Below are positions 1 through 64,000 of a stretch of DNA of 64,000 nucleotides, in pieces. The notes beneath the pieces were generated by a model. That model had not been told where the DNA came from. It did no database searches and saw only the letters and a list, made by a program, of their open reading frames with translations. The DNA lies in IMG/VR virus record IMGVR_UViG_3300042514_000542, positions 1 to 64,000 of that record; one strand, given 5' to 3'. The position numbers were made by a program, and so were the translations under genes. Positions within the stretch are counted from its first letter, which is position 1, and the number at the start of each line of letters is the position of its first letter.

Positions 1-3000
1 ATTGATAACGAGGTTACAAGACTTCGTAAATATATTGCGGTATATTCGGGTGGTGGTTCCGTAGCAATGCAATTTGCTGATGGGGGAACCATGAATGGTG
101 ATCTAAATGTTAGTGGTAATTTAACAGTGGTTGGAACCATCAGTGCATCCCAATATCTTGGAATTCCTTATCCATCAGAAAATGATACATTAGATATTGT
201 CACATCTAGGGGTAATATCACCAATAATTCAATAAAGGTTAATACTCTTTCCGCCAACTCGGCTCATCTCACATCAGTAATAGAGGCATCTGCATTCGTT
301 ACCACAGGTGGCACATCTTCGGATTTTGTGAAAGGAGATGGATCTCTGGATAGTAATACTTATATAACAGAAGAAGCCTTTTTATCAAATCTTGTTTTAT
401 ATCCCACAACGGCAGCGAGTGACATAGCTGGTTATTCTAAAATGGTTGCGAGTGTTACAGATATTGACTATAATGCAGTGGCGGTAGATGTATCCACGGG
501 GGATATAACGGGGACTGATGTATTTATATCCAGCTTGATTTCCGCACCTGATCTGATCGTAGGTGAAGTTGATACGATTAATTTAACCGTTATCGGTAAT
601 ATTAAAAAGGTGTCTGGTGGCACTAATAAAAATGCATCTTTTCACTTCCATGCTTATAAAAGATCTATAGGTGGTGTTGAAACTTTATTGGGGGTGAGTT
701 CCAATACCGCAACAGTTGCATCGGCAATATATGAAGAATATGACGCATCGCTTTTACTGAACACCAGCGATTGGATTGATACTGACAGACTTGTATTGAA
801 ATTATATGGAACTCTGGTAGGTTCTGGTGGTGGAAGTAGTCCTGTATTCAATTTTATGTTTGGGGGCGATACACCCGTGCGAGTGTTATTACCTCTACCA
901 ACTAATGTTCAGCTAACCAATTATATACCTTATGTTGGAGCATCCAAAGACATCAATCTTGGAACGCATGATGTCACTACAACGGGTAGTATTAGTGCTA
1001 ATAATATATCCTTACAAGGAGATTTAACTTCCGACGCTAATCGTTTTAACGATTCGACCAGTTTCCTTCGACCTTCAAATGATGTTAGAAACTGGTATCT
1101 AACTGGCAAAACATTTTCAGTTGCGGTAGAAGAATCAAGCCCAACAGGTATATTCTTTAAGCCTGATGGAACTTTGATGTATATCATTGGATCGGGTGGA
1201 GATCGCATAAATGTTTATACTTTAGGAACTCCTTGGGATGTAACAACCGCAGTGTTTTCGTATGGTAATCTCTCTGTTGCCGCACAGGACAATGCTCCAA
1301 ATGATCTATATATATCTCCAGACGGGATGAAGCTATACATGCTTGGCAGTCAAGGTGATGATGTCAACGAATACAATTTGGTGTCTCCTTGGGTTCTTAC
1401 TGGAATGACCTTTGTTACCAGTCGTTTGGTTGGACAAGGAGAGACTACACCATCAGGTCTAGATTTTAAACCAGATGGAACAAAGATGTATGTTGTTGGA
1501 TCTACTATTGATACTGTGCTTGAATACACATTATCGACACCTTGGAGTGTCGCAACCGCGACTTATATTCAAGGATTTTCCGTTGTGTTACAAGAAACAG
1601 TTCCAACAGGATTAAGCTTCAATAGTGACGGCACTCGACTATATATCATAGGTGCAACAGGGGACGATATCACAGAATATCGTTTGTCATCACCATACGA
1701 TATTTCGACAGCGGTTTTTTTCACCACTGGATTTACATTTACTGCTGAAACTGCTCCGCAAGGTATCTATTTTAACGGTAATCAAAATAAAGCTTATGTG
1801 GTTGGTTCTGCGAGAGTTGTTTATGAACTTGGAACAGATCCACAATTAAAATACCATGGAGACTCCTTTACCGTTGATTCTCAAATGTTTGTCGGTGGTC
1901 GCTCAGAATTTTCTGAAGAGGCTTATTTTAACTCAACCGTGAGAACCAACGGTTCACTTATTATCAACGGAACCATATCTGGAGCGGGTAGTATCACCAG
2001 TAACAACACGTTCACACTTACTCGAAACCTTGCAAACGTTTCGTCTGACGGTTTTATAAGCACAAACACGACTGTCGCAACTAACCTTATACCTGTTCAG
2101 CGTTCTCCTAGAAGTAGGTGGTCTGGAACCGTATGGGATACTGGTGCGGCAGCTTCACGCACGGTAAACTGGACGGCAGAAGCAATACCAACCAGTGGCA
2201 ACCCAGCTTCTTCAAGACTTGCGTTTTCCTATGATTTAAATGCTGGTGGTTATTCAGAACTGCTGTGTTTCAATTCAGATGGGAATGTGGGTATTGGAAC
2301 GACAACACCTTCCGCGAGACTTCACAGCTTAGGAACCACAGAACAACTACGTGTAGGTTTTGATGCTTCCAATTACCTAAGCACCACGGTCAATTCGTCG
2401 GGTCTGGTTACTTTTGATGCTGTTGGTGCTGGTGCTGGGTTCAGGTATAATGACAATATTGGCATTGGAACCAATCCAACAACAGGAACCAAACTTGTGG
2501 CTAGAAGCACCTTTGGTATCACAAATACACTCTTAGACTTACAATCCTCTAATGGAACATCCACATTTCAAGTGGATAGCGCAGGAAGACTTGGTATAGG
2601 TATAACTCCTTCTTATACACTAGACCTAGCGGGGGCTAGTGCTGGTATTCGCGTAGACCGTGCGGGTGCGGAGGGCTTTATTGCATTATTCAACTCTGGT
2701 GTTGGCGGTCAGATTCGTGCTGTGAGCGGTGGTGGATTAAAATTCACTGATAGTGGCGGTGGAACCTCTTGGGGATATTTTAGCTCTACAGGAAATCTAG
2801 GCATAGGAACCACATCACCTTCCGCCAAACTCCACACCATATCCACAACAGAACAACTACGTGTAGGTTTTGATGCTTCCAATTACCTAAGCACCACGGT
2901 CAATTCGTCGGGTCTGGTTACTTTTGATGCTGTTGGTAGTGGTGCAGGGTTTGCTTTTAGTGATCCTATTACTGCTACGGCACAACCTGTCTTAAGTGCA

Positions 3001-3969
3001 TCATCTGGAAATGATGTGGTGACTAGAAGCACTTTCTGGGATTCGTTATTTGATTACAGGGGTGTTGCAACTCTCACCTCGATACAGGCGGGAGGTAGTC
3101 AAACCAATGCACAACAAGCTAATGCGAATGGATCTCTATATTTTGGAACAACACCTTTGAGCGGTGATGCTGGTATTTACGTCCAGTTCGTTATGTGGAA
3201 CAACTCACCACACGGCACGAGCCAAGCACCGAATAATGCTGGGGGTGCGCCATTTATAGATCACAGGGTTAATAGCATTATTAATTTTGACCTGACTACT
3301 CCATCCAACTCTATCGCTAGAGACATTATTGTTAGGGCATTTATGGGGAATATGGGGGTGAGTGGGACGAATAATGCTAGGCTTGGCGCAAGTCAAACTA
3401 CATTCGGATACGGTATTAGAATGGACAAACATCCTATCAACAATACTTACCGTGTGAGGTTGGTTGGTCGAACAGCGACGGGAGCAAACATCACGGGAGC
3501 TACAAACACAACTCCGATTGTGGTAACACAAAACGCACACGGACTCCAGAATGGTGACGAAGTGGAAATTACCAATATCGTGGGTAATACCGCAGCAAAT
3601 GGTATCTTTACGGTAGCTAATAGAACTACAAATACGTTTGAGCTTTCTGGAAGCGTTGGAAACGGTGCTTATGTGTCGGGGGGAAATGCACAGAAAATAT
3701 CAACCACTAGCATTGAGGTTGACCCATTTACTTTTTACAAATTTTTCCTAAATTGGAATTATTCAACCCGCACTGTGACACTTCACTTGGGTAGTTACAG
3801 TAGTCCAGCAGTCTTAACTTTGAGCGGGTTGGTGGTGGGAACTGTCATCACAACAAATCAGTTGGGAACGAATTTCAAAATTGGGATGATGGCAGGAGCA
3901 GATATCACTGGTCTTGGATTTCTTGGGATTAATTATAACGCTCCCGTTATGATAACAAACAGATATTAA
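1..3969 (+). CDS. Large virion fibre/adhesin-like protein, 5'-truncated by the window edge
   Basis: Frame is open from base 1 (IDNEVTRLRKYIAVYSGGGSVA-MQF...). G/T/S-rich, with beta-propeller-like repeats (FKPDGT.MY..G...D.V.EY.L..PW), GNVGIGTT.P repeats and a C-terminal HGLQNGDEV module. Confidence 0.7.
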   Translation: MDNEVTRLRKYIAVYSGGGSVAMQFADGGTMNGDLNVSGNLTVVGTISASQYLGIPYPSENDTLDIVTSRGNITNNSIKVNTLSANSAHLTSVIEASAFVTTGGTSSDFVKGDGSLDSNTYITEEAFLSNLVLYPTTAASDIAGYSKMVASVTDIDYNAVAVDVSTGDITGTDVFISSLISAPDLIVGEVDTINLTVIGNIKKVSGGTNKNASFHFHAYKRSIGGVETLLGVSSNTATVASAIYEEYDASLLLNTSDWIDTDRLVLKLYGTLVGSGGGSSPVFNFMFGGDTPVRVLLPLPTNVQLTNYIPYVGASKDINLGTHDVTTTGSISANNISLQGDLTSDANRFNDSTSFLRPSNDVRNWYLTGKTFSVAVEESSPTGIFFKPDGTLMYIIGSGGDRINVYTLGTPWDVTTAVFSYGNLSVAAQDNAPNDLYISPDGMKLYMLGSQGDDVNEYNLVSPWVLTGMTFVTSRLVGQGETTPSGLDFKPDGTKMYVVGSTIDTVLEYTLSTPWSVATATYIQGFSVVLQETVPTGLSFNSDGTRLYIIGATGDDITEYRLSSPYDISTAVFFTTGFTFTAETAPQGIYFNGNQNKAYVVGSARVVYELGTDPQLKYHGDSFTVDSQMFVGGRSEFSEEAYFNSTVRTNGSLIINGTISGAGSITSNNTFTLTRNLANVSSDGFISTNTTVATNLIPVQRSPRSRWSGTVWDTGAAASRTVNWTAEAIPTSGNPASSRLAFSYDLNAGGYSELLCFNSDGNVGIGTTTPSARLHSLGTTEQLRVGFDASNYLSTTVNSSGLVTFDAVGAGAGFRYNDNIGIGTNPTTGTKLVARSTFGITNTLLDLQSSNGTSTFQVDSAGRLGIGITPSYTLDLAGASAGIRVDRAGAEGFIALFNSGVGGQIRAVSGGGLKFTDSGGGTSWGYFSSTGNLGIGTTSPSAKLHTISTTEQLRVGFDASNYLSTTVNSSGLVTFDAVGSGAGFAFSDPITATAQPVLSASSGNDVVTRSTFWDSLFDYRGVATLTSIQAGGSQTNAQQANANGSLYFGTTPLSGDAGIYVQFVMWNNSPHGTSQAPNNAGGAPFIDHRVNSIINFDLTTPSNSIARDIIVRAFMGNMGVSGTNNARLGASQTTFGYGIRMDKHPINNTYRVRLVGRTATGANITGATNTTPIVVTQNAHGLQNGDEVEITNIVGNTAANGIFTVANRTTNTFELSGSVGNGAYVSGGNAQKISTTSIEVDPFTFYKFFLNWNYSTRTVTLHLGSYSSPAVLTLSGLVVGTVITTNQLGTNFKIGMMAGADITGLGFLGINYNAPVMITNRY
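2338..2937 (+). repeat. Identical ~90-bp direct repeat (2338-2427 and 2848-2937) inside the fibre gene
   Basis: ACAGAACAACTACGTGTAGG...GATGCTGTTGGT occurs twice, 510 bp apart. Confidence 0.9.
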
Positions 3970-3974
3970 TCATT

Positions 3975-4346
3975 ATGTATAACGTAATCAAAACAACAGA
4001 ACTAAAGGCCGTTGAAGAAGTCAACGCCATGAACACTCATGCCGAAAACGCATTGAGACAATTACAATCCTTTGCAAAACAAGCTTATGATGTTTTTTGG
4101 TTTGGCGAAACCAGTCCTACCGTTAAGGTAAAACTATTAGGAGAACAAGCAATACGAATATTTACCGACTCCTCGCAAGTGCAGGGATTTTTGGCGAGTA
4201 AAGTGGATGGATATGTGCCATTGGGTGTTCCTGAAGGGTATAGTGTTTCATTTAAAGAAGACGGTAGTGCGGAGATAACTTATACACCACCAGTCGTCGA
4301 AGAAATAGAAGTTGTTGAAGAAGAAGTAGATTTAGGTGGTGTGTGA
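3975..4346 (+). CDS. Hypothetical protein, possibly a fibre accessory/chaperone
   Basis: 123-aa ORF starting 5 nt after the fibre gene; acidic C-terminus. Confidence 0.6.
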   Translation: MYNVIKTTELKAVEEVNAMNTHAENALRQLQSFAKQAYDVFWFGETSPTVKVKLLGEQAIRIFTDSSQVQGFLASKVDGYVPLGVPEGYSVSFKEDGSAEITYTPPVVEEIEVVEEEVDLGGV

Positions 4347-4804
4347 TGGGATTATTAGGACTTAAAAAAAATCCAAAATTTTACCAAGGGTTTTATAACC
4401 CTCAAAACCCATCCAAATATATAGGTAAGGGTGATATTATATATCGTTCAGGATTGGAATTAAAGTTCATGAAATGGTGCGATAAGACAGATACTATATT
4501 GAGATGGTCGTCTGAAACTATAGTTATACCATATTGGGATAGTGTTCAAAAAAAGAATCGCAAATATTATGTGGATAACTTTGTGGAAATACTAGAGGGG
4601 GATATAATTAAAAAGTATCTAGTTGAAATCAAACCACATAAACAGACTTTAGAACCCAAATCAACAAAAGGGAAGCGAAAGGCCAATCTATTATATGAGA
4701 CTGTCATGTATCAGAATAATCTCGATAAGTGGAAGTATGCCAAGGACTTCGCCAAAAAACATGACATGGAATTCATTATTATAACTGAAAAAGAATTAAA
4801 TTAG
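4346..4804 (+). CDS. gp4: T4 gp4-like head completion nuclease
   Basis: NPSKYIG...YRSGLELKFMKWCD...WSSE...IPY...YYVD...EIKP...ITEKEL motif pattern. Confidence 0.85.
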   Translation: MGLLGLKKNPKFYQGFYNPQNPSKYIGKGDIIYRSGLELKFMKWCDKTDTILRWSSETIVIPYWDSVQKKNRKYYVDNFVEILEGDIIKKYLVEIKPHKQTLEPKSTKGKRKANLLYETVMYQNNLDKWKYAKDFAKKHDMEFIIITEKELN

Positions 4805-4836
4805 TAGATTTACAATATTATTCTATAAATATATAT

Positions 4837-5505
4837 ATGGCGTTAAAATTGAAACTCATATCCGAGAATCCACAAGCATTTGATAACTTCGAATACTTGG
4901 AAGAACAGGCTAACCTAAAGGGACAATCCACTCTATACATCAAGGGTCCATTCATAGGTTGTGACCAAATCAATAAGAACAAAAGAATGTATGGTCTTGA
5001 TGATACCCGTAAAGATGTTCAGAGGTATATTCAAGAAATGGTTATTCCGGGTAGAGCAATGGGAGAACTCAATCACCCATCAAGCGCAGATGTTAATTTA
5101 GAAAGAGCTTGTCATATGGTGACTGAACTATATGAAGCTGATGGTGGATTTCATGGTAAATCAAAAGTTTTATCAACTCCTTGTGGGCAAATTTTAAGAT
5201 CGCTTATTAATGATGGTGTCAAAATTGGTGTATCCACTAGGGCATTAGGATCACTTAAGGAATCGAGTGATTATAACTTGGTTCAGAATATGTATCTGGT
5301 TGCTATTGATGCTGTTGCCGATCCATCATATCCAAAAGCTTTCGTTAATGGTATTTTAGAATCTAAAAGTTTCGTTGTTGATGGGGAAGGTAGATTTGAA
5401 GAATTGTATGACAATTTCGAAAAAACAATCTCAAAACTTCCAAAGAAAGACGTTGATTCGTTCCTTCGTGAACAAGTAATACGTTTTATTAACGCTTTAG
5501 GATAA
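4837..5505 (+). CDS. gp21: Prohead core protease (T4 gp21-like)
   Basis: NKNKRMY, GELNHP, GVSTRALGSL and DAVADPS motifs; lies upstream of the scaffold and capsid genes. Confidence 0.93.
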   Translation: MALKLKLISENPQAFDNFEYLEEQANLKGQSTLYIKGPFIGCDQINKNKRMYGLDDTRKDVQRYIQEMVIPGRAMGELNHPSSADVNLERACHMVTELYEADGGFHGKSKVLSTPCGQILRSLINDGVKIGVSTRALGSLKESSDYNLVQNMYLVAIDAVADPSYPKAFVNGILESKSFVVDGEGRFEELYDNFEKTISKLPKKDVDSFLREQVIRFINALG

Positions 5506-5513
5506 ATATAGTT

Positions 5514-5960
5514 ATGCCATCTAAAACGGAAAAACAAAAAAAATTCTTTGGTGCTGCTATGGGTGCTAAAAAGGGACAGTCTAATGTTTCTGGTGCTGCT
5601 AAGAAAGTAGCCAAAGAAATGCCAAAGAAAGAAATTAAGAAATTTCTTAAGACAGAGGGTGAAGAAGACGAGCAATCAGTCAAAAAAGCTATGGATAAGA
5701 ATGGGGGAAAAGTGTCATACGATGCACCAAAAGTGAAACAACGAAAACATTTCGCACCAGCAACTAAAACTGAAAAACCAAAAAAAAGTAAGGGTTCTTA
5801 CGAAAGGTCGAAAACTTTTGATGAAAATGTTAACATTGAGAAGTTTATTGAGAGTATTTTAACAAAAAACTATGCTGCTGCTGATAAATATATAAAGCAA
5901 GCGGTTGAGTGTAAACTTCAAAGTAAAATTGAACAAGAACTTTCAACACCTTTATTCTAA
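5514..5960 (+). CDS. Basic late protein in the head module (possible core protein)
   Basis: Lys-rich ORF between gp21 and gp22, with TAAATA 5 nt before the ATG. Confidence 0.6.
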   Translation: MPSKTEKQKKFFGAAMGAKKGQSNVSGAAKKVAKEMPKKEIKKFLKTEGEEDEQSVKKAMDKNGGKVSYDAPKVKQRKHFAPATKTEKPKKSKGSYERSKTFDENVNIEKFIESILTKNYAAADKYIKQAVECKLQSKIEQELSTPLF

Positions 5961-5968
5961 ATACTATT

Positions 5969-6853
5969 ATGAAGAAAAATCTAAAAAGTTTATTCAGTGA
6001 AGACGTTCAGAAAGTTCTGACCGAAGAAACCCTTACTGCTATCGAAGAAGCATTTAATGACAAGGTTAAATTGTCCGTTGATGCTGCCCTTATCGAACAG
6101 GATGATATCTATGCGGAAAAGCTCGAAACTCTTGTAACCACTCTCGATACCGATAGAGCGAAGAAGATGAAGAGAGTTGTTGAAGCTGTCGATAAATCAA
6201 ATGCATCTAAACTAGTTAAAATTGTTAAGATGTATGAAAGAGATTCTAAGGTTGAAGCTAAGAAGTTTAAAAAAGTTATGGTTGAATCTATCAGCGCATA
6301 TCTTGATGAATTTCTTAAAGAATCTGTCAATCAAAAAGATATCGAACAGGCAGTTAAAAATAAGACCGCATTTAATGTTCTAGAAAATTTACGCAATGTT
6401 CTCGCGGTTGATTCTGTCATGATGAAAGAATCCGTTCAAGAGGCTGTGATTGATGGTAAATCACAAATCACAAAACTTCAAAAAGAAAATGCTGAACTCA
6501 AGAAACAGTTCAAAGCACTTTATGAGCAAAATCAAAAAACTGAAGTTGGATCATTACTTGAATCCAAAATCTCCAAGTTCCCAGAATCTAAAAAAGGATT
6601 CCTTAAGAGAGCATTAGCTGATAAGTCAGTGAAGTTCATTGAAGAGAACTTTGATTATACCGTTCGCCTCTTTGATAAACAAGAAAAATCAAAACTTCAA
6701 ACCTTAAAAGAAGACGCTATTAATAAGCGTGAAATTAAACCCGATTTTGTAACTTCCTTCAAAAAAGAAAAAGTTATAGAAGAAAAGGTAAATAATAACA
6801 GTCTTAAGAATGATTACCTTAGTGTCCTCTCTCGCGGGAAAGGTACTAAATAA
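5969..6853 (+). CDS. gp22: Prohead core scaffolding protein (T4 gp22-like)
   Basis: Coiled-coil, E/K-rich, 294 aa, immediately upstream of the major capsid gene. Confidence 0.8.
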   Translation: MKKNLKSLFSEDVQKVLTEETLTAIEEAFNDKVKLSVDAALIEQDDIYAEKLETLVTTLDTDRAKKMKRVVEAVDKSNASKLVKIVKMYERDSKVEAKKFKKVMVESISAYLDEFLKESVNQKDIEQAVKNKTAFNVLENLRNVLAVDSVMMKESVQEAVIDGKSQITKLQKENAELKKQFKALYEQNQKTEVGSLLESKISKFPESKKGFLKRALADKSVKFIEENFDYTVRLFDKQEKSKLQTLKEDAINKREIKPDFVTSFKKEKVIEEKVNNNSLKNDYLSVLSRGKGTK

Positions 6854-6913
6854 TTTCACCAAGAACTATGAGGTCGCAAGACCTGAACTAATATATAGAA
6901 AGAAAACTATCAT

Positions 6914-8365
6914 ATGAAAATTCCTCAAAGTATTGACCCAAAGAATGTCAACGCAATCGTTGATAAATGGAAAGACATTTTGGACTACAGCTCGAAAGAT
7001 GTTGCAGAAATCCAAAACGAACACGTTTATCGCACGACTGCTATTCTTATGGAAAACCAAGAGAGATGGTGTTTAGAAGAAGCTGGCACATCTGCTGGTA
7101 TCTTTGGCGCAACGACTGCTGCGGGTTCAGGCCCAGGTGCAATGGTTAATGGCGACAATTATGCTGCTGGAGATTCCCGTCTTCCAAAAATCCTCATTCC
7201 TATGATCAGACGTACTTTCCCCGAATTAATCTCCAATGAGATTTGCGGTGTTCAACCTATGGGTGGACCTGTCGGTTTGGCTTTTGCCCTTCGTTATCAA
7301 TATCAATCTGAGTTTCTCAGCGATGTTGACGGTGTTGGTAAAACTGCTGCTGCTGGCGGAACTTCTCCCGGTTTAGGATATACAGGTAATGCTAATGCTG
7401 TTACCAATGAATTAGGTTATCAATTACTTGATACCCGTTTCACTGGTGTTTCATCTAGTGCGCTATCTGGACATGCTGAATGGTTGTTTGCTAACCAAGA
7501 TCGTGGTGTCGCTCAATTACTTGAGAACTACGAAGCTACTGGACGCATTCCTCAAATTGAGATGAAATTCGAAAAAACCTCTGTTGAGGCTGGGACTCGT
7601 AGATTAGCTACACGTTGGAGTATCGAACTTGAACAAGACATTAAAAATATGCAAGGCATCGACATCGATGGCGAGCTTACTAATGCAATGTCTTACGAAA
7701 TTCAAGCCGAAATCGACCGTGAAGTTGTTATGCGTATGCTTCAAGCCGCATTCAATGCAGGTTTTGGGGCTGGATACTCCTTCTGGAGTCCGGTAAGTGC
7801 TGATGGTCGTTGGACCGCTGAAAGAAATCTTACATTCTATCAAAAACTTATTATCGAAGCTGGTCGTATGGCTGCTCGTAACCGTAGAGGTGCTGCTAAC
7901 TTTGTTATCGCAACTCCGCGTGTATGTAGCATTCTCGAAATGCTTCCTGATTTTAAGGTTTACGAAATCAATGGCACAGTCTCGACTGCTGGTGTTGGTA
8001 TCGCAAAGGTAGGAACCGTTGGATCTCGCTTCACCGTCTATCGTGATACAAGAACTGAAGTTCAGAATACTACTTACTATCCTGCTAACAACTACTACAC
8101 ACCGACTCGTACTGAGCCTGTTGAGTATGCGCTGATGGGTTATAAGGGTTCTGAATATTATGATACTGGTATTATCTATTGCCCATATATCCCGATCATG
8201 GTACAACGTGCTATCGATCCTATTAACTTCACCCCTCGCGTTGGTCTAATGACCCGTTACGGTATCGTTAATAATATTTTTGGTGCTAATCTTTATTACC
8301 ATTTAATTATCGTTAAAGGACTTGGTGTTGCCTTTACACCGGGATCAGTAAGTGTCTATCTGTAA
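6914..8365 (+). CDS. gp23: Major capsid protein (T4 gp23-like)
   Basis: LMENQE, IPMIRRTFPELISNEICGVQPMGGPVGLAFALR, ELEQD, EIDRE, YCPYIP and PRVGLMTRYG motifs. Confidence 0.97.
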   Translation: MKIPQSIDPKNVNAIVDKWKDILDYSSKDVAEIQNEHVYRTTAILMENQERWCLEEAGTSAGIFGATTAAGSGPGAMVNGDNYAAGDSRLPKILIPMIRRTFPELISNEICGVQPMGGPVGLAFALRYQYQSEFLSDVDGVGKTAAAGGTSPGLGYTGNANAVTNELGYQLLDTRFTGVSSSALSGHAEWLFANQDRGVAQLLENYEATGRIPQIEMKFEKTSVEAGTRRLATRWSIELEQDIKNMQGIDIDGELTNAMSYEIQAEIDREVVMRMLQAAFNAGFGAGYSFWSPVSADGRWTAERNLTFYQKLIIEAGRMAARNRRGAANFVIATPRVCSILEMLPDFKVYEINGTVSTAGVGIAKVGTVGSRFTVYRDTRTEVQNTTYYPANNYYTPTRTEPVEYALMGYKGSEYYDTGIIYCPYIPIMVQRAIDPINFTPRVGLMTRYGIVNNIFGANLYYHLIIVKGLGVAFTPGSVSVYL

Positions 8366-8415
8366 TTTATTACAATAGCAGTTACGATTTCTAAGTAAAG
8401 CTGATAAATCAAAAC

Positions 8416-8450
8416 AAAAAGGAGGGGAACCGAAGATCCCCTCCTTTTTT
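8416..8450. terminator. Bidirectional intrinsic terminator
   Basis: AAAAA-GGAGGGGA-accgaaga-TCCCCTCC-TTTTTT between convergent genes. Confidence 0.85.
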
Positions 8451-8467
8451 ACGTACTAAAATATGGA

Positions 8468-10432
8468 CTAAATCTTAATCTCGCCCATATACCCTATACA
8501 TTTTTCAATGTGATTGATAACTTTACCCTGTTCTTCTCTGATATCCAGCAACAATTCACTTTTTTCTATATTTGATGGTTCGCCAGATTCCCTTAATTTT
8601 CGGACCAATTCAAATACATCAGTAATTTTCCACAATCTTTTTGTTTCATTTTTATAGTTCACTAAATCTACATTGAATGTTCTCTTAAACCATTCGTAGA
8701 AAATCTTAAATTTAGCATCTGTATACCTTTCATCCCTCTTGAAATAATATGTGTTGTTATCTCCAGCCATTATAATAAATCTATATATTCTCTCGAATGC
8801 ATTAACTGTAGATCTTAGATCGTAAAACAGACCTCCAATCGCTAAGTTTTCCCACTCCACAACCTTCAGTGGAGTTATAACCTCTAAAGATTGTAAATGT
8901 ATATTTGCACTAGAATTCCAAGTCGTAAAAGAATTAAGAGCCGATTTATATAATTCTAATGCTTCATTAATGTCATTTATTTTTTTAGTATCATATGCTT
9001 GCCAATCATAAGTGGAACATATTTTATATAAATTATATCTTAATACTTTATAGTCTATATTCTGTAACCATGGTAATGAATACTTAATAGTGTCGTATAT
9101 GTAGTCTTCATCTGGTTCATATTTATCTTCATATCCATGAATCTGAATATTCGCATCAATTTCAATCTCAATACCATCACCCAATGAATTAACCGTAACC
9201 CTCGGTGAACCGTCGTTGAAATTTCTACCCATATTACCCTTTAAGTGTGAAAATATTCCATGTGCTACAAGTTTCTCATACTCAGATGGGATATTATCTG
9301 ATGATGAATATATATCGTTTAAATATTCAAAAGGTTTGACTATATCTTTACCGAAATCGATTGTAATTTTCAACTCCACATTTACAACATGTCCATTATT
9401 GGTAGTGTCAAATGTTATTTGATTTCCTAATTCCTTTTCATTGTTTTGATTCAATAGTTCACTAACCACTTCGTCTGTTATTTCACTCCCAGTATTGAAC
9501 TCGAAATCAACTGGAGTATCTCCGTCATTATATAATTTTGGGTTCTTATATACTCTTTCACCACCAGTTAATTTTCTATTTAAATTTATAGACACCCACT
9601 CTTTTATATGCTGGTAAAATTCTGGATAATTAGATCCATATCTAGTTCCTACTGTATAAACCTTCCCTACATCAGAATTATGGGGTTTCATCAAAATCCT
9701 AGATAATGGTTTTTGAAGTTTACATTTAGGTTCCCCATTCGCAATATACATTTCATCTTCTGTTACAACATAAGCGACTAATGTTCCCTCATCAATATCT
9801 TGAGGTATATACTTTTTGTTTATTCCGGCCTTTTGTGCCGTCTTAGGATAATTAATTCGTTCTAGACCTAAATCCATACACGATGTCCAACTCCTGTCCG
9901 TAGATGCTCCAGCAATATCATATGGATGTCTGGAGATGACAATCACAAAATCCCCGTTAGATGATCGTATAGGATCATTTTTGAATTCGTGTAGTAATGG
10001 TTTACCTGTAACTGTTTTAGTTGTCTTTTTACCATCAACTCTGTGGGTGACTTCGATCTCCCCATCTTCTTCAAATTTTTGTAAAAGTTTTCCTATTTTA
10101 AGTGGATTTTTTCTGTCAACTTCTGTAGCGAAAGAAATCTCATCCACTATTTTATATTTATATGCAATACCCTTTATATAATCTTCCATACTATCTATTT
10201 GGTATTTTTTTTGGATTAAAAAATTTTCTATTTTTCTCTTTAATGGACTATCGATATTACTATAATCAATCTTCAAATTTCGAAATATTCTGTTTTTACC
10301 CTTAAAAATTTCATCTAATCTATCATTATATGCCCCAGAATACTTCTTGGATAGCATTTTTTTCTTGGCGTTTTTTAGGGAAATCGCTTCTGCTATAATA
10401 TAATGGTTTAATAATTCCTTGAATGAATCCAT
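8468..10432 (-). CDS. Large late protein with internal-protein-like N-terminus (MDSFKELLNHYIIAE)
   Basis: Start reassigned to ATG 10432, which lies 5 nt after TTAAATA. Contains ISRHPYDIAGAST..SWTSCM motif. Confidence 0.7.
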   Translation of the reverse strand: MDSFKELLNHYIIAEAISLKNAKKKMLSKKYSGAYNDRLDEIFKGKNRIFRNLKIDYSNIDSPLKRKIENFLIQKKYQIDSMEDYIKGIAYKYKIVDEISFATEVDRKNPLKIGKLLQKFEEDGEIEVTHRVDGKKTTKTVTGKPLLHEFKNDPIRSSNGDFVIVISRHPYDIAGASTDRSWTSCMDLGLERINYPKTAQKAGINKKYIPQDIDEGTLVAYVVTEDEMYIANGEPKCKLQKPLSRILMKPHNSDVGKVYTVGTRYGSNYPEFYQHIKEWVSINLNRKLTGGERVYKNPKLYNDGDTPVDFEFNTGSEITDEVVSELLNQNNEKELGNQITFDTTNNGHVVNVELKITIDFGKDIVKPFEYLNDIYSSSDNIPSEYEKLVAHGIFSHLKGNMGRNFNDGSPRVTVNSLGDGIEIEIDANIQIHGYEDKYEPDEDYIYDTIKYSLPWLQNIDYKVLRYNLYKICSTYDWQAYDTKKINDINEALELYKSALNSFTTWNSSANIHLQSLEVITPLKVVEWENLAIGGLFYDLRSTVNAFERIYRFIIMAGDNNTYYFKRDERYTDAKFKIFYEWFKRTFNVDLVNYKNETKRLWKITDVFELVRKLRESGEPSNIEKSELLLDIREEQGKVINHIEKCIGYMGEIKI

Positions 10433-10473
10433 GTTTATATTTAATAATTTAAACGAAATAACTAAATAATAGT

Positions 10474-10923
10474 ATGTTATATACATTCAGTACACAACTC
10501 CTTTCTGCTCAAAAAACAGGAACACCTAATTTAATCGGAACAACGTTATCAGCAGTTGGTGTAACATTCCTATCTGGTGCGAATGTACCTTTTGCAACAC
10601 AAAAAGTCGTAGTATTATCTCTATCCACAACTGAAGAGGGAATCGCTTTCAATCCGGTGAGTATTTCGATTGCTTCCAATAACCTTTCAACATTTAACTT
10701 ATCGTCATATCCTTTATCGACTGTTAATGTTTTAGGATCTAGATTTGTAATTCCAACAGCACTCCATAGCTCAACATTTGCATTACTTGAAGTCGTGCCA
10801 AAAACATACACAATATTTACATGGTTATCAACATCAGCCGTTATTGATCCTCTAAGTACTACCAACACTCAAAACGTTATGACACCCGATAGACGTAGAT
10901 TGAGATTACTAGGATACGCATAA
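10474..10923 (+). CDS. Hypothetical late structural protein (S/T-rich)
   Basis: CTAAATA-N5-ATG; 149 aa. Confidence 0.65.
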   Translation: MLYTFSTQLLSAQKTGTPNLIGTTLSAVGVTFLSGANVPFATQKVVVLSLSTTEEGIAFNPVSISIASNNLSTFNLSSYPLSTVNVLGSRFVIPTALHSSTFALLEVVPKTYTIFTWLSTSAVIDPLSTTNTQNVMTPDRRRLRLLGYA

Positions 10924-11022
10924 ATAGACACTTTTCGTCCATTTTTTAATATTTAAACACATCAGAATTCATTTTCTGATGTGTTTTTTGTTGACAACAT
11001 CATCTATCCCGTTAATTACACC

Positions 11023-11562
11023 ATGCACATGTCCGATAAGAACTATATAGCAACACCAGAAGATGTAGAATTTGTAAAACAATGGATTGATAAATTTGAA
11101 AAAAGTTGTTTTGCAACACAAAAAGTGGAGGAAGTGCAAGATTGGTCTAAATTTAGAGAAGCACAGGAAACTTATATGTTTAAAGGTTCAATACCATCAC
11201 TTTATAAACCTCAAACATTTTATCAATCAAAGAATTTTACATTTTATTTAGAGAGTGGTGATCGTGTATATATACCAAACGTGAAAATCGTAAAATCTGA
11301 AAAAGAGTTTAAAGAATTTATAAACAATAGTGGATATCTAATCTATAGATGCTTAGTTGGTGAGGATGGGTCCACTGGTGTTAGAAGTGGTTTCGCGGTT
11401 TATTACCATAAAGATTTTGGTAAAGTTGGGTGGTTGAAAGGTAGATTACAATTCCAATTACAAAAATTTTGTAGTGAAAGCTTCATTCATTGGTTCTATG
11501 GTATCAAAAAGTTCCAATTTCCCAATATTCAGATTAATGGGACAAACAAATCTTGTGATTAA
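11023..11562 (+). CDS. Hypothetical protein
   Basis: ORF with TTGACA upstream at 10991; start codon uncertain. Confidence 0.55.
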   Translation: MHMSDKNYIATPEDVEFVKQWIDKFEKSCFATQKVEEVQDWSKFREAQETYMFKGSIPSLYKPQTFYQSKNFTFYLESGDRVYIPNVKIVKSEKEFKEFINNSGYLIYRCLVGEDGSTGVRSGFAVYYHKDFGKVGWLKGRLQFQLQKFCSESFIHWFYGIKKFQFPNIQINGTNKSCD

Positions 11563-11570
11563 ATACTATT

Positions 11571-12317
11571 GTGTTTGTTAGAGGAAGCGGAAGTGGTAAT
11601 GAGTATCGTAGAGTTGATAACTCTTTTTATCGAGGAATTGTGGTCAAGAATAATGACCCAGCCAAACTTAATAGAGTTAAGGTATATATCCCAGAACTCA
11701 CTAATCAACCATATGATGACTGGTTTGAGAAATTTGAAACTTTTATATTAAAGTCACCGGGAACTAATTCTAATCCGAAAACAGAAAGTGAGAAAAAAAC
11801 CAATGGTGATTGGGAAGATACTAAACTATTTGAAGAAGTTTGTAAAGGTATTCCATGGGCTGAACAATGTTCACCCCTAGTAGGTGAATCTGGAAGTTTT
11901 CGATATTATAAGGATGGTGAAATATCAACCATCTCCGATTGTAATTACGTGGATGGATTTGAAGTTATAAACAAAGAATCACCAACCATAGATATCGGAT
12001 CGTTTTCCCCTGCATATTTATATGAAAATATAGCAACTACACTTGGAGATGCCTTCTCAAATCCTATCGGTAACTTTTCAGTTAAATGTAATCCATATTC
12101 CTTCTCATATAGACCTTCAAACCATGTCAATAAATCCAAAGGATTATTTGGTGTTCCTGAAGTTGGGTCTAAGGTTTGGGTATTTCACTATGAGGGTGAT
12201 CTAAACTTTCCCATTTATTTTGGTGTTTATAGGGATTATAGAGAGATGTCTATGATTAATAATACGGACAATGAAGAAATGATTAGTTCTAAGTATCCAT
12301 TAGATTTCGATAACTAA
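11571..12317 (+). CDS. Baseplate hub gp5-like N-terminal OB-fold protein
   Basis: FYRGIVVKNNDPAKLNRVKVYIP ... GVPEVGSKVWVF...GD.NFPIYFG is the gp5/VgrG OB signature, here with a large insertion. Confidence 0.8.
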   Translation: MFVRGSGSGNEYRRVDNSFYRGIVVKNNDPAKLNRVKVYIPELTNQPYDDWFEKFETFILKSPGTNSNPKTESEKKTNGDWEDTKLFEEVCKGIPWAEQCSPLVGESGSFRYYKDGEISTISDCNYVDGFEVINKESPTIDIGSFSPAYLYENIATTLGDAFSNPIGNFSVKCNPYSFSYRPSNHVNKSKGLFGVPEVGSKVWVFHYEGDLNFPIYFGVYRDYREMSMINNTDNEEMISSKYPLDFDN

Positions 12318-12332
12318 TACTTAAATATTTTA

Positions 12333-14018
12333 ATGGGATTAGTATATAAAAATCGACTTATAATTAGCCAAAGAGGTGGTGGTCTGGATATAGACAACAC
12401 AACCGAACAGGAAAAGGTTAAATTATCACATAGAAGTGGATCTAGTATTAACATAACGAATGTTGTAACTTCGGAGTTAGCAACCAATAATAAACAGACA
12501 AATGTTGTCCACGACTTATTTGAAACTGTGGGTAACGATAAAACTACATTCACTGGTGGTGATGTAAGTGAAAGAGTTGTAGGTAATTCTTTTTCTATAA
12601 GAGGAGTGGCATCACAGGCAGAATTAGATGCCTATAAATTATGGAAAGATACTTATTCTGAAGTAGCCAAACTTAACAGTGAATTTAAAATAAAGCGTGG
12701 TGGTTCGGGATATCCCAATGGTAATGATACCGACTTATCGGGAACCAGAGATGACAATCCAGTAATAGGATCTAAGACATATACGGTGGAGAATAAATTC
12801 TCTGGATATACCGGTATACCTCTACGAAATAAAGATGTTGATCAAGTTGTTGATTATACAACAGTTCCAGATAAGGGTAAAACTAAACCAGCAGAAGAGA
12901 GAACGATTAAAGAAAGAGATATTAATCAATCCGCTGGAAGTAGCGGATCTAATGCACCCGGTGTATTAGAATTTGGTGCATCGAAGTCTGCCGCAACCGA
13001 AAATGGTGATTGGGCTGATAACGATCCAGCTAAGAAAATTAACGAAGCTATATTAGCTATTCAAGATAAGCTTTTAGCTATTGAACAAAAAATGGGCTTG
13101 GGTGATGACGTATCTTATGTGAAAAGAAATAAGATAGAACAAGTTGGTGCAGAATTTAATGATTATCCATCTATAAGAATTGACGAAAAAGGTAGAAGTC
13201 AACCATTTGAAATGTTGGTATCCGAAACCGGAACATATAAAAATCATGATTATATCCCCCATGTGGAGGAAGTAGATAATTCATCTAACTTCCCATGTGG
13301 TAATGATGATGCAGTTATAGGTAATAAATTTTCCAGAACTGTTGGTAGTGGTGGTATAGGTTTAAAGACTACAGGACCAATGGAACTTGGTGGAACTACT
13401 CTAAAGGCTGGATTTAAAAAGATTAACATTAACTCATCTCATGGTATTCAAATAGCGTCTGAGAATTCTTTAGAATTACAATCATTAAAGACAATTACCC
13501 TAAGAACTAATAGACAGGTGTATGTGGAATCCTCCCTTGGGGTTAAGGGTAATGTTATTGTTGGGGGTGGTTTAAGTGTTGAAGGGGAGACTTATCTACA
13601 ACACGTTACAGCACCACTTGAGGTTCAGCAAACGCAGGATACGATCATTATGGGTAAATTTGCAGCAGATGAAAATCGTAAGTTAGTTATAGGAGAAGCT
13701 AATGTAGGGGGTGCTTGGTATCCCGTGTATGCTAATAAGACGGATAATCTTATTGTGAATTACCCACATAGTCACCACTTCAATAATATACCTTTGAGAT
13801 TAACTAAATCGAATAAGGATGTTCGCAATATGGCTGCATCCGAAAAGATCAATACGCATAATAACGTATCCCAAGCGTTGCCACAGTTACATGAGAGGAA
13901 GACCCCGAAGAATGATGAGTCAGCGGCGAAAGATAGCATTTTGTCTACCATAAATGGAGAAAGTTCAGTAGTATCATACAAACTTTCTAATGGACTTACG
14001 ATTAACATATATAAATAA
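12333..14018 (+). CDS. Baseplate spike, gp5 C-terminal beta-helix-like protein
   Basis: DNT.EQEKVKLSHRSGS, ETVGNDKTTFTGGDVSERVVGN beta-helix repeats and an HSHH motif; follows the OB-domain gene. Confidence 0.7.
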   Translation: MGLVYKNRLIISQRGGGLDIDNTTEQEKVKLSHRSGSSINITNVVTSELATNNKQTNVVHDLFETVGNDKTTFTGGDVSERVVGNSFSIRGVASQAELDAYKLWKDTYSEVAKLNSEFKIKRGGSGYPNGNDTDLSGTRDDNPVIGSKTYTVENKFSGYTGIPLRNKDVDQVVDYTTVPDKGKTKPAEERTIKERDINQSAGSSGSNAPGVLEFGASKSAATENGDWADNDPAKKINEAILAIQDKLLAIEQKMGLGDDVSYVKRNKIEQVGAEFNDYPSIRIDEKGRSQPFEMLVSETGTYKNHDYIPHVEEVDNSSNFPCGNDDAVIGNKFSRTVGSGGIGLKTTGPMELGGTTLKAGFKKININSSHGIQIASENSLELQSLKTITLRTNRQVYVESSLGVKGNVIVGGGLSVEGETYLQHVTAPLEVQQTQDTIIMGKFAADENRKLVIGEANVGGAWYPVYANKTDNLIVNYPHSHHFNNIPLRLTKSNKDVRNMAASEKINTHNNVSQALPQLHERKTPKNDESAAKDSILSTINGESSVVSYKLSNGLTINIYK

Positions 14019-14028
14019 TATCATAACA

Positions 14029-15087
14029 ATGAATAGTGAAAATATCGAAATTCCAGCACCAGAGAAGCCATATATGGTTCTACCAAAAGGGTTGAGACTC
14101 CCACCACCTGAAAATATCATATTGGAGAACTCCCGTATAGTGAGCATTGCTGGTTGGTCTGATGAGGAAATTACCAATGTGATCTTAGAATACGAAAAAT
14201 ATAACAAGGCTGATGATACTAATACTAATACTGATACTGTTGCGAGAGAGTTGGTTTTACATTACGTAAGATCAAAACGACCAATAACCTACACACTTTT
14301 GGAGGGACTTAAGATTTACATAAATGACTATAAAGAAAGTATAACGCTTTTAAACAGTGTTGGTAAACTGATTCAAGCACCACCAGGATTATACATGACA
14401 CTACCCGCTGGGTTGAAACTCCCACAATCACCAGAATACCTCACCTCCGATGCTTTTGCCATCGAAGGCAAGAAATGGTCAGAGGAGTTCGAAAACGGTT
14501 TTATCACATTGGTATCTACCCGTTGGATGAACATTGATGGTTGGTCTGATGAGGAAATTGCCGATGTGATCTTAGAATACGAAAAATATAATCGTGGTGT
14601 TAAATGGGCTGAGAAGGTTGCTGAGGCTGCTGCTGAGGCTGCTGCTGAGGCTGCTGAGAAGGTTGCTGCTGAGGCTGCTGAGAAGGTTGCTGCTGAGAAG
14701 GTTGCTGCGAGAGATAAGATGTTGCCTTTCGTAAGAGGAAAACGACCACTATTGTACAAACTGTCTGGTGGGCTTAAGATTTACATAGATGACTCGTATG
14801 AAGGTCAAATGATGACCAACCATTTCGATGACCTGGTTCCAATGCCGTTGGGGCCATATATGATACTACCCAAAGGGTTGAGACTCCTACCACCGCCCGG
14901 AACATATCAAAAGAAAAGCCAATACGATGATTACTTTCCAGAAGTTATGGCTAGTGGATTAATAATTGAGACATTCCTCGATCCAAGCGGTTATTGGATA
15001 CTGGAGAAACCCCGTGTAGTATTCATTAATGGTTGGTCTGATGAGAAACTTGCTGATACACTCGTAGAACACGAAAAACATAATTAA
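14029..15087 (+). CDS. Hypothetical protein with three internal repeats and an Ala/Glu tract
   Basis: Repeats of PYMxLPKGLRLPPP...GWSDEEIxxVILEYEKYN. Confidence 0.7.
   Translation: MNSENIEIPAPEKPYMVLPKGLRLPPPENIILENSRIVSIAGWSDEEITNVILEYEKYNKADDTNTNTDTVARELVLHYVRSKRPITYTLLEGLKIYINDYKESITLLNSVGKLIQAPPGLYMTLPAGLKLPQSPEYLTSDAFAIEGKKWSEEFENGFITLVSTRWMNIDGWSDEEIADVILEYEKYNRGVKWAEKVAEAAAEAAAEAAEKVAAEAAEKVAAEKVAARDKMLPFVRGKRPLLYKLSGGLKIYIDDSYEGQMMTNHFDDLVPMPLGPYMILPKGLRLLPPPGTYQKKSQYDDYFPEVMASGLIIETFLDPSGYWILEKPRVVFINGWSDEKLADTLVEHEKHN
14608..14709 (+). repeat. GCTGCTGAG / GAGAAGGTT minisatellite encoding an (AEKVA/AAE)n linker
   Basis: Tandem 9-nt units read directly from the sequence. Confidence 0.85.
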
Positions 15088-15247
15088 AGGACTTACATCC
15101 TGCTCTATGATGTTGTATTCTATGTCGAATAATCCAACCACTAATCTCTTCAACGTTGTGACGTTTGGGTATCTACCGAAAATATCAACACCCACAATAA
15201 TATCTCTCAAGCGTTGCCACAAACGCATGAGAGAAAATTGGCAACTA

Positions 15248-15886
15248 TCAAAGAATCTGATCAATAATTCCATATTCAAGACATTCTTGAGCCGTGAGAT
15301 ATATATCTCGTTTCATAAGTTCATCTAATCTCTTCATTGGGATTTTAGTATATTCTTTGTAGATGTTCTTCAAACACTTCATCAGTGCTGTGGCACTTTC
15401 CATAGCGTCTTCCATCTCAGAAAACTTACCATACATATCACCAGATAGTTGATGTATGAGTAGTGTCGCATGTCTACCCATAAATCTTTTATGTCCTGCA
15501 ATAGTTATAAGTGTTCCAGCAGATGCTACACAGCCATCGACATATGTATAAATTTTGGATTTTAGACTGGATAGTTTATCTAGTGTTGATAACGCTGAAT
15601 ATATCTCACCACCATTTGTTTTTATATGTAGATGGATGATTGGTGTGAATGAATCACCCAAAACATTCTTAGTATTTTGTAACTTTAGATCAACCTCCAA
15701 TAGTAGTTTATTAAGCTCTAAAATAGATCCATCATTAACATCTTCATAGAAGAAGATATTATTTTCAACTAATTTTAAGGATGATCCCCCATCCGTGTTA
15801 ATCATTATAGTTTGTGGGTCGTCCATAGTGTCCATAGACATTCTTTGTTTATTTGTTTGTTTCCAATTCATAATATTATCCTTCAC
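15248..15886 (-). CDS. clpP: ClpP-family protease subunit
   Basis: IKTNGG, DGCVASAGTLI (catalytic Ser), LLIHQ (His), RDIYLTAQECLEYGIIDQI. Confidence 0.85.
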   Translation of the reverse strand: MKDNIMNWKQTNKQRMSMDTMDDPQTIMINTDGGSSLKLVENNIFFYEDVNDGSILELNKLLLEVDLKLQNTKNVLGDSFTPIIHLHIKTNGGEIYSALSTLDKLSSLKSKIYTYVDGCVASAGTLITIAGHKRFMGRHATLLIHQLSGDMYGKFSEMEDAMESATALMKCLKNIYKEYTKIPMKRLDELMKRDIYLTAQECLEYGIIDQIL

Positions 15887-17603
15887 ATGATTTACATGTC
15901 ATAATTGACCTAGCCAACATTTGTGATGGGTTGGTGCTTCTCTGATAATAGAGACTCTTAATTCCTTGCTCCCAAGCAAAGATCATAAGCTCATTAACAT
16001 CCTTTGGTTTGATATCTGGTGGTATCATTAGATTTATAGATTGCCCTTGGTCGATGAACTTCTGTCTTTGTGCTGCTTGAATTATAATTTCCTTTTGAGG
16101 AATCTCTCCAAAAGTTTTAAACACATCCTTTTCATCTTGAGTTAGGAAATCTAAATGTTGGACAGAACCTCCATGAATTAGGATGTCTTTCCAAACTGCT
16201 TGTGTATTTTGCCCCTTAGTTTCTAGGAATGATACCAAATATGGATTCTTGAAAGTGAATTTACCCTTAGCCAAATCCTTGGTAAAGTAATTACTATTCA
16301 ATGGTTCGATACTTGGAGATACTTGACCTAGAATGAATGAGCTACTTGTAGTGGGTGCAACTGCCATAGTTGTGACATTCCTTCTACCATAACCCTGTAA
16401 TAAAGGTGGTTCTCCGAATTCAGAGGATAATTTAGAAGTGGCTGAATCACTTTTATTCTTAATAAAACTCCAAACTTCAGTATTTAGAAACTTAGCATCC
16501 ATCGATTCGAATGCAATCATTTTAGATTGTAGTAAAGAATGCCATCCCAAAATTCCAATACCTAATGCTCTCTGATTGAATGCGAAGGCTCTAGGTGCTT
16601 CCATGAAGGGCTTCCCTTCAGTTTTAGTAATGAATTCTGACATTACTGCATCTAGAAAATAAACAAGTGTTTCAACTGCATCCGTTTCTTTCCACTCGTC
16701 CCAAGTTTCCAAGTTCACAGACGAAAGATCGCACACAAAGGATTCTTCATTTGAATTAGATAACATAATCTCAGAACATAAGTTTGAGTTATGAATTGTT
16801 AATCCCTTATCCTTATAAACTTGTGGTGCTTGATTATTAGCATTATCTGAGAAGAAGATATATGGATATCCAGTTTCAAAACGCTTCTTAATAACTAGAC
16901 CCCAAATCTTACGTGCGTGTTTATCCCCATCAATCATGGATTTCATCCATTCATCAGATACACAAACACCGATGGACATGTTTTGAATCGAATGTCCATC
17001 TGATTTAATTTTTAGAAATTCCTCAATATCTGGATGATCGATTGGTAGATATCCAGCGAATGAACCTCTACGAACATTCCCTTGAGAAACGATATCCATC
17101 ATCTTCTCATAAAGTTCCATGAAGTGAACCGCACCAGTTGAAGTGCCACCAGTAGAGATTTCAGAGCCTCTACCACGTAATTTCCCAAAGTATGCACTGG
17201 TTCCACCACCATACTTTGTCATCATAGAGACTTCGGCTAATTTATAGCCTGTAATAGCCTCCAGAGTATCATCTACATAACTTCCGAAGCAACTGATAGG
17301 TAGACCCCTATCCCTTCCAAAATTGCTCCATATGGGGCTAGAAAGGGAGTAATACCCCCTCTTCATATATCCGACGAATTTATTAGAAAAATTTCTAATA
17401 TGTTCAGGATATGTTAAATCGTCCCACTCATCCCATTTTGATGTTGGAACTAAATTCTTCTCCCAATACGCAATCTTTAGATATTTCTCTGCTGCTTTTG
17501 CAATATCTTTTATTCTACCCTCTGCGGTTTCACCCTCTAATAAATACCCACGTTCTAGGAATTTCCTAGAGTCCTTGTTTAACCAATAATAGTCTTCTCT
17601 CAT
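15876..17603 (-). CDS. nrdA: Ribonucleotide reductase class I alpha subunit (short, no ATP cone)
   Basis: PISCF, SQGNVRRGS, NSNLCSEI, VCDLSS, AVAPTTSSS, DQGQSIN and C-terminal CKSCEG. Confidence 0.95.
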   Translation of the reverse strand: MREDYYWLNKDSRKFLERGYLLEGETAEGRIKDIAKAAEKYLKIAYWEKNLVPTSKWDEWDDLTYPEHIRNFSNKFVGYMKRGYYSLSSPIWSNFGRDRGLPISCFGSYVDDTLEAITGYKLAEVSMMTKYGGGTSAYFGKLRGRGSEISTGGTSTGAVHFMELYEKMMDIVSQGNVRRGSFAGYLPIDHPDIEEFLKIKSDGHSIQNMSIGVCVSDEWMKSMIDGDKHARKIWGLVIKKRFETGYPYIFFSDNANNQAPQVYKDKGLTIHNSNLCSEIMLSNSNEESFVCDLSSVNLETWDEWKETDAVETLVYFLDAVMSEFITKTEGKPFMEAPRAFAFNQRALGIGILGWHSLLQSKMIAFESMDAKFLNTEVWSFIKNKSDSATSKLSSEFGEPPLLQGYGRRNVTTMAVAPTTSSSFILGQVSPSIEPLNSNYFTKDLAKGKFTFKNPYLVSFLETKGQNTQAVWKDILIHGGSVQHLDFLTQDEKDVFKTFGEIPQKEIIIQAAQRQKFIDQGQSINLMIPPDIKPKDVNELMIFAWEQGIKSLYYQRSTNPSQMLARSIMTCKSCEG

Positions 17604-17609
17604 AATAAT

Positions 17610-18611
17610 TTAAAATAAATCTTCCTCACCGAATGATTGGTTTTTCTTCGAATATTCCGTGGGTCTACCATGGAAAAAATCAACCATATTGTTTCCCAAC
17701 AATTCTTCATCGAACCATTCTGTCGGACTAAGAAGATCATAGTCTATCTCGAATACTTTGTCAAGTCCTATTTGGGTTAACGATTCGTTGATTCTATTTT
17801 TAATGAATTCCTTCAAGATTGGAGCAGACAGTCCGGGTTCATTAATACCATTAACCATCCAATCTACGATTTTACTTTCGGATTCAAAAGCTTGTTCAGC
17901 TTCATGTGCGATTCTCCCCAAAAGTTCTTGATCAAAAAGTTCTGGATATTCTTCTCTAATTGTATTAATAAGTTTAATTCCAACTAGTGCATGAATGTTT
18001 TCTTCGTTTCTAGTATACTTTACTTGTTGATCGGTATCTTTTAATACATTCTTCTCACGGGCAAACCAATTAATAATATAAAATTGTGAAAATAACGATA
18101 CGTTTTCTACAAATAGTGTGAATAGTATAAGCGCATACAAGTATTGTTTCTTAGAATCCTTGTAAAATTTATGTGTATACTTTCTAAGATACTTAACTCT
18201 ACCTTGAATCCATTCAAGTTTTAGATTCTCCTCAAAAATATCCTCAATATCCAATACTGATAGAAGACGTTCATATGCATTGTTGTGAATAACTTCAACA
18301 TTCGCCATAACATAACCAAGGTCCTGTAAAGATGGGTGTGGTAAATTCTCGCCAAGTTTAGCCCAAAAGGTTTTCACTGCGACTTCAATCTGTCCAATTG
18401 CGGATAGTGTTCGAATTATGATTTCTTTTTCTTGTTCTGTTAGAACAGTTTTAAATTGGTGTAGATCGGATTTGAATGAGAACTCCTTATCCGTCCAGAA
18501 GCCATTATGCATTGCTTCTATAAATGTCTCAGTCCATGGATATCTGTTTGGTTTGCGGCTAATCTGTTCATCGAAAAGTTTGAGTTGTGCTGGTGCTGGT
18601 TCAATTATCAT
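17610..18611 (-). CDS. nrdB: Ribonucleotide reductase class I beta subunit
   Basis: FW...E, EVIHNNAY, VENVSLFSQF, EENIH and DFF..RPTEYSK motifs. Confidence 0.95.
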   Translation of the reverse strand: MIIEPAPAQLKLFDEQISRKPNRYPWTETFIEAMHNGFWTDKEFSFKSDLHQFKTVLTEQEKEIIIRTLSAIGQIEVAVKTFWAKLGENLPHPSLQDLGYVMANVEVIHNNAYERLLSVLDIEDIFEENLKLEWIQGRVKYLRKYTHKFYKDSKKQYLYALILFTLFVENVSLFSQFYIINWFAREKNVLKDTDQQVKYTRNEENIHALVGIKLINTIREEYPELFDQELLGRIAHEAEQAFESESKIVDWMVNGINEPGLSAPILKEFIKNRINESLTQIGLDKVFEIDYDLLSPTEWFDEELLGNNMVDFFHGRPTEYSKKNQSFGEEDLF

Positions 18612-18625
18612 AGTTATCTAAAGTT

Positions 18626-18654
18626 GATTGTAGGGGAAGGTAGATCAAAGTCAA
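18626..18654 (-). promoter_or_regulatory. Sigma70-like promoter for nrdB-nrdA-clpP
   Basis: Minus strand reads TTGACT-tgatctaccttcccc-type spacer-TACAAT. Confidence 0.6.
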
Positions 18655-18760
18655 TCCATTCGCCTGAGTTATTTATCCTCAAAATTTTGAATTATCGGAA
18701 CTGAAAAGATCATATCCATGGAACTAAATATAAGTAATTGCCAATCTATTAAATAGTAAT

Positions 18761-19102
18761 ATGTGGATTAATGACATAGGTAAATTATATACGGAATCTT
18801 GGGGTCTGGGTAGTCCAAATAGACCTGGTGATGCCCGTGGGATGTTACCAGCAAGGGAAACTAAGGATAGTGTAAGAATGAAGGGTATCTTCGGTGCTGG
18901 CGACTCACCATCTAATGCCTTAGCTGTAAGTCAAGCGAGCGGTCAAAATCCATTTGAACAGGAAGAGGATCAAATGATTAGTAAAAATACTGTATTAAAA
19001 ATGATTGAGACACACATAGGACATCTGGATTCGAAGAATCGTCTAGATCAATCAGGTATATTACATTTAGGAAAATTAAAACAAGAAATAAAAGGATTAT
19101 GA
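18761..19102 (+). CDS. Hypothetical late protein
   Basis: TTAAATA-N5-ATG; first gene of an overlapping three-gene operon. Confidence 0.65.
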   Translation: MWINDIGKLYTESWGLGSPNRPGDARGMLPARETKDSVRMKGIFGAGDSPSNALAVSQASGQNPFEQEEDQMISKNTVLKMIETHIGHLDSKNRLDQSGILHLGKLKQEIKGL

Positions 19103-19428
19103 GAAAAAGTTTAACAAGTTTGTATGAGAAGATGCTCGATTCGGGTATAGAGGAAACTATTGTCGAAGAATCTAATACGTTTTCTAAATTTGATTTAAAG
19201 GATTATACTGAAATAATTTATGAAGGTAAGTCGGGTCATGGTGATGTAAAAGCGGTTACTAATATGATGAAGGATGCTGAGTCTAAAGGGTTGATTAAAA
19301 TAAAAGATACCAAAAAAGGATGGATGTTATTTTCGACTCAAAACCCACAAATGAAAGAAACCATTGATCGTGGTGAGAGGGCATTACACTATCTTAGGAG
19401 ATTTCTTCAGAAAGTGGGATATAAATGA
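19099..19428 (+). CDS. Hypothetical late protein
   Basis: ATGA overlap with the upstream gene. Confidence 0.65.
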   Translation: MRKSLTSLYEKMLDSGIEETIVEESNTFSKFDLKDYTEIIYEGKSGHGDVKAVTNMMKDAESKGLIKIKDTKKGWMLFSTQNPQMKETIDRGERALHYLRRFLQKVGYK

Positions 19429-20489
19429 AATCCTTTAAAGAATTTTATCTTTCAGAGAACACCTTCAAAAGTGTTGATGACAGTATTAATTACGATCCTG
19501 AACAACTTAGGATGGGGATAGCCATTGAGAAGGAACATACTACGGATGCTAAGACTGCTGAAATTATTGCAAAGCATCATTTGGCGGAAGACCCGAAGTA
19601 TTATACTAAACTCAAGAAGATGGAATCGGGATTTAAAGAATCCTACCTATCCGAAATGGCACTATCCAACTTACAAAAGATTGGACAGTGGGATAATAAG
19701 AAAAATCGACATGGGTATGATAAACAATCCATTGGAATTCTAAGTTCGCCATCTGGACTTAGAAAGTTAGAGCAAAAATTTAATAGAATTGGTAATTGGG
19801 ATTTTAATTTATATTTTCTAAAAAATACCAATGCTTGGAAAGAAAATGAAACTGGGATGGTTACACCCCAAGAGTTAGAGAGACGATTGGGTTTAACGGT
19901 CGGTAAAGATTTTCCAACACCAGACGAGAATGATATTACAATTATCTTCACTGGTAATGCTGCTGCGGAAAGAGTTCCCCTAACACCTTGGACTATTGCT
20001 CATAGGATCGGACATTCTTTTGCAGCAACCTTTCGTAGAAAATATAATGATAACTCTATAGAATACTTTGAAAAAGAAATCAACAATTCCCTAATAGGTA
20101 TTTTAAAAGCTTATGGAGTTGACACTGATAGATATAGAGGATTTAGTTCAAGAGATATAATTTATAGTAATGACTACGTAGTTAGAAATTTATTAGAGTC
20201 TATTGGTAAGTTTCGTAGTGCTAGAATGAAGAAGTTACCCAGAACAGGTGAGTTCATATATGAATGTTTTGCTCAGTATCTATTATCCGATGGCGAACTT
20301 TCGTTCAACGATCCCCCAAGATTTTTAAAATCTAGTAATAAAAAAGCTTGGGGAAATGAAATCGGGGGAACTTACAGACTTCAGGATGAAGATACTGCCA
20401 ACGAATACATTCAACAATTAGGAATTAATTATTCGGAATTATTCAACTACTATCTAGGTTCTCACATCGAAACTATTTCGATAATGTGA
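19425..20489 (+). CDS. Putative internal head protein (MKSFKEFYLSE) with DUF5661-like domain
   Basis: QLRMGIAIEKEHT....A.IIA.HHL.EDP.YYTKL motif; N-terminus resembles the T4 IP capsid-targeting sequence. Confidence 0.65.
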   Translation: MKSFKEFYLSENTFKSVDDSINYDPEQLRMGIAIEKEHTTDAKTAEIIAKHHLAEDPKYYTKLKKMESGFKESYLSEMALSNLQKIGQWDNKKNRHGYDKQSIGILSSPSGLRKLEQKFNRIGNWDFNLYFLKNTNAWKENETGMVTPQELERRLGLTVGKDFPTPDENDITIIFTGNAAAERVPLTPWTIAHRIGHSFAATFRRKYNDNSIEYFEKEINNSLIGILKAYGVDTDRYRGFSSRDIIYSNDYVVRNLLESIGKFRSARMKKLPRTGEFIYECFAQYLLSDGELSFNDPPRFLKSSNKKAWGNEIGGTYRLQDEDTANEYIQQLGINYSELFNYYLGSHIETISIM

Positions 20490-20526
20490 GTTGACAATCC
20501 AAAAATGTGTGGTAAATTTCTTGTGT

Positions 20527-21207
20527 ATGGATTCAAATTACACACACATCAGTATGGTCATCGACAGAAGCGGAAGTATGTCTTCTTGTTGGAGTGACGT
20601 TAAAGGAGGATACGCAGAACTCGTAAAACAGAATAAAGAAGCTGAAGGTAAATGCACATTTACTGTAGCGGCATTTGACACTCAATACGATCTATTGGAG
20701 GATTTTACAGACATTAAAGATGTCAAGGAAACTTTATCAGTGAATCCTAGAGGTGGTACGGCACTATTAGATGCTATTGGAAAGACCATTGTATCCGTTG
20801 GTGAGAAGCTTGCTAAACTCGATGAGAAAGATCGCCCTATGAAAGTTCTTATGGTTATTCAGACTGACGGTTATGAGAATGCATCTACAGAATTTAAAAA
20901 AGATCAAATTAAGAAACTTATTGATGAACAATCCAATACGTATAAATGGGAATTCCAATTCATTGGTGCAAGTCTGGAATCTGTGGAAGAGGCTGAATCA
21001 TGGGGTATTAAGGGATGTAATACGTCAACTGTAACACTGGTTGAAAACCAAGAGGCTTGGCACACACTAGGATCTAAAATGAAAAACATGAGGGCTGCTA
21101 CCACTATGGATTCATATTCTAGGGCTGCAACCTTTACGGAAGATGATAAAAAAGTATTAAATGCTCAGTCTGCAACAGAGAAATGGTCTAAAATTTTAGA
21201 AAAATAA
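20527..21207 (+). CDS. von Willebrand factor A domain protein
   Basis: MIDAS motif DRSGSM, GGTALLDAIG, IQTDGYENAS. Confidence 0.85.
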   Translation: MDSNYTHISMVIDRSGSMSSCWSDVKGGYAELVKQNKEAEGKCTFTVAAFDTQYDLLEDFTDIKDVKETLSVNPRGGTALLDAIGKTIVSVGEKLAKLDEKDRPMKVLMVIQTDGYENASTEFKKDQIKKLIDEQSNTYKWEFQFIGASLESVEEAESWGIKGCNTSTVTLVENQEAWHTLGSKMKNMRAATTMDSYSRAATFTEDDKKVLNAQSATEKWSKILEK

Positions 21208-21335
21208 ATCCATTAAGACTAAATAACTTTAACAAAAATGTCACGAACAGAACAAAAAGGAATGTATATCGGCAATAACCCGTTTGATGGTTGTTGAGGA
21301 AGTCGTATTTTTGTATTAATTAAAACCGAAATATA

Positions 21336-21363
21336 AAGGCTTCCACAAAACGGAAGCCTTTTT
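21336..21363 (+). terminator. Intrinsic terminator
   Basis: AAGGCTTCC-acaaaac-GGAAGCCTT-TTT. Confidence 0.7.
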
Positions 21364-21429
21364 CGTTACAATGGTGAAACTAAGATTACCAGAAAATCTT
21401 GAAAGTGGTGAAAGACTAATAAAAAACGA

Positions 21430-21457
21430 TTGACATTAATTAAAACCGGAGTAAAAT
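21430..21457 (+). promoter_or_regulatory. Phage repeat promoter driving the tRNA cluster
   Basis: TTGACA-TTAATTAAAACCGGAG-TAAAAT. Confidence 0.75.
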
Positions 21458-21469
21458 CCGGTTTGTAAA

Positions 21470-21541
21470 GCTCCTATCGTCTAACGGTTAGGACATTTGG
21501 TTTTCATCCAAAAAATCGGGGTTCGATTCCCCGTGGGAGTG
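21470..21541 (+). tRNA. tRNA-Glu(TTC), no encoded CCA
   Basis: Cloverleaf; TTTGG-TT-TTC-AT-CCAAA; GGTTCGATTCC T arm. Confidence 0.9.
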
Positions 21542-21544
21542 CTT

Positions 21545-21618
21545 CGCATATAAGAAGTCGGTGACTTCGCCAGCCACTTAAACGGTTGGAGAGACTAGTT
21601 AAACTCTAGTATATGCCA
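21545..21618 (+). ncRNA. Atypical tRNA-like RNA with an 8-nt anticodon loop (ACTTAAAC)
   Basis: Stems GCATAT/ATATGC, GAAG/CTTC, CCAGCC/GGTTGG and ACTAG/CTAGT; degenerate T loop TTAAACT. Confidence 0.6.
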
Positions 21619-21624
21619 CATAAT

Positions 21625-21695
21625 CGCGGTGAGGTAGTCTGGTGACTACGGTAGGCTCATAACCTACAGAGATGTGTTCGATTCCATCGCTGCAA
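21625..21695 (+). tRNA. tRNA-Met(CAT), C1:A72 initiator-like, irregular T arm
   Basis: GTAGG-CT-CAT-AA-CCTAC. Confidence 0.75.
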
Positions 21696-21703
21696 CATAT
21701 AAT

Positions 21704-21777
21704 CGCAGGTAAGTGGTCTGGTTTGACCATTCGGCCCTCATAAGGCTGAGAGGTAGGTTCGATTCCTACACCCGCAT
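21704..21777 (+). tRNA. tRNA-Met(CAT), C1:A72 initiator-like
   Basis: CGGCC-CT-CAT-AA-GGCTG; GTAGG-TTCGATT-CCTAC. Confidence 0.8.
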
Positions 21778-21785
21778 CATATAAC

Positions 21786-21861
21786 TGGAGGGTGGCCAAG
21801 TGGTTAAGGCAACGGCTTCATACGCCGAAGATCGTGGGTTCGACTCCCACCCCTCCTACCA
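21786..21861 (+). tRNA. tRNA(CAT), elongator Met or Ile2, with CCA
   Basis: CGGC-TT-CAT-AC-GCCG; canonical D and T arms. Confidence 0.85.
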
Positions 21862-21864
21862 TAA

Positions 21865-21938
21865 TGCGTGTTAACGATGGGATTATGATTTTTCCGTAAA
21901 GTGAATCATAGAGGTTTCGATTACCTTTAGCCGCACCA
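21865..21938 (+). ncRNA. D-armless tRNA-like RNA ending in ACCA
   Basis: T arm GAGGT-TTCGATT-ACCTT, a TATGATT/AATCATA stem and a bulged acceptor stem. Confidence 0.6.
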
Positions 21939-21956
21939 AAATTTTAAAATATATAT

Positions 21957-22283
21957 ATGACACTAAATGAATACCAACAAAAAGCATTAACCACCAAAGG
22001 TTATGGTGCAGGAAATAATATAATTTATCCAACATTAGGACTTACAGGTGAATCCGGTGAAGTTGCTGACAAGGTTAAGAAAGTCCTACGTGATAACAAT
22101 GGAGAATTTACCGATGAAATTAAATTAGAGATTGCCAAAGAGCTTGGTGATACAGTTTGGTATATTGCAGCACTAGCGGATGATCTTGGATTCACTTTCC
22201 AAGAAATTGCTGAGATGAATCTAGCTAAGTTATCCTCTAGAAAAGCTAGAGGTGTTATTAGTGGAAGTGGAGATAATAGATGA
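21957..22283 (+). CDS. mazG: MazG-like nucleotide pyrophosphohydrolase
   Basis: LGLTGESGEVADKVKK...KELGDTVWY...N..KL..R. Confidence 0.9.
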   Translation: MTLNEYQQKALTTKGYGAGNNIIYPTLGLTGESGEVADKVKKVLRDNNGEFTDEIKLEIAKELGDTVWYIAALADDLGFTFQEIAEMNLAKLSSRKARGVISGSGDNR

Positions 22284-22483
22284 AATATTGCAGTGTTGTC
22301 GATGTAGTTCAATGGGTGTGGAAAACTGTTTGGGATATAGATAAATCTAAAGCACAAATTCGAAGAGATTTGGTGCAAGGTGCTATACGATTAAACGATA
22401 GAAAACTGAAAATTGATGATGTATTTATCTTGAATGATGAGGAAGCATTGGTCTATGACGTTAAGAAAACAGGCTTAAAATGA
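22280..22483 (+). CDS. Small S4-like RNA-binding domain protein
   Basis: SKAQIRRDLVQGAIRLNDRK resembles the S4 motif of the TyrRS C-terminus. Confidence 0.55.
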   Translation: MKYCSVVDVVQWVWKTVWDIDKSKAQIRRDLVQGAIRLNDRKLKIDDVFILNDEEALVYDVKKTGLK

Positions 22484-22803
22484 ACGAAAAAATTAAAAAT
22501 CTTTATAATCTATTAATAGTATTATTCCAATGGGTTGAGGGTGGAGATTTTATTATCTACACAACAATTAATGGTGATAGATTACTTACAAAAGTTTCAT
22601 GTTCCAAATATGCTAAATTTGTAATAAATGATTTTAAAGCATTGGAAAACAAATATGGGAAGAGTATTTACACAATGCTTGAACCAGAAAAGATTAAAAC
22701 ACTTTTTGCGATTTCTGATCAATACGAATGGTTTTCCAGAAAAGAATTGGTTGAATTTTTAGAGAGTGAGTTTAGTAATAAGTTATTTATTATGGGTGAG
22801 TAA
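22480..22803 (+). CDS. Hypothetical protein; 3' end overlaps tRNA-Tyr
   Basis: ATGA-coupled ORF. Confidence 0.6.
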   Translation: MNEKIKNLYNLLIVLFQWVEGGDFIIYTTINGDRLLTKVSCSKYAKFVINDFKALENKYGKSIYTMLEPEKIKTLFAISDQYEWFSRKELVEFLESEFSNKLFIMGE

Positions 22804-22875
22804 AGTCGGCGGCTCCGACAGCAGGACTGTAAATTCTGTCCCTTCGGGGGAGTGGATCGACACCACACTTACCCA
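22794..22875 (+). tRNA. tRNA-Tyr(GTA)
   Basis: CAGGA-CT-GTA-AA-TTCTG; long variable arm CCC-TTCG-GGG. Confidence 0.8.
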
Positions 22876-23033
22876 CATTGTTTTCTCCTATTATTCAAGC
22901 AATCATAAACAAATACAACAATTTCTTTGGATTGTGGATTATACACAGTGTTATGAGTTGGATGAAAGGTTAGGATGGATATGAGCATTAGTAATAAAAG
23001 GTTCATAAACCTCTTACAATGTCAAAATATATA

Positions 23034-23105
23034 GGGGCGACCGTAAGCGGAAAGGGTCTGGTTGTAACTCAACGAGATGAGGGTTCGAATCCCATAGCTC
23101 CACCA
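23034..23105 (+). ncRNA. tRNA-Ala-like acceptor (G3:U70, A73, CCA) with non-canonical anticodon arm
   Basis: GGGGCGA...GGGTTCGAATCCC-ATAGCTCC-ACCA; central stem GTTG/CAAC with a 5-nt loop. Confidence 0.55.
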
Positions 23106-23114
23106 ATTAAAATT

Positions 23115-23408
23115 ATGACACATTATATAAGAACAAAAAACAATACTACCATTGTTGATCTTGAAGAGGGAAAAAATGATTTCCACACCGCAATAAATAT
23201 AGAAAATTACTCAAAGGGTTTATTATTATTGCCTGATAATTCTTTGAAACAGGAATTTATAAAAGATTTTTCATACTTATCAGAACTTAGGGGGGTTTGG
23301 TTTGAAGTTATTGAGCCAAATAATCCAGATAAAACAATGCGAGAATTTATCAAGGCTAGTTTCAATTTTGTTTGTGAAAGATGGGATTTATGTTACATTA
23401 CAGATTAA
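23115..23408 (+). CDS. Hypothetical protein
   Basis: Start moved to the ATG after the tRNA-like RNA. Confidence 0.6.
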   Translation: MTHYIRTKNNTTIVDLEEGKNDFHTAINIENYSKGLLLLPDNSLKQEFIKDFSYLSELRGVWFEVIEPNNPDKTMREFIKASFNFVCERWDLCYITD

Positions 23409-23422
23409 ATAAGAATGTCGTT

Positions 23423-23902
23423 ATGAAAAACACATAGGTAGCTGATGCCGCAACATCAGCATATAAAGACGGTGCATTCCTTCGTGGATTGCGTGTAAGA
23501 GTTAAGGAACTAGCGCAAGAGGCGAAATATATACGCCTTGAAGAGACTAGAATAAAATCCAAACAGAAGATCTATTCTAGATCGTGGAGTGACGAATGCC
23601 GAAAGGTTGAATTACCATGTGGAATTAAAGAATGGAATAATTCAATGGATTTTAGGAAATTACAAGCTCATAGAACTGTAGAGGTGAGATATGCGGCGAG
23701 AGCAGCACAACTTGCTTATGGATTTCTAAGAGGAGTTCCTTATAAAGTTATTGAATCCAAGACATATACCGATGTCTACAAGATGAACCAAATTAAAAAA
23801 GAGGTGAAGAGGTTGGCTACGAAATTTGGTGGACTAGGATATGGTAAGACTTTCGATGAGGAAGTTGAAAAATGGTTCAATCAGGTTGAAGTTAGTGCTT
23901 GA
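23423..23902 (+). CDS. Phage protein with an in-frame amber codon at codon 5 (MKNT*VADAATSAYKDGAFLRGLRVRVKELAQEAK...)
   Basis: ATG 23423, TAG 23435-23437, then an open frame continuous with the track ORF 23489-23902, which otherwise has only a TTG start. Confidence 0.7.
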
Positions 23903-23926
23903 CATTAATTAAAACCGAGTTATCCT
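23899..23926 (+). promoter_or_regulatory. Phage repeat promoter for the suppressor tRNA
   Basis: TTGACA-TTAATTAAAACCGAGT-TATCCT; overlaps the TGA stop of the upstream gene. Confidence 0.7.
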
Positions 23927-23940
23927 TCGGGATAGCTAAA

Positions 23941-24012
23941 GCTGAGTTGGCAGAGTGGTTATGCGGTTGTCTCTAAAACAACTTTACATGGGTTCGAATC
24001 CCATACTTAGCA
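23941..24012 (+). tRNA. Amber suppressor tRNA (anticodon CTA)
   Basis: Acceptor GCTGAGT/ACTTAGC+A; anticodon arm GTTGT-CT-CTA-AA-ACAAC; T arm ATGGG-TTCGAAT-CCCAT. Confidence 0.88.
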
Positions 24013-24015
24013 CAT

Positions 24016-24197
24016 GATAAAGTGGCTACTTGGAGTAGTTGGTTCCTGATTCCCACTTGAAAATCAGGATCTCGAAAGGGATTAATTAATGGGTAAAATG
24101 ACATTCAACGTAATGCACGAATGAAGTCTCAAACGCCAACAGGAAAAGGGTAGCCTGAAACAAAAGACCTTACCATGTTCGAATCATGGCTTTATCA
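24016..24197 (+). ncRNA. ~182-nt RNA with tRNA acceptor, D-like arm and T arm around a multi-hairpin core
   Basis: GATAAAG/CTTTATC+A acceptor, CCATG-TTCGAAT-CATGG T arm and several internal hairpins. Confidence 0.7.
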
Positions 24198-24202
24198 ACA
24201 GT

Positions 24203-24475
24203 ATGTTTAGATTCAAAATGACACATTTAACTTTTGGAACATCTAAAGAGTTTTCTGAAGATGATGCACCAGATTGGTTAAAGTATGGTGGTATAAAAGG
24301 ATCTACTATGGATGCTAGATGGTTCTGGAATGATCATGTAATGAAATTAGAAGTAGGAGAAACGATAGATACAGATTTTCAAAGAATTGAGAGATTAGAA
24401 GACTGTGACCATGAATGGGAAGCTACATACAGCGAAGCATGGTGCAAAAAATGTGATAAAATTGAAAGGTATTGA
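24203..24475 (+). CDS. Hypothetical protein with C-terminal Cys/His (Zn-ribbon-like) motif
   Basis: CDHEW...WCKKCD. Confidence 0.6.
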   Translation: MFRFKMTHLTFGTSKEFSEDDAPDWLKYGGIKGSTMDARWFWNDHVMKLEVGETIDTDFQRIERLEDCDHEWEATYSEAWCKKCDKIERY

Positions 24476-24560
24476 TAAAAGGCTGTTGGGTAGCTCCCAA
24501 CTGATTTGGATAACAAAAGCGTGATAAGTCCAAAGAGAATAAAAATAAAACGCGCACAAA

Positions 24561-24632
24561 TGACGAGTAGCACAGCGGCAGTGCGGGTGACTGTTAATCA
24601 CTAGGTCGTAGGTTCGATCCCTACCTTGTCAG
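24561..24632 (+). tRNA. tRNA-Asn(GTT)
   Basis: GGTGA-CT-GTT-AA-TCACT; canonical arms. Confidence 0.9.
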
Positions 24633-24656
24633 CATAAGAAATAATCAATTGGTGTT

Positions 24657-25001
24657 ATGTATATAGAAAATAAAATATTCACTGAAATGATTTCGGATTA
24701 TTATAAGTGTGGGGATTTAAATCCCAAACTTCTTATATTCTTTAAAGAAATTACTTTAGGTTTATTAGAAACGGAAAGATTCAGAGGATATTCAAAACAT
24801 TGGAAAGATGAAATGGTATTCGAAAGTATCTTTCATATGAAGAGAGCATTAGTCGAAAGAAAGTTCAACTTGGATAGAGAAACTAATCCATTCTCATATT
24901 TTAATAGAATTGCTAATACTTCTTTTAGAGAATGGATTAGAAAAGAAAATGGTCATAACGAAAAATGTTTTGACTATTATGAATATATAAACGGGAGATA
25001 A
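24657..25001 (+). CDS. Short T4 gp55-like late sigma factor homolog
   Basis: FRGYSKHWKDEMV...KFN....NPFSYFNRIANTSF..WIRKE resembles the gp55 region-2 core. Confidence 0.7.
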   Translation: MYIENKIFTEMISDYYKCGDLNPKLLIFFKEITLGLLETERFRGYSKHWKDEMVFESIFHMKRALVERKFNLDRETNPFSYFNRIANTSFREWIRKENGHNEKCFDYYEYINGR

Positions 25002-25046
25002 ATTGGGTCGTCATTACACAGCGACATGAAATAATTGTGTTGATAA

Positions 25047-25122
25047 CGGGAATTGATGTAACTTGGTAGCATGAGACATTTGGATTGTTTTTGTTCGGAT
25101 TCAAATTCCGAGTTCCCGACCA
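25047..25122 (+). tRNA. tRNA-Pro(TGG) with CCA
   Basis: AGACA-TT-TGG-AT-TGTTT; acceptor CGGGAAT/GTTCCCG. Confidence 0.85.
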
Positions 25123-25719
25123 CTATCTTTTAATTCTGCTAGATTTATCATTCAGAAACTTATAATTTTCAGTTAAAGAATGACAGTTTGGACATAGTAG
25201 CGTTAAATTATCCTCTATACAGTTAGATGCATCACCGTCTATATGGTGTATTTCTAAATAAGAAATATCAGAATACGGATTCTTTTCACTCCAACCACAT
25301 TCGACACACTCGTTGTTAAATTTATTTTTAATATATCTTCTGACAAATGATGAGATGTTTAGATTCTTATTCAGCACATATCCACAATGCTTTCCTGATT
25401 TCCAATCATTAAGTAATGTATTCTCTTTATGATTTAATTCACATTCCTTATTGCAAAATTTTCTATTATTCTTTGACCAATTTCTCCTTTTCATTACAAT
25501 GCTATTACAATTCAAGCAATAACAATTCACATCATTAGATGATTTCGTTGGTAAATTCTCCCTTTTTCTACTTTTATATTCCACAGCATCTCTAATCGCT
25601 TTATTTCTGACGTTTGGATTGCAGTGATAAGACACAGTAGATTTGGAACATCCTAATATATTCACAATTTCATCATAACTTTTTCCAGATTCTCTAAGTT
25701 CTAAAATTTCATTCTTCAT
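25123..25719 (-). mobile_element. Free-standing HNH homing endonuclease with N-terminal HTH
   Basis: CVECGW...LEIHHIDGD..N...NL.LLCPNCH; antisense within the tRNA cluster; TTAAATA-N5-ATG. Confidence 0.85.
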
Positions 25720-25786
25720 AATAGTATTTAATACTTAGAACCCATTTTACAAATTTAAAATATTCAATTCGGAGTTCGAATATCAA

Positions 25787-25814
25787 TTGACATTAATTAA
25801 AACCGAACTATAAT
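25787..25814 (+). promoter_or_regulatory. Full-consensus phage repeat promoter
   Basis: TTGACA-TTAATTAAAACCGAAC-TATAAT-acgcat-ATG. Confidence 0.85.
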
Positions 25815-25820
25815 ACGCAT

Positions 25821-26051
25821 ATGAACGATAATATACTACATGTCGCAAAGACACTTTATATGTTCCATGAAGAAGAACCTGAATGGAATGAACAGATGGA
25901 ACGTATGTGGAATAATCTACAACCAAAGAGAAATTATAGTAATCCGTATTCAGTTGCTCAAGATGAATATATCAGAATGGCTAAGGGTATTATGGTGTTA
26001 ATCAATGAAGAACTTTATAATAATCATTATAAAGACATTCCTTATGATTAA
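25821..26051 (+). CDS. Hypothetical protein (leaderless cassette)
   Basis: Starts 6 nt after TATAAT; its stop lies inside the next repeat. Confidence 0.7.
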   Translation: MNDNILHVAKTLYMFHEEEPEWNEQMERMWNNLQPKRNYSNPYSVAQDEYIRMAKGIMVLINEELYNNHYKDIPYD

Positions 26052-26160
26052 AACCGAACTATAATAATTCAACCTTCCGCGCCTCTCTAAATTGTAGGTA
26101 TTGAATTGAGTGATCATAAATTTAATATTGTTTTATGAAGCGTAATTCGGAAGGTGTTAT

Positions 26161-26237
26161 GAGAGTGAAGCTTATTAGGTAAAGCCCCAGACTTTTAATC
26201 TGGTGTCTTTCCGGTTCAAATCCGGGGACTCTCACCA
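26161..26237 (+). tRNA. tRNA-Lys(TTT) with CCA
   Basis: CCAGA-CT-TTT-AA-TCTGG. Confidence 0.88.
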
Positions 26238-26241
26238 AAAA

Positions 26242-26313
26242 CCGAGTATAGCTTTAATGTAGAAGTCTCCGACTGTGAATCGGACTGTTCTGGTTCAAGT
26301 CCAGATGCGCGGA
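26242..26313 (+). tRNA. tRNA-His(GTG), atypical acceptor end
   Basis: TCCGA-CT-GTG-AA-TCGGA; lacks the usual G-1/C73. Confidence 0.75.
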
Positions 26314-26322
26314 TATAAAATT

Positions 26323-26478
26323 ATGAACCTAGAAAACTTAAACACATTCAAACAAATGATGGACATACTAGAAAGTATGTATGATATGGCTCAATCAGAA
26401 AGTTGGGATGAATCTGACGCACAGGATCTAATTATGTGTGGTGCTAAACTATACTTAGAAATTAAAAATAATACTTAA
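26323..26478 (+). CDS. Hypothetical protein
   Basis: Start moved to the ATG after tRNA-His. Confidence 0.55.
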   Translation: MNLENLNTFKQMMDILESMYDMAQSESWDESDAQDLIMCGAKLYLEIKNNT

Positions 26479-26479
26479 T

Positions 26480-26668
26480 ATGATAGTTCAACTCAACCCA
26501 ACGATCCCGTTGATAACACCAAAGGGAAAAGGATTTGCACATTTGGTTATTGATTATTCACAGGAGCATGATCTAATGTGGGTAGTGTTCATTAACGAAA
26601 GTGGTGAATGCTGGACTTTTAAAAATAGTGAAGTAAGAATAGTAGATAATCTATCTTTGGGTAGGTGA
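26480..26668 (+). CDS. Hypothetical small protein
   Basis: QLNPTIPLITPKGKGFAHLVIDYSQEHDLMWVVF...GECW. Confidence 0.65.
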   Translation: MIVQLNPTIPLITPKGKGFAHLVIDYSQEHDLMWVVFINESGECWTFKNSEVRIVDNLSLGR

Positions 26669-26675
26669 AGATAAA

Positions 26676-26749
26676 GCGGGTGTAGCTTAATGGTAAAGCG
26701 ACTGACTTCCACTCAGTATACCTCAGTTCGATTCTGAGTATCCGCTCCA
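26676..26749 (+). tRNA. tRNA-Gly(TCC) with CCA
   Basis: ACTGA-CT-TCC-AC-TCAGT; GCGGGTG acceptor, U73. Confidence 0.9.
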
Positions 26750-26751
26750 CA

Positions 26752-27192
26752 ATGAAAAATCAATATCCAATAGCATTTGAAAGAGGAAAGTTAGTGAAAT
26801 ATCTAAAGCCTCACAAGTATACCAAAAAATATGAGGAATATTCATTAGAATTATACGAAGATCAAACACTTCTTGAATTGATTGGTTGGGTTGAAGAACA
26901 TGGTGGTGAATTTAAAAATGCTCTCGTAAGACATGAATATGGTGGATATGGTGATGATGGTCACATGGAACTGTATTTGAAAATACCCTTGAGTGAAAAG
27001 GAAATAGAAGATCAAGAAAAAGAATACGAAAAACTGTTATCCGAATGGAACGAGTGGAAAGAACTTTCCAAAACAGCTAAGGATACCGAAGAAGCTAAAA
27101 ATAAAGCCACCAGAGCAAAAGCCCTAAAGACTCAAGAAAATAATCTTTTAGCTAAATTGAGAAAAATCAGAGAACAACAAAATAAATTATGA
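26752..27192 (+). CDS. Hypothetical protein
   Basis: 146-aa ORF with coiled-coil C-terminus. Confidence 0.65.
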   Translation: MKNQYPIAFERGKLVKYLKPHKYTKKYEEYSLELYEDQTLLELIGWVEEHGGEFKNALVRHEYGGYGDDGHMELYLKIPLSEKEIEDQEKEYEKLLSEWNEWKELSKTAKDTEEAKNKATRAKALKTQENNLLAKLRKIREQQNKL

Positions 27193-27398
27193 CATTAGAA
27201 AAATACATAAAAAATTTACAAGAATTTGTAGAGGAAAATCCAGAAATGAAAGATGCGTTGGTGGTGACATCAGCAGATGCAGAGGGTAACAGTTTTGAAC
27301 CTGTGTATCATACACCTAGTTCTGGACGCTACCAAGACTGCGAATTTCGACAAGAGTTATATGAAGATGAAAAATTTAATGCAGTTTGTGTAAACTAA
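27189..27398 (+). CDS. Hypothetical protein
   Basis: ATGA-coupled; DAEGNSF motif. Confidence 0.65.
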   Translation: MTLEKYIKNLQEFVEENPEMKDALVVTSADAEGNSFEPVYHTPSSGRYQDCEFRQELYEDEKFNAVCVN

Positions 27399-27401
27399 AT
27401 T

Positions 27402-27590
27402 ATGATAATTACAATAGGAGTATGGGTAATACCAGTAGTGGTGAATGTAGTGTGGATTTTACTTATGGTAAGATCCGTGATGGAGTGTAGTAGTGGGTGG
27501 TTTACTGGATTGGCTGAAATGATATTTGGAACAATTGGAACACTTATCATATGGTTAGTTTTCTTCGCAGTAATGTATTTTTGTAAGTAG
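27402..27590 (+). CDS. Small membrane protein
   Basis: Two hydrophobic segments. Confidence 0.6.
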   Translation: MIITIGVWVIPVVVNVVWILLMVRSVMECSSGWFTGLAEMIFGTIGTLIIWLVFFAVMYFCK

Positions 27591-27660
27591 CCTTGTTAGT
27601 TTAATGGTAAAACGTGGGATTTGTAACCCCTTGACGAGAGTTCGATTCTCTCACTCGGCT
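27590..27660 (+). tRNA. tRNA-Thr(TGT)
   Basis: Anticodon loop TT-TGT-AA; GAGAG-TTCGATT-CTCTC T arm. Confidence 0.75.
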
Positions 27661-27681
27661 CCGTAACTCATTGATTGTAAA

Positions 27682-27758
27682 TGTGGTGTAACTCAGTTGG
27701 TTAGAGTATCCGCCTGATAAGTGGAAAGTCGTTGGTTCGAGTCCAACCATCACAACCA
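27682..27758 (+). tRNA. tRNA-Ile(GAT) with CCA
   Basis: TCCGC-CT-GAT-AA-GTGGA. Confidence 0.9.
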
Positions 27759-27760
27759 TA

Positions 27761-27832
27761 GGGAGATTAGTAGAATGGATATAACGTCAGAATACGAATC
27801 TGGAAAAAGTGGTTCGATCCCATTATCTCTCA
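27761..27832 (+). tRNA. tRNA-Arg(ACG)
   Basis: TCAGA-AT-ACG-AA-TCTGG. Confidence 0.8.
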
Positions 27833-27837
27833 CAAAA

Positions 27838-27908
27838 GGGGCTATAATTTAGCGGTAAAATAGCGGTTTTGCAAATCGTTTTCGTCAGTTCGACTCTGAC
27901 TAGCTCCA
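27838..27908 (+). tRNA. tRNA-Ala(TGC)
   Basis: GGGGCTA/TAGCTCC (G3:U70); GCGGT-TT-TGC-AA-ATCGT. Confidence 0.88.
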
Positions 27909-27923
27909 CATAAGATTTCTATT

Positions 27924-27996
27924 GGGCATGTATTCCAACGGTAGAGAAAGTGCGCTTAGAACGCATAAAGTGTCAGTTCGAATCTGACCATGCCCA
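27924..27996 (+). tRNA. tRNA with Leu anticodon (TAG) but a short variable loop
   Basis: GTGCG-CT-TAG-AA-CGCAT; variable region only AAAGT. Confidence 0.8.
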
Positions 27997-28001
27997 CACA
28001 A

Positions 28002-28075
28002 CCCATGGTAGCTGATTTGGTTCAAGCGGCAGATTGAAGATTTGCAGTAGGTCGGTTCGATTCCGACACATGGGA
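28002..28075 (+). tRNA. tRNA-Phe(GAA)
   Basis: GCAGA-TT-GAA-GA-TTTGC. Confidence 0.85.
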
Positions 28076-28081
28076 CACATT

Positions 28082-28270
28082 ATGAAACAGAAAATTCCAA
28101 CAATTGAAATCCAGTTGGAAAAGGTTATAGTAAGTTCAGAAGGTAAGATAAAACTGGACGGTGATTGGAAAATGGAAATAGATCCCAATATCATTGTCGA
28201 TTGGGGAGAAGACATTGATCCAGAATTATCCGAACTAATGTTTTACGAATTACATAGAGATTATAGATAA
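28082..28270 (+). CDS. Hypothetical protein
   Basis: Start moved to the ATG after tRNA-Phe. Confidence 0.55.
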   Translation: MKQKIPTIEIQLEKVIVSSEGKIKLDGDWKMEIDPNIIVDWGEDIDPELSELMFYELHRDYR

Positions 28271-28274
28271 AGAA

Positions 28275-28652
28275 TCACCAATCATTACAGGCAGCTTGCT
28301 GTGGACTTCCCTTTTTAGCATTATCGCAATTATGTCTAGCCCTAAAAGATTTCTTACGTTTTGTATTACCACTTTTACCAGTTACTTTTACACCAGCTTG
28401 ACCCCAATGAATTCTCTTAACACTTCCATCTGGTTGTGTTGCACACTTAGTCCATTTCTTACCCTTACGATCAGATGATGTTTTCCCAGTAGCTTTGGTG
28501 CATTCTTCTGCATCCTCTTCTCCTACTTCTTCCTCTTCAACACAGTTATTAACGGTCTTACCATCTTTAATTTTTGTGCCACGTTTAACATACCCATCCC
28601 AGCACATCTTTTCATATAACAGGGAAATATTTTCTCGATCTTTTGAATACAT
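28275..28652 (-). CDS. Small basic, Cys-containing late protein
   Basis: TTAAATA-N5-ATG; CWDGY...NNCV and RKKSFRARHNC...ACNDW motifs. Confidence 0.65.
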   Translation of the reverse strand: MYSKDRENISLLYEKMCWDGYVKRGTKIKDGKTVNNCVEEEEVGEEDAEECTKATGKTSSDRKGKKWTKCATQPDGSVKRIHWGQAGVKVTGKSGNTKRKKSFRARHNCDNAKKGSPQQAACNDW

Positions 28653-28680
28653 GTTATTATTTAATCTAAACATAAATAAC

Positions 28681-28708
28681 TTGACTTTAATTAAAACCGA
28701 ATTATAAT
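28681..28708 (+). promoter_or_regulatory. Phage repeat promoter for tRNA-Asp/Gln
   Basis: TTGACT-TTAATTAAAACCGAAT-TATAAT; the tRNA starts 5 nt later. Confidence 0.8.
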
Positions 28709-28713
28709 ATAAA

Positions 28714-28787
28714 GGAACATTAGCATAGTGGTTTAATGCACCCGCCTGTCGAGCGGGTTATCGTCGGTTCGAATCCGTCATGTTCCG
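28714..28787 (+). tRNA. tRNA-Asp(GTC)
   Basis: CCCGC-CT-GTC-GA-GCGGG. Confidence 0.88.
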
Positions 28788-28796
28788 CATGTAAAT

Positions 28797-28872
28797 TGAG
28801 GGGTAGTGTAATGGTCTAGCACTGGTGGTTTTGATCCACCCAGAGAGGTTTCGAATACCTCTCCCTCTACCA
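28797..28872 (+). tRNA. tRNA-Gln(TTG) with CCA
   Basis: GGTGG-TT-TTG-AT-CCACC. Confidence 0.88.
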
Positions 28873-28903
28873 TATTAATTAAAACCGAAGTATAATACAG
28901 TAT

Positions 28904-29248
28904 ATGTCCGACTATCCAAAAGCCTATACAAGCAAAGACAGAATATCCAGAAAACCTCATACCTGTTGTGAGTGTGGTGGTAGAATTTTCTATAAAGAAA
29001 AGTATCATTACTTCACAGCCATATGGGATGAAAGATGGGGAACTTTTAAAACTTGTATGGATTGTGTTGAACTAAGGAAAACCTTTGAATCTGGTTTAAA
29101 ATATGATGAAAGACCTTGTGTTGGTGATTTATTTGAACATATTTTTGAAGGTAATTATAAACCTGATATCCAAACAGCGATTGACATTATGGATAAGCGT
29201 GGTAAATTTGTTCAACCTTGGATGAGAGATCGTTTAAAGAAAAAATAA
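28904..29248 (+). CDS. Hypothetical Zn-finger protein
   Basis: RKPHTCCECG...KTCMDC; preceded by the repeat promoter. Confidence 0.7.
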   Translation: MSDYPKAYTSKDRISRKPHTCCECGGRIFYKEKYHYFTAIWDERWGTFKTCMDCVELRKTFESGLKYDERPCVGDLFEHIFEGNYKPDIQTAIDIMDKRGKFVQPWMRDRLKKK

Positions 29249-29251
29249 CAT

Positions 29252-29337
29252 GGGTGATAGCGTCAAGGCGACAAACGGGATTTGAACTCCCGGCATACTC
29301 TAAAAGGTATAGGGTTCGATTCCTTTATCACCCGCCA
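29252..29337 (+). tRNA. tRNA-Ser(TGA) with CCA
   Basis: CGGGA-TT-TGA-AC-TCCCG; long variable arm; G73. Confidence 0.8.
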
Positions 29338-29349
29338 CATTTTAAAATT

Positions 29350-29748
29350 ATGAAGACAGATCAAGAACTATTAGATAAATGGAAACGTGTTGTAAATTTC
29401 TCCAGTGGATATCTGGAAGACACCCCAACAGAATTGAAATTATATGTATCCCAAAAATTGGAAGAATATGAGGACATGTGTTTTAGATGGGGTGACGAAG
29501 GAAAAATTAAGGATAACTCTAAATTCCCTAAATGTTTTATTCCTCAAGTTAGAGCTACACTTGGTAATCCAATAATTACATATGATGTCATGATTAACGG
29601 TAGGTTAGGTCTTGTTGTCGAAAATGGTAAGTGTTGGGACAAATATCAAGGTAGAGTAGGTATCCATTACGAACCAGAAGATATACACTGCCATACATCA
29701 CCAATGGGTGTATATAAGTGGGTTGATGAAAAATGGGAATATTGCTAA
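29350..29748 (+). CDS. Protein whose N-terminal half resembles the gp23 N-terminus
   Basis: LLDKWKRVVNFSS...LEEYE...FPKCFIPQVRAT versus gp23 IVDKWKDILDYSS...MENQE...LPKILIPMIRRT. Confidence 0.6.
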   Translation: MKTDQELLDKWKRVVNFSSGYLEDTPTELKLYVSQKLEEYEDMCFRWGDEGKIKDNSKFPKCFIPQVRATLGNPIITYDVMINGRLGLVVENGKCWDKYQGRVGIHYEPEDIHCHTSPMGVYKWVDEKWEYC

Positions 29749-29755
29749 AAGTATT

Positions 29756-29845
29756 GGAAGTGTGACAGAGTATGGTTATTGTGCTAATTTGCTAAATTAA
29801 GGCTATCCCTCAAAGGATACGGAGGTTCAAATCCTTTCACTTCCG
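29756..29845 (+). tRNA. tRNA-Ser(GCT)
   Basis: GGAAGTG/CACTTCC+G; anticodon loop TT-GCT-AA; long variable arm. Confidence 0.85.
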
Positions 29846-30017
29846 CATGACACATAGAACGAAATTAAAATGTATTGTAAATCCTATTCTAAGATTTATT
29901 CAATATAATAGTGATGAACCTTATGTAATTACATCAAAATTTAAAGATGGTGTATTCTTGGGTTATTCATTTCAAAGAGTCAAATACCGTTAATTAAAAC
30001 CGAAATACAATACGAAC

Positions 30018-30557
30018 ATGTGGTATCCATTAAACATTCATACAAACAATAGAGGTCTTCCAATTAACGCACATCCGGGTTCTTTTGGACACGCTAGAAA
30101 ATATAACTTCCACGAAGGAATTGATTTATACGGCAACGAAGGAGATTGGGTTTATGCCATGAAGGATGGTGTGGTAATATCCAATGAACGCTTCACAGGA
30201 CCATCTGTGGGTCATGATTGGCATCTGTCTCAAGCCGTAACAATCAAATCCGATACTGAATATTTTGTATATGGCGAACTTAAAAGTGATCTAAAGATTG
30301 GTGAATTCGTTAAAATGGGTACTAAGATTGGAGAACTTGTTCCTGTATTACCTAAAGAGAAAATCAGACCAGATATTCCAGAACATAGTAACGTGATGTT
30401 ACATCTTGAGAAATGGAATTTTAAATATGATCCAGTCGTTGGGTGGAAACCTTGGAAGACTAGATATGATAGACCAGAGTGGTTGGAAGATCCCACAAAT
30501 GATTTAATTGAAGCACTTAGAAATAAGCATCATCCTGTAAAACTATTAACAATGTAA
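30018..30557 (+). CDS. M23-family metallopeptidase
   Basis: HEGIDLY (HxxxD) and LHLE motifs; preceded by the repeat promoter. Confidence 0.75.
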   Translation: MWYPLNIHTNNRGLPINAHPGSFGHARKYNFHEGIDLYGNEGDWVYAMKDGVVISNERFTGPSVGHDWHLSQAVTIKSDTEYFVYGELKSDLKIGEFVKMGTKIGELVPVLPKEKIRPDIPEHSNVMLHLEKWNFKYDPVVGWKPWKTRYDRPEWLEDPTNDLIEALRNKHHPVKLLTM

Positions 30558-30559
30558 TT

Positions 30560-31252
30560 ATGAAAGTATTAATAACAAGCGGCGGTTGCAAAGTTCCAAT
30601 TGACGATGTAAGACATATTGGGAATTTTTCCAGTGGAAGATATGGTAAGGAATTATGCAACGAATTTACAAAAAATGGGAATGATGTAATCTTCTTCCAC
30701 GAAAAGGGAAGCGATAGACCTGAATATTTATATGTAAAAGATAATGTGGTGAATCCTACATACGTTGCATATAAAGATTACTATGACTATTTAAAAGTTA
30801 AAGATCTTATCAAAGAGGAACAACCCGATTTGATTCTTTCTGCTGCTGCAATATCTGATTATATTGTGGATAAGACAGAAGGTAAAATTTCTTCCGATAA
30901 TGATGAACTTACTATAAAACTCAAGAAAGGTGAAAAGGTGCTTCAATCGTTTAGAGAACTAGCACCCAAAGCCTTTATAGTCGGTTTCAAATTACTTGTA
31001 AGTCCGACTTATGAAGAGAAATATGAAGCAGTAAAGAAACAGTTGAAATATGTTGACGCTGTGGTTTACAATGATCTTACAGAACTTCGAAAGGGAAATG
31101 ATAAAAGAGAGTTAATATTCCAAGCCGATGATGGTAACATAGTCTCTGCTAAGAATATGACGGTTTCTGAAATCGTTGAAGAGTTATCTATATCTTCAAA
31201 GGTTTCAAAAGTATTTAAACACTATGAAATATTACTTAGGGAATTGACATGA
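30560..31252 (+). CDS. coaB: Phosphopantothenate-cysteine ligase (CoaB)
   Basis: VLITSGG...PIDDVRHIGNFSSGRYG, SAAAISDY, GKISS, VGFKL. Confidence 0.88.
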   Translation: MKVLITSGGCKVPIDDVRHIGNFSSGRYGKELCNEFTKNGNDVIFFHEKGSDRPEYLYVKDNVVNPTYVAYKDYYDYLKVKDLIKEEQPDLILSAAAISDYIVDKTEGKISSDNDELTIKLKKGEKVLQSFRELAPKAFIVGFKLLVSPTYEEKYEAVKKQLKYVDAVVYNDLTELRKGNDKRELIFQADDGNIVSAKNMTVSEIVEELSISSKVSKVFKHYEILLRELT

Positions 31253-31770
31253 ATGTATTATTAGGAGTAACAGGAAGTATAGCTGCAAAGCTGACACGCA
31301 AATTATCACAAAGCATCAAAGATTCTGGTCACGAAATAAAAACTGTTTATACTAATTCAGCTTATCATTTCACCCAGAGAACGATATATGGTGGTTATGG
31401 TGATGATGAAGAATGGGAATATTATCATGATAATGATAGTGTCCTCCACATCGACCTAGTAAAATGGGCGGATGTATTTGTAATAGCACCATGCACAGCA
31501 AATACATTAGCAAAAATAGCCAATGGGATTTGTGATAATCTTTTAACATCTTGTGTTAAAGCTTGGCCTAGAGATAAAACAAGAAATATAATACTAGCTC
31601 CAGCTATGAATTCAGAGATGTGGTATAATAAAATTACACAAGATCACATCAATACATTATCGTATGATAGGTTCGATATAATTGAACCTATCGAAAAAAA
31701 ATTATATTGTGGTGATACTGGTATTGGTGCTATGGCACATATTGACGATATAGTAAATAGTATTGAGTGA
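31249..31770 (+). CDS. coaC: Phosphopantothenoylcysteine decarboxylase (CoaC, HFCD flavoprotein)
   Basis: LLGVTGSIAA, HIDL..WAD..VIAPCTANTLAKIANGICDNLLT, APAMN..MW, LYCGDTGIGAM. Confidence 0.9.
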   Translation: MNVLLGVTGSIAAKLTRKLSQSIKDSGHEIKTVYTNSAYHFTQRTIYGGYGDDEEWEYYHDNDSVLHIDLVKWADVFVIAPCTANTLAKIANGICDNLLTSCVKAWPRDKTRNIILAPAMNSEMWYNKITQDHINTLSYDRFDIIEPIEKKLYCGDTGIGAMAHIDDIVNSIE

Positions 31771-31771
31771 T

Positions 31772-32005
31772 ATGAAAGATAAAGTAGAAGGAATTTTAGA
31801 AAACATGAAAAAACTTCAATGTACCTTGGAAAAGGAACAGAATCAATGTAGTCATGATAATGTTAAGGTAGAGAAGAATTCAAATACTGGCAACTATGAT
31901 CCTAGTGATAATCAGTATTGGGTGAATGTAGAATGTCTAGATTGTGGAAAATATATGATCTTTGATTATGAAAAAGATAGAGAACAGTATCTAAAATATT
32001 GTTGA
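31772..32005 (+). CDS. Hypothetical Zn-ribbon protein
   Basis: CSH...NTGNYDPSD..YW...ECLDCGK. Confidence 0.6.
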   Translation: MKDKVEGILENMKKLQCTLEKEQNQCSHDNVKVEKNSNTGNYDPSDNQYWVNVECLDCGKYMIFDYEKDREQYLKYC

Positions 32006-32011
32006 TGTAAA

Positions 32012-32083
32012 AGACCCATCGTATAATGGTTAATACCTCGGATTCCAAATCCGAAGATCTGCGTTCGATTCGTAGTGGGTCTG
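32012..32083 (+). tRNA. tRNA-Trp(CCA)
   Basis: TCGGA-TT-CCA-AA-TCCGA. Confidence 0.85.
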
Positions 32084-32089
32084 CTTAAT

Positions 32090-32160
32090 GTCTCGTTGGT
32101 CAAATGGTAAGGCGGCGGATTGCAAATTCGCAGTTGGGGGTTCGATTCCCTCACGGGACT
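32090..32160 (+). tRNA. tRNA-Cys(GCA)
   Basis: GCGGA-TT-GCA-AA-TTCGC; U73. Confidence 0.85.
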
Positions 32161-32849
32161 CACAAAATAGTTATAGCACTTCTAACAACATTAATGTTTC
32201 TAGACTTAGCATATACACCATCACCATCTCTACCACCACTAGCACCAGTATTTGCCTCGACAGTTGAAAACACACCTGACGCATTACTATCCGATGTAGC
32301 GATTCCTATATGGGAAAATGAAAACACAACCAATTGACCCTTTTTAATTTTTTTGGGTTTACGAATTATATCAGTTTTATTGGGAAGATTATCAGCCCAA
32401 GATTCAAATCCAAATGCTGCTGCTGTTTTTGGTCTTTCTGCTTCTGTGAAAATTCCAGCCTCTTTAATACACCAGCACATACATGCTGCGCAATAAGGTT
32501 CCCTGTTCTTATATCCATCTGGATAATTTGTAGCCGTCCAATATTTAGCGATACCATCTCCGTGATTTCTACCAGCATTCTCATATATACCGACTTGTGT
32601 TTTTGCTATATCGACAACTTTAATGCTGTTATTGGATACTGTTGGGGTTATATTAAACTTATCTAATATAGCACCGATTGTGATCGGACCAACTTCACCA
32701 TCGGGAGTAACCTTTAGAAACGTTTGAATACTTTTAATACTATTTAAAGTTCCCAATTTATCTGCAACTGCCTTTGTAGTGATTGGTCCAAATACACCAT
32801 CATCTTTAATTTTCAGGAATTGTTGTATCTTCTGTATTTGTGCTTTCAT
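32160..32849 (-). CDS. Endolysin: peptidoglycan-binding repeats plus CHAP domain
   Basis: DGVFGPIT and DGEVGPIT repeats; PYCAAC, SHIGI, EANT. Confidence 0.85.
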   Translation of the reverse strand: MKAQIQKIQQFLKIKDDGVFGPITTKAVADKLGTLNSIKSIQTFLKVTPDGEVGPITIGAILDKFNITPTVSNNSIKVVDIAKTQVGIYENAGRNHGDGIAKYWTATNYPDGYKNREPYCAACMCWCIKEAGIFTEAERPKTAAAFGFESWADNLPNKTDIIRKPKKIKKGQLVVFSFSHIGIATSDSNASGVFSTVEANTGASGGRDGDGVYAKSRNINVVRSAITIL

Positions 32850-33078
32850 TATTTTTTCTTCGTTTTGATTTTGCAGCATTTATTTTCATTACGGAATCTA
32901 CTGATCCACCTAAAATGAATAATGAACCTATAGTTAGAGCGAATTGGATATATGGTGTAGGATCTACAGTATATTTAATTTGAAAAATAATCATGATTAT
33001 ACTATAGCCGAGTAAAACACCCATCCATTTTTGGCGATTTCCACCCATGAACTTTTCTTTATCTAAAGGATCTCTCAT
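32806..33078 (-). CDS. Putative holin
   Basis: Two hydrophobic helices and a basic tail; next to the endolysin. Confidence 0.55.
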   Translation of the reverse strand: MRDPLDKEKFMGGNRQKWMGVLLGYSIIMIIFQIKYTVDPTPYIQFALTIGSLFILGGSVDSVMKINAAKSKRRKNNESTNTEDTTIPEN

Positions 33079-33782
33079 TACCAACGTAATCTTGCTAAGG
33101 GGTTTACAGACATCCAAATATTTTTCACCACAAGCAGAAGGATATAAATACCTATAGCATACCAGAAAAGTTTCTTATATACCATAGCATCGGACTTTTC
33201 TTTAATTAATTTTTCCTTTTCTTTTTGGACTGCTATAACTTCTATATTTTTATTTTCCAAACTAACCTTTACCTGAGTTAGCTTTTCTTGTGCTTCTTTA
33301 GCCTCCGCTTCTTTTTTATCTGATTTCTCTAAGGCATCTGCTGCTAATTTCTTTGCATCCGCTAGGGTTTTCGCTTGTTGTTTTGTGAGATTATCTAATT
33401 CATTGGCTTTTGTTTCCAAAAATAAATTACGGGTTTCCACCTTTTTAACTTGATTGATCAAATTAATCGCTTCCAATTCTGTGATTGCTACCTTGGCGAG
33501 TGCTTTCTCTTTGATCTTCTCTGCTTGGGCTAATGCTTCTGAAATTTCAATTTTCTGCTCAATAAGTGCAGCAACAGTTTCATTGACCTTGCCTTGTTGT
33601 TGGGTATTTTCATTTATACCTTTATCAATATTATCTTGTGCTGCACGAATGTCAGGTCGCGCACTTTCTTCAACTTTAGGATTATTAGGAATATCAGATG
33701 GGGTTATATTCCGTAAACCACATCCAGAAATTATAATGGATGTGATTATTAAAAATAGAATATTGGTTTTCAGTTGTTTCAT
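33078..33782 (-). CDS. Lipoprotein with coiled coil and C-terminal TM helix (spanin-like)
   Basis: Lipobox IISG-C; long heptad region; TM helix LFWYAIGIYILLLVV. Confidence 0.6.
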   Translation of the reverse strand: MKQLKTNILFLIITSIIISGCGLRNITPSDIPNNPKVEESARPDIRAAQDNIDKGINENTQQQGKVNETVAALIEQKIEISEALAQAEKIKEKALAKVAITELEAINLINQVKKVETRNLFLETKANELDNLTKQQAKTLADAKKLAADALEKSDKKEAEAKEAQEKLTQVKVSLENKNIEVIAVQKEKEKLIKEKSDAMVYKKLFWYAIGIYILLLVVKNIWMSVNPLARLRW

Positions 33783-33783
33783 A

Positions 33784-34074
33784 TTAATTAATTAACTTAA
33801 GTATAACCCCCAATAAAGCACCCCCAATAAGTTGAATCGCTATTAGGAATCCAATAAGTTTCGATTTATCATTCTGTAGAATAGATATATCTATAGAATT
33901 CTTCTTAATATCATCTTCAATATTTTTAAGATCGGCAGCAGTTGCATAATTTTGCTTCATTTCACTCAATGAAGCTTGTATAGCACTACCTTGCGCTCTA
34001 AGCTCTTTCAAAGTCTCACCCACTTCTCTCCTCCATTCTTTATGAAGCTCATTTAATTCAGATCTCTCAGTCAT
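33784..34074 (-). CDS. Coiled-coil protein with C-terminal TM helix (lysis-associated)
   Basis: First gene of the lysis operon; TAAATA upstream. Confidence 0.55.
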   Translation of the reverse strand: MTERSELNELHKEWRREVGETLKELRAQGSAIQASLSEMKQNYATAADLKNIEDDIKKNSIDISILQNDKSKLIGFLIAIQLIGGALLGVILKLIN

Positions 34075-34138
34075 GTCACTAATATTATTTAGTGATAACT
34101 TGACAATATCGGTTCCTGTGATATAAATAAAACTCGCT

Positions 34139-34561
34139 ATGAGAAAAATAATTACACTACTAGCATTTTTAACAATAGTTGGCTGCTATCCAACACCAAC
34201 TTTGGCAAACAATTCAGATTCTAAAATGGAAATTATGGCAAGAGTGACCTACTATTGGCCTGGAAATGGTGGTCAGAGTGGTCGTAAGACTGCCACTGGT
34301 AATATCGCCACTGGTGGTAAGACTGCCGCTGTAGACCCAAAGATCATTCCATATGGAAGTAAGATCATTATACCTAAAATGGAAAAGGTTTTTGTAGCCC
34401 ACGATACAGGTTCGGCAGTGGTTTCGAGAAAAGCTTCCAAAAATTTAGGAAAGAATAATGTCGTGATTGATATTTTTTGTGAAAATAGAGCAGAAGCTCA
34501 AAGAAAAATCAAATCATATCCAATGTTTATGAAGATTCAAATAGAAAAACCGAAAAAATGA
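34139..34561 (+). CDS. Secreted 3D-domain protein (MltA-like peptidoglycan enzyme)
   Basis: TATG...AAVDPKIIPYGSKI...AHDTGSA...IDIF; N-terminal signal/lipobox. Confidence 0.85.
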   Translation: MRKIITLLAFLTIVGCYPTPTLANNSDSKMEIMARVTYYWPGNGGQSGRKTATGNIATGGKTAAVDPKIIPYGSKIIIPKMEKVFVAHDTGSAVVSRKASKNLGKNNVVIDIFCENRAEAQRKIKSYPMFMKIQIEKPKK

Positions 34562-35355
34562 AATGTATTATATGTAGACCATTCGATGGCCTATGTGATG
34601 TGTTATCTAGAATATATGCTTGTATAGAATATTGTGAAAAATATGATTGTATAATGTGTATAGATACTATGACTAGTAGGGGTTATGATTTTCATCACTA
34701 TTTTGAATTTATAAATCAGAATGATAAAATAATTAATTATTCTGATATATCATCAAACTTAGATGATTATCATATAATAGAAGTTGATAAGTTTATACAT
34801 ATAGATAACAGTGATCATAATAATATTTCGTATCATCATGATCGAGGTGGTGATCATGAATATGCTTTGGAGTTATTGAAGATTGTGAAATTGACTAAAG
34901 AAACGCGAGAATTCGTGAAATCTAAATTAAAAATATTACCCGAACATTATGATTCTTTACATGTTCGAAACACTGATATATTATCAGATTGGGAGTCTGC
35001 ATTCAAGAATATATCGAAAGATGTAGATGGTCGTAATCTGCTAGTTTGTAGTGATCACCAATACATATTAGATGTATCTGATGCGTATTTTGATAAATCT
35101 GTGGTATATCACACGACGGAAAATGCAAGTGTTGATGGTCGTCCCATACATAACCGTAGATATATAAGAAATGATGAGATACAATCACAGTTATTATCAG
35201 CTATTGTGGACTTGTTAGCTTTGGGGATGAGTGATAAGATGCATTGCCCCATCATTGAATATAACCCAAAAACCAGTCATAGATCAGGGTTTAATCACCT
35301 AGCGGAAGATTTAACCAAAAATAAATGGATAGTGAAACAATTATTAGATAGATAA
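34558..35355 (+). CDS. Fucosyltransferase/NodZ-like glycosyltransferase
   Basis: GLCDVL, SLHVRNTD, LVCSD, AIVDLLAL...SGF. Confidence 0.65.
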   Translation: MKCIICRPFDGLCDVLSRIYACIEYCEKYDCIMCIDTMTSRGYDFHHYFEFINQNDKIINYSDISSNLDDYHIIEVDKFIHIDNSDHNNISYHHDRGGDHEYALELLKIVKLTKETREFVKSKLKILPEHYDSLHVRNTDILSDWESAFKNISKDVDGRNLLVCSDHQYILDVSDAYFDKSVVYHTTENASVDGRPIHNRRYIRNDEIQSQLLSAIVDLLALGMSDKMHCPIIEYNPKTSHRSGFNHLAEDLTKNKWIVKQLLDR

Positions 35356-35385
35356 TAGTCAAAATCAATATAAATAATACATATA

Positions 35386-36786
35386 ATGGAAAATATTCAA
35401 TACAGCACACCAATTATACTGACAGCATCTATAGATCCACACGGATGTTGGTATCTAGAAAGAAATGATCCAAAAACGAGAGAAAATGATTATATAGAAT
35501 CTCTCAAAGGATGGTTAACCGAAACGGATTTCAATATTGTATTCTGTGAGAATTCTGGATATGATTTATCCAACATTAAAAAATGTATCGAAGGGTATGA
35601 ACATAGGGTGGAGATATTACAATTTTTCGGACAAGATTATCCTAGACATCTCGGTAAAGGATATGGAGAAAATAGAATTTTGGAATATACACTGAATAAT
35701 TCGGTATTCATTAAAAATTCTCATCATGTCGCTAAGGTCACGGGAAGATTGTTTGTGGAGAATATGAAAAATATTTTTGATGAATATGTCGAGTGTGACA
35801 TCTTAACTCAAGATGGTTGGTCGTCTGAGGTGTTTATATCATCCAAAGAATTTCTTTCAGATTTTGTAACTAATTATAATAATATAGATGATAGAATTGG
35901 GCGATATTTCGAACATGCGCTCGGAGAATGTTCACGTAAATATAAGGCAAAACATATGACAGAATGCTCCATCATTGGCATCCGAGGTACTAATGGAATA
36001 CCACATGAAAAAAAAAAAACTGATATAGAGACATTTATATTCATTCATAACCAAGACATTATTCTTAAATTTGAGCAGACCAAAAAGTTCTCAGATCTTT
36101 CATGTTATACCTACGTATTTCTTGGTAATGGGCCAACCGATAAATTGAAAAATATTGAGAATTTAATTATAGCTACCGATTTTGAAGATAATCTAGAACA
36201 ATACCCAAATATGTGTGCTTATTCGGGATGGTATCTATTATATCGAAATAAGTTAATTAAAACGAAATACGTAACACTATTAGAATATGATGTAGTCTTA
36301 ACGGTAGACTTTGAAAAAAGACTCAAAGAGTCTTTAACTGATGATATCAATATCTATGGATATGTTCCGGTAGGAATGGATGGCCAGTTACTTTATGGTA
36401 GTGGTGCGAAAAGTATAATAAATTATTATAATTCAAACTTTAATATTGATTTAAGAGACAATATCACCAAAATCTGCATTAGAAAAAATATTGATAGGTG
36501 GATTTCTACAAGTAATGTCACACTAAATTCAGACTTTTTTCACAAGTATATGGATGAAAATGTAAAACTTTTTCAAAGTATAGCATATCATAAATTAGTA
36601 GGACATGCTATAGAAAGACTACTATCAATGTATTATATAATCAATGATATCCCAGTTCTAATTATTGATAGAGTGTTATACCATTACCAATTAGACTCAC
36701 ATTTCACTCAGCCAATTATTAGTAAAAAATTTTACGATTTAAATGTTGATCTAATCAGTGAAAATATAATCACAGCGCGACGTTGA
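35386..36786 (+). CDS. Two-domain glycosyltransferase-like protein joined at an A12 tract
   Basis: Domain 1: LTASI...VFCENS...GKGYGE...KVTGR. Domain 2: LLEYD...HAIER. Confidence 0.65.
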   Translation: MENIQYSTPIILTASIDPHGCWYLERNDPKTRENDYIESLKGWLTETDFNIVFCENSGYDLSNIKKCIEGYEHRVEILQFFGQDYPRHLGKGYGENRILEYTLNNSVFIKNSHHVAKVTGRLFVENMKNIFDEYVECDILTQDGWSSEVFISSKEFLSDFVTNYNNIDDRIGRYFEHALGECSRKYKAKHMTECSIIGIRGTNGIPHEKKKTDIETFIFIHNQDIILKFEQTKKFSDLSCYTYVFLGNGPTDKLKNIENLIIATDFEDNLEQYPNMCAYSGWYLLYRNKLIKTKYVTLLEYDVVLTVDFEKRLKESLTDDINIYGYVPVGMDGQLLYGSGAKSIINYYNSNFNIDLRDNITKICIRKNIDRWISTSNVTLNSDFFHKYMDENVKLFQSIAYHKLVGHAIERLLSMYYIINDIPVLIIDRVLYHYQLDSHFTQPIISKKFYDLNVDLISENIITARR

Positions 36787-36859
36787 TATCGTAACACCAA
36801 TGAGCTAGTTGGTGATATATATTTGACAAATAATAATTTTAACACTAAATATAGATTGT

Positions 36860-37057
36860 ATGATTAAACGAGAAAGTTCAAATATGGTACGATTATGTTG
36901 CGGGAAAAAAGGATGCCCGACTATCGAAGATCTTGGAAATGGAATGGTTAGGATCACTGATGATTTCGGTAAGGATGTGACGATGACAAAGGAAGAAGCT
37001 GAAATTGTTTCTGATGGTGTTAAAGTCTTAAACGGTGAAAAATTAATTCTTGGTTGA
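36860..37057 (+). CDS. Small Cys-rich late protein
   Basis: LCCGKKGCP; CTAAATA upstream. Confidence 0.65.
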   Translation: MIKRESSNMVRLCCGKKGCPTIEDLGNGMVRITDDFGKDVTMTKEEAEIVSDGVKVLNGEKLILG

Positions 37058-37340
37058 ATTCATCATACAAAGCTTCGCTTTAATAGGTTGTTGCTTTATA
37101 ATAAAATATGGGACCATATTAGACTTTATAAGAAACCCCATAAAAAAATACAAATTTTTTAACGATTTATTTAATTGCTCATTATGTATAGGTTTTCACG
37201 TTGGATTTTGGACACAAACCCTTTCCACATCATTCTCATTGGGTGCTGCATTACAGCTTGGATTTTATTCATCGGCAATATGTTGGTTCGCTGATCACAT
37301 TATTGATGTGATGCAAACATACATTTATGGCCGAAATTAA
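37050..37340 (+). CDS. Small membrane protein with CxxC (DUF1360-like)
   Basis: LFNCSLCIGFHVG flanked by hydrophobic helices. Confidence 0.6.
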   Translation: MVEFIIQSFALIGCCFIIKYGTILDFIRNPIKKYKFFNDLFNCSLCIGFHVGFWTQTLSTSFSLGAALQLGFYSSAICWFADHIIDVMQTYIYGRN

Positions 37341-37524
37341 ATTAATAATTATATGGAATGATCTAAGGGTTTGGGAAGATGTATATGACACTACAAACCC
37401 TCATGAGACTGCATGGATGAGTAAAAACTATAAAAAATCTACATATTCCATATTAGAGATCCCCAAAAATTTAGAAGTGTTTAAGCAAACACCAGAAGAT
37501 GATATATTAGATAGCTTGATCTAA
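37327..37524 (+). CDS. Hypothetical protein
   Basis: Overlapping operon member. Confidence 0.55.
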   Translation: MAEIKLIIIWNDLRVWEDVYDTTNPHETAWMSKNYKKSTYSILEIPKNLEVFKQTPEDDILDSLI

Positions 37525-37535
37525 TAAATAATATA

Positions 37536-38174
37536 GTGGAATCATTCGCACTATATTATGAAAAATTTTCTCTAAATCCAAGAAATTGGTTTATGAGTAA
37601 AGAAGAGAAGTTGAGGATAAGAGAACAAGATATTGAAATGCGTAAAGTCGCAATGCGACACGCTAGAGAAAACTTCAAAAAGATGAAAGACCTTTTGGCT
37701 TCAAAAGGTTATAGAATTCACAAGCACGACTTTTCTTATACTGTTAGGGGTGATAAGAAGGTGGGGATGGAACCTCCAAGACGAGATAAAATTAAGATTG
37801 GTGATCGTCAACTAGACATCCCATATCTCAAAACATTGTTTACAATGGCACATGAAGTTGGACATGTCTTACAATGGGATGATTCGACTAATAATAAACA
37901 TAAATTTGATGAGTTTTATTTATCTCAACTACGTGCTGAAATAGATAATGGTTATAATCATAGATTAAATCTGGAACATATACACAAAGTTTGGTATGAA
38001 TTAGATGCTTGGATTCAGGGTATGCAATTTATACCTATGGAATATAAACAAATATATAAAAAGTATGCATTTGATGCATATAAAACATATATGAATAGAG
38101 GTCCGAAGTATTATTATAATGATATGCTTCTTAGAACCCTATTAATTAAATTGAATGCTAAAGACCACTTTTAA
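37536..38174 (+). CDS. HExxH zinc metallopeptidase-like late protein
   Basis: TMAHEVGH...ELDAW; ATAAATA-N5-GTG; N-terminus MESFALYYE. Confidence 0.65.
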   Translation: MESFALYYEKFSLNPRNWFMSKEEKLRIREQDIEMRKVAMRHARENFKKMKDLLASKGYRIHKHDFSYTVRGDKKVGMEPPRRDKIKIGDRQLDIPYLKTLFTMAHEVGHVLQWDDSTNNKHKFDEFYLSQLRAEIDNGYNHRLNLEHIHKVWYELDAWIQGMQFIPMEYKQIYKKYAFDAYKTYMNRGPKYYYNDMLLRTLLIKLNAKDHF

Positions 38175-39660
38175 CATTCGGTATCATCTGTTTGGCTTTC
38201 TTATAAACCATCTGTTCCGTAATCTCTCTATTACTAAGTAACATTTCCGCAACCCAATCCTGTAATTTAGGAAGGTATAATCCCAATTGCTTTCTATCCG
38301 TTTGGAACTGTGGAAACCATTGCATTAACATATTCCCATTAATGATCGAGGAGATTCTCTTTTTGAGTTCTTCACCACCACCGGGAATAACATTTAATTT
38401 AGCCTCGGCTCTTTCAATCTTATCTAAGAACTCCTGCTTATTGAAAAGACCTGGACCACGGGAGGCTTCATCGCAATATCCAACAGCTTTAATGGTTTCC
38501 CAAGCTGGGTTATGTATAATTCTTCTTAGAACTTTAAGACTTAGTTTATCCAGTCCATGAACATGCATATGGTTTGCTACCGCAGCTAAAATATTCTTCT
38601 TATCATCTGGCCCAAGTTTAGCAAAACGTAATCTCTTAAAGATATTCTCAACAATGGGAACACCAGCAGATTCATGGGAGTGATAATTGCTAAAACCATT
38701 TGGTTTGATCCCCCTAGTTGTAGCCTTTCCAAAATCGTGGAATAATACAGCGAGATTTATAACTGGATCTGTATATGGTGATACTCTTAAGCATTCATGT
38801 ATATGACCCAGAACTTGCGAATCTCCTTCTGGATGATGTGCTGGATCATGGTCAAAACCTTCCATATCTGTAAATTCTGGAAGAATATCATGTAGGATTC
38901 CTGCGTCTTGTAATTTTTTCAGGAAGTTTGATAGGGTTGGTCCAGACTTAGCAGCCTTATACATTTCTTGGGAAATGCTCTCCTGTGAAATTAATTTAGG
39001 ATTTAATAATAGGTGTTTTAATTCCTTGGCAGCTTCCAATGTATCTGGTTCAATATCAAAGTCCATCTTGGCAGCAAATCTAAAGACTCTAAGAAGTCTG
39101 GTAGCGTCTTCCTTAAATCTTTCCTTGGCATTGCCAACAGCACGGATTACCTTATTCTCAAGATCCTTTAAACCTCCTTGGTAGTCAACGATACGACCAT
39201 GATAATCCAGACCAAAACTATTGATTGTAATATCACGCCTTTTTGTATCAGTCTCAAAACTATCAACTTCTGTGGATATGTTTTGTTGTCTACCCATTGC
39301 CGTTTGAGCATCTTCTCTAAACTTTGCTAAATCGAATGCATAATTATTATATAAAATGGTGTATACTGGTTGAGTATCATTCTTTGATATGTTTCTCAAC
39401 TCGAAATGATTAGATAAATCATCAAAGGAAATATTAGTTGCCATATCGACATCATCGATCTCATTACCCATAAGAAGATCCCTTGGAACACCACCAACAA
39501 TATATATCTCCCCTGTTGGAAATAATCCCATGATTTTGGTCATTAGTTCAAGACCAACACGTAATTCCTCAGATGAAGCTAAGGCTTGCTCCCATTTATC
39601 GGAAAAGTCTTCTACATTGTAGTTTACACTCTCTTTAAAGAATTTTGAAAAGGTTATCAT
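38158..39660 (-). CDS. cca: Class II tRNA nucleotidyltransferase (CCA-adding type) with HD domain
   Basis: YIVGGVPRDLL...DVDMAT, RRDITINS, EDATRLLR (EDxxR template motif), HHPEGD and LFHDFGK; no obvious poly(A)-polymerase G[RK]RF signature. Confidence 0.88.
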   Translation of the reverse strand: MITFSKFFKESVNYNVEDFSDKWEQALASSEELRVGLELMTKIMGLFPTGEIYIVGGVPRDLLMGNEIDDVDMATNISFDDLSNHFELRNISKNDTQPVYTILYNNYAFDLAKFREDAQTAMGRQQNISTEVDSFETDTKRRDITINSFGLDYHGRIVDYQGGLKDLENKVIRAVGNAKERFKEDATRLLRVFRFAAKMDFDIEPDTLEAAKELKHLLLNPKLISQESISQEMYKAAKSGPTLSNFLKKLQDAGILHDILPEFTDMEGFDHDPAHHPEGDSQVLGHIHECLRVSPYTDPVINLAVLFHDFGKATTRGIKPNGFSNYHSHESAGVPIVENIFKRLRFAKLGPDDKKNILAAVANHMHVHGLDKLSLKVLRRIIHNPAWETIKAVGYCDEASRGPGLFNKQEFLDKIERAEAKLNVIPGGGEELKKRISSIINGNMLMQWFPQFQTDRKQLGLYLPKLQDWVAEMLLSNREITEQMVYKKAKQMIPNVKSGL

Positions 39661-39688
39661 ATAGTATTCTTATTTAATAAATAATAAG

Positions 39689-40090
39689 GTGAGGACAATC
39701 GAAGAAAGTAATAAAACTATGGGGAACTTGGTGGAAGAGGCTATGTTTTTTGGGAAAACAGGTTCTAAATCTAAAAATTCAGTATTGCGTAAAATTGAAA
39801 AGGATACCGAAAATTATTTAACGGATGGTGGTAGATTCCCATTAACGGACGAATTAAAAATCGAAGTCAATGATGCTCATGGTTTGGCTGGGGTATTATC
39901 CCCTAGTGGACAGAAGGCTAGTTTAAGACTCATAGATGAATTACAGGGGGGTGTTTCTTTGGAGCTTAAGATTAGCACGGATGGGGCATGGAGAATACTC
40001 AACAAGGGTCAAGTTGTTGGTGGTGGGGAAGACCTAGACGAACGTGTGGTGTGGGATGCTTGGCTTGGGGAATTACTAAAGAATTACTAA
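39689..40090 (+). CDS. Hypothetical late protein
   Basis: ATAAATA-N5-GTG; divergent from cca. Confidence 0.6.
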   Translation: MRTIEESNKTMGNLVEEAMFFGKTGSKSKNSVLRKIEKDTENYLTDGGRFPLTDELKIEVNDAHGLAGVLSPSGQKASLRLIDELQGGVSLELKISTDGAWRILNKGQVVGGGEDLDERVVWDAWLGELLKNY

Positions 40091-40626
40091 TGATAACATT
40101 TAAAGCATTTTTTGAGTCTTTCAAGAGTTCGGGCATCGACATGAATCGTGCCTATGAGGTCTTCAACCAAGAATACCAAAAGTCAACAGGTAAATCTTGG
40201 GATAAGGGTAAATTTTTAAGCAGGGCGCAGAATTGGGACTTCTATGGCGATGATAATGGATTTATAACTGCTCGCCAACAAAAGAGTGGATTTGTTAAAC
40301 TTGTTGGTGCTGCTGGTTCCGATAAATCAAAATATAAAGGATTTAAGGAACTTGCATCAAAACATCTACCAGTTTGGGGTATGGTAGATGATAAACTATT
40401 TGAACTTCTCACTAAGTTGGGATATCGGGGTCCAAACAAAATCGAACTCTTTATGTTTAAGAAGATGATGACACCTGAAAAGATGGCTAGTGTTTTGGGT
40501 GGTGCTGTCATCAATAATATTGAAGGAAATAAAGTTACACTCACATATCCTGATATTGGAACTGTTACAAAATATTATATAGCTTCTCCCGAATATTGGA
40601 AGAAGGTTAGAGGTAATATTATTTAA
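40090..40626 (+). CDS. Putative internal head protein (MITFKAFFES)
   Basis: Start reassigned to the TAATG-coupled ATG at 40090. Confidence 0.65.
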   Translation: MITFKAFFESFKSSGIDMNRAYEVFNQEYQKSTGKSWDKGKFLSRAQNWDFYGDDNGFITARQQKSGFVKLVGAAGSDKSKYKGFKELASKHLPVWGMVDDKLFELLTKLGYRGPNKIELFMFKKMMTPEKMASVLGGAVINNIEGNKVTLTYPDIGTVTKYYIASPEYWKKVRGNII

Positions 40627-43600
40627 ATTTTTACATCATGGAACATAGTTCCCGCCTTTGCTGTGTCGGCCACCCATTGGTCAAATCCTTTTATTGTGTC
40701 TGTATATGGCTCATCGTAAACTTGCCAACCATTAGTATCTTTAGAATATTCTTGAATCTTATAATTTGATGAGTTAACATCTAATACAACGTATTTTATA
40801 TCACCGGATGTCGTCAAAAAGGTATCACCAATTGAATACTTTGGTTTATATGCTGCTTGCTTTTTAGCTGCCACTTTTACCTTGGCGAATCTTGAGATTT
40901 TGAACATCGATGTTACACCATTATCACCTTGTAATTCTACCAAATCAGAGAGGAGTAGTATTTTTCGAATAGTATATACCGCGCCAACAGTTAGTAAGTC
41001 CATCAACCCACTATTATCTAGACATTTAATCTTATCGCCAACAGATAACCCCTCCGTAGTTTGCAATGGTTTGGGTTTAGGTTGAGTAGGAAGAGGTTTT
41101 TGGCTTCCTATATCTGCCCCTGCCGTAAGCTGTTTGAGTTGTGCTTTTAAGTCTTCAAGGTCAGCTTCATGATCTTCATTATCGGTTTCTAATGGTTCTG
41201 AGTGAGAACCTTCATCATTTGTATCTGTTGGTGATTCTAATTTTTTTGCGAACCTATAGAATTCAAATCCACCCACATTACCAGTATTTGATATTACTCT
41301 TATATATTTATTGGAAGTAGATTGCACAATGTATGATTTTCCCTTGGATAAGAGATTCTCATAATCTTCGTTATCTACACATATAACAGTATCACCAACA
41401 CTGAGATCAATAGTTGATTCGAGAGGTGTAAGGTTTAACTCATTCATTATATCTTCTATGGGTTCCCATTCTGTATCATCGGAGGGTTTTGGAATTTCTT
41501 TACCTAGAACAGATTCATCCTTTTCGATCTTTTCAACATAGTTGAAATCTTCATATCTTGTAACACCACCCTGATCCTGATCCTGATCCATTTTGATCGT
41601 AACTTCTTTATAGAAATTGTTTACCGCTATAAGTGTTCCCCTTTTACCTTTAAATGATCCCTTAATGATTTTAACGTAATCCCCCACTTTGAAAGGTATT
41701 TCCTTCATAGGATTGTTATAATCATACTTGATTAGATCATTTGGATCAATACTTTTGTATTTACCAGTAATACTATCGTATACAGTAACATGGCCGGGGG
41801 TTTCGGAACTATCCTTGTAATATTCATACACATTACCATCTGGGTCTTCAACCTTATCATACCTTTCGAAAGGTTTATGAACAATCTTGATATCTTCTTT
41901 TAATTCGCTTTGACGAATCGGTGATATATCACCATCTTCCCATTCCACAGAATATATAGGATCGGTACGTTTCGCTCTTAATACATCACGAATAGATCCC
42001 ACTCTCCCATCTTGAGTTTTCACACTTGCGCCAACTTTAAATTTAGGTTTCCCACGGAAAACTGTCTTTAAAGTCTTTGATTTATTCATCACATCCGTTT
42101 GCGAATATTCATCCTTATATACTGTGGTTCCAAAATATTTAAACCAAATACCATCAAGTTTATCTTGAAATGATATTGGTATCTCTTTTCTATTATCAAT
42201 TAAAGACTCCTTAATAAATGATGCTAAATCACTATTTTCTCCATATAGAGAAAGAAGGGTATCTAAAAAAATCTCTTTACTTCCACGATATATATGGCTA
42301 TTCCACATAATTGGCATAATAGCAGCGACATATTCATTTCTACCCTTCATCATAGGTAATAATCGAATCAGTTGTTCTATGATGAGGTCTTCTTCATATA
42401 TATAGTTGTCAGTTCCTATTCCCAAGGATAGATAAACTACAAACTCATGTAACTTGTCCTTAATATATTCATCAGGTAATTTTTTCATCACCCTTGACAT
42501 AACACCCATCGTATTGGTGGGGGAATTTCTTCTTGTTGATGACACATGTAATATCTCTTCAAAGTGCCTCAAAGTTGAGGGACTTATATTATATGCAAGT
42601 TTCTGTAATATTGTTGATAGGTTTTCGTCAGTTAGAGACGATATATAAGTATGATCTAGAACATAATCCATATGTGTACCTAAGTAGTTATTGGTGATAA
42701 ACTCGAATACATCATTACCTATAAACTTATCATCAATTTCTGGCTCTTTTGATAAAAAAATACCTATGAGTTTGGCTATATCACCACCTCCCAATCCCGA
42801 GCGGGGTAGCTCAATCATGAGATCAGGGTTCCCCTCATATGCCATCATGATAAGTCTAAATGTCTTACTATCCTTGATTGCTTCCCTCACATTGGGTTTG
42901 ATCTTATCTTCATTACCCTTTTGAAACCTATCTAAGAGATATGCACGGAGAGTGGCATTTTTTTGAACTACGTCACCACTGTCTTCGTGACCCCAATCAA
43001 CATATGAAGATAAACGTTTCGATTTTTCGATTTTTCGTCTATCGACATGATCCAGTTCTACAATCAAGGAATTGACCCAAATAACACCCTGCCACGGCTC
43101 GTTTTCATGGATTGTCGATTCTCCCAAGTCGTCTATCATACCATCATAGAATCTCATTAGGATTCTTGTCCACATAATGGGTGGTCTGGTTTTGGTTTCC
43201 CTTAGTTTTCCATCATCGTCAGGAAATACTTGGGTTCGATTAAAGCTTTGAGCCAATGCTCTAGTGACCGTCCAAAACTTTTGGAAAGGGGTTTTCTGAT
43301 AAGATAATGGTGTGTCCAAGAGAATACCTTCAGGATCATATTTATATTCTGGAAACATCTCTCTCAATTTTTCAAAATCTCTTTCTAGATCCTGTTCAGA
43401 GTAGGTTGATGATCTGGCACATCTTTCTGGATTCCTTGGTTTATATATCCAAATGATGGGACGTTCAATGGCAAAGTGCGCTTTCCCCACACTTAACCAA
43501 TTATCCCAATAAACCTTTAAAGGAAACCCATAAATTCCAATTGGTGTACTAAAGCTTGAGTGGGGGTTAATACCTAATCTCTTAGTCTTTTTATCAAAAG

Positions 43601-43787
43601 ACTTTTTACGATTTAATTTTCGTTTATCACCATATGGAAGGGGTTCAGGTTCTTTCATAACCCTTGGCTCCAGAATATTAGCAAATGATACCAATACATC
43701 AGGGTCATCCTTGTATTTGGATAGAACAGCAAAGGGACTTTGGTTCCTTTCACATATGACTTCGAATATATCCTCAAAACGGGGCAT
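40623..43787 (-). CDS. Large late protein with multiple C-terminal SH3/KOW-like modules
   Basis: TPIGIYGFPL and IHENEPWQ motifs; repeated (F/L)xVGDxV modules; GTAAATA-N5-ATG. Confidence 0.7.
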   Translation of the reverse strand: MPRFEDIFEVICERNQSPFAVLSKYKDDPDVLVSFANILEPRVMKEPEPLPYGDKRKLNRKKSFDKKTKRLGINPHSSFSTPIGIYGFPLKVYWDNWLSVGKAHFAIERPIIWIYKPRNPERCARSSTYSEQDLERDFEKLREMFPEYKYDPEGILLDTPLSYQKTPFQKFWTVTRALAQSFNRTQVFPDDDGKLRETKTRPPIMWTRILMRFYDGMIDDLGESTIHENEPWQGVIWVNSLIVELDHVDRRKIEKSKRLSSYVDWGHEDSGDVVQKNATLRAYLLDRFQKGNEDKIKPNVREAIKDSKTFRLIMMAYEGNPDLMIELPRSGLGGGDIAKLIGIFLSKEPEIDDKFIGNDVFEFITNNYLGTHMDYVLDHTYISSLTDENLSTILQKLAYNISPSTLRHFEEILHVSSTRRNSPTNTMGVMSRVMKKLPDEYIKDKLHEFVVYLSLGIGTDNYIYEEDLIIEQLIRLLPMMKGRNEYVAAIMPIMWNSHIYRGSKEIFLDTLLSLYGENSDLASFIKESLIDNRKEIPISFQDKLDGIWFKYFGTTVYKDEYSQTDVMNKSKTLKTVFRGKPKFKVGASVKTQDGRVGSIRDVLRAKRTDPIYSVEWEDGDISPIRQSELKEDIKIVHKPFERYDKVEDPDGNVYEYYKDSSETPGHVTVYDSITGKYKSIDPNDLIKYDYNNPMKEIPFKVGDYVKIIKGSFKGKRGTLIAVNNFYKEVTIKMDQDQDQGGVTRYEDFNYVEKIEKDESVLGKEIPKPSDDTEWEPIEDIMNELNLTPLESTIDLSVGDTVICVDNEDYENLLSKGKSYIVQSTSNKYIRVISNTGNVGGFEFYRFAKKLESPTDTNDEGSHSEPLETDNEDHEADLEDLKAQLKQLTAGADIGSQKPLPTQPKPKPLQTTEGLSVGDKIKCLDNSGLMDLLTVGAVYTIRKILLLSDLVELQGDNGVTSMFKISRFAKVKVAAKKQAAYKPKYSIGDTFLTTSGDIKYVVLDVNSSNYKIQEYSKDTNGWQVYDEPYTDTIKGFDQWVADTAKAGTMFHDVKI

Positions 43788-43819
43788 ATGATTATTTACC
43801 CAAATTATTAAATATGTAT

Positions 43820-44269
43820 ATGGTTTTTAACAAGACTTATAGAAAATTAATGGAATATTACGAACCATCGGGAATTCTTCTAGAAGGTGTTCTTAATTCT
43901 GTTCCAAGAGATCTTTTAGGTATGGAAACCTCCTATGAGAACTTTCCCATAAAAGCACCTTATGGTTTCTGGGTAGATCGTAGTGGTAACTGGATAACTG
44001 TTCCATATATCGGTCACAGTCCAACGGCTCTCGGCATTATAAGAAAGGCCAATAAATACCTAGTGGAAAAAGGTATGGAACGAGTGGAAGATTATAGTCC
44101 CTATAAACCTCTTTATAGTGAAGGTTGGATGAGAGTTCAGTTGACAACAGGCACAGTCTTCTACGAATTCAAACCAGCAAACCAGATAGCAACGACACCC
44201 CAAAACAGATTTTTGGAGATGTGTAAGGAGATGTATAATATTCCAAATGCTGAAAATGATAGCGATTAA
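43820..44269 (+). CDS. Hypothetical late protein
   Basis: TTAAATA upstream; PYGFWVD.SG...H...GWMRV. Confidence 0.65.
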   Translation: MVFNKTYRKLMEYYEPSGILLEGVLNSVPRDLLGMETSYENFPIKAPYGFWVDRSGNWITVPYIGHSPTALGIIRKANKYLVEKGMERVEDYSPYKPLYSEGWMRVQLTTGTVFYEFKPANQIATTPQNRFLEMCKEMYNIPNAENDSD

Positions 44270-44276
44270 TTCCAAT

Positions 44277-45350
44277 ATGATAACATTTAAACATTACATA
44301 ATACGAGAGGGTAAGCTCAAGGATTCAAAGAAAGTATTGAAATTGGGTGATTATCCAATGTTTACCGTTTTTATCGCCAAGGGGGATAATATCTCTGAAA
44401 GACTTATGGCATATAAAGAAAACGAGGATTATTATTCCAAGGCATTTGAACTTGCTAGAGAGAGAATTACGAGGCTGGGTCTTCCCTCCATGCATGTCAA
44501 TGTGGTGTTTAAGGACACGCCCGATGCTTATGGATTGGCTCATGGAAATCCAGACACTAAAACGAGTGTGGTTAGGTCTGTATCATTGAGTGTAAGATTT
44601 ATTGATTTTGGATCAAGACCGAGCATGGACAATATAAAGTATTCATTCTCTGCGTTGGTAGATACGATAGTTCATGAATGGGCGCATATGTGGATGTTCA
44701 ATAATGGAAAGGCTTTTCGTGATGCAATCAAACAGTATCACGAAGCATTGGTATATTCGAACATAGATAAAATACCATATAACTATGGTGATACTGAAAG
44801 AATATTCACCACATTCTATAAAGATATTGCAATTCTTTTTAAGACATATAAATTTAATCTTAAAGAAAACCCACAATATATGTCCCTAAAGAGCGTCAGA
44901 AAGGATATGCAACGTATTTTCTTAGACACTCTAAATGAATATGGTATGTATGCTCTTGCCGTAGATAAGGATGTATTGAATCCATATATAGATAAAATAT
45001 CTGATATAGTTTACCATAATGTGGGGAAGAATCCCAAATCTGTTTTTAAGTATATTGAAAGTTTAAATTTGGAAAAAGTGTTTGAGGGACAGATTAAACA
45101 GGAGACACAACGAAGCATTTCCAAGAGATCCGATATTAGAAAACAATTATCAGATATGATTAAATTTACTGGAGCATATGGAATGACAAATCCCGATGAA
45201 GCATGGGCAACCGCTATTGAAAAATTCAAGATACTAGATCCATACCATAAAAAAAGAATTCGTGAACTGATGCAAGTAAAAGGTCAAAGAGAACTCCCCA
45301 ATAGAAGAATGCAGAAACATCTTAATATGGTGAATAATCTTGACAACTAA
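44277..45350 (+). CDS. HExxH metallopeptidase-like putative internal protein (MITFKHYIIRE)
   Basis: IVHEWAH ... YGMTNPDEAWA zincin-type pattern. Confidence 0.7.
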   Translation: MITFKHYIIREGKLKDSKKVLKLGDYPMFTVFIAKGDNISERLMAYKENEDYYSKAFELARERITRLGLPSMHVNVVFKDTPDAYGLAHGNPDTKTSVVRSVSLSVRFIDFGSRPSMDNIKYSFSALVDTIVHEWAHMWMFNNGKAFRDAIKQYHEALVYSNIDKIPYNYGDTERIFTTFYKDIAILFKTYKFNLKENPQYMSLKSVRKDMQRIFLDTLNEYGMYALAVDKDVLNPYIDKISDIVYHNVGKNPKSVFKYIESLNLEKVFEGQIKQETQRSISKRSDIRKQLSDMIKFTGAYGMTNPDEAWATAIEKFKILDPYHKKRIRELMQVKGQRELPNRRMQKHLNMVNNLDN

Positions 45351-45365
45351 TATAGTCATGGTATC

Positions 45366-45689
45366 ATGTTACACATGACTACAGTGGTTCACATCAATGA
45401 TCCATACGACATCTATATAGGTCGTCCTTCAATTTGGGGCAATCCGCATAGTCATTTACCCGAAAGTGCCGCAGAATACATCGTAGCGACTCGAAAAGAA
45501 GCCATAGAGAAGTATCGGGAATACATTCTAAACAGTAACTATCTAATGTCAAGGTTACACGAACTCGATGGAAAGGTTCTTGGATGCCACTGTAAACAAA
45601 AAGGTAAAAATGTTCCTTGCCACGGAGACGTATTAGTAGAGCTTATCGAAAAAATGAACTATACTAAGGTTGATTTGGAAGATTTTTAA
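45366..45689 (+). CDS. DUF4326-like protein
   Basis: YIGRPSIWGNP...LDGKVLGCHC...CHGDVL; TTGACA...TATCAT promoter upstream. Confidence 0.8.
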   Translation: MLHMTTVVHINDPYDIYIGRPSIWGNPHSHLPESAAEYIVATRKEAIEKYREYILNSNYLMSRLHELDGKVLGCHCKQKGKNVPCHGDVLVELIEKMNYTKVDLEDF

Positions 45690-47464
45690 ATCCTCAGTTC
45701 TTGGGTGAAGTAATCTATAGCAGCCTCACTATCGTAGTCATCAAATCCATAATATGGAACATCCATATCACCTTCAATTTCGGGGTCGGGATCGAATGGG
45801 TCACTATCATGCTCAATAGACAACCCAATTGAATCTATACTAAATTTAGCAAGCAGAGGACTATCATACCAATGATCACTATTTTCAAAGACCACACTGA
45901 AAGAATGGTCTATTGTATCTGATAAAACATCCGTTTCTTGTGGAATAAATATCAAAGACTCTATACCGGATTTAAAATACTTAACCAGTTGTGAGTATGT
46001 TCCACTTTCATACCCAGCACGGATAGCATCCCTTAACGTATCAATCGTATCAGGATCATTTACTTTCAGAAGAGTATATACATCCTTTATAGTTATATCT
46101 GACGGGTCGATATCCAATTCTTCTAATAAGTCTGGATATTCAGTAATCCATTCTTTTACTGCTTCCATTATTCTAAAATTGACAACATTGTTTCCCATCA
46201 CACGTTCCAACAAATCTATTAAATCTTCTTCTGGCGCACGGTAATCCATATCCTCAGTTAAATTTTTATCCCCCGATATATAGTCACCATATGAATATAG
46301 ATTTGGTGGTTGGTAGGTGTCAACAAGCTCATTCCAATTTTCCCATACCCTATAATAGATAAAATTATCTTTCAATTGAATTTTAGCCATAATCTCTTCG
46401 GGAGTGCTATACTGAGCATGTCCCCCGCCCGATCCCGATATGAAAAGGTTTGCAATTTCTCTTTTAATATCATCCTCTCCCATTAATCCCAATTTTACCT
46501 TTTCGGTAAATGGAAGTAGGTCTGGTCTTAATTCACGTATCTTTTGTTGTCTTTCCTCTGATAGTTCTCTGAATTTAAATAATTCTGGTCTTAGTCTAAA
46601 TAACATTTCCGATTGTTCTTCAGAGAGATCGGATATATCGAAGTTGTTATCGGCGGCATAACCACCCCCAACAATACGTTTAATTAAATAGTCTTCACCA
46701 TCACCTCTACTACTGGTATTAACCTTATATGTTAATAATTTTAGAATGTGTGGATGATACTTTGGATTGGGCTTTTCATTTGCCCTCCCCTTCATTTCCC
46801 CAAGGGTGCTATTATCATTCAGAATGAAGGTCAGGGATGGTCTAGCAAAAACCCTACCACCCTGTTTCACCACCTTCCTCAAAGATAATACAGTATCCGT
46901 ATCTCTGGCACTGGCGGTATTACCACAATGACCCATAGCACCTCCCTCGATCTTACAAGACCTTCTATCCAAATCAAACCAAACAAATCCATCATCAAAC
47001 TTTATAAGTTCAGAAATGGAGCCATCCACCAATTCATCAGTAATATCGATCCATTGTTCCCTATCAGTCTTCCACTCACTCTCCCAATCTCTAAACTTTA
47101 AGAGTGCTTCAGTTACACCATCTCTATAATCATATCTTTGAATCTTATTTATGGGTAAAGAGAGATAATGTTCTAAGCTATTTAGAGTCTGCCTAGCTAG
47201 ATTTATTTGCTGTGTGGGGAAAGAATCAGCCCTCGTCAATTCTTTTAATATGGAAGTCCTTACAGATTTGAGAAACCAAACCACAATATTATCCTTCTTA
47301 AGAACTCCAATACTTCTCTGAACGATATCGTTCAGATTTTTCGAAAGTGTATCGTCCTGTTCCAATACTTTCCCGAACATTTGCATATATCTCTCAGTTC
47401 TAGCTTTGACACCCTCTTCCAGAACATGGAGATATATTTGATAGAATTTCGAAAATGTTAACAT
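45686..47464 (-). CDS. Putative internal protein (MLTFSKFYQIYLHVLEE) with PcfJ-like motif
   Basis: EGGAMGHCG...LSLR...EMKGRAN.KP; TTAAATA upstream. Confidence 0.65.
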   Translation of the reverse strand: MLTFSKFYQIYLHVLEEGVKARTERYMQMFGKVLEQDDTLSKNLNDIVQRSIGVLKKDNIVVWFLKSVRTSILKELTRADSFPTQQINLARQTLNSLEHYLSLPINKIQRYDYRDGVTEALLKFRDWESEWKTDREQWIDITDELVDGSISELIKFDDGFVWFDLDRRSCKIEGGAMGHCGNTASARDTDTVLSLRKVVKQGGRVFARPSLTFILNDNSTLGEMKGRANEKPNPKYHPHILKLLTYKVNTSSRGDGEDYLIKRIVGGGYAADNNFDISDLSEEQSEMLFRLRPELFKFRELSEERQQKIRELRPDLLPFTEKVKLGLMGEDDIKREIANLFISGSGGGHAQYSTPEEIMAKIQLKDNFIYYRVWENWNELVDTYQPPNLYSYGDYISGDKNLTEDMDYRAPEEDLIDLLERVMGNNVVNFRIMEAVKEWITEYPDLLEELDIDPSDITIKDVYTLLKVNDPDTIDTLRDAIRAGYESGTYSQLVKYFKSGIESLIFIPQETDVLSDTIDHSFSVVFENSDHWYDSPLLAKFSIDSIGLSIEHDSDPFDPDPEIEGDMDVPYYGFDDYDSEAAIDYFTQELRI

Positions 47465-47545
47465 ATAGAGTATTTAATTCAAAATCGAGCCTATGGGGAA
47501 ATTCTCGAAAAATTACTAAAAAATTTTTTGTATTTGAAAAAGCCT

Positions 47546-47617
47546 TATAGGAAAAATTGGAAAAAATGGTAATAAAATTTTTATAGTAAAAATTGGTAAA
47601 AATGGTAATAAAATTTT
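47546..47617 (+). repeat. Two tandem 36-bp near-identical AT-rich repeats
   Basis: TATAG(G/T)AAAAATTGG(A/T)AAAAATGGTAATAAAATTTT twice. Confidence 0.9.
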
Positions 47618-47642
47618 CCATGGGGGCCTAGGCGAAAAAAAA

Positions 47643-47699
47643 GCTGTTAGATATATATACCAATTCCTAACAGGAACATATATATATATATCTAACAGC
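47643..47699. repeat. 17-bp inverted repeat with (TA)n
   Basis: GCTGTTAGATATATATA ... TATATATATCTAACAGC. Confidence 0.85.
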
Positions 47700-47718
47700 A
47701 GTAGAAAATGATATATAA

Positions 47719-47755
47719 AAGAGTTGGGAATGTTATATATACATTCCCAACTCTT
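47719..47755 (-). terminator. 15-bp hairpin, probable terminator of the early array
   Basis: AAGAGTTGGGAATGT-loop-ACATTCCCAACTCTT; T-rich tail on the minus strand just after ORF 47764-48132. Confidence 0.7.
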
Positions 47756-47763
47756 ACTATCAC

Positions 47764-48132
47764 TTATTCACCCGTTAGGGCTGCGAGCTTGGCGCGAAGC
47801 TCCGCAAGCTCCGCTTGCGCGTCCTTGAGCTTGGCGGCGGCTGTATTGACTCGCACTGTTTCCAAACGCTCCGCAAGCACTTCCATCACCACCACCTCGA
47901 AAGCATCGAAGCTTTCGCTCCCCGTGATGTTTCCTTCCTCGTCGATGACGGGGCGGGTCTGCTCGCGGTTTGCCTCAACGAAGCGGTGCATAGCGTCCAC
48001 AATCTCACGATTGCTTGCGGTGGTGATGTCCCCGCCCTTATTAGGCGCGGAAAAGCTTGCGGCCTCATCCTTCACAAATTGGATTGCACTTTCGGAGGTG
48101 GCGATGACGTTTTGTTTTTTCGTGGTTTGCAT
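47764..48132 (-). CDS. Hypothetical protein (GC-richer codons, C-terminal coiled coil)
   Basis: 122-aa ORF with a structured 5' leader downstream of a variant repeat promoter. Confidence 0.7.
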   Translation of the reverse strand: MQTTKKQNVIATSESAIQFVKDEAASFSAPNKGGDITTASNREIVDAMHRFVEANREQTRPVIDEEGNITGSESFDAFEVVVMEVLAERLETVRVNTAAAKLKDAQAELAELRAKLAALTGE

Positions 48133-48354
48133 ACTATCTAATTGTTTTCTACTTTGTTTTTCCGTGTCTCACTTAGAAGAGCATCGCAAGTTTCAACGGA
48201 CTAACTTGCGATGCTCAAATTCTCATTCTGTTTTAATTAGACCCTTGCGATTTGATCCACTCGGCAATATCTGCCGCCAAGTCAATATCTTCGGTGCTAA
48301 CAACAATAGACATATTTTGTTTTTCCATGCGTCCTTAGTCTAAGTCTGTTTTAA

Positions 48355-48552
48355 TTAGACTTGAAAGATGCGTTTTTTAGTAAGATCTTGAAAAGTATTA
48401 CCACGCTTGGCAACCCTTTCTTCTAACCTTTCCAGGAATTCATTGCGCAAGCTAATGATCGCGCCCCTTGTAGCTTGTGGGTAGGGACGGGCGGCACGCT
48501 TGGCAAGCTTGTTAGCGCGCTCAATGACGGTATCGTGTGTGTATGTATTCAT
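48355..48552 (-). CDS. Small basic hypothetical protein (cassette)
   Basis: Starts 6 nt after a variant -10; its TAA lies in the next repeat. Confidence 0.65.
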   Translation of the reverse strand: MNTYTHDTVIERANKLAKRAARPYPQATRGAIISLRNEFLERLEERVAKRGNTFQDLTKKRIFQV

Positions 48553-48830
48553 GACTCCCCCAGTCTCATTCTGTTTTAATTACAGCCCCCCCCCTCTCAT
48601 GGAAAACATGAGACATAATGACACACACGCGCACCCATGCGTAAATTCTCATTCTGTTTTAATTATACATTCATCCCCTTCATAAGATTTCCTTATGATC
48701 TTTTCCTTATAGTCCTAAGACTTAGTAGTATCGGTATCACTACTATCTTCCGGTGAGGCTACCCACGCTTATGCCTTGATAACATATTGTTATTCTACTT
48801 CGGTTTTAATTACACCCATTCCCTCTATTA

Positions 48831-49055
48831 CTATTGGGAAATCTTTGCTTGAAGAGCTTCAATCTCTTGATGAAGAGCAATCTTCTTAAGTTCTACGATG
48901 ATTGTCTTAAGAACATCGAAAGGATAAACCAGTATGGAATAGTTTCCATATACAAAGTTCACAATCCTGTTATTAAGGTTTGCTTGGTTTGATGCACGCT
49001 TGGCAGCATCTATAAGTGTTTCGGAATTGTTCTTAGTAATGTTGATCGGTTTCAT
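48831..49055 (-). CDS. Hypothetical protein (cassette)
   Basis: Repeat promoter directly upstream. Confidence 0.65.
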   Translation of the reverse strand: MKPINITKNNSETLIDAAKRASNQANLNNRIVNFVYGNYSILVYPFDVLKTIIVELKKIALHQEIEALQAKISQ

Positions 49056-49423
49056 GATACCCTAATTCTAGTTCGGTTTTAATTAATGAGATTTGGTATG
49101 TGTGACAATTTGACGCACTGTATATGTTTTATAACACTTAGATAAGTTTATCAAATCAAATTGTTTGTCATATCGACAAAGTTATACTGGTGATAATGAT
49201 ATAATTATATCAATGAGTAATGGGATTAATTAGTTGGAGTATGTATGACTTGCTCACCAGACTTCTCACAAAGAACTACGGTAACATCATAAGACTTCTT
49301 AGCCTTAAATGTTGTAGCAGCTTTTTGTTGAGCTTCATAAGAAGTGTTGGCATAGACTTCAATCGACTTACCTTTATAGAATGCTTTGTATCCGTTCATG
49401 TTACTATTCTAGTTCGGTTTTAA

Positions 49424-49879
49424 TTACATGTGGTTCCAATCAATGGATACCAACTTACCATTCTTCAATCCCATATTGAAATCATGGGTATCACATACAT
49501 CAAATTTATTATGTAAGAACTTAACAAACTTGACATACTTCTTATATATCTTAGTCTCCATCTTTTCTGAAGTCTCAAAAGGCCATAGATCTACCTTAAA
49601 CTTCTCACACTTCTCTTGAATCATGACATTAAATTCATGATTACCTTTGAAGTATTGTAGGTTAGCAAAATGTTTATCACATGGGACTTCCTTAATCTCA
49701 TTATAACTACGTTGAATCTTAATGACATACTCATATCCCTTACGAGAATATACAGTTGATTCACAACCTCTTCCAATCACATTAAATCCTTTTGATTCAA
49801 GATACTCATAAGCCTTCTCAATATCAGTCATTTGAAGAAGTTTATTAACCAAAAACATTGTAACGCTGTTCAGTTTCAT
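49424..49879 (-). CDS. Minimal protein-kinase-like protein
   Basis: IGRGCESTVY (Gly loop), VIKI, DTHDFNMG (catalytic loop), VSID. Confidence 0.65.
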   Translation of the reverse strand: MKLNSVTMFLVNKLLQMTDIEKAYEYLESKGFNVIGRGCESTVYSRKGYEYVIKIQRSYNEIKEVPCDKHFANLQYFKGNHEFNVMIQEKCEKFKVDLWPFETSEKMETKIYKKYVKFVKFLHNKFDVCDTHDFNMGLKNGKLVSIDWNHM

Positions 49880-50003
49880 GCTATAAGTCTAGTTCGGTTT
49901 TAATCACTAAAAAGTTCAGATTTTCTCTAGGGAAAAATCACTTATATCCCTTACAGTATATAGGATTTCTCAAAACATCATTTCTGTTAGATTTAATCGT
50001 TTT

Positions 50004-50261
50004 TCAATCAAATTCTTTCCTAATACCATCCTTTTCATAGTCTCCATAACCCTTCATATATTCTTCTATCTCTTTAGGAGTTAGATTAGTCTCTCTTTCT
50101 CCCATAGAATCATAATAATGAGGTTTTGGACTTCTACTATAATAGTAATCAGCTTCACCTCTTTCTTTAGGTGTTTGAGTATATCTTGACTTAGTTACAT
50201 TCTTATTACAGAAGTGAACACTCATTGACATGATACTCTCATTACATTTCGGGCAGTTCAT
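50004..50261 (-). CDS. Hypothetical protein (cassette)
   Basis: MNCPKC...RGEADYYYSR.PKPHYY...EY.KGY. Confidence 0.65.
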   Translation of the reverse strand: MNCPKCNESIMSMSVHFCNKNVTKSRYTQTPKERGEADYYYSRSPKPHYYDSMGERETNLTPKEIEEYMKGYGDYEKDGIRKEFD

Positions 50262-50443
50262 AACCCTATTCTAGTTCGGTTTTAATTAATCTATGTATGT
50301 AATAAAAGACATGAATAATATAAGACCAGCACATATACCAGTAGCACCTGCTGCATCATTTAAATTTACTTGTAATAGGATTCCCATTACCATAATAAGT
50401 AAGAGTGATATAATGAATGAATAAAGTGGTTTCATTGTATTGT

Positions 50444-50944
50444 TTAATCAATAGTAAGTTCCTTCTTAGCCTTCACAAGATCATCAATGATACTGATAGG
50501 GAATGTTTGACATCCCACTTTAATAGTATTCTCTGTTACAGTTGCATTATGAGCTTCATTAAGTTTTACTTCTACTTCCTTTGGTTTTTCAATGATTCTA
50601 CCATAGTCAAGATAAGTTCCAGATGTTCTATTCCACAACCTGATAGTATTAGACTCGATTATGATACTTTGAACTTTATGCTGTAGGATTTTATTATTAT
50701 TATTTCTCCAATATACAGAAGTTCCAATCATCTTATAAGCTTTTACAATCTTATCTTCGAATGTTTCTGTTTCCACAAGTTCAAAGTAATCCGGATCCCA
50801 TGAAGAAGATATTTCTTCAAACCTAATACATGTTGGATTTATACTTTCAACGGTTAGAACTTTATCTTTATGATCCCAATTATTTTTAAATTGATATTTT
50901 TTGATTCTACGAACTTTATCTCCTACTTTAAATTTAACTTTCAT
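50444..50944 (-). CDS. Hypothetical modular protein (FKVGD..FELV and VGCQTF modules)
   Basis: Shares modules with 51088-51963 and 59763-60194. Confidence 0.7.
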   Translation of the reverse strand: MKVKFKVGDKVRRIKKYQFKNNWDHKDKVLTVESINPTCIRFEEISSSWDPDYFELVETETFEDKIVKAYKMIGTSVYWRNNNNKILQHKVQSIIIESNTIRLWNRTSGTYLDYGRIIEKPKEVEVKLNEAHNATVTENTIKVGCQTFPISIIDDLVKAKKELTID

Positions 50945-51087
50945 ATTATTATTCTACTTCGGTTTTAATTAATCCTATATTCTCCTATCTTCCTATTACT
51001 ATAAAACTTTTACCAATTCATTACTTGTGTTATTATGACATACTTATACTGTGTCATTTTGTCCCATCATATAAGTTTATTGGGGTC

Positions 51088-51963
51088 TTATTGAACTAAT
51101 TCAAACGTATTATTAATGATGTAAGATGTTTTTTCATTGTAACCGGGAATATTAATAAATATCACTTCACCGTCTTTATGCATCACTTCATACTTCATAC
51201 CCTTCTTTCTAATGGGTGTGTCAACAAGATTAATAACCCAATCACCAACTTTTACATCATAAATAGTTCTATGAATTTTAGGTTTTTCGTCTTGTAATAG
51301 TTTATTAAGAATATCCAGTGTAAATTCCCCTGCACCAATTTTTACTGATTCAATTTTACGATCACCATTAGCATAGTTATTCTCATTAGCCTTTAGAAAC
51401 TTCCTAGCTGATTGTAGAATACTATTATCAATTTTGGCACAACCAAAGTCATAACCATAAGAAGTCTTCTTTGCTGAATAACCATTAATCTTCACATCTT
51501 CCCAAGGTTCTGGTTTATATTCCTCAATAGGGAGAATAACGGGATATAACATCCTATTAGTATTATCCCATCTTCCTACAAGACATATAACAATACCATA
51601 CTTGTCCAAGGTATCATTGAAATCTTTAATGAGTGTTTGAGTTGGGTTGTTAAGTTCATTGACATTTGTATAACATTGAACGCCAGCTACCAGACCCGAT
51701 TTTGAGGTGTTTTCTTTGTTAAAAGGTTTGATTCTTTTACCAATATAGGACTTTGCCAGTTTGATTTGTTCTTCAATGGTGAGAGTTTTATTCACCAATT
51801 CAAACCTATATGGATACCAGAAACTAGGAACACCTTCAAGATATACATAGCTATCACTAACAGTGCTAATGGTATGAATAGATCCCAGAGGTAATAGATA
51901 CTCTCCACCCCTATCCATATTAATAACCTTTACTTTATCTCCAACCTTAAATGTGTGTGTCAT
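51088..51963 (-). CDS. Hypothetical modular protein
   Basis: Two KVGD...FELV modules flank a GY.AK...FGC module. Confidence 0.7.
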   Translation of the reverse strand: MTHTFKVGDKVKVINMDRGGEYLLPLGSIHTISTVSDSYVYLEGVPSFWYPYRFELVNKTLTIEEQIKLAKSYIGKRIKPFNKENTSKSGLVAGVQCYTNVNELNNPTQTLIKDFNDTLDKYGIVICLVGRWDNTNRMLYPVILPIEEYKPEPWEDVKINGYSAKKTSYGYDFGCAKIDNSILQSARKFLKANENNYANGDRKIESVKIGAGEFTLDILNKLLQDEKPKIHRTIYDVKVGDWVINLVDTPIRKKGMKYEVMHKDGEVIFINIPGYNEKTSYIINNTFELVQ

Positions 51964-52026
51964 ATTGTTATTCTATTTCGTTTTAATTACGAGCCTTTTT
52001 ATGTCTTGCTCAGGACGTTTGTTATA

Positions 52027-53544
52027 TTAGTCTTCCTTGTTCCTACGGGTAGGGCAATCTGTGATATGAACCAATTGTTTCATGGCACGGGTTGTCGCAA
52101 CGTATTGTAAGTTTTGTTCTTGTTCCAATTGCCAAGGTTGAACTGCATACTTGCTAGGGCTAAACTGTGCATCCCCAAGCCAATATACTCTTTCCCATTC
52201 CAATCCCTTAGCCTTATGAATGCTTGAGAGAGTGACAATATCAGGACAGTTCTTATCATCCGCATCAGTGAACATCTCTGTGATAAGTTTTTCCAAAGAA
52301 CCCAAGTCATTTTGTCCCAAGGACTGACAACGTTCAATAAGAATAATCATGGTATCCATCTTATCTTCAAGCAATTGAAGCTTGGCATAGGATGCTTTCT
52401 CAAACTCTTTGTTAAAGAACTCCACAAGCTTTTGAGTGAAGTCTGTAAGATCAGTAACCCTTTTCCACTTACGAACAAGCTTCTTAAGATCATTACCAAT
52501 ATCCCTACCTTCAATGCGGCATCCAATACCTTGTCTAATAAGAGCAAAGGCCAATGCTACGTTAGGTGCATTATTCCTACAAATAATACCATCTTTACCG
52601 CTGAAATTCATTGTAGGAACTTCATCCAAGAACTTATCATAAGTAGTTGAGAGAATTTCACCATCAGGGGATTGATCCCAAGCTTCAATATCCTCGAAAT
52701 ACTTCTTAGCTTCTGTGATGATATTCTTACCGCAACGATAGCAGGTTGTAAGAGGAAGTTCCGTGCAATTGAACATATCCTTAATAAGATTCATGGAATC
52801 ATTCTCAGCACCAGTAAAGCCATAGATAGCTTGTCCTTCATCACCGATAGACATAAGACGACCGGAAGGCTTAAGAAGAACCTTAAGAAGAAGTTTGCGG
52901 CATACATTAGTATCCTGTGCTTCGTCAATGATTACCCAATCATATTGTGTTCCCTGAATCTTATAGATCAAAGGAAGATATTGCATATCATCAAAGTCAA
53001 TGACCTTGGCATCACGATTGGAGTCCTTAAGAACATCCTTGGCAATCTCAATAACTTGTCCAAGGTCTGCATCAAAGTTCATCTCAATATCATGATGTTG
53101 AATAATGTCCATCCATGCTTTAGTATCATCAATAGATGTTTGTCCTTCAACTCCAAAGGCATTCTGCTTTGCAAAGCCTACAAGCTTTGTAATGAAGTTA
53201 CGAGTAACTCCAAGTTCAGGAGTATTACAATACTTATCTGTAATCCAAAAGACCTTAGAACCATCAACCTTGTGCCATCCAAGAGCCTTATAAAGAAGTT
53301 CTTTACCAGCGGAATGAACTGTGGCAGCTTTGGCATTAGGTAATGCCATGTTGGAAAGCTTATTCTGAAGTTGCACACTTGCTTTCTTATTAAAAGCCAT
53401 TGCAAGAACATTACCCTTCATATATTGAATGGAATGAACCGCAGTAGTTGTCTTACCACTTCCTGCACGGGCTTTGATAATAAGATTACCATTACCATTA
53501 AGAACCCAATCGTAAATGTCTTGCTGTTGTTTGCTTGCTTGCAT
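52027..53544 (-). CDS. UvrD/Rep-like superfamily 1 helicase
   Basis: ARAGSGKT, IIDEAQD, IGDEGQAIYGFTGA, CYRC, SIHKAKGLEW, YVATTRA. Confidence 0.92.
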   Translation of the reverse strand: MQASKQQQDIYDWVLNGNGNLIIKARAGSGKTTTAVHSIQYMKGNVLAMAFNKKASVQLQNKLSNMALPNAKAATVHSAGKELLYKALGWHKVDGSKVFWITDKYCNTPELGVTRNFITKLVGFAKQNAFGVEGQTSIDDTKAWMDIIQHHDIEMNFDADLGQVIEIAKDVLKDSNRDAKVIDFDDMQYLPLIYKIQGTQYDWVIIDEAQDTNVCRKLLLKVLLKPSGRLMSIGDEGQAIYGFTGAENDSMNLIKDMFNCTELPLTTCYRCGKNIITEAKKYFEDIEAWDQSPDGEILSTTYDKFLDEVPTMNFSGKDGIICRNNAPNVALAFALIRQGIGCRIEGRDIGNDLKKLVRKWKRVTDLTDFTQKLVEFFNKEFEKASYAKLQLLEDKMDTMIILIERCQSLGQNDLGSLEKLITEMFTDADDKNCPDIVTLSSIHKAKGLEWERVYWLGDAQFSPSKYAVQPWQLEQEQNLQYVATTRAMKQLVHITDCPTRRNKED

Positions 53545-53713
53545 GATACTATTCTAGTTCGGTTTTAATTAGGCTCAACTTCTACTGTAACACCGTGCAT
53601 ATATACCCAAGTTTTCTTATGGTAATATGCTTGTGATCTACACCACGAAGTTCTACCACGAAAGTCCATATATGCCACTATACCATTAGGGTATGTAATC
53701 TTTAGAGAGTATT

Positions 53714-53911
53714 TCATATGGCACTTACAGTCATTGTATCGAAATCCACTTTTGTAGGAAATGTATTAGCGATTTCACCAGCCCATTTCTTACACACTCC
53801 AAAGAATACTTCTTCCCCCTTGTTGAAGTATGCCCACTTCTTATCAATAGGATCGAAGAACTTATAATCAAATAGAATGTTTTTACTTTCGATTAGAATT
53901 TTTACTTTCAT
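53714..53911 (-). CDS. Hypothetical protein (cassette)
   Basis: Repeat promoter upstream. Confidence 0.6.
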   Translation of the reverse strand: MKVKILIESKNILFDYKFFDPIDKKWAYFNKGEEVFFGVCKKWAGEIANTFPTKVDFDTMTVSAI

Positions 53912-54129
53912 AACCCTATCGTAGTTCGGTTTTAATTATTCACAGTAATTTATATATCCATTTATAATAAAGCTCTGTACTTTACATTGACATCAACAAT
54001 GTCATCATCATCAAATTCACCAGATAGAACTTTTTCTTCGGCATCTTCTTGTGAATCTGCTTCGATTTCAAATTCTGTATATTTTTCTTGATATAGTGTT
54101 ACTGAGTATTTCATATTATTAATTAAAGA

Positions 54130-54203
54130 TGGGAAGGAACTATAAGACTCGAACTTATACCACCGCGATCAACGGCATTCTATCCAGTTAAACTAAGTCC
54201 TTC
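54130..54203 (-). tRNA. Atypical or degenerate tRNA-Ile(GAT)-like gene with CCA
   Basis: GCCG-TT-GAT-CG-CGGT; ATAAG-TTCGAGT-CTTAT; bulged acceptor; C37. Confidence 0.55.
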
Positions 54204-54209
54204 GTTATA

Positions 54210-54395
54210 TTAATACATGTTGGAGTTGGAAGTAGAACTCGTAGCCATAAGACCACGATCTTTAATGATAGCAGTTGGACGACTACCAATAGACTTCTTA
54301 ATAACAATTCCAACATTCTTAGCTTTGGTGAAGCTGATTTGTGGAAAAGAACTCTTAAGTTGCTTTTGTGGGGCGCGGAAGTAATTGTTGCTCAT
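54210..54395 (-). CDS. Small basic hypothetical protein (cassette)
   Basis: Repeat promoter upstream. Confidence 0.6.
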   Translation of the reverse strand: MSNNYFRAPQKQLKSSFPQISFTKAKNVGIVIKKSIGSRPTAIIKDRGLMATSSTSNSNMY

Positions 54396-54422
54396 TGTAG
54401 TGTAATTGTAGTTCGGTTTTAA

Positions 54423-54710
54423 TTAGTTACTAGCCATCTTAACTAGAAGAGTGATTTCAGTATCCTCATCTTCTGAATCTTTCATATAGATAGTTGTTCC
54501 ATCAAAGTAAATCTCTTGTTCTTCTTCAATGAATGCCACACTATATTCATTGAAGTCTGAATCATCCCAAGAGCAATACAACCATTGATGATCTGAATCA
54601 CCAGTAAGTTCATCAACAGATGGATAACAAAGACCATCACGATCAATAATAACAGCCCAAGACTTCTCAATAAGATCAAAGGCTTCCTGTAATGTAATTA
54701 GTTTCTTCAT
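54423..54710 (-). CDS. Acidic hypothetical protein (cassette)
   Basis: TACAAT-N6-ATG; stop inside the next repeat. Confidence 0.7.
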   Translation of the reverse strand: MKKLITLQEAFDLIEKSWAVIIDRDGLCYPSVDELTGDSDHQWLYCSWDDSDFNEYSVAFIEEEQEIYFDGTTIYMKDSEDEDTEITLLVKMASN

Positions 54711-54899
54711 GTCGTAATTGTAGTTCGGTTTTAATTAATCAAAACAGCCTAATAATACATGCAAATATGATATTACCACATATGATGAATACCCAAGTTT
54801 CCCATTCATCGAGGGTGCATCCAATTATACCTAGAAATAAACCCCAAAAGAATCCAAATATAATTTGTAGTAGTAGTAGTAGTATAAGCATATTTTTAA

Positions 54900-55469
54900 T
54901 TAGTTACTTGCCAGTCGAAAACCCTTAAGGTATTGCCTAAGCTTTTCTTGATAAGATGATTCATTGAAATCACCATCCTTTGCACCATAGATTGTTTCTG
55001 GAACAATGAATGCAATGGCACTAAGAGAGTTATTAAGATCAGGCTCATAAAAGCCTGTATGATTAATACCAAATTCCCACAACTCTGTTTTACGTTGGAT
55101 CATATCATTAGAACCACCACCATCCAATAGAATGAATGTCTTATGATAAGCTGCAAACATTTTATATTGTTCGATATGCCCATAGGTAAGACTGTATTCG
55201 ACAGCAGCATGACCCGCCTGAATACCTTTTTGTATGCCTGAAAGGTTATACATAACAAAAAAATACATTCTAAGTCCGTTATGTTTAGGGCTTCCTACCA
55301 CTGGTTCGATTTCATGGGGATTAAACCCTACAAAATCACTATCATGTTCCTTGATCAGAACACCAAGACTACCATTTCCATAAGCCCCGACCTCTTTAAT
55401 AAGACCGCTTTTAAGAACTTTAAACTTAGAACCAATAGGATATTTTTTTACCACTTCTTCTCTTGTCAT
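54900..55469 (-). CDS. Peptidyl-tRNA hydrolase Pth2-like protein
   Basis: MYFFV..NLS..QKGIQAGHAA...ILLDGG...FYEPDLNNSLSAIA resembles the Pth2 fold motifs. Confidence 0.65.
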   Translation of the reverse strand: MTREEVVKKYPIGSKFKVLKSGLIKEVGAYGNGSLGVLIKEHDSDFVGFNPHEIEPVVGSPKHNGLRMYFFVMYNLSGIQKGIQAGHAAVEYSLTYGHIEQYKMFAAYHKTFILLDGGGSNDMIQRKTELWEFGINHTGFYEPDLNNSLSAIAFIVPETIYGAKDGDFNESSYQEKLRQYLKGFRLASN

Positions 55470-55501
55470 AATACTATTGTATTTCGGTTTTAATTAAGAA
55501 A

Positions 55502-55593
55502 TGGTAGGGACGGTCGGAATTGAACCGACAAAGGAGTTATCCACTCCATACCCGATTATGAGTCGGAACCATTACCATTCTGGCCACATCCCT
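55502..55593 (-). tRNA. tRNA(CAT) with a long variable arm and CCA
   Basis: AGGGATG/CGTCCCT+ACCA; TCCGA-CT-CAT-AA-TCGGG; variable arm GGAGT-GGATA-ACTCC. Confidence 0.8.
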
Positions 55594-55599
55594 TTTAAT

Positions 55600-55631
55600 A
55601 TACCTGCTCTAACCAATTGAGCTACAAGCAC
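55600..55631 (-). pseudogene. 5' tRNA fragment (acceptor 5' strand and D arm only)
   Basis: GTGCTTGTAGCTCAATTGGTTAGAGCAGGTA, then truncated. Confidence 0.65.
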
Positions 55632-55725
55632 TTATGTATTTATTTAAATATAACATCGCATATTGCGTATCCTATAACAGCACCTATGAATAATAGTATT
55701 AGAAGTATTAGAAGTTCCATAATGT

Positions 55726-55932
55726 TTATTCGTATTTCTTAAAGATAACTTTATCCCTTCCATATTTATAACATAGTCCAATAATTAATATAAAAATACC
55801 CATGAATGATAACATCACACACATCAAAAGATCCATGAGTGTGACATATGAATGGCATCGAAATAGAGTTAAACATCCATAGAATCCTGATAGAAACCAG
55901 AGGATGATTGAAATGATAATGATTGATTCCAT
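55726..55932 (-). CDS. Small membrane protein (cassette)
   Basis: Two hydrophobic segments; TATAAT-N6-ATG. Confidence 0.6.
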   Translation of the reverse strand: MESIIIISIILWFLSGFYGCLTLFRCHSYVTLMDLLMCVMLSFMGIFILIIGLCYKYGRDKVIFKKYE

Positions 55933-55964
55933 GTTATTATTATAGTTCGGTTTTAATTAATAAG

Positions 55965-56048
55965 TGCCGCCACCCGGACTCGAACCGGGATACCCATAAG
56001 GGCGACGGATTTTAAATCCGTAGTGTCTACCAATTCCACCATGGCGGC
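55965..56048 (-). tRNA. tRNA-Leu(TAA)
   Basis: ACGGA-TT-TAA-AA-TCCGT; long variable arm; A73. Confidence 0.92.
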
Positions 56049-56058
56049 ATTATACTAC

Positions 56059-56271
56059 TTAATCAACAATCTCATATTCGTAATTTTCAATCTTTTCAAA
56101 TGCTACTTCCCATCCATCAAGTTGTATGATTTGTGCCATTTCCATCATATCATACTTCTCCAAAGAGTCAAACTTATCCTCAAACTCTTGTGCGACTTTT
56201 TCCGCCAGTTCTTCCGATTCATTAGTCCTAAGAGTATAGAACCTAAGATCATTGTGCATCTTTGCTGTCAT
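56059..56271 (-). CDS. Hypothetical protein (cassette)
   Basis: Repeat promoter upstream. Confidence 0.65.
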   Translation of the reverse strand: MTAKMHNDLRFYTLRTNESEELAEKVAQEFEDKFDSLEKYDMMEMAQIIQLDGWEVAFEKIENYEYEIVD

Positions 56272-56462
56272 ACCTAAATTATAGTTCGGTTTTAATTACA
56301 GAATGCTTGCTGCCTTATCCCACATAACATCAACTAGTGGTTGAATTGTCTCATGTTTTCCGGGTGTTGATGTAATAGTAAGTTCTCCATCTTCTTCCCT
56401 TTGAATACGAAAGATATAAATCTCACCATCAACTTCAATAGTTGTAGTAATTTCCCTTTTCA

Positions 56463-56735
56463 TTAGAGATATTTCTTAAGGATTTCAAAATCATCAGTAG
56501 ATACTTCTACCACTTTGGAAACTTTATACATAAGTTGCCCACCAGCATCTTCATACCAACCATATTCATTAGGGGGAGTATTATCTTCTCTATCATGACT
56601 TTCCCCTTGAATAGCATATTCGATAGCGTCCTCCACATTATCCACAGAATGAATAAGATGTTTGGAACCTTTCCCAAATTCTCCATCTTGAATTTTAAGA
56701 TGGACTAGGTAGTTTTTAGGTGTTTCGTCTTTCAT
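56463..56735 (-). CDS. Hypothetical protein (cassette)
   Basis: Repeat promoter upstream. Confidence 0.65.
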   Translation of the reverse strand: MKDETPKNYLVHLKIQDGEFGKGSKHLIHSVDNVEDAIEYAIQGESHDREDNTPPNEYGWYEDAGGQLMYKVSKVVEVSTDDFEILKKYL

Positions 56736-56886
56736 AACCTAATTATAGTTCGGTTTTAATTAATGGGCTTTGCCTTTATCTTCTTTGCGTTTTTTATAAT
56801 TACATCTTTGTTCTGAATAATGAATGGGAGAATGATAGGAATAGCATCAACAAAAGCATTCCATAGAAAGATAAGAATTTTACTTT

Positions 56887-57228
56887 TCATTTTCTAAATC
56901 CTTGAAATCCAATTAGACCTAAGAATAATCCACCAACAGTTCTTAGAACAAACAGTGTCCCGAAACTACATGCAATGAAAGGATCGATAAATCGTTCATT
57001 GACGAACCACATAATAAATGCGATCAGGGGAATACATACAATAGCCATAGTAGCATCGGCATATTCATCAATCTTTAATAGTTTGGAGAATGTCCAACAT
57101 CCAAACAAACTTATAATAAGTCCAATGATATATCCGAAAAGACCAAATGGTACTAAAAGATTTCCAAATAGAAAGATTGGAAGTCCTACCCACCAAGGTA
57201 AGTCAAATATGTATCTTATATATCTCAT
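56887..57228 (-). CDS. Multi-pass membrane protein
   Basis: About four hydrophobic helices. Confidence 0.6.
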   Translation of the reverse strand: MRYIRYIFDLPWWVGLPIFLFGNLLVPFGLFGYIIGLIISLFGCWTFSKLLKIDEYADATMAIVCIPLIAFIMWFVNERFIDPFIACSFGTLFVLRTVGGLFLGLIGFQGFRK

Positions 57229-57458
57229 TTAATTACAAAGTTTTAAATTACTTATTAATCAATACTCCTTATCGTGGGTCAACCTAGGATAAATGCCCCA
57301 CACATTTCACATTTATACGCTATTGAAGTAGACATGACTAAACTCGAATACGTCCTTATATAAGGAATACTGATTGATAAGTAATTTAATTGGTAAACCC
57401 CTATCCTACTTAACCATGTCATCAACACTGTTAGAGGTAGGATAGGGTTATAACCTTT

Positions 57459-57785
57459 TTATGCAGCAACTTCTTCAGTTGCTTCTTCAGCGGAATCATA
57501 TACAACTTCTTCGGTAGGAGTTGCAGTAGCTTCTGCTTTTGCAGCGACAAGTTGTGCTTCAATCTTAGCGATCTTAGCAATAATCTTAGCCTTTTGCTTC
57601 TCAATGGTAACTGTAGTTACCGCTTTAGTGAAGTCCTCATCAGAGGTGTCACCAAGGACAATAAGGGCAGCAGCAATGAACTCTTTATCAGAGACATTGA
57701 ACTTTTCCTTAAGGGTTGTGATGGTCGCCTTTGATTCGTCAGAGACATTCACAACGATTTGTTTCGTTTTTTGTTTCGTTTCCAT
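57459..57785 (-). CDS. Hypothetical protein (possible ribbon-helix-helix plus coiled coil)
   Basis: KQIVVNVSDESKATI..LK......KEFI..AL pattern; repeat promoter upstream. Confidence 0.6.
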   Translation of the reverse strand: METKQKTKQIVVNVSDESKATITTLKEKFNVSDKEFIAAALIVLGDTSDEDFTKAVTTVTIEKQKAKIIAKIAKIEAQLVAAKAEATATPTEEVVYDSAEEATEEVAA

Positions 57786-57816
57786 AACAGCTTTATTATA
57801 TTTCGGTTTTAATTAA

Positions 57817-58044
57817 TCAGAAATCCTCTTCTTCAATTTGTTCTTTGATTTCGTCAATATATTCTTGAAGAGAATCGTCAAATCCTACTACGATAGCAGC
57901 CTTATAAAGAACATGATCTTTTGGATCATTCCCATCCTTTATAAATTGTTTCAAATCTTCATATTCAGAATCGGATTCATCTATATAATTTCCAAGTTCC
58001 ATAGCAGCATCAAAGAACTCTTGACTTACAGTAATTGTTTTCAT
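57817..58044 (-). CDS. Acidic hypothetical protein (cassette)
   Basis: Flanked by repeats on both sides. Confidence 0.65.
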   Translation of the reverse strand: MKTITVSQEFFDAAMELGNYIDESDSEYEDLKQFIKDGNDPKDHVLYKAAIVVGFDDSLQEYIDEIKEQIEEEDF

Positions 58045-58064
58045 ATCGTAATTGTATTTCGGTT

Positions 58065-58322
58065 TTAATCAATGTCAATTTTATGAACACTCATAACCAT
58101 ATCTTCTTTGAGGTCTGGTTTAGGTTTATAGTTAGCTATAAGTGATTCCAGAAATGTTACATCCTTGGTCATATAATGATCAGTGTATATCCTACTGAAA
58201 TCGCTCCACCAATATACACTTCTACTAAACTTCATATCGTTAATGTCTGCGTATTCTGGGAAAAATATCCCCTTTCTAATAGCAAACATTCCATTATTAA
58301 ATTTTACGATTTTTACTTTCAT
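58065..58322 (-). CDS. Hypothetical protein
   Basis: Stop lies inside a repeat. Confidence 0.6.
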   Translation of the reverse strand: MKVKIVKFNNGMFAIRKGIFFPEYADINDMKFSRSVYWWSDFSRIYTDHYMTKDVTFLESLIANYKPKPDLKEDMVMSVHKIDID

Positions 58323-58642
58323 TGATCTTTATTTTCAATTTTATTGTGAAGTATAACTGCCATCAAAAGAGTGGTAGTAAGGAGATATGTGAATCCGAAC
58401 GCTTGGATATTATGTGTATAGAGAATCCAATAGTTGATACCCCATATCATAAGTTGTGGGATATGACTACTGAAATTAAATTTGGATAGTTTAACCATGT
58501 TTTTCTTCACAGTCATACCTACAACTATCAGAGATACTAACATCCAAGCCAAGACTTTAAAGAGTGTAATATCTAACACGAATGCAGTGTATACTATTAG
58601 AACTTCTATACCTAGAACTATTAATGTGTAAATTAGTTTCAT
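58319..58642 (-). CDS. Membrane protein
   Basis: Hydrophobic helices; likely start MKLIYTL. Confidence 0.55.
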   Translation of the reverse strand: MKLIYTLIVLGIEVLIVYTAFVLDITLFKVLAWMLVSLIVVGMTVKKNMVKLSKFNFSSHIPQLMIWGINYWILYTHNIQAFGFTYLLTTTLLMAVILHNKIENKDQ

Positions 58643-58643
58643 A

Positions 58644-58874
58644 TTATTCTTCGTATCCAAGTTTATGTGTTTCAATCCAACGATAGACAACCTCATCATC
58701 CTTAGTGATTTCCTTTGTCATAAGACCATGTTCAAATGCTTCCTTATAAGTATCAGATACACCTAGATTATATGGTCTTGTGTACTTAGGGAAACACGCA
58801 ACCGATACAAACATAAATGCAATGATTGCAAGTAGGAAAAGAACACCTAAAATGTTTTTAATTTCTTCTAACAT
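58644..58874 (-). CDS. Membrane-anchored hypothetical protein
   Basis: N-terminal TM helix; likely start MLEEIK. Confidence 0.55.
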   Translation of the reverse strand: MLEEIKNILGVLFLLAIIAFMFVSVACFPKYTRPYNLGVSDTYKEAFEHGLMTKEITKDDEVVYRWIETHKLGYEE

Positions 58875-59219
58875 AATATTCTTTCGGTTTTTATCAACGG
58901 GATAAGTTACTTGACAGCATGATAATACATACAATGATGGTTATCAATACTCCCATAAGAAGTGACCACATAGTTGATTCTGACATAATGTTAATAGATT
59001 AGTGATAGGGAAACCGCAGTAACAATAGCACCAACTAAGGCTCCAAGGAAGAATGTGATTATAATTTCTTTCATGTTGCTATTGTAGTTCGGTTTTAATT
59101 AAATGGATTAGGGTGATAGAATTATTCTTTGAAAGATCTAGATGGGAAGCCTAGATAAGTGTCGGGAACAATTCCCGTCTTTTATTCTCTATACTTTTGA
59201 GCGTTTACCCTAAATTATT

Positions 59220-59735
59220 TCAATCTACATCAGATGGTAGGTCAAGAAGATTGTCTAGCTTAATAGTAAAGCACAGAAGATCTTTCTCTGGTTCAAGAAG
59301 TTTTTTAGCATCACTATTGGTAAGATAGGTAGCAAACTCATCCTTGGTAACTTCCTTACCATCAGCATAGAATACTGTTTGAGTCTTATGGTTATTACCT
59401 TGACTTGGATATAGGCGAAGATACAGTTCATCTTTGTGTTCAATGACATAGGGGAACCAAGACTTCTTAGTAAGCTTATCCTCATACCATTGACCCCATG
59501 GTAGTTCTTGAACTTCACCACGTTCACCAGCAGCAATAGCATCCTTTACAGCAGAGAGGTTAGCATAATTAACTCCAGCTTGAACAACAGCAACAGAACG
59601 TTTTTCAAGTAGAACATTCTTATGTTCAGCTTTAGGTTTAGGATTAGACTTCCATGCAGCCTTAACAAAGTTACCCTTTGCATTAAGGATTTTATCACGG
59701 ACGGATGCAGCATCTAGTTTAGTATTCGTTTTCAT
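59220..59735 (-). CDS. Hypothetical protein (cassette)
   Basis: GVNYAN...LPWGQW...FPYVIEHK..YLRLY motif. Confidence 0.7.
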   Translation of the reverse strand: MKTNTKLDAASVRDKILNAKGNFVKAAWKSNPKPKAEHKNVLLEKRSVAVVQAGVNYANLSAVKDAIAAGERGEVQELPWGQWYEDKLTKKSWFPYVIEHKDELYLRLYPSQGNNHKTQTVFYADGKEVTKDEFATYLTNSDAKKLLEPEKDLLCFTIKLDNLLDLPSDVD

Positions 59736-59762
59736 TGTAGTAGTAGTATAGTTCGGTTTTAA

Positions 59763-60194
59763 TTAATGTTTATCCTTCTTAAACTCATCAACCTTATCCG
59801 AAATCTCTTGGAATTTTTCAAAGGTAATGGTTTGACAGCCCACAGCAATACCCACATTATTAATTTTAGCTGTATATCCAGCCACATCGTTGACTTCATA
59901 AACCTTTGGAGGATTAGGATTAGTGAAAAAATCAATAATCTTTGAAATATCTTCTGGATACTCGAAAGGATATTTACTTTCTTCTCGAACGCGAGATCCA
60001 ATGGTATAATCATGTTTGATATACAGAACCGGATAATCCATATCCATTTGATGTAGCCTAGGGTTTGGTTCCTTAAACCCCATAACAGTAATGGGACATT
60101 GGGTGAAGTTGTGTAACAGATGATAAACGGCAAGTTTATCTTCTTTGGTGTGTGTTTTGATTGACAGTTCTTTATATTCGTTTTTCATATTCAT
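59763..60194 (-). CDS. Hypothetical protein with VGCQTI module
   Basis: TATAAT-N6-ATG; stop inside the next repeat. Confidence 0.7.
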   Translation of the reverse strand: MNMKNEYKELSIKTHTKEDKLAVYHLLHNFTQCPITVMGFKEPNPRLHQMDMDYPVLYIKHDYTIGSRVREESKYPFEYPEDISKIIDFFTNPNPPKVYEVNDVAGYTAKINNVGIAVGCQTITFEKFQEISDKVDEFKKDKH

Positions 60195-60218
60195 GTTTAT
60201 ATTATATTTCGGTTTTAA

Positions 60219-60425
60219 TTAAGGGTTGTTTAAATTATCAATAAACTTCCAAGCATCTTTCTCGGAATTGAAACAGATATGGCTACCACCGGAATATATA
60301 AACTTGAACCAGAAAGGCCACCACTTATATCTTTCTTCGGGATAATAGAAATACACACCCGGAATCCATATAGTAGTCTTCTTGGTGACTCGATACCTAC
60401 GGTTATTGATTGTTTTCTCTTTCAT
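60219..60425 (-). CDS. Hypothetical protein (cassette)
   Basis: Flanked by repeats. Confidence 0.6.
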   Translation of the reverse strand: MKEKTINNRRYRVTKKTTIWIPGVYFYYPEERYKWWPFWFKFIYSGGSHICFNSEKDAWKFIDNLNNP

Positions 60426-60472
60426 ATCAGAACCTTATCTATTTTCATAACCAAATTATACTTCGGTTTTAA

Positions 60473-60646
60473 TTAATACTCCCAACCTTCATACTTCTTA
60501 TAGGTTGGTTGACATTCTGGATCAAGTTTAGCCTTACGTCTTTCTTCCCTCTTCTTGGACTTCTTTAGAAAGTCTCTATACCTTGATCGTTTATGTGAAC
60601 CATCCTTCTTGGGAAAGTCCATATACCTTTCGATTTGTTCATTCAT
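60473..60646 (-). CDS. Small highly basic protein
   Basis: K/R-rich; stop inside a repeat. Confidence 0.6.
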   Translation of the reverse strand: MNEQIERYMDFPKKDGSHKRSRYRDFLKKSKKREERRKAKLDPECQPTYKKYEGWEY

Positions 60647-60703
60647 AATGAGATAATTGTTCAATCTTATCAAAAAGTTAAGTCTGTTCCGATAAATAAT
60701 ATT

Positions 60704-61399
60704 ATGGCAAAGAAGATAAATTTAGATGTTGAGAAGTTGAAAAGTTTAAATGATGAGGGTATGACGATAACGGAAATAAAATTACATTTTGGAGTCTCGG
60801 ATGACTTAATTAGAAATTATTTCAAATTATATAATTTAATACCTAATCGAAAGAAGAGGAAATGGTCTGAAGACGAAAAGTTAAAAATTTCTAAAAGAAG
60901 AAAGATTTTCCTAAAGGAGAATCCCGATAAACATCCTTGGAGGTCTAAGGATAAGTTTAAATCAGTTCCATGTGAGAAGGTTAAAGATTTTTTGAATAAT
61001 TTAGGTGTGAAGTTTATTGAAGAATATGATCCAAATATACACAATAGAACATTTTCTATTGATATTGCCATGCCCGATAAGTTAATAGCATTAGAGATTA
61101 ATGGTAATCAACATTACGAGAGTGATGGTAGTTTGAAACCATACTATCAAGAACGTCACGATCTATTAGAATCCAACGGATGGACTGTATATGAAATACA
61201 TTATAGTGCTTGCTTCAATCTCGATAAGTGGAAAAATTTTGTCGATGAATTAAAGTCATCTAATAATAAGATTAATTTCAATTACTTCGAATATACACCT
61301 AACGAAATCAAAAAATGGATATGCTCTGATTGTGGTTGTGATGTTAGCCGTGGATCAATTAGATGTAAATCTTGTTATTATATTTCTCGAATAAAATAA
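60704..61399 (+). mobile_element. Free-standing DUF559/Vsr-like (PD-(D/E)xK) putative homing endonuclease
   Basis: SIDIAMPDKLIALEINGNQHY...RHDLL...GW.V; N-terminal HTH and C-terminal CxxC...CxxC; antisense to neighbours; GATAAATA late promoter. Confidence 0.78.
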
Positions 61400-61479
61400 T
61401 GGTAGCCCCGACACGATTCGAACGTGCATATATCCAATTACCCTTTTTCCTCGTTAGAAGCGAGAGGGGATACAAGGCC
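61400..61479 (-). ncRNA. D-armless tRNA-Arg(TCT)-like RNA with CCA
   Basis: GGCCTTG/CGGGGCT+ACCA; CTCG-CT-TCT-AA-CGAG; GCACG-TTCGAAT-CGTGT; TATCC/GGATA stem in place of the D arm. Confidence 0.7.
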
Positions 61480-61494
61480 ATTGAAAGTTATTTA

Positions 61495-61737
61495 TTATAG
61501 AGTCTCATTAATTACACTATACAGTTCCTTCTTCAACTTAATAGCATCCTTAATAATATTATAAGAAAACATAATGTCAACCATGCTTACACAAACACTA
61601 TGAGCATCACGAAGGTCTAGGTTATTATCAAGACAATACTTTGTAGCCTGATTAGAAGCATCTTGCATGATGCGTTCAAGATCGGTAACATCATCACCAA
61701 TGGCAGCACCATATTTGTTATAGAGTCTCTTTTTCAT
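61495..61737 (-). CDS. Hypothetical protein
   Basis: Follows 61739-62062; likely start MKKRLYN. Confidence 0.6.
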   Translation of the reverse strand: MKKRLYNKYGAAIGDDVTDLERIMQDASNQATKYCLDNNLDLRDAHSVCVSMVDIMFSYNIIKDAIKLKKELYSVINETL

Positions 61738-61738
61738 A

Positions 61739-62062
61739 TTACCAAATCTTTCCAAGTGTTTCCATCACTTTTTCTTTAACTCTTTCGTCCCAGCCAGCAG
61801 TTCTATTAACACGACCATTCTTAATAACACCACGATTGGTCTTAGTATTAACAGCAGCAATCCTTATGGCATCAGCACCCACTTTTCTTGATACACCATT
61901 AGGAGTAACAGAAGAGAACACCTTGATTAGAATGTCTGTATTCTTTTTGACTACAAGAGTATATACATACTCACCACCTTCGATTACCTTGTTCCAACCC
62001 TTATCAGGTTTGAAGAGTGTATCGGTTTCAATTTCTGTAACGGTAACGTATGTTGCAGCCAT
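61739..62062 (-). CDS. Hypothetical protein (cassette)
   Basis: TATAAT-N6-ATG at 62062; SRKVGADAIR...RVNRTAGW motif. Confidence 0.7.
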   Translation of the reverse strand: MAATYVTVTEIETDTLFKPDKGWNKVIEGGEYVYTLVVKKNTDILIKVFSSVTPNGVSRKVGADAIRIAAVNTKTNRGVIKNGRVNRTAGWDERVKEKVMETLGKIW

Positions 62063-62082
62063 ACACAAATTATAGTTCGGTT

Positions 62083-62322
62083 TTAATTAATCTCTTCCCA
62101 CAAGTTTTCCAAAGCCTCAAGCATTTCACCTTCATTTCCCTTATAGTATTTCTCAAGATATGTAAAGAATCCCGTGAAACCATATTCCTTAAAAGTTTCC
62201 CTAAGATTATTCTTATCCCTCCAACGTGTTCCAGACTTTATTTCCTCTAATACACATTTGAAAGCAGCATCCTTAAAGTCTTCCATAGCTTTAACTTCTT
62301 CTGGAGATAATGTGATCTTCAT
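62083..62322 (-). CDS. Hypothetical protein (cassette)
   Basis: Flanked by repeats. Confidence 0.65.
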   Translation of the reverse strand: MKITLSPEEVKAMEDFKDAAFKCVLEEIKSGTRWRDKNNLRETFKEYGFTGFFTYLEKYYKGNEGEMLEALENLWEEIN

Positions 62323-62513
62323 AACAGTATTATAGTTCGGTTTAATTATCCCTGTTTCTAAGTTCTTCTAGAATTTCTTCTTGAAGCTGTATTTGACGTT
62401 GTTGTGGCGTAATAACAATATCACGGGACACGACATAATATACTCCATAATATACTCCAATTGCTAATGCAATAGCAAATACAACAGCTACTAAAATTTC
62501 AGATGATTTCATA

Positions 62514-62915
62514 TTAGTCTAAGCTCCAATCAATTTCCTCTTCCAATTCACCCACACACTCTTCCGCCCATTGAGACTCTCGAAAATTCCTATAAGACAT
62601 ACCAACCCATAAGGAAAGCATAGCCAATAGTGCCAGTTCCAAAGTCTTGTGTTTGGAATGTTCTACATAGTCTGTAGTGGGAGGTTCCAAATAAGAACCA
62701 CTATCATACGCCTCATGTCCAACTTCAAACTCCGTGAAGTCTTCATTCGCCATGATAGTAATGCCATCAAAGTTCATACCCCAATATCCATCCATGTCTT
62801 GATAGAACTCATTGGGGAATACACTAATCTTTTGCTTGAGATTACTCTCAACAAATTTTAGAAATACTTCCACTTCTTTATTAGCGAACTTAATCTGTCT
62901 TTCTAGGTTATCCAT
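62514..62915 (-). CDS. Acidic hypothetical protein (cassette)
   Basis: TATAAT-N6-ATG. Confidence 0.65.
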   Translation of the reverse strand: MDNLERQIKFANKEVEVFLKFVESNLKQKISVFPNEFYQDMDGYWGMNFDGITIMANEDFTEFEVGHEAYDSGSYLEPPTTDYVEHSKHKTLELALLAMLSLWVGMSYRNFRESQWAEECVGELEEEIDWSLD

Positions 62916-63189
62916 GATAGTATTATAGTTCGGTTTTAATTATTGACAAATAACCAAATTCCCACAATTATACATAAAGCAGCCAACAATGAAATTAGTG
63001 ATAAAATAATTACCAACCAACCACATGTGATTATAATATCTATAATCACCAAAACTGGCAGAAAGATGAGAAACAATCCTAGATATTTTTTAAATATATT
63101 TGACATATTTCTATTAACTAACTTTTATATATTGTGCTATCACTATCAGAATACCAATAATAATCGCAGCTATTACCATATCATTCATA

Positions 63190-63387
63190 TTAAAAATTTC
63201 CAAATTTTTCGTCAGAGGGAAAATCAGATTTGATTAGTTCCTGTATATCCTTCCTAAATTCATAATATTTGTCAAGAAGTTGACTCGCAACATTATCGGA
63301 AAAATATTCTGTATCGAATAATTCGTGAGCAACATTATCGAAGACACTTTCCAGTTCTTCGATAATGTTCTTTCTATTAGCGTTCAT
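63190..63387 (-). CDS. Hypothetical protein
   Basis: Overlaps the upstream ORF. Confidence 0.55.
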   Translation of the reverse strand: MNANRKNIIEELESVFDNVAHELFDTEYFSDNVASQLLDKYYEFRKDIQELIKSDFPSDEKFGNF

Positions 63388-63619
63388 ATTTAAGAATTAG
63401 AGGATTGGTTGGTAAAACATTAGAAAACTTTGCGGGACGTTTATAGTAACCACGAATTTGTTCACCTTTTTTATTATAGAAATGATTAAGCCTTCCATTA
63501 GTGGATGCTACAATCATTTTATGAGTCTTCTTAGCCGATTCAAGCTTCCTATCAAAGTCCTTAATGAATAAGCTATAGAAGAATTGTTTAAATGTTCGTT
63601 TGTCTTTCTCGTCTTTCAT
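63377..63619 (-). CDS. Basic hypothetical protein (cassette)
   Basis: TACAAT-N6-ATG. Confidence 0.6.
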   Translation of the reverse strand: MKDEKDKRTFKQFFYSLFIKDFDRKLESAKKTHKMIVASTNGRLNHFYNKKGEQIRGYYKRPAKFSNVLPTNPLILKYER

Positions 63620-63643
63620 ATTGCTATTGTAGTTCGGTTTTAA

Positions 63644-64000
63644 TTACGTAAATCCTACGGTTCCCATCAAACATTCTGGACGTTCAATGATCTTATATCC
63701 ATAATCGGACATATCATACTTAAACCAGACCTCATTACTATAATCCTCACCCCACTTAAGTCCATCAATACAATCTAAGTAATGGGTTTCGATCAGTAGG
63801 TATTCATAGTATCCTTCACAGATACCATACGGATCATTGGACTTCTTAACAGTCCCAATAAGTTCATCTTTGTCTAGGAATGATCCACGATACTTTCCAC
63901 CAGATTGCCAAGCATGATAAAGTTCTTTATCTTCTCTCCACTTATCCTTAGCAACACTATCACGATTTTTCTCGCATTCCCTATATACTTCCCAAGACTT
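63644..64000 (-). CDS. Hypothetical protein, 5' end outside the window
   Basis: Frame is open from the window edge to a TAA inside the repeat at 63644. Confidence 0.6.
   Translation of the reverse strand, partial: KSWEVYRECEKNRDSVAKDKWREDKELYHAWQSGGKYRGSFLDKDELIGTVKKSNDPYGICEGYYEYLLIETHYLDCIDGLKWGEDYSNEVWFKYDMSDYGYKIIERPECLMGTVGFT

What the first reader, a model, noticed from the sequence alone, without database searches (positions are those of the whole stretch)
13841..15267. Spike gene with a duplicated C-terminus bracketing an inserted repeat protein, separated from it by a 2-nt slip
Seen: 13841-13901 (EKINTHNNVSQALPQLHERK) recurs at 15177-15237 as a start-less orphan (ENINTHNNISQALPQTHERKLATIKESDQ*). 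The present spike tail (KDSILSTINGESSVVSYKLSNGLTINIY) resembles the repeat unit of the next ORF (RDKMLPFVRGKRPLLYKLSGGLKIYI). Adding one TA to the ATATATA run near 14007-14013 would fuse the two frames (…INIYINNIITM…). Inference: a 1.3-kb module inserted into the spike 3' end gives alternative spike tips: short, fused (like evolved VgrG), or reverted by recombination between the two copies. The same run also forms a TATAAATA late promoter.
Basis: partly seen in the sequence, partly recalled or inferred. Interest (0 to 1): 0.6.

Follow-up and report, generated by a model that had tools for sequence, protein, structure and literature searches.

The report
Removable accessory cassette in phage spike gene
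A lake phage carries a 1.3-kb, laterally exchanged gene cassette in the end of its tail-spike gene; recombination between two short repeats removes it cleanly, both versions occur in nature, and the cassette probably hangs an extra, fast-evolving protein on the spike tip.

Summary
Spike codons 504-523 (13842-13901) recur at 15178-15237 (46/60 nt, 17/20 aa). The last 38 spike residues are the first half (A) of the A-B unit repeated in the next ORF.

Insertion and reversion are supported:
- About 116 of 120 listed homologues are 510-540 aa and end like the orphan, next to the convergent ClpP-like gene.
- A cassette-less allele joined inside the shared 14-nt core (13872-13885 / 15208-15221) occurs in three independent assemblies with near-identical flanks. 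Its 532-aa product is letter for letter spike 1-513 plus the orphan tail.

Synonymous divergence between the window and a second cassette-bearing lineage falls from 0.77 in the spike body to 0.26 in the cassette, so the cassette was exchanged laterally. dN/dS there is about 1, yet the ORF stays open.

The slip-fusion idea is not supported. The tract is (AT)3 in every assembly, and the two lineages need opposite steps (+TA, -AT). TATAAATA is not a promoter motif used in this genome.

Likely function: the spike tail (half A) and the ORF2 N-terminus (half B) complete one domain and dock ORF2 on the spike. Support is weak (ipSAE 0.52, best control 0.02). Two other lineages carry different spike tails with different extra genes at the same site.

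The parts
11571..12317 (+). gp5-type OB-fold baseplate hub/spike N-terminal protein (248 aa). Its stop overlaps the spike start (TAATG).
   Evidence: Pfam PF04717 Phage_base_V, E 3.7e-11; phrog_430.
12333..14018 (+). Central spike gene (561 aa), cassette-bearing allele. Body is residues 1-503.
   Evidence: Gene order gp13-like / OB-fold / spike is shared by relatives. Atlas leads point to Gp5_C, Gp5_trimer_C and Apex clusters. Pfam Gp5_trimer_C hits at residues 50-85 are below threshold. The family has 344 or more members.
13767..13775 (+). HSH (HxH) motif, residues 479-481, within YPHSHH.
   Evidence: Present in every homologue whose C-terminal sequence was printed. HxH marks Apex-type spikes (10.1101/2023.02.25.529910). 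No PAAR gene (PF05488) in the genome.
13842..13901 (+). Copy A of the repeated terminal segment (EKINTHNNVSQALPQLHERK), expressed in the cassette-bearing allele.
   Evidence: Codons 1-10 resemble those of other strains of the window's lineage. From the core onward the sequence belongs to the cassette.
13872..13885 (+). 14-nt core CAAGCGTTGCCACA, identical in both copies. Left crossover site.
13902..14015 (+). Cassette-encoded 38-aa spike tail, half-unit A1 (TPKNDESAAKDSILSTINGESSVVSYKLSNGLTINIYK). Stop at 14016-14018.
   Evidence: Aligns with six other A half-units. DNA repeat family D3.
14007..14013 (+). ATATATA tract in the spike/ORF2 overlap. TATAAATA lies at 14010-14017.
   Evidence: Unchanged in Logan contigs X1 rec3, X2 rec13 and X4 rec26. 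+TA fuses the frames and -TA gives an immediate stop.
14029..15087 (+). ORF2 (352 aa). An upstream in-frame ATG at 13990 overlaps the spike end. Layout: B1 about 14029-14205; A2 14230-14331; B2 14329-14598; Ala/Glu-rich linker 14599-14710; A3 14692-14799; B3 14797-15084.
   Evidence: Repeat families D2-D4. Only close homologues are 119-239 aa proteins (a 266-aa version is read from contig L019) of one other phage lineage. The A3-B3 unit folds as one domain, pLDDT 76, pTM 0.68.
15088..15177 (+). Non-coding spacer, 3' end of the cassette. It is 90% identical to the spacer of the second lineage.
   Evidence: Not homologous to the spike and no other copy in the genome. No Rfam match.
15178..15267 (+). 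Copy B, the silent native spike terminus (ENINTHNNISQALPQTHERKLATIKESDQ*). Its core is at 15208-15221. Its last 20 nt overlap the convergent ClpP-like gene.
   Evidence: Collinear with the spike ends of module-less relatives. It is the expressed terminus in the cassette-less allele.
15248..15886 (-). Convergent ClpP-like protease gene, the right-hand neighbour of the native spike end.
   Evidence: Pfam PF00574, E 1.4e-29.

Best explanation
The window is the first 64 kb of a 206.6-kb T4-like freshwater phage. Its central-spike gene carries an accessory cassette of about 1.3 kb, running from the 14-nt core inside copy A (13872) to the end of the spacer (15177).

The cassette replaces the native 9-residue tail (LATIKESDQ) with a 38-residue tail (half-unit A1). 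It also adds a separate gene, ORF2, with the layout B1-A2-B2-linker-A3-B3. The native terminus remains downstream as a silent copy in the same register.

Shown:
- The cassette shares a far more recent ancestor with the cassette of a second phage lineage than the two backbones do, so it has been exchanged laterally.
- It evolves with dN/dS near 1 while its reading frame is kept open.
- Cassette-bearing and cassette-less alleles with near-identical flanks coexist in lakes. The cassette-less allele is the exact product of a crossover in the 14-nt core.

Inferred:
- Homologous recombination at the core deletes the cassette. Recombination with a cassette-bearing phage can restore it. This is a population-level polymorphism rather than a programmed switch.
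- The silent copy keeps its coding sense because it is repeatedly replaced by, or expressed as, functional termini of cassette-less strains.
- A1 on the spike and B1 at the ORF2 N-terminus complete one A-B domain by fragment complementation. This would tether up to three ORF2 molecules to the trimeric spike's C-terminal end as a fast-evolving, host-facing or injected accessory.
For: Insertion:
- 116 of 120 listed spike homologues are 510-540 aa. Close relatives (87-91% identity) end EKINTHNN[VI]SQALPQIHERKLATIKESGQ*, like the orphan.
- In L002, L004, L007, L022, L024 and L025 the spike abuts the ClpP-like gene directly.

Two alleles:
- Run X3, contig record 19 (4,906 nt), skips 1,336 nt between 13871 and 15208. 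Fourteen letters fit both sides, both flanks have 0 mismatches, and the run has no depth over the cassette apart from the low-complexity Ala/Glu-linker bin (14599-14719), where contigs of unrelated organisms also lie.
- P0131 (532 aa) equals the predicted hybrid at all 532 residues. It lies on JGI contig L022 (13.2 kb) and ENA contig L023 (11.2 kb). Their right flanks are 99.8% identical to the window over 4.26 kb.
- The cassette-bearing form is seen at 100% identity in runs X1, X2 and X4.

Lateral exchange:
- Window versus L008, pS is 0.77 in the spike body, 0.80 in the OB-fold gene and 0.73 in nrdA. It is 0.26 pooled over the cassette (Fisher p = 6e-25). The drop lies at about 13820-13870.
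- The spacer is 90% identical between the lineages.
- Copy B of the window versus copy B of L008 gives pS 0.96, the backbone level.

Selection:
- Cassette pN is 0.28 against pS 0.26.
- A 352-codon ORF stays open with P of about 0.001-0.006 under 10-13% random substitution.

Docking:
- Linkers lie between B(n) and A(n+1), so the unit is A then B.
- The unit A3-B3 is predicted as a single domain.
- Complex prediction of tail A1 with B1 gave ipSAE 0.52, best control 0.02, verdict 'weak support'. The tool's calibration: the mark was reached by 58 of 80 solved complexes and 2 of 110 mismatched pairs, but scores of 0.60 or under came from only 7 of those solved complexes and from both mismatches. 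The runs agree in at least 98% of contacts and the partner pLDDT is at least 73.
- Two more lineages with extended spikes have different tails and different extra + strand genes at the same site: L028, 567 aa plus a 355-aa ORF; L029, 563 aa plus a 327-aa ORF. Extended tail and extra gene co-occur in 4 of 4 lineages against 0 of 7 with short spikes.
Against: - The cassette is found in only two lineages, and they share it by recent descent. Conservation of the split arrangement is therefore not independent evidence of function.
- dN/dS near 1 is also what relaxed constraint gives.
- The complex prediction is only a weak pass and used my own shallow alignments. No contacts were returned.
- No fold or family match gives ORF2 a function.
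- The silent copy in L021 has 4 private amino-acid changes and no private synonymous change, so it decays while silent.
- All three cassette-less assemblies share one junction, so they may descend from a single event. The data do not say which allele is ancestral.
- Copy A carries lineage-specific amino acids on a cassette-like synonymous background. I can explain this only by patchy recombination.
- No expression or virion data exist.
Confidence: 0.62

Rival explanations
1. The cassette is a passenger ('moron') gene whose insertion by chance fused half a repeat unit to the spike. The 38-aa tail is a tolerated appendage, ORF2 acts elsewhere (for example inside the infected cell), and there is no physical link to the spike.
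For: dN/dS is about 1 in the tail and in B1. ORF2 has its own ATG 10 nt after the spike stop. No fold or family match was found. The complex prediction is only a weak pass.
Against: Extended spike tails and extra downstream genes co-occur in four lineages with three unrelated cassettes, against none of seven short-spike lineages. The tail keeps the residues that are invariant in all A half-units. The controls in the complex prediction scored 0.00-0.02.
Confidence: 0.25
2. Spike and ORF2 are joined into one 918-residue protein in part of the population or of the translation events. The join would come from slippage on the ATATATA run at the DNA, RNA or ribosome level, giving a covalently extended spike.
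For: One added TA gives an open 918-codon frame whose junction restores a complete A-B unit. The run lies in the 26-nt overlap of the two frames.
Against: The tract has only three AT units. It is identical in the window and in contigs of three runs. Its counterpart in the second lineage is identical in six or more contigs from at least two studies. The relative frame is +1 in the window and -1 in the second lineage, so the two need opposite steps. There is no X XXY YYZ heptamer and no prfB-like +1 context. Both lineages keep a stop right after ...IY(K) and an ATG 8-10 nt later.
Confidence: 0.06
3. The cassette-less form is an assembly artefact caused by the repeat, and the orphan is only a decaying relic of a fixed, old insertion.
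For: The repeat exists. Copy B in L021 shows decay. Contigs break in the repetitive linker.
Against: The shared core is 14 nt, shorter than the 31-letter words of the Logan index. On my own understanding that such contigs join only across shared words of about that length, 14 nt should not cause a false join; I did not test this. Run X3 has no depth over the cassette apart from the low-complexity linker bin. Two other assemblies made by other pipelines (JGI, ENA) give the same junction on 11-13 kb contigs.
Confidence: 0.04

Closest known systems
T6SS VgrG spikes whose C-terminal tails specify the cargo effector encoded just downstream, and 'evolved' VgrGs with fused effector domains (review PMC5471719; tail specificity from my own knowledge)
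   Same: A trimeric gp5/VgrG-type spike has a variable C-terminal extension paired with a cognate downstream gene. Different tails go with different downstream genes at the same locus. The cargo modules are exchanged laterally.
   Different: This is a phage virion spike, not a secretion system. The extra protein is not fused, so it is not an 'evolved' spike. The proposed link is completion of a split domain, not an adaptor, PAAR or TTR domain. No effector activity is known. The spike has an HxH apex motif and the genome has no PAAR gene.
Alternative tips of the P22/Sf6 tail needle gp26, with or without a C-terminal knob (PMC3741392)
   Same: Closely related phages differ by presence or absence of a C-terminal module on the central, membrane-contacting needle or spike.
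   Different: There the knob is part of the same polypeptide and belongs to a podovirus needle. No flanking repeats, silent alternative terminus or second gene is described.
Apex-type central spikes, P2 gpV and phi92 gp138 (10.1101/2023.02.25.529910)
   Same: [quoted passage not shown] No PAAR protein.
   Different: The OB-fold is a separate 248-aa protein here. About 45 residues follow HxH even in the short allele, against 12 in gpV. Iron binding was not tested.
Deletions between short direct repeats and cassette swapping at conserved motifs in T-even phages, such as tail-fibre adhesin exchange at His-box motifs (my own knowledge, not checked in the paper library)
   Same: Recombination at very short conserved stretches removes or swaps host-interaction modules between diverged phages.
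   Different: Here the two repeats encode the same peptide in register, so the deletion restores a complete native spike terminus.

Membership tests
gp5/gpV-type central spike (Apex type) | OB-fold domain (PF04717) that seats the spike on the tube/hub | tested here: met
   Present, but in the separate upstream 248-aa protein (11571-12317), E 3.7e-11. It is not in the 561-aa chain itself.
gp5/gpV-type central spike (Apex type) | Triple-stranded beta-helix (Gp5_C / Gp5_trimer_C repeats) | tested here: inconclusive
   Only sub-threshold Pfam hits at residues 50-85 in 3 of 5 homologues, E 0.02-0.9. Atlas leads point to Gp5_C clusters. No PDB sequence match.
gp5/gpV-type central spike (Apex type) | [quoted passage not shown] | tested here: met
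   HSH at residues 479-481 is present in every homologue whose C-terminal sequence was printed. There is no PF05488 match in the 206.6-kb genome.
gp5/gpV-type central spike (Apex type) | Trimer with a bound Fe ion at the tip; location in the baseplate | not testable with these tools
   Needs a structure or virion proteomics.
'Evolved' spike with a covalently fused C-terminal effector | Effector domain in the same reading frame as the spike | tested here: not met
   A stop follows the 38-aa tail. ORF2 is a separate ORF in the window, in three runs and in six or more contigs of the second lineage.
Spike-tail-specified, non-covalent cargo loading (VgrG-like) | Tail sequence co-varies with the downstream gene | tested here: met
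   Three unrelated tail/gene pairs in four lineages. None of seven short-spike lineages has a + strand gene there.
Spike-tail-specified, non-covalent cargo loading (VgrG-like) | Physical binding of the tail to the cargo | tested here: inconclusive
   Complex prediction gave ipSAE 0.52 against a best control of 0.02, verdict 'weak support'. There is no experiment.
Programmed ribosomal frameshift | Slippery site and a conserved frame relation between the two ORFs | tested here: not met
   No canonical heptamer. The relation is +1 in the window and -1 in the L008 lineage.
Simple-sequence-repeat phase switch | Long repeat tract with length polymorphism among copies | tested here: not met
   The tract has three AT units and the same length in all assemblies. 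Rare variants are not visible in contigs.
Diversity-generating retroelement (template and variable repeat) | Differences confined to template adenines; a reverse transcriptase nearby | tested here: not met
   Differences between the copies involve all four bases on either copy. The neighbours are ClpP-like, nrdA and nrdB genes.
Self-splicing intron with an internal ORF | Group I or group II ribozyme core | tested here: not met
   No Rfam match with E below 1 in 13500-15500. The predicted spacer hairpin has no compensatory changes.
T4-type late promoter | TATAAATA enriched and placed upstream of late genes | tested here: not met
   31 copies against a median of 45 for its permutations; 6 lie upstream of ORFs.

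The most novel reading that the evidence does not exclude
The spike tail and the ORF2 N-terminus are the two halves of one domain. Fragment complementation would be a plug-and-socket system that loads a rapidly diversifying accessory protein on the tip of a phage central spike. Such tail-plus-gene cassettes would be swapped between diverged phages at a short conserved core in the spike's last codons, with the native terminus kept downstream as a built-in way back. This would be a phage counterpart of VgrG-tail-directed effector loading.
Probability: 0.35. Interest if true: 0.75.

Novelty: new variant of a known kind. Interest (0 to 1): 0.58.

Why it matters
Little is known about what phage central spikes carry at their tips beyond PAAR or apex domains. 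Here natural populations hold two otherwise near-identical phages that differ only by a spike-tip cassette. That makes a ready-made pair for asking what such an accessory does, whether in host range, envelope penetration or defence evasion.

The locus also shows how a host-interaction module can move between phages whose backbones are only about 67% identical. It moves through a 14-nt conserved core and can be lost without damaging an essential virion gene. If the split-domain docking is real, it is a compact way of attaching cargo to a contractile-tail spike and could be tested directly by co-expression.

Tried and rejected
- Phage GenBank collection: no DNA match.
- IMG/VR: ORF2 peptides found nothing. 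An 18-nt spacer pattern gave only chance hits, L011-L013. A 24-nt B1 pattern gave nothing.
- Metagenome scan: only the L008 lineage carries the cassette.
- Whole-library HMM search with the A-B unit: two true hits. P0006-P0009 are unrelated repeat proteins.
- Fold searches: full ORF2 model, no match. Single unit, best Z 4.9 and TM below 0.4. Weak type III secretion chaperone rows at Z 2.2-3.1 are below noise.
- Atlas feature search for ORF2: nothing.
- Intron, riboswitch or small RNA in the cassette: no Rfam hit.
- Spacer hairpin: no covariation, and two pairs are broken in the window. The spacer's 90% conservation is what the cassette's neutral divergence predicts.
- Spacer as a relic of upstream spike sequence: alignment no better than shuffled sequence.
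- Second copy of the cassette in the genome: none.
- Diversity-generating retroelement: rejected on the mismatch pattern.
- Terminator after ORF2: none found.
- Spike tree: the window, L003 and the L008 group form an unresolved polytomy, so gains and losses cannot be counted.
- Purifying selection on the silent copy within cassette-bearing genomes: weakened by the decay seen in L021.
Full report
**Context.** The window is the first 64 kb of a 206,590-bp IMG/VR virus record, rated complete, with 35% G+C. Runs that hold it are lake-water metagenomes.

The local gene order, with strand in brackets, is:
- a 672-aa ORF (-)
- small ORFs
- an OB-fold baseplate protein, 11571-12317 (PF04717, E 3.7e-11)
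- a 561-aa ORF, 12333-14018
- ORF2, 14029-15087
- a convergent ClpP-like gene, 15248-15886 (-)
- nrdA and nrdB

Relatives add gp13-like and gp23 genes nearby, so this is a T4-like myovirus.

Calling the 561-aa protein the spike is reasonable but rests on indirect evidence:
- It directly follows the OB-fold gene, with a TAATG stop/start overlap.
- It gives sub-threshold Gp5_trimer_C and Gp5_C hits and Atlas leads to Gp5_C and Apex clusters.
- Its YPHSHH motif (HSH at residues 479-481) is present in every homologue whose C-terminal sequence was printed.
- The genome has no PAAR gene. By the rule in 10.1101/2023.02.25.529910, this points to an apex-type spike.

**The observation.**
- Copy A (13842-13901) and copy B (15178-15237) share 46 of 60 nt and 17 of 20 residues.
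- Eleven of the 14 differences are at third codon positions (pS 0.87, pN 0.09).
- Copy B has no start codon. It runs on to LATIKESDQ and a stop, and its last 20 nt overlap the end of the ClpP-like gene.

The repeat unit of ORF2 has two halves.
- Half A reads R..IL..V.G.RP..YKLSGGLKIYI.
- Half B reads YM.LPKGLRLPPP...GWSDE....EYEKYN.
- ORF2 is B1-A2-B2-(Ala/Glu linker)-A3-B3.
- The last 38 spike residues are an A half (A1).
- The spacing from GL to YM is 79 nt in the split first unit and 87 nt in the other two. This 8-nt deficit is why the frames differ.

**The orphan is the native terminus.**
- Of the 120 best spike homologues, 116 are 510-540 aa.
- Those closest to the window (87-91% identity) end EKINTHNN[VI]SQALPQIHERKLATIKESGQ*.
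- Wherever I looked, the short spike converges directly on the ClpP-like gene.
- The window's copy B is collinear with that arrangement.

**Both alleles exist.**
- Run X3, from a different study, has a 4,906-nt contig that matches 13196-13871 and then 15208-15900 without a mismatch. Fourteen letters fit both sides. The run has no depth over the cassette, apart from the low-complexity linker bin (14599-14719) where contigs of unrelated organisms also lie.
- The 90%-identity cluster that holds the window's spike also holds P0131 (532 aa). P0131 is letter for letter spike 1-513 plus the tail of copy B.
- P0131 lies on a 13.2-kb JGI contig and an 11.2-kb ENA contig. Their junction is copy A left, the core CAAGCGTTGCCACA, then copy B right. 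Their right flanks are 99.8% identical to the window over 4.26 kb.
- The cassette-bearing form is seen at 100% identity in runs X1 (possibly the source sample), X2 and X4.
- I cannot say which allele came first. All three cassette-less assemblies share one junction and may descend from one event.

**A second cassette-bearing lineage.** The only relatives of ORF2 in 5.8 and 1.8 billion proteins are 119-239 aa proteins of one other freshwater phage group; a 266-aa version is read from contig L019 (L008-L010, L014-L021). That group has the same architecture:
- a 562-565 aa spike ending ...GLTIDIY*
- an ATG 8 nt later
- ORF2 laid out as B1-linker-A-B
- a 90%-identical spacer
- a silent copy of its own terminal segment

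The Ala-rich linker differs in length between near-identical contigs.

**Lateral exchange and selection.**
- Synonymous divergence between the window and L008 is saturated in the backbone: spike body 0.77, OB-fold gene 0.80, nrdA 0.73.
- It drops at about 13820-13870 to 0.0-0.4 and stays low to the end of ORF2. Pooled over the cassette it is 0.26 (Fisher p = 6e-25).
- The non-coding spacer, at 10% divergence, fits the same neutral level, so its conservation needs no function.
- The B copies of the two lineages differ at backbone level (pS 0.96).
- So the block from the core of copy A to the end of the spacer is a unit with a much younger common ancestor than the genomes that carry it.
- Within it pN (0.28) equals pS. 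Yet a 352-codon ORF would survive that much random change with P of about 0.001-0.006, and the motif residues are invariant across all units.
- I read this as a maintained gene under diversifying or strongly relaxed selection.

**The silent copy.**
- The differences between A and B are overwhelmingly synonymous in both lineages.
- Copy B in L021 nevertheless has four private amino-acid changes and no private synonymous change.
- In the window's lineage, the left parts of A and of B are each as close to other strains' termini (25-27 of 30 nt) as those strains are to one another.
- The simplest reading is that A-left and B come from functional termini of different strains of the same lineage. 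They would have been brought together, and be kept fresh, by recombination between cassette-bearing and cassette-less genomes.
- One pattern stays unexplained. Copy A shares synonymous codons with copy A of the other lineage, but shares amino acids with copy B of its own genome.

**Slip fusion and promoter.**
- Adding TA fuses the frames in the window. In the other lineage one AT must be removed, and adding one gives a stop.
- The relative frame is therefore not conserved. There is no slippery heptamer. The tract has three units and is identical in every assembly.
- Both lineages keep the stop just after ...IY(K) and an ATG 8-10 nt later. This argues that two separate proteins are the working state. 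Contigs cannot exclude rare variants.
- TATAAATA is not enriched and rarely precedes genes. The motif that does precede many genes is TTGACA...TTAATTAAAACCGAAnTATAAT, followed by ATG a few bases later.

**How it may work.**
- Linkers lie between B(n) and A(n+1), so the structural unit is A followed by B.
- AlphaFold2 folds A3-B3 alone as one helix/sheet/helix domain (pLDDT 76, pTM 0.68). The model of full-length ORF2 is mediocre (pLDDT 62).
- The first unit is split between the spike (A1) and ORF2 (B1).
- Complex prediction on the 38-aa tail and the 62-aa B1 gave ipSAE 0.52 in three runs against 0.00-0.02 for three controls. The tool rates this 'weak support'.
- Independent support comes from comparison. 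The only other extended spikes among the 120 homologues are L028 (marine, 567 aa) and L029 (563 aa). They carry different tails and different extra genes (355 and 327 aa) at the same site, without a silent copy.
- Extended tail and extra + strand gene co-occur in 4 of 4 lineages and in none of 7 short-spike lineages.
- None of these extra proteins has a family or fold match. Their activity is unknown.

**Verdict.** The sequence observation is confirmed. The insertion and the recombinational reversion are supported by direct evidence. The slip fusion and the late promoter are not supported.

The locus is a laterally exchanged, cleanly removable spike-tip cassette. Its kind is known: spike/VgrG cargo modules and phage mosaicism. 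Three details are new:
- a split-domain link
- a silent in-register native terminus
- both alleles in nature

No alternative genetic code was used.

Noticed in passing
whole genome G000; examples printed: A strongly repeated promoter-like block, TTGACA-(T)TTAATTAAAACCGAAnTATAAT, is followed by ATG only 5-8 nt after the -10 hexamer. TAATTAAA occurs 102 times, 55 of them within 40 nt upstream of an ORF start. This suggests many early genes with very short or no leaders.
   Followed up: partly
window 14599-14719; L008, L014, L016, L019, L021: The Ala-rich linker of ORF2 varies in length between near-identical contigs (ORF2 204, 227, 239 and 266 aa). It breaks assemblies: Logan contigs end there, L021 has a run of N, and contigs of unrelated organisms pile up there.
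   Followed up: partly
L028:3001-5784 and L029:3001-5681: Two other phage lineages, one from a TARA marine sample, have spikes with unrelated 35-40 aa C-terminal extensions. Each has an extra 327-355 aa ORF between the spike and the next gene. The two ORFs are weakly alike (E 1e-4) and have no family match.
   Followed up: partly
L003:6605-7468 (-): In this short-spike relative, a 287-aa minus-strand ORF sits between the spike and the ClpP-like gene. The spike/ClpP junction therefore takes insertions of other kinds too. I did not check its identity.
   Followed up: no
window 15248-18611 versus L008:5708-9083: Gene order differs. The ClpP-like gene lies between the spike and nrdA in the window but beyond nrdB in the L008 lineage, so that lineage's silent spike terminus abuts nrdA.
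   Followed up: no
window 11571-14018: The gp5-like spike is split. The OB-fold domain is a separate 248-aa protein whose stop overlaps the start of the 561-aa body (TAATG). There is no lysozyme domain in either. This holds in all relatives seen.
   Followed up: partly
window about 8344-9339 versus L022/L023: The cassette-less contigs are 97-99.8% identical to the window on both sides but do not align by megablast over about 1 kb inside the 672-aa minus-strand ORF. This is another mosaic patch between near-identical strains.
   Followed up: no
L008:5560-5600; window 15123-15162: The spacer of the L008 lineage holds a perfect 10-bp inverted repeat (ACGTTGAATA / TATTCAACGT) around a 15-17 nt loop. 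Two of its pairs are broken in the window.
   Followed up: partly
run X1, contig record 4 (15,033 nt), laid on 13187-15534: The probable source sample also holds a diverged relative that matches only in patches and skips the cassette region. Related cassette-less phages therefore co-occur with this one.
   Followed up: no

What the first reader, a model, noticed from the sequence alone, without database searches (positions are those of the whole stretch)
37536..47464. Island of late proteins with T4 internal-protein-like capsid-targeting N-termini
Seen: unrelated proteins share an M-x-(T/S/R)-F-x-x-(F/Y/L/I)...E N-terminus: MITFSKFFKE (cca), MITFKAFFE (40090), MITFKHYIIRE (44277), MLTFSKFYQIYLHVLEE (47464), MESFALYYE (37536) and MPRFEDIFEVICE (43787). 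Outside the island are MKSFKEFYLSE (19425) and MDSFKELLNHYIIAE (10432). All lie behind TAAATA late promoters or in late operons. Established: T4 IPII/IPIII carry the capsid-targeting peptide MKTYQEFIAE, which gp21 removes after Glu. Inference: a large cargo set (two HExxH peptidases, a PcfJ-like protein, an SH3-repeat protein, a nucleotidyltransferase) is packaged and injected with the DNA, plausibly for host takeover or anti-defence.
Basis: partly seen in the sequence, partly recalled or inferred. Interest (0 to 1): 0.82.

Follow-up and report, generated by a model that had tools for sequence, protein, structure and literature searches.

The report
Capsid-targeting leaders on late phage proteins
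In an uncultured T4-like lake phage, eight or nine unrelated late proteins, among them a tRNA CCA-adding enzyme and two zinc-peptidase-like proteins, start with a short T4-style tag that most likely loads them into the capsid for injection with the DNA; the mechanism is known from T4, the cargo and the lineage are new.

Summary
Eight N-termini fit M-x-x-F-x-x-[FYLIM][FYLIM] followed by hydrophobic-x-Glu, against 0.13 expected. All eight sit behind TAAATA-N5-ATG late promoters or inside late operons; none of 22 early genes has the motif. A ninth protein (43820) carries a shifted variant. The window is the first 64 kb of a 206.6-kb uncultured T4-like lake phage with a gp21-type prohead protease.

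Comparative data support a detachable N-terminal tag. In four cargo families the leader varies in length and sequence but ends in Glu directly before the conserved mature start. In fusion proteins it stays at the extreme N-terminus. Codons vary while residues are kept. The first 50 residues of the CCA enzyme are absent from all cultured-phage and bacterial homologues. The conserved positions 4, 7, 8 and 10 are those that target and process the T4 capsid-targeting sequence.

Best reading (about 0.75): T4-type capsid targeting and Glu-specific trimming of an enzymatic cargo set. Packaging and injection were not shown here.

Position 3 (T/S/R) is not constrained. 'PcfJ-like' and 'peptidase' remain leads. 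This is a new member of a known kind. The new elements are the predicted virion-borne CCA-adding enzyme and the wide spread of MK[TS]FKEF starts in T4-like phages.

The parts
37536..38174 (+). HExxH protein, 212 aa, GTG start. Leader MESFALYYE | KFSLNP. Predicted mature form 24.8 kDa, pI 9.6.
   Evidence: All 32 homologues keep the leader, the (K/A/E/G)FSLNP boundary and HExxH. TAAATA box at 37525-37530, spacer 5.
38158..39660 (-). tRNA nucleotidyltransferase of the CCA-adding/repair type (PolyA_pol head + HD), 500 aa. Leader MITFSKFFKE | SVNYN. Residues 1-50 are a clade-specific extension.
   Evidence: Pfam PF01743 1.2e-23 and HD; NCBIfam PRK10885 aligns from residue 51; PDB 1miv from residue 51; 286 cultured-phage homologues all start at residue 51-53; leader kept in 120 homologues. 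TAAATA at 39671-39676, spacer 10.
39689..40090 (+). First gene of a late operon, 133 aa, GTG start, no class-1 leader (MRTIEESNKTMGNLVEE|A is only a possible site). Its stop overlaps the ATG of the next gene.
   Evidence: TAAATA at 39678-39683, spacer 5. No family hit.
40090..40626 (+). 178-aa protein of unknown function. Leader MITFKAFFE | SFKSS. Predicted mature form 19.2 kDa, pI 9.6. Operon-internal, so it has no promoter of its own.
   Evidence: No relatives in the 11 related islands.
40623..43787 (-). 1054-aa protein. Leader MPRFEDIFEVICE | RNQSP. N-terminal about 320-aa domain of a very large uncharacterised family; C-terminal SH3/KOW-like beta-barrel repeats.
   Evidence: 819 cluster representatives. 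The Glu ending the leader is invariant in a 34-sequence alignment, A2. AF2 pLDDT 82; best PDB match is a cyanophage A4 pre-ejectosome chain, E 0.015, not significant. TAAATA at 43793-43798.
43820..44269 (+). 149-aa protein with a shifted variant leader, MVFNKTYRKLMEYYE | PSG.
   Evidence: TAAATA at 43809-43814, spacer 5, points to the second ATG. Homologous to the N-terminal domain of CCA fusion protein P0084, which starts MIYFNKLYKKLTE.
44277..45350 (+). HExxH protein, 357 aa. Leader MITFKHYIIRE | GKLKDS. Predicted mature form 40.5 kDa, pI 9.4.
   Evidence: In 31 homologues the leader is 9-19 aa long and always ends hydrophobic-x-E before G(K/R)F(R/K)xS; H133, E134 and H137 are invariant. AF2 pLDDT 86 with residues 1-11 below 50. 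Weak zinc-metallopeptidase fold matches.
45366..45689 (+). DUF4326 protein, 107 aa, no leader. Last gene of the 43820 operon.
   Evidence: PF14216 5.7e-19; phrog_464.
45686..47464 (-). 592-aa acidic protein (pI 4.6). Leader MLTFSKFYQIYLHVLEE | GVKAR.
   Evidence: The L082 orthologue (39% identity) starts MDDFHKYFYKRQRLIEE | GVKQR behind TAAATA. The PcfJ-like resemblance is a lead only; no Pfam hit. TAAATA at 47471-47476, spacer 6.
8468..10432 (-). 654-aa protein next to the major capsid gene. Leader MDSFKELLNHYIIAE | AISLKNAKKK.
   Evidence: Orthologues L019 (MRRFEDLLSHYLMSE|AISLKNAKKK) and L025 (MISFKLFFEQYMLNE|AFSLKQARKK). TAAATA at 10438-10443, spacer 5, supports the 10432 start rather than 10486.
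19425..20489 (+). 354-aa fusion of DUF5661 (residues 1-70) and a second domain (78-354). Leader MKSFKEFYLSE | N, plus an internal second leader-like site MESGFKESYLSE | MALSNLQKIG.
   Evidence: PF18905 8.1e-14. The parts occur as separate genes in relatives. The L009 orthologue of the C-terminal part starts MVKLSQLDLLRE | MPLINMQKIG.
4837..5505 (+). gp21-type prohead protease, the presumed processing enzyme. Its own N-terminus is MALKLKLISE | N.
   Evidence: phrog_207 1.1e-51. 35% identity to T4 gp21, with GELNHP and GVSTRALGS conserved. N-terminal site kept in most relatives.
5969..6853 (+). Scaffold-like protein, gp22-like by position only, the presumed docking partner. N-terminus MKKNLKSLFSE | D.
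   Evidence: Lies between the protease and the capsid gene behind a late promoter. LF[ST]E|[DE] is conserved in 26 variants. No significant similarity to T4 gp22 and no PHROG hit.
6914..8365 (+). gp23-type major capsid protein with a predicted maturation site WCLEE(56) | AGTS.
   Evidence: phrog_138 1.4e-79. 27% identity to T4 gp23. WC[ILFVM]xE | [AS][GN] is conserved in 40 variants.

Best explanation
The short N-terminal leaders are capsid-targeting sequences of the T4 kind.

Proposed mechanism: late in infection the leader (aromatic residue at position 4, hydrophobic pair at 7-8) docks each protein onto the scaffolding core while the prohead assembles. The gp21-type prohead protease then cuts after the Glu that ends the leader (hydrophobic-x-Glu). 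This is the same kind of site predicted in the capsid protein, the scaffold and the protease itself. The mature proteins stay in the head with the DNA and enter the next host cell with it.

Predicted cargo in this window: a CCA-adding/repair tRNA nucleotidyltransferase, two HExxH (zinc-peptidase-like) proteins, a 120-kDa protein with a widespread uncharacterised N-domain and SH3/KOW-like repeats, and proteins of 654, 592, 354 (DUF5661 fusion), 178 and probably 149 aa.

Shown here: the motif, its restriction to late genes, its modularity, the conserved boundary, and the presence of the protease. Inferred: docking, cleavage, packaging and injection.

A plausible rationale for the CCA enzyme: its gene has only a late promoter, yet 16 of the 23 phage tRNA genes lack an encoded CCA. 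Enzyme carried in the virion would be active from the first minute of the next infection, for tRNA maturation or repair.
For: (1) Motif statistics and class restriction: 8 against 0.13-0.26 expected; 0 of 22 early genes.

(2) Match to T4. IPII/III MKTYQEFIAE|A, IPI MKTFKEF...ITE|A, Alt MELITELFDE|D and gp24 MAKINELLRE|S were read from NC_000866. The review PMC9026906 states that targeting depends on residues 4 and 7 and processing on residues 8 and 10. In 37 register-aligned CCA homologues F/Y4 is 37/37, position 7 hydrophobic 36/37, position 8 36/37 and E10 32/37.

(3) gp21-type protease present, 35% identical to T4 gp21. The same hydrophobic-x-E sites are conserved in the capsid protein, scaffold and protease of 26-40 relatives.

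(4) Propeptide-like boundary in four independent families. The leader varies in length and sequence, but its Glu abuts the conserved mature start: HExxH-357, HExxH-212, the 654-aa and 592-aa proteins and the 1054-aa family, where that Glu is invariant.

(5) Modularity. In Nudix-CCA and other fusion proteins the leader stays at the extreme N-terminus. A second leader class, MKNKDQILLExLYxxIxxE, sits on five or six neighbouring genes including the CCA gene in another lineage, and on HExxH homologues.

(6) Constraint at protein level, not nucleotide level. Ser, Thr and Arg codons of all kinds occur at position 3 and both Phe codons at position 4. Operon-internal genes without a promoter carry the leader.

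(7) The CCA extension (residues 1-50) is absent from PDB, NCBIfam, PHROG and 286 cultured-phage homologues.

(8) Cargo genes other than CCA are hypervariable among relatives and among lake strains, as T-even IP loci are.

(9) AF2 predicts the leader of HExxH-357 as low-confidence and detached.

(10) MK[TS]FKEF starts are common in IMG/VR: 65 of 83 matches lie at ORF starts, and 30 of 80 loci carry T4 core genes.
Against: No virion proteome, N-terminal peptide or expression data for this phage; no RNA run was listed.

The motif was defined post hoc, and looser versions match unpackaged T4 proteins such as lysozyme.

T4 internal proteins are small and basic. Several predicted cargoes here are large and acidic (120 kDa pI 5.5; 66 kDa pI 4.6), although T4 Alt (682 aa) is a precedent.

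Residues 11-50 of the CCA enzyme are also conserved, so part of the extension could be a structural element of this subfamily.

The DUF5661 protein of Caulobacter phage Cr30 starts MKDFKSFL but lies among early-type genes and has no nearby Glu boundary. In that family the N-terminus may therefore be part of the domain.

The scaffold assignment is positional only.
Confidence: 0.75

Rival explanations
1. The leader is a real, protease-removed propeptide, or a scaffold- or chaperone-binding tag, but it serves only assembly-time functions in the producing cell. Examples: transient recruitment to proheads, or zymogen control of the HExxH enzymes. The mature proteins are then expelled or degraded like scaffold fragments and are not delivered to the next host.
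For: T4 core proteins gp22, gp67 and gp68 carry similar N-terminal sites and are degraded and lost. The scaffold and protease of this phage have similar N-termini. MKTFKEF-type small ORFs sit inside the head module of cyanophage-like contigs.
Against: The cargoes are folded enzymes of 20-120 kDa with conserved catalytic motifs and no scaffold-like features. In the leader regions examined, one conserved hydrophobic-x-E boundary sits next to the conserved mature start; internal sites were not surveyed. In T4, proteins with this architecture (the IPs and Alt) are retained and injected.
Confidence: 0.12
2. The shared N-terminus reflects a nucleotide-level requirement of the near-leaderless late mRNAs (promoter-proximal or translation-initiation signal), or a shared recombination cassette (promoter plus first codons). 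It is not a protein signal.
For: Promoters abut the start codons, so the first codons lie within the initiation region. Very similar leaders on neighbouring genes could promote cassette exchange.
Against: Other late genes with the same TAAATA-N5-ATG layout (protease, scaffold, baseplate) lack the motif. Operon-internal genes without a promoter have it. Codons differ while the residues are kept. Leader length varies, but the Glu boundary is fixed relative to the mature protein.
Confidence: 0.05
3. The leader directs the proteins elsewhere (membrane, periplasm or another compartment), or marks them for regulated degradation, with no relation to the capsid.
For: The leader is short with several hydrophobic and aromatic residues, so it could bind other partners. 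A ClpP-like protease is also encoded at 15248-15886.
Against: The leader has no signal-peptide features: it is 9-17 aa long, charged, and ends in Glu. It is nearly identical to the experimentally defined T4 capsid-targeting sequence. It co-occurs with T4-type head genes across IMG/VR.
Confidence: 0.05

Closest known systems
Phage T4 capsid-targeting sequence on internal proteins IPI, IPII, IPIII and on Alt, removed by prohead protease gp21 (Mullaney and Black 1996, as summarised in PMC9026906 and PMC3012670)
   Same: A leader of 9-19 residues at the extreme N-terminus. Aromatic residue at position 4, hydrophobic at 7-8, cleavage-type hydrophobic-x-Glu at the end. Unrelated mature proteins share the tag. 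gp21-family protease and gp23-family capsid protein are present. The cargo loci are hypervariable. Alt is a precedent for a large enzymatic cargo.
   Different: The lineage is very distant: capsid protein 27% identical to T4 gp23, 31-33% to cyanophage gp23. No homologue of IPI-III or Alt was found. The cargo is mostly large and includes a CCA-adding enzyme and HExxH proteins. Phe is preferred over Tyr at position 4. At least two leader classes occur in the wider clade. Nothing has been tested experimentally.
Propeptide-bearing ejection proteins of giant phages phiKZ, 201phi2-1 and SPN3US (PMC5694885)
   Same: A gp21-related protease cuts after Glu. N-terminal propeptides are inferred to target inner-head and ejection proteins, including enzymes such as the virion RNA polymerase.
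   Different: Those propeptides are mostly longer than 100 residues and the cleavage motif is A/S/G-x-E. Here the leaders are 9-17 residues with a bulky hydrophobic residue at P3, as in T4.
Phage P1 Dar (defence against restriction) proteins packaged in the head (PMC9024508, PMC12810830)
   Same: Large anti-defence proteins are loaded into the capsid during assembly and injected.
   Different: From my own knowledge, not tested here: P1 loading is described as depending on a hierarchy of Dar/Hdf proteins and N-terminal regions, not on a gp21-cleaved decapeptide. No homology to Dar proteins was looked for or found here.

Membership tests
T4-type capsid-targeting sequence / internal-protein system | A gp21-family (S77) prohead protease is encoded by the phage | tested here: met
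   4837-5505: phrog_207 1.1e-51. 35% identity to T4 gp21, with GELNHP and GVS(S/T)R(G/A)LGS conserved.
T4-type capsid-targeting sequence / internal-protein system | A leader of 10-19 residues at the extreme N-terminus, with targeting residues at positions 4 and 7 and processing residues at positions 8 and 10 (hydrophobic-x-Glu) | tested here: met
   Eight window proteins. In CCA homologues F/Y4 is 37/37, position 7 36/37, position 8 36/37 and E10 32/37. T4 reference sequences; functional positions from PMC9026906.
T4-type capsid-targeting sequence / internal-protein system | The same leader sits on otherwise unrelated proteins (modular tag) | tested here: met
   Nine non-homologous window proteins. 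The leader is retained at the N-terminus of fusion proteins. New carriers appear in relatives.
T4-type capsid-targeting sequence / internal-protein system | A gp22-type scaffolding core to which the leader binds | tested here: inconclusive
   5969-6853 is scaffold-like by position, size and late promoter. It has no significant similarity to T4 gp22 (E 0.03) and no PHROG hit.
T4-type capsid-targeting sequence / internal-protein system | The leader is removed by the prohead protease after Glu | not testable with these tools
   Indirect evidence only: a conserved Glu boundary in four families and the same type of site in the capsid protein and scaffold.
T4-type capsid-targeting sequence / internal-protein system | The mature proteins are present in virions and injected with the DNA | not testable with these tools
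   No proteomic data. No RNA run was listed.
T4-type capsid-targeting sequence / internal-protein system | Expression at the time of head assembly | tested here: met
   By promoter class only. TAAATA-N5-ATG is shared with the protease, scaffold and baseplate genes: 17 matches against 4.2 expected. No early-type promoter precedes these genes.
Class II tRNA nucleotidyltransferase (CCA-adding/repair enzyme) | PolyA_pol head domain with GGxxRD and DxD motifs, plus a C-terminal HD phosphohydrolase domain | tested here: met
   PF01743 1.2e-23 and PF01966 3.8e-07. The sequence reads IVGGVPRDLL...DDVDMAT and LFHDFGK. PRK10885 6.2e-40 over residues 51-383.
Class II tRNA nucleotidyltransferase (CCA-adding/repair enzyme) | Specificity for CCA addition, as opposed to A-adding or poly(A) polymerase activity | tested here: inconclusive
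   All NCBIfam equivalog scores are below their cut-offs (155.7 against 290; 137.2 against 451). The best PDB relatives are CCA-adding enzymes.
MA-clan (gluzincin-like) zinc metallopeptidases, for the two HExxH proteins | A HExxH zinc-binding helix, a downstream third ligand, and the thermolysin-like fold | tested here: inconclusive
   HExxH is invariant in 31 and 32 homologues. In the 357-aa family a YHE about 21 residues downstream is present in the majority consensus. There is no Pfam or NCBIfam hit. Foldseek gives only sub-significant peptidase matches (best probability 0.90 over 126 columns, E 0.18). Atlas TM scores are 0.36-0.45.
PcfJ (PF14284), for the 592-aa protein | A significant match to the PcfJ profile | tested here: not met
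   No Pfam hit even at E up to 5. Only Atlas feature and structure leads to clusters in which 21-26% of members carry PcfJ.

The most novel reading that the evidence does not exclude
An abundant, uncultured clade of T4-like lake phages delivers a pre-made enzyme kit with its DNA. The kit's conserved core is a CCA-adding/repair tRNA nucleotidyltransferase. This enzyme would mature the phage's own CCA-less tRNAs or repair tRNA 3' ends attacked by host defences before any phage gene is expressed.

More broadly, the T4-type leader (and a second class, MKNKDQILLE...) would be a sequence tag that marks the injected proteome across the T4 superfamily. That proteome would include an uncharacterised effector family of 819 clusters whose leader Glu is invariant. 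Injected anti-defence and takeover proteins could then be mined directly from metagenomes.
Probability: 0.45. Interest if true: 0.78.

Novelty: new member of a known kind. Interest (0 to 1): 0.6.

Why it matters
Proteins injected with phage DNA act before any phage gene is transcribed. They are a main route for countering host defences, yet they are almost impossible to recognise in uncultured phages.

If the leader works as in T4, a 10-residue tag identifies the injected proteome from sequence alone. In this phage that gives a concrete, testable list: a tRNA CCA-adding/repair enzyme, two HExxH enzymes and a large multi-domain protein. I found no report of a virion-borne tRNA nucleotidyltransferase in the papers searched. 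It would link capsid cargo to the current interest in tRNA-targeting defences and phage tRNA sets.

The near-identity of the tag between T4 and a lineage whose capsid protein is only 27% identical also shows that the targeting mechanism is ancient and conserved. This supports its use as an engineering handle for protein delivery in other T4-like phages.

Tried and rejected
- **Nucleotide search:** megablast of the island against cultured phages found nothing.
- **Family searches:** Pfam, PHROG and NCBIfam searches of the unknown cargoes, even at lenient thresholds, gave no families.
- **Stop-codon read-through:** the CTA-anticodon tRNA prompted a check for TAG read-through. No TAG-interrupted ORFs exist in the window.
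- **Alt homology:** the 1054-aa protein shows no significant similarity to T4 Alt. A profile of its N-domain has no PDB sequence match. The fold search gave only a sub-significant hit to a cyanophage A4 pre-ejectosome chain and to PARP ART domains.
- **Cultured-phage homologues:** tblastn of that domain against cultured phages gave none, or only uncultured megaphage records.
- **Scaffold:** homology to T4 gp22 could not be shown.
- **654-aa protein:** the Atlas search was uninformative.
- **RNA runs:** none was listed, so transcript 5' ends and timing could not be checked.
the T/S/R rule was rejected after seeing orthologues.
- **Relaxed regex:** rejected as a detector because it hits unpackaged T4 proteins.
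- **Literature:** searches found the capsid-targeting sequence discussed only for T4 and T-evens, and long propeptides for giant phages. I found no survey of distant T4-like phages.

Full report
**What the window is.** The window is the first 64 kb of IMG/VR contig UViG_3300042514_000542 (206,590 bp). The same sequence occurs in lake-water metagenomes from many studies. It has no nucleotide match among cultured phages. It is clearly a T4-type myovirus:
- a gp23-type major capsid protein at 6914-8365 (phrog_138 1.4e-79; 31-33% identical to cyanophage gp23, 27% to T4 gp23);
- a gp21-type prohead protease at 4837-5505 (phrog_207 1.1e-51; 35% identical to T4 gp21 with the His and Ser motifs kept);
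- a scaffold-like gene between them;
- a gp4-like head-closure protein and baseplate genes;
- 23 tRNA genes.

More than 360 IMG/VR contigs encode a capsid protein related to this one, and the 80 kept are 72-100% identical. This is therefore a large uncultured clade.

**Check of the observation.** A stricter pattern derived from orthologues is M..F..[FYLIM][FYLIM] followed by hydrophobic-x-Glu by residue 17. It matches the same eight against 0.13 expected, and none of 367 internal methionines. These P values are post hoc. A relaxed pattern is unspecific, because in T4 it also hits lysozyme and gp2.

**Promoter classes.** Two promoter classes directly abut the start codons:
- A late type, TAAATA plus 5 nt plus ATG/GTG. 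It occurs 17 times against 4.2 expected, with no shuffle reaching 17. It precedes the protease, the scaffold, baseplate genes and the leader-bearing genes at 37536, 43787 and 10432. The genes at 47464 and 39660 have the same box with spacers of 6 and 10 nt.
- An early type, ATTAATTAAAACCGAACTAnAAT plus 5-6 nt plus ATG.

Five of 18 late-promoter genes carry the motif. Three more (40090, 44277, 19425) are internal to late operons. None of 22 early-promoter genes carries it. The late box also fixes two starts. It places the 654-aa gene's start at 10432 rather than 10486. It places the neighbouring gene's start at 43820, whose product begins MVFNKTYRKLMEYYE. That is a shifted variant of the leader and a ninth candidate.

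**Comparison with T4, using sequences fetched here.** T4 IPII and IPIII start MKTYQEFIAE|A. IPI starts MKTFKEFTSTTTPVSTITE|A. Alt starts MELITELFDE|D and gp24 starts MAKINELLRE|S. The review PMC9026906 reports that the first ten residues of IPIII suffice for encapsidation, that targeting depends mainly on residues 4 and 7, and that processing depends on residues 8 and 10. The window's leaders keep those positions: an aromatic residue at 4, hydrophobic residues at 7-8, and a Glu preceded by a hydrophobic residue two positions earlier. The start MKSFKEF (19425) differs from T4 IPI's MKTFKEF only by Ser for Thr at position 3.

**Evidence that the leader is a detachable, modular tag.**
- *CCA enzyme (38158-39660).* This is a class II tRNA nucleotidyltransferase with an HD domain. 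Every outside reference aligns only from its residue 51-53: PDB 1miv, NCBIfam PRK10885, phrog_2244 and 286 cultured-phage homologues. The first 50 residues are therefore specific to this clade. Of its 120 best metagenomic homologues (56-92% identical), most start with a leader of this kind. Some have shifted or different leaders, and some are annotated from a later start. In 37 register-aligned sequences, position 4 is F/Y in 37, position 7 hydrophobic in 36, position 8 in 36, and position 10 Glu in 32. Position 3 is free (P, S, T, N, R, K).
- *Fusion proteins.* Where extra domains (Nudix, a 43820-like domain, others) lie ahead of the CCA domain, the leader remains at the very N-terminus.
- *HExxH-357 family.* In 31 homologues the leader ranges from 9 to 19 residues and differs in sequence. 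It always ends hydrophobic-x-Glu immediately before the conserved mature start G(K/R)F(R/K)xS.
- *Other families.* The same holds for the HExxH-212 family (leader | (K/A/E/G)FSLNP, 32 homologues), the 654-aa protein (| A(I/F)SLK) and the 592-aa protein (| GVK).
- *The 1054-aa family.* It has 819 cluster representatives. In a 34-sequence alignment the only invariant columns in the first 24 are Met1 and the Glu that ends the leader.
- *Second leader class.* In another lineage (ENA scaffold, 166 kb), MKNKDQILLExLYxxIxxE heads five or six neighbouring genes, including the CCA gene. A related form heads HExxH homologues. Leader type therefore seems to follow the phage lineage rather than the cargo.
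- *Codon usage.* The constraint is on the protein. Position 3 uses TCA, TCT, TCG, TCC, ACC, ACA, ACT, ACG, CGC, CGT and AGG, and position 4 uses both TTT and TTC.
- *Structure prediction.* The AlphaFold model of HExxH-357 is confident (pLDDT 86) except for residues 1-11.

**Protease sites elsewhere in the head.** The capsid protein has a conserved WC[ILFVM]xE|[AS][GN] after residue 56 in 40 sequence variants. The scaffold starts MKKNLKxLF[ST]E|D. The protease starts MALKLKLI[AS]E|N. These are the same kind of site as at the end of the leaders, and they parallel the T4 gp23, gp22 and gp21 sites.

**Plasticity.** Among 11 related contigs that hold the CCA gene with 10-kb flanks, the CCA gene and two small neighbours are always present. 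HExxH-212, the 39689 gene, the 178-aa gene and the 1054-aa gene are never present. HExxH-357 is present once and the 592-aa gene twice, one of those in L082, a locus outside this set. Other leader-bearing genes take their place. In one lake strain (run X3) the sequence is identical through the CCA gene, then about 5% diverged, and leaves the window inside the 1054-aa gene. This is the behaviour described for the T-even internal-protein loci.

**Cargo identities.**
- *CCA/repair-type nucleotidyltransferase.* The family assignment is secure. Its specificity is not settled, because all equivalog scores are below cut-off. Only 7 of the 23 phage tRNA genes encode CCA. The gene has only a late promoter, so carrying the enzyme in the virion would make functional sense. 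This rationale is an inference.
- *The two HExxH proteins.* Both keep HExxH in every homologue. They give only sub-significant fold matches to M1, M9, M30 and EryP-type zinc peptidases.
- *The 592-aa protein.* It is 'PcfJ-like' only by language-model and structural leads, with no profile match.
- *The 1054-aa protein.* It combines the widespread N-domain with SH3/KOW-like repeats that score below Pfam cut-offs. The N-domain's best PDB match is a cyanophage A4 pre-ejectosome chain at E 0.015, followed by PARP ART domains; neither is significant.
- *The 354-aa protein.* It is a fusion of DUF5661 with a second domain and contains an internal second leader-like site. The boundary of that site matches the N-terminus of the stand-alone orthologue.

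**How widespread the tag is.** In the 80 loci held, 65 of 83 matches sit at ORF starts, mostly followed by x-x-Glu. Thirty loci carry T4 core genes at 22-52% identity, and some matches lie inside the head module. One recurrent family is present, annotated as hypothetical, in cultured cyanomyoviruses such as P-TIM68 and S-N03. The papers I could search discuss the capsid-targeting sequence for T4 and T-evens, and long propeptides for giant phages. I found no survey of distant T4-like phages and no report of a virion-borne tRNA nucleotidyltransferase.

**Rivals.**
- *Nucleotide-level explanation (leaderless-mRNA signal or recombination cassette).* It is contradicted by codon variation, by leader-bearing operon-internal genes, and by late genes without the leader.
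- *Propeptide with an assembly-only role.* This cannot be excluded without proteomics. It fits poorly with folded enzymes that have a conserved hydrophobic-x-E boundary next to the mature start.
- *Targeting to another compartment.* This has no support.
- *Caveat for DUF5661.* The Caulobacter phage Cr30 homologue starts MKDFKSFL, lies among early-type genes, and lacks a nearby Glu boundary.

**Verdict.** The interpretation as a T4-type capsid-targeting leader is the best-supported explanation (about 0.75). Cleavage, packaging and injection are inferred, not shown. It is a new member of a known kind of system. Its points of interest are the cargo, above all the conserved CCA-adding enzyme, and the use of the tag as a marker of injected proteins in uncultured T4-like phages.

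Noticed in passing
window 28.9-30 kb and 48.8-63.6 kb (e.g. upstream of 49055, 50261, 53544, 59735): About 25 early genes are preceded by a long conserved box, ATTAATTAAAACCGAACTAnAAT, ending 5-6 nt before the ATG. Late genes have TAAATA 5 nt before the start. No Shine-Dalgarno sequence is visible. Both gene classes therefore seem to give leaderless or nearly leaderless mRNAs.
   Followed up: partly
window 23941-24013 (+): A tRNA with anticodon CTA (amber suppressor; ARAGORN labels it Pyl). TAG is the rarest stop (6 of 110 genes, including the CCA and 654-aa genes). No TAG-interrupted ORFs were found in the window.
   Followed up: partly
window tRNA genes 21470-32161 and 55502-56048: Only 7 of the 23 phage tRNA genes encode the 3' CCA. 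The other 16 need CCA addition, which fits the phage encoding its own nucleotidyltransferase.
   Followed up: yes
window 15248-15886 (-): A ClpP-family protease gene (PF00574, 1.4e-29) lies next to the ribonucleotide reductase genes. This is a second phage protease besides the gp21 homologue. Its role is unknown.
   Followed up: partly
window 47700-48700: A patch of up to 60% G+C in a 35% G+C genome, between the late island and the early region. It has overlapping ORFs on both strands (47708-48343 +, 47764-48132 -) and no family hits. It may be foreign DNA.
   Followed up: partly
window 25123-25719 (-): An HTH + HNH endonuclease gene with a late-type TAAATA-N5-ATG start sits inside the tRNA cluster. 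It is likely a homing endonuclease.
   Followed up: no
window 19425-20489, residues 66-78: The DUF5661 fusion protein has a second, internal leader-like segment, MESGFKESYLSE | MALSNLQKIG. Its boundary matches the N-terminus of the stand-alone orthologue in L009 (MVKLSQLDLLRE | MPLINMQKIG). This suggests a gene fusion that kept a second cleavage site.
   Followed up: partly
L100 8701-13932 and 17234-17611 (ENA ERZ19534870 scaffold_22): A different leader class, MKNKDQILLExLYxxIxxE, heads five or six neighbouring genes including the CCA gene. Class-1 leaders (MISFKEY...) occur in the same cluster.
   Followed up: partly
L102-L181 (IMG/VR); cultured cyanophages P-TIM68, S-N03, S-WAM1, P-RSM6: ORFs starting MK[TS]FKEFxxE are common in distant T4-like phages. 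A recurrent family (MKTFKEFLDESSLSRIKSKSDKGG...) is annotated as hypothetical in cyanomyoviruses. Small MKTFKEFAKNI... ORFs sit in loci that also hold gp19, gp20, gp21 and gp23 homologues.
   Followed up: partly
window 40623-43787, residues 1-330; P0185-P0333: The N-domain of the 1054-aa protein defines a family of 819 cluster representatives (187-2165 aa). It has conserved GINP...TPxGIYxYP and IHxNEPxQ motifs and no Pfam or PDB relative. Apart from the query's close relatives in the T4-like clade, the only members placed were in 735-kb uncultured megaphage records.
   Followed up: partly
window 40976-43400 in run X3: A lake strain is identical to the window through the CCA gene. It diverges by about 5% over 39444-40659 and leaves the window inside the 1054-aa gene, a strain-level mosaic at the cargo island.
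   Followed up: partly

Follow-up and report, generated by a model that had tools for sequence, protein, structure and literature searches.

The stretch of DNA analysed here (the window, 64,000 nucleotides) comes from a lake metagenome and, judging by its sequence, represents a distant T4-like phage; its cca gene encodes an enzyme that begins with a ten-residue peptide resembling the capsid-targeting sequence (CTS) of T4. We consider it reasonably likely, and well supported by the distribution and conservation of this peptide, that the cca product is packaged in the virion; the enzyme would then probably reach the next host cell along with the DNA. The 18 metagenomes concerned are all lake-water DNA. 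No DNA relatives, near-identical or distant, were found among cultured phages, and protein identities were all below 35%. Two head genes of the T4 type are present:

4837..5505, plus strand: T4 gp21-type prohead protease (Pfam Peptidase_S77, E 3e-29; PHROG 207), the proposed remover of the tag
6914..8365, plus strand: T4 gp23-type major capsid protein (Pfam Gp23, E 5e-84), with tblastn matches to gp23 of cyanomyoviruses

A possible cleavage site in the capsid protein was considered as evidence and set aside, as the L-E-E|A of the window's protein (residues 54-57) is not in exact register with the L-T-E|A of T4.

Identity of the cca product

An earlier note on this DNA had described a class II nucleotidyltransferase with an EDxxR motif and an HD domain. 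The open reading frame is indeed present on the minus strand, and Pfam matches together with the motifs confirmed that its product is a class II tRNA nucleotidyltransferase of the CCA-adding type with an HD domain. Its parts are:

38158..39660, minus strand: cca gene, 500 amino acids, stop codon TAG; matches in Pfam, NCBIfam and PHROG 2244, and fold matches to 1miv and 6qxn
39142..39507, minus strand: nucleotidyltransferase head of the Pol-beta type (residues 52-173), in which the flexible-loop region and motifs A, B and C lie
39097..39111, minus strand: motif D, EDATR (the nucleotide-selecting EDxxR), residues 184-188
38866..39063, minus strand: neck, or RNA-binding domain (residues 200-265; Pfam PolyA_pol_RNAbd, PF12627)
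38554..38757, minus strand: HD phosphohydrolase domain (residues 302-369; Pfam PF01966)

The head matches Pfam PolyA_pol (PF01743) with an E-value of 1e-23. Motif A (GGVPRD at residues 56-61 and DVD at 70-72), motif B (RRD, 141-143), the DYQGGLKDL segment (159-167) and the HD pair (308-309) could all be located. Motifs A to D, including E184, D185 and R188, are unchanged across 65 homologues, as are H271, H276, H286, H308, D309, H364 and H368; given that the homologues share 55-92% identity, this invariance of the catalytic residues indicates that the protein is under selection. The AF2 model (pLDDT 90.9) gave 1miv (TM 0.76) and 6qxn (TM 0.79, both normalised by target length) as top Foldseek matches, with CC-adding, A-adding and poly(A) enzymes ranking lower. 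As regards amber read-through, no long TAG-interrupted frame was found within the window, and reading past the TAG of cca gains only four residues.

It is highly improbable that the product is something other than a CCA-adding enzyme, whether an inactive relic, a poly(A) polymerase or an enzyme that adds CC only or A only. Poly(A) polymerases have the same Pfam head domain, bacterial poly(A) polymerase also carries an EDxxR motif, two pcnB models match (108 and 85 bits), and all NCBIfam scores lie under their cut-offs, the best being 155.7 bits against 290 (PRK13299) and 137.2 bits against 451 (PRK10885, aligned over residues 51-383). Scores so far under the equivalog cut-offs mark a divergent member of the family, for which homology does not settle whether CCA, CC or A is added. 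However, the pcnB models rank under the CCA models and fall far short of their own cut-offs, and the profile (156 and 137 bits), sequence and fold comparisons are all best to CCA-adding enzymes, the sequence match to 1miv having an E-value of 1e-29 as opposed to 1e-20 for poly(A) polymerase. The HD domain is present in the CCA enzymes of E. coli and M. tuberculosis and absent from the poly(A) polymerase of E. coli (PMC10673834), which argues against a poly(A) polymerase. Similarly, CC-adding enzymes are without the flexible loop (PMC10673834), whereas the segment between motifs A and B shows a single one-residue gap relative to 1miv; the loop is kept here, with the length that it has in 1miv. 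The invariant catalytic residues and the 16 tRNA genes without an encoded CCA that the genome supplies also speak against a relic or a different specificity.

A CTS-like tag shared by unrelated proteins

The earlier note had also pointed to an extension ahead of the catalytic core that is like an internal protein (IP). The extension is real, and the likeness turned out stronger than described, in that the peptide is a portable tag that agrees with the T4 CTS at experimentally defined positions. The extension comprises two parts:

39631..39660, minus strand: residues 1-10, MITFSKFFKE, the CTS-like tag; a putative propeptide with a proposed cut after Glu10
39511..39630, minus strand: residues 11-50, a short linker followed by two conserved helices (DFxxKW...SSEEL) that pack against the enzyme

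The enzyme proper does not include the first ten or so residues. AF2 gives residues 1-10 a pLDDT of 52, and the helices that follow (19-29 and 31-46) are modelled with pLDDT of at least 90 and carry a nearly invariant W23 and an invariant L33 in the homologue alignment. Alignments to PDB entries begin at about residue 51 and those to cultured phages at residue 51-53, with the exception of a weak match to Acinetobacter phage ABPH49 from residue 15, and the tagged extension is therefore not shared by the cultured-phage enzymes. Fifty residues thus precede the start of the alignment, compared with 20 in 1miv, the Geobacillus stearothermophilus CCA-adding enzyme.

The tag matches the T4 sequence MKTYQEFIAE (taken from the T4 genome and also given in PMC8442874) at the four functional positions 4, 7, 8 and 10; in T4, residues 4 and 7 target the protein and residues 8 and 10 direct its processing (PMC9026906). 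In the 65 homologues, position 4 is F or Y in 60, position 7 is F, L or Y in 61, position 8 is F, Y or L in 61, and 42 have E at position 10, with positions 2, 3, 5, 6 and 9 varying freely. The codons of the conserved tag differ synonymously among relatives, which places the conservation at the level of protein and not of DNA. A pattern built on positions 4, 7, 8 and 10 was found at 7 of the 72 gene starts of the window (about 10% of its genes), where 0.43 were expected; the associated p of 3e-7 is optimistic, as the regular expression was refined after the sequences had been seen. The same pattern occurs at none of 336 internal methionine positions of the window and, applied to 100 kb of T4, recovers ipII, ipIII and two other annotated genes. 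The tag of the cca product also begins at least six other unrelated proteins of the window. The tagged or tag-like proteins, with TAAATA denoting the promoter-like core discussed below, are:

40090..40626, plus strand: tagged protein (MITFKAFFES...), 178 amino acids, mature form about 19 kDa with pI 9.6; small, basic and IP-like, its family members keeping the tag
44277..45350, plus strand: tagged protein (MITFKHYIIRE...), 357 amino acids, pI 9.4, with a weak metallopeptidase-like fold lead
45686..47464, minus strand: tagged protein (MLTFSKFY...LEE), 592 amino acids, TAAATA ahead
43820..44269, plus strand: tag variant FNK-x-Y-x-x-LME; a homologue is fused ahead of NUDIX and CCA modules in the relative P0084
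40623..43787, minus strand: MPRFEDIFE start, a weaker match to the tag, 1054 amino acids, TAAATA ahead
19425..20489, plus strand: tagged DUF5661 protein (MKSFKEFYLSE...), close to the start of T4 IPI, MKTFKEF
8468..10432, minus strand: tagged protein (MDSFKELL...IIAE|A), 654 amino acids, adjoining the capsid gene, TAAATA ahead

Pfam and PHROGs returned only DUF5661 as to the function of these tagged neighbours, and the ESM Atlas leads were weak (PcfJ-like and MA-metallopeptidase-like, TM below 0.5). A resemblance of the N-terminus of the 1054-residue protein to the NUDIX fusions described next was not significant (E 0.06) and was discarded.

Neighbouring genes are tagged in related loci as well. 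In relatives in which a NUDIX domain or a domain of about 340 residues is inserted ahead of the enzyme, the tag stays at the extreme N-terminus, and some of these fusions carry a second, internal copy at the junction. In a distant lineage (locus L015), cca begins instead with MKNKDQILLE, and four or five unrelated neighbour genes begin alike; both types of tag keep a hydrophobic residue at position 8 and Glu at position 10, and the DUF5661 family shows both.

Promoter-like motifs, tRNA genes and the packaging proposal

The late promoter that the earlier note had assigned to cca stands only in part. The exact T4 late consensus, TATAAATA, is not enriched in the window (11 occurrences, 11.3 expected), so that only its TAAATA core at a fixed distance from the start codon is informative. 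Such a core ends 5-11 nt ahead of the start codon in 18-19 genes, where 0.57 would be expected, and these genes include the prohead protease and a putative scaffold gene. Two cores lie between cca and its divergent neighbours:

39671..39676, minus strand: TAAATA late-type core of cca, 10 nt upstream of the ATG (the dominant spacing elsewhere is 5 nt)
39678..39683, plus strand: divergent TAAATA, 5 nt ahead of the GTG at 39689, heading the unit 39689-40090 plus 40090-40626

The core of cca is thus of the kind that precedes head genes, and it is kept in relatives, since 10 of the 11 related loci (L002-L012) have it 5-9 nt ahead of their cca gene. By analogy with T4, and from the kind of genes that carry it, we infer that TAAATA would be a late motif of the gp55 type; the 10-nt spacing at cca, off the dominant 5 nt, counts against the explanation favoured below. 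Every tagged gene lies in a TAAATA-headed unit and none is associated with the early-type repeat described below. Late synthesis, from which the earlier note had argued, does not by itself imply packaging, as an enzyme made late could simply act on tRNAs towards the end of the infection; it is the tag, and not timing, that argues for packaging.

An alternative that we regard as unlikely, though it deserves serious attention, is that the product stays in the cytoplasm as an ordinary CCA-adding enzyme and at no time enters the virion, the shared peptide serving for docking to a phage factor, for stability control or as a translation-start context. The enzyme would then mature phage tRNAs within the same infection that produces it. 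Phage tRNA nucleotidyltransferases are indeed common (444 phage records, PHROG 2244), they are regarded as genes for tRNA maturation or repair (PMC7824862, PMC7344957, PMC6102473), and none of these papers reports the enzyme in virions. In its mature form the cca product is large and has an acidic pI of 5.9, unlike the small, basic internal proteins of T4. Furthermore, the residue at P3 of the predicted cut site is Phe instead of Leu or Ile (F-K-E, compared with L/I-x-E in T4); the other tagged proteins have L-S-E, I-R-E, I-A-E, L-E-E or L-M-E, and the second type of tag L-L-E. The density of L/I-x-E was 3.4 per 100 residues in the putative scaffold and 0.8 in the cca product, with a median of 1.4, an observation that is only suggestive. 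In contrast, several features of the peptide speak against this alternative: (i) it meets the T4 CTS at exactly the four positions defined by experiment, (ii) it is confined to about a tenth of the genes, all of them in TAAATA-headed units, (iii) it is conserved in protein and not in DNA, (iv) it remains extreme N-terminal in fusions and is swapped as a unit between lineages, and (v) it does not track leaderless starts. With regard to the last point, a role as a leaderless-translation signal was considered and rejected, given the conservation at the protein level and the absence of any tracking of genes with TAAATA at 5 nt: most such genes are untagged, and three tagged genes are internal to operons.

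The window contains 24 tRNA genes, 23 of them predicted by ARAGORN and confirmed by Rfam, plus a tRNA-Ser(UGA) at 29252-29336. They are arranged in two places:

21470..32161, plus strand: tRNA region with 22 genes, 15 of them without an encoded CCA, and interspersed early-type repeat promoters
55502..56048, minus strand: two further tRNA genes, a Leu-TAA without CCA and a 92-nt tRNA with a CAT anticodon and with CCA

Most of these genes are CCA-less; they number 16 and not about 17, as the earlier note had it: Glu, two Met, Sup, Asn, His, Thr, Arg-ACG, Ala, Leu-TAG, Phe, Asp, Ser-GCT, Trp, Cys and Leu-TAA, the other eight encoding CCA. The tRNA-Tyr that had been counted among them was found in the window neither by ARAGORN, nor by Rfam at E<=1, nor by ARAGORN with relaxed settings. 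A degenerate tRNA-like element with an ACCA end lies at 23034-23105. The placement of the tRNAs in units with early-type promoters held: the repeat TTAAAACCGAAnTAnAAT has 33 matches in the window where 0.16 are expected, with copies just ahead of tRNA-Glu (21440) and tRNA-Asp (28691).

With two thirds of the tRNA genes lacking an encoded CCA, the enzyme most likely completes the 3' ends of phage tRNAs. The explanation towards which we lean, if by a modest degree, is that of a phage enzyme which adds CCA and repairs tRNA 3' ends, is loaded into the head by means of its tag and enters the next cell. According to this proposal, a late promoter of the TAAATA (gp55) type would drive cca alongside head genes; by way of the tag, the enzyme precursor would dock in the prohead's scaffolding core, and the tag would be cut off after Glu10 by the gp21-type prohead protease; the enzyme, of about 56 kDa, would be kept in the head and would enter the next cell together with the DNA; and there it would add CCA to the tRNAs made from early promoters, or mend damaged tRNA 3' ends, ahead of any phage protein synthesis. 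Regarding size, T4 packages the 76-kDa Alt as well as CTS fusions up to beta-galactosidase (PMC9026906).

It is also conceivable, although we hold it to be rather improbable, that the enzyme, packaged or not, serves mainly in counter-defence, restoring tRNA 3' ends attacked by host toxins (acceptor-end-clipping nucleases, nucleotidyltransferase toxins, 3'-end phosphorylation) after cleaning by the HD domain, with tRNA maturation being secondary. The metal-binding residues of the HD domain are invariant, and those in the E. coli and M. tuberculosis CCA enzymes act in end repair, as phosphatases or 2',3'-cyclic phosphodiesterases (PMC10673834); PMC10435456 discusses host toxins that modify the acceptor end of tRNAs and a possible link to phage defence. 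The enzyme is joined in relatives to NUDIX and GNAT domains and, by a weak match, to an ART-PolyVal domain; polyvalent conflict proteins that are injected include ART and GNAT domains too (PMC7824862). Moreover, arrival together with the DNA would be most useful to a function that is needed before gene expression. Against a primarily defensive role, the 16 CCA-less phage tRNA genes constitute an obvious housekeeping substrate, neither a defence system nor a toxin target is known for the host, and the ART match lies under the Pfam cut-off. The counter-defence reading is compatible with the CCA-adding and repair enzyme proposed above and does not exclude it.

Comparison with known systems and implications

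Compared with bacterial class II CCA-adding enzymes (1miv, the Planococcus enzyme 6qxn and E. coli Cca), the cca product has the same head, neck and body, motifs A to D and flexible loop, and as in Cca of M. tuberculosis and of E. coli, where it is named "CCA addition/repair protein", an HD domain follows the neck. It differs from them in its low identity (about 20-22%), in about 100 additional helical residues at the C-terminus and in 30 additional N-terminal residues that include the ten-residue tag, the cellular enzymes being untagged. The phage tRNA nucleotidyltransferases of Escherichia phage Av-05, Sinorhizobium phages phiM12 and phiN3 and Tunturiibacter phage Tunturi_5 belong to the same family, PHROG 2244, and likewise occur in large phages with many tRNA genes, although identity to them is at most 34%.

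As in the T4 internal proteins, there is a ten-residue putative propeptide with an aromatic residue at position 4, Phe at 7, a hydrophobic residue at 8 and Glu at 10, which is shared by unrelated cargo genes clustered in variable loci; the window likewise has a protease of the gp21 type, a capsid protein of the gp23 type and a late-type promoter motif. The predicted cargo resembles Alt in being a large enzyme and not a small DNA-binding protein. Unlike in T4, however, it is an RNA-maturation enzyme, a kind not known among the T4 internal proteins, with Phe at P3 in place of Leu or Ile, an acidic mature form and two types of tag that occur together in some genomes. To our knowledge, T4 encodes no CCA enzyme and relies on that of the host. 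Its tRNA genes for Ser, Pro and Gln are without CCA and that for Ile is unclear (T4 record), whereas here 16 such genes accompany an enzyme of the phage's own. In relation to the polyvalent proteins that are injected with phage or conjugative DNA (Iyer et al. 2017, summarised in PMC7824862), the enzyme of the relatives is likewise a module, combined with NUDIX, GNAT and possibly ART domains, while the protein of the window is a single enzyme whose proposed delivery signal is a T4-type head propeptide and not a MuF or portal-associated anchor.

Phage CCA-adding enzymes and T4 internal proteins are each known separately; the combination is not, and we found no report in the literature of a tRNA nucleotidyltransferase inside a virion. 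On a broader claim we are evenly divided, namely that a freshwater T4-like clade loads and injects a CCA-adding and repair enzyme, alone or as a NUDIX/GNAT/ADP-ribosyltransferase polyprotein that the prohead protease would cut at internal copies of the tag, by means of at least two interchangeable CTS-like tags. If this broader claim is true, this would be the first maturation enzyme of the translation apparatus found to travel in a virion, and the internal-protein route of T4 would prove to be an ancient and general means of carrying cargo, reaching far past the T-even phages. Should the tag have another role, what is left is a phage CCA enzyme that is divergent but otherwise ordinary. If the tag works as in T4, a known delivery system would gain a new cargo, and the phage would bring along its own enzyme for finishing and repairing tRNAs, which would free its early tRNAs from reliance on the host enzyme and from attacks by the host on tRNA ends. 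The CTS system of T4, which has been studied almost only in T-even coliphages, would then be old, widespread and modular, and the exchangeable tags and polyprotein cargos would provide a sequence rule to predict injected proteins in uncultured T4-like phages, with the tagged neighbours of cca, mostly of unknown function, as candidate injected effectors.

The CCA-type enzyme and its phage

The 500-residue product of cca (38158-39660, minus strand) belongs securely to the class II nucleotidyltransferase family, and the EDxxR motif and HD domain that the earlier note had read in it are present among the following features:

Residues 52-173: nucleotidyltransferase head of the PolyA_pol type (Pfam)
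Residues 200-265: RNA-binding neck of the PolyA_pol type (Pfam)
Residues 302-369: HD domain (Pfam)
Class II motifs: GGVPRD 56-61; DVD 70-72; RRD 141-143; DYQGGLKDL 159-167; EDATR 184-188; HD 308-309

These motifs are invariant across 65 aligned homologues (55-92% identity). CCA addition is the best-supported reading of the predicted specificity, and we consider a CCA-type enzyme very probable. The protein was assigned to PHROG 2244 (tRNA nucleotidyltransferase, E 5e-58); its top NCBIfam model was CCA tRNA nucleotidyltransferase (156 bits), the multifunctional CCA addition/repair model scored 137 bits over residues 51-383, and the PcnB models came behind both (108 and 85 bits), every one of these scores being far under its curated cut-off. 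The nearest solved sequence was the CCA-adding enzyme of Geobacillus stearothermophilus (PDB 1miv, E 1e-29), against E 1e-20 for the poly(A) polymerase of E. coli. An alignment-based AlphaFold2 model (mean pLDDT 90.9, pTM 0.86) matched best in the PDB, by Foldseek, the CCA-adding enzymes 1miv (TM 0.76) and 6qxn (TM 0.79; values normalised to target length), with CC-adding, A-adding and poly(A) enzymes ranking behind them. CC-adding enzymes have lost the flexible loop, which serves as a criterion (PMC10673834); since the stretch from motif A to motif B aligns to 1miv with only one single-residue gap, the loop is kept. The HD domain is likewise a criterion against a poly(A) polymerase (PMC10673834), and we regard it as very improbable that the protein is inactive or a poly(A) polymerase. 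The neighbour converging on cca (37593-38174, plus strand), which shares 17 nt with the 3' end of that gene, carries an HEVGH (HExxH) motif suggestive of a zinc metallopeptidase and had no match in Pfam or PHROG.

The window (35.7% G+C) coincides exactly with a stretch of a 206.6-kb IMG/VR contig, and its sequence was found in lake and freshwater DNA metagenomes only. Besides a ribonucleotide reductase and a Dda-like helicase, it encodes two T4-type head genes:

6914-8365: gp23-type major capsid protein
4837-5505: gp21-type prohead protease

The capsid protein shares about 32% identity with cyanomyovirus gp23, and DNA and protein comparisons found no cultured phage close to the window; given the gp23- and gp21-type genes and this capsid identity, we consider the phage a distant, uncultured T4-like one. 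At the position of T4 gene 22, a putative scaffold protein (5969-6853, plus strand) carries 10 L/I-x-E motifs (3.4 per 100 aa), the highest density among proteins longer than 200 aa and 2.5 times the window median; the value for the cca protein is 0.8 per 100 aa. A TnsA-like endonuclease ORF (4343-4804, plus strand), wedged immediately upstream of the protease gene, and an HTH and HNH endonuclease ORF (25123-25719, minus strand), opposite in strand within the tRNA region, are probably mobile or homing elements.

An N-terminal peptide shared with unrelated proteins

The first residues of the cca protein resemble the T4 capsid-targeting sequence, MKTYQEFIAE (PMC8442874). In the T4 genome, IPII and IPIII begin MKTYQEFIAE/A and IPI begins MKTFKEF; the first 10 residues of IPIII are enough for packaging, targeting information lies in residues 4 and 7 and processing information in 8 and 10, gp21 cleaves after L/I-x-E, and fusions up to the size of beta-galactosidase are packaged and delivered (PMC9026906). 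The IP-like N-terminus proposed earlier was borne out at these very positions, with F4, F7, F8 and E10. Within the window MITF begins three ORFs in 6 kb, and related starts occur elsewhere:

38158-39660 (minus): cca, MITFSKFFKE
40090-40626: tagged ORF, MITFKAFFES
44277-45350: tagged ORF, MITFKHYIIRE
45686-47464: tag-shaped start, MLTFSKFY...
19425-20489: tag-shaped start of a DUF5661 protein, MKSFKEFYLSE
8468-10432: tag-shaped start, MDSFKELL...IIAE/A
40623-43787: tag-shaped start, MPRFEDIFE
43820-44269: tag variant, ..FNKTYRKLME

A pattern requiring an aromatic residue at position 4, one of F/L/I/Y at position 7 and any hydrophobic residue at position 8 matched 7 of the 72 gene starts, where internal positions predict 0.43 (p 3e-7, an optimistic value because the pattern was refined after the data had been seen). 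It matched none of 336 internal Met positions. Every match has hydrophobic-x-Glu within residues 9-17. Run as a control on a 100-kb stretch of T4 with about 170 annotated genes, the pattern retrieved ipII, ipIII and two other annotated genes. Two of the tagged window proteins are basic and small to medium in size, as are T4 internal proteins (19 kDa, pI 9.6; 40 kDa, pI 9.4); the predicted mature CCA enzyme has 55.6 kDa and pI 5.9. In the AlphaFold2 model pLDDT is 52 for residues 1-10 and 69 for residues 11-20, and from about residue 19 onward the model shows two confident helices packed against the enzyme.

A protein search returned 987 homologues, and nearly all of the best 120 (56-92% identity, mostly about 495 aa) kept the tag. 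Of the 65 aligned sequences, 54 have F and 6 have Y at position 4, 61 have F/L/Y at position 7, 61 have F/Y/L at position 8 and 42 have E at position 10; positions 2, 3, 5, 6 and 9 are unconstrained. The conserved residues are encoded by differing synonymous codons from locus to locus, so the constraint is at the peptide level. Cultured-phage and cellular enzymes align only from about residue 51, except for one weak phage match from residue 15. Fusion relatives (among them P0051, P0060, P0062, P0069, P0084 and P0106) bear the tag at the extreme N-terminus in every case:

P0051, P0076: tag, NUDIX, enzyme
P0084: tag, homologue of window ORF 43820, NUDIX, enzyme
P0069 and others: tag, domain of about 340 aa, internal tag remnant (..SFNHQYKMLMKEY..), enzyme
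Further relatives: enzyme with C-terminal GNAT or NUDIX

Internal tag copies, present at the junction in some of the fusions, could act as protease sites. One fusion relative has a weak ART-PolyVal match, under the Pfam cut-off. These NUDIX, GNAT and ART fusions, together with literature on toxins attacking tRNA acceptor ends (PMC10435456), hint at an enzyme devoted mainly to counter-defence repair; we hold this reading, which is compatible with packaging, to be rather unlikely.

Genes adjoining cca in related loci are often tagged as well, and tag-like N-termini also persist in the family of ORF 40090 and in that of the DUF5661 protein 19425, two unrelated sets of cargo proteins. The strongest clue is exchange of the tag: in a more distant lineage the CCA enzyme begins MKNKDQILLE instead, a start common to four or five of its unrelated neighbours on a 166-kb contig, where three other genes carry the MISFKEY type. 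This second type, MKNKDQILLE-x-LY, occurs at 8701-13932 of the contig of P0106 (L015; proteins P0103-P0108). The DUF5661 family includes both types, and in each of them position 8 is hydrophobic and position 10 is Glu; two types in one genome could correspond to two docking partners or two destinations. Its exchange as a unit and its presence on unrelated proteins within a genome mark the peptide, as judged from these comparisons, as an address tag that does not belong to the enzyme proper, and we place high confidence in its being portable. That it targets the capsid seems probable with less assurance, whereas an unpackaged enzyme whose tag serves another role is an appreciably weaker candidate.

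Promoter-like motifs and tRNA genes

Listing the 70 nt before each window gene revealed two motif classes. The early-type repeat TTAAAACCGAAnTAnAAT occurs 33 times (0.16 expected), its TAnAAT ending six nt upstream of the ATG in 21 genes, mostly small. In 18-19 genes (0.57 expected) the late-type core TAAATA ends 5-11 nt upstream of the start codon, most commonly at exactly 5, and these include the prohead protease, putative scaffold, baseplate-like and lysis-type genes. For comparison, the T4 late promoter TATAAATA spans -13 to -6 (PMC1524935) and the cyanomyovirus late motif is NATAAATA (PMC2984593). The TAAATA of cca lies at 39671-39676, 10 nt upstream of the start, and a divergent second copy lies at 39678-39683, 5 nt before GTG 39689. 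In 10 of 11 related loci (L002-L012) the motif is kept 5-9 nt upstream of cca within divergent flanks. Since it is shared with head-type genes and conserved upstream of cca, a late promoter is a reasonable inference, and cca may accordingly be expressed late. All tagged genes lie within TAAATA-headed units, none with the early-type repeat.

Spacing to the start codon is fixed in both classes (TAnAAT, 6 nt, ATG; TAAATA, 5 nt, ATG or GTG; examples at 48792-63643, minus strand; 25797-30011, plus strand; 4824-4836; 5956-5968), and Shine-Dalgarno sequences are nearly absent across the window. With T4 geometry, TAAATA plus 5 nt would make the A of ATG the first transcribed base, and most window genes would give leaderless mRNAs, each from its own promoter.

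ARAGORN found 23 tRNA genes, confirmed by Rfam. A further type-II tRNA-Ser(UGA) with encoded CCA (29252-29336, plus strand), missed by ARAGORN, was read by hand from a weak, sub-threshold Rfam match (29252-29333) to the tRNA-Sec model; it overlaps a doubtful TTG-start ORF (29218-29748). With the Rfam end taken as the discriminator base, CCA is encoded after 8 genes and not after 16. The earlier note had counted about 17 CCA-less genes; its tRNA-Tyr was not found by ARAGORN, Rfam or relaxed ARAGORN scans of the window. C74 is still encoded in 15 of the 16 (21470-32161 and 55964-56048; p = 7e-11 at window C content); after it comes A in 11 genes, T in 3 and C-G in the tRNA-Thr gene, and C75-A76 is not kept. 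The placement of the tRNAs behind the early-type repeat held, with copies directly before tRNA-Glu and tRNA-Asp and others elsewhere in the tRNA region. T4 likewise has CCA-less tRNA genes, and in its genome ipI directly adjoins the tRNA cluster.

Other elements were seen alongside: an amber-suppressor-type tRNA with a CTA anticodon (23941-24013, plus strand), TAG ending 5 of 72 window genes, cca included, and no long TAG-interrupted reading frame found in the window; a degenerate tRNA-like element with T-arm and ACCA end (23034-23105, plus strand), called at relaxed threshold only, inside ORF 23019-23408; and a 92-nt tRNA (55502-55593, minus strand) unusually combining a long variable arm with a CAT anticodon. 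CoaB-like (DFP domain) and CoaC-like (Flavoprotein) genes (30560-31770, plus strand), the two halves of phosphopantothenoylcysteine synthetase/decarboxylase, sit within the tRNA region, with an early-type promoter unit ahead of them.

A possible route into the next cell

Phage-encoded CCA enzymes (PMC7824862, PMC7344957, PMC6102473) and the T4 capsid-targeting route (PMC9026906) are already known; our literature search returned no report of the two combined. We infer packaging, cleavage, timing and enzyme activity alike from sequence. The precursor would be made together with the head proteins, and its tag would dock it into the scaffolding core, where a gp21-type protease would cut the tag off after Glu10; unpackaged precursor could also act in the cell of synthesis. 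Retained in the head, the enzyme would pass into the next cell along with the DNA and would complete CCA-less tRNAs made there from early-type promoters, or repair tRNA ends, and its HD domain may take off terminal phosphates, as do those of E. coli and M. tuberculosis Cca (PMC10673834). We give the full chain, including this role early in the next infection, roughly an even chance.
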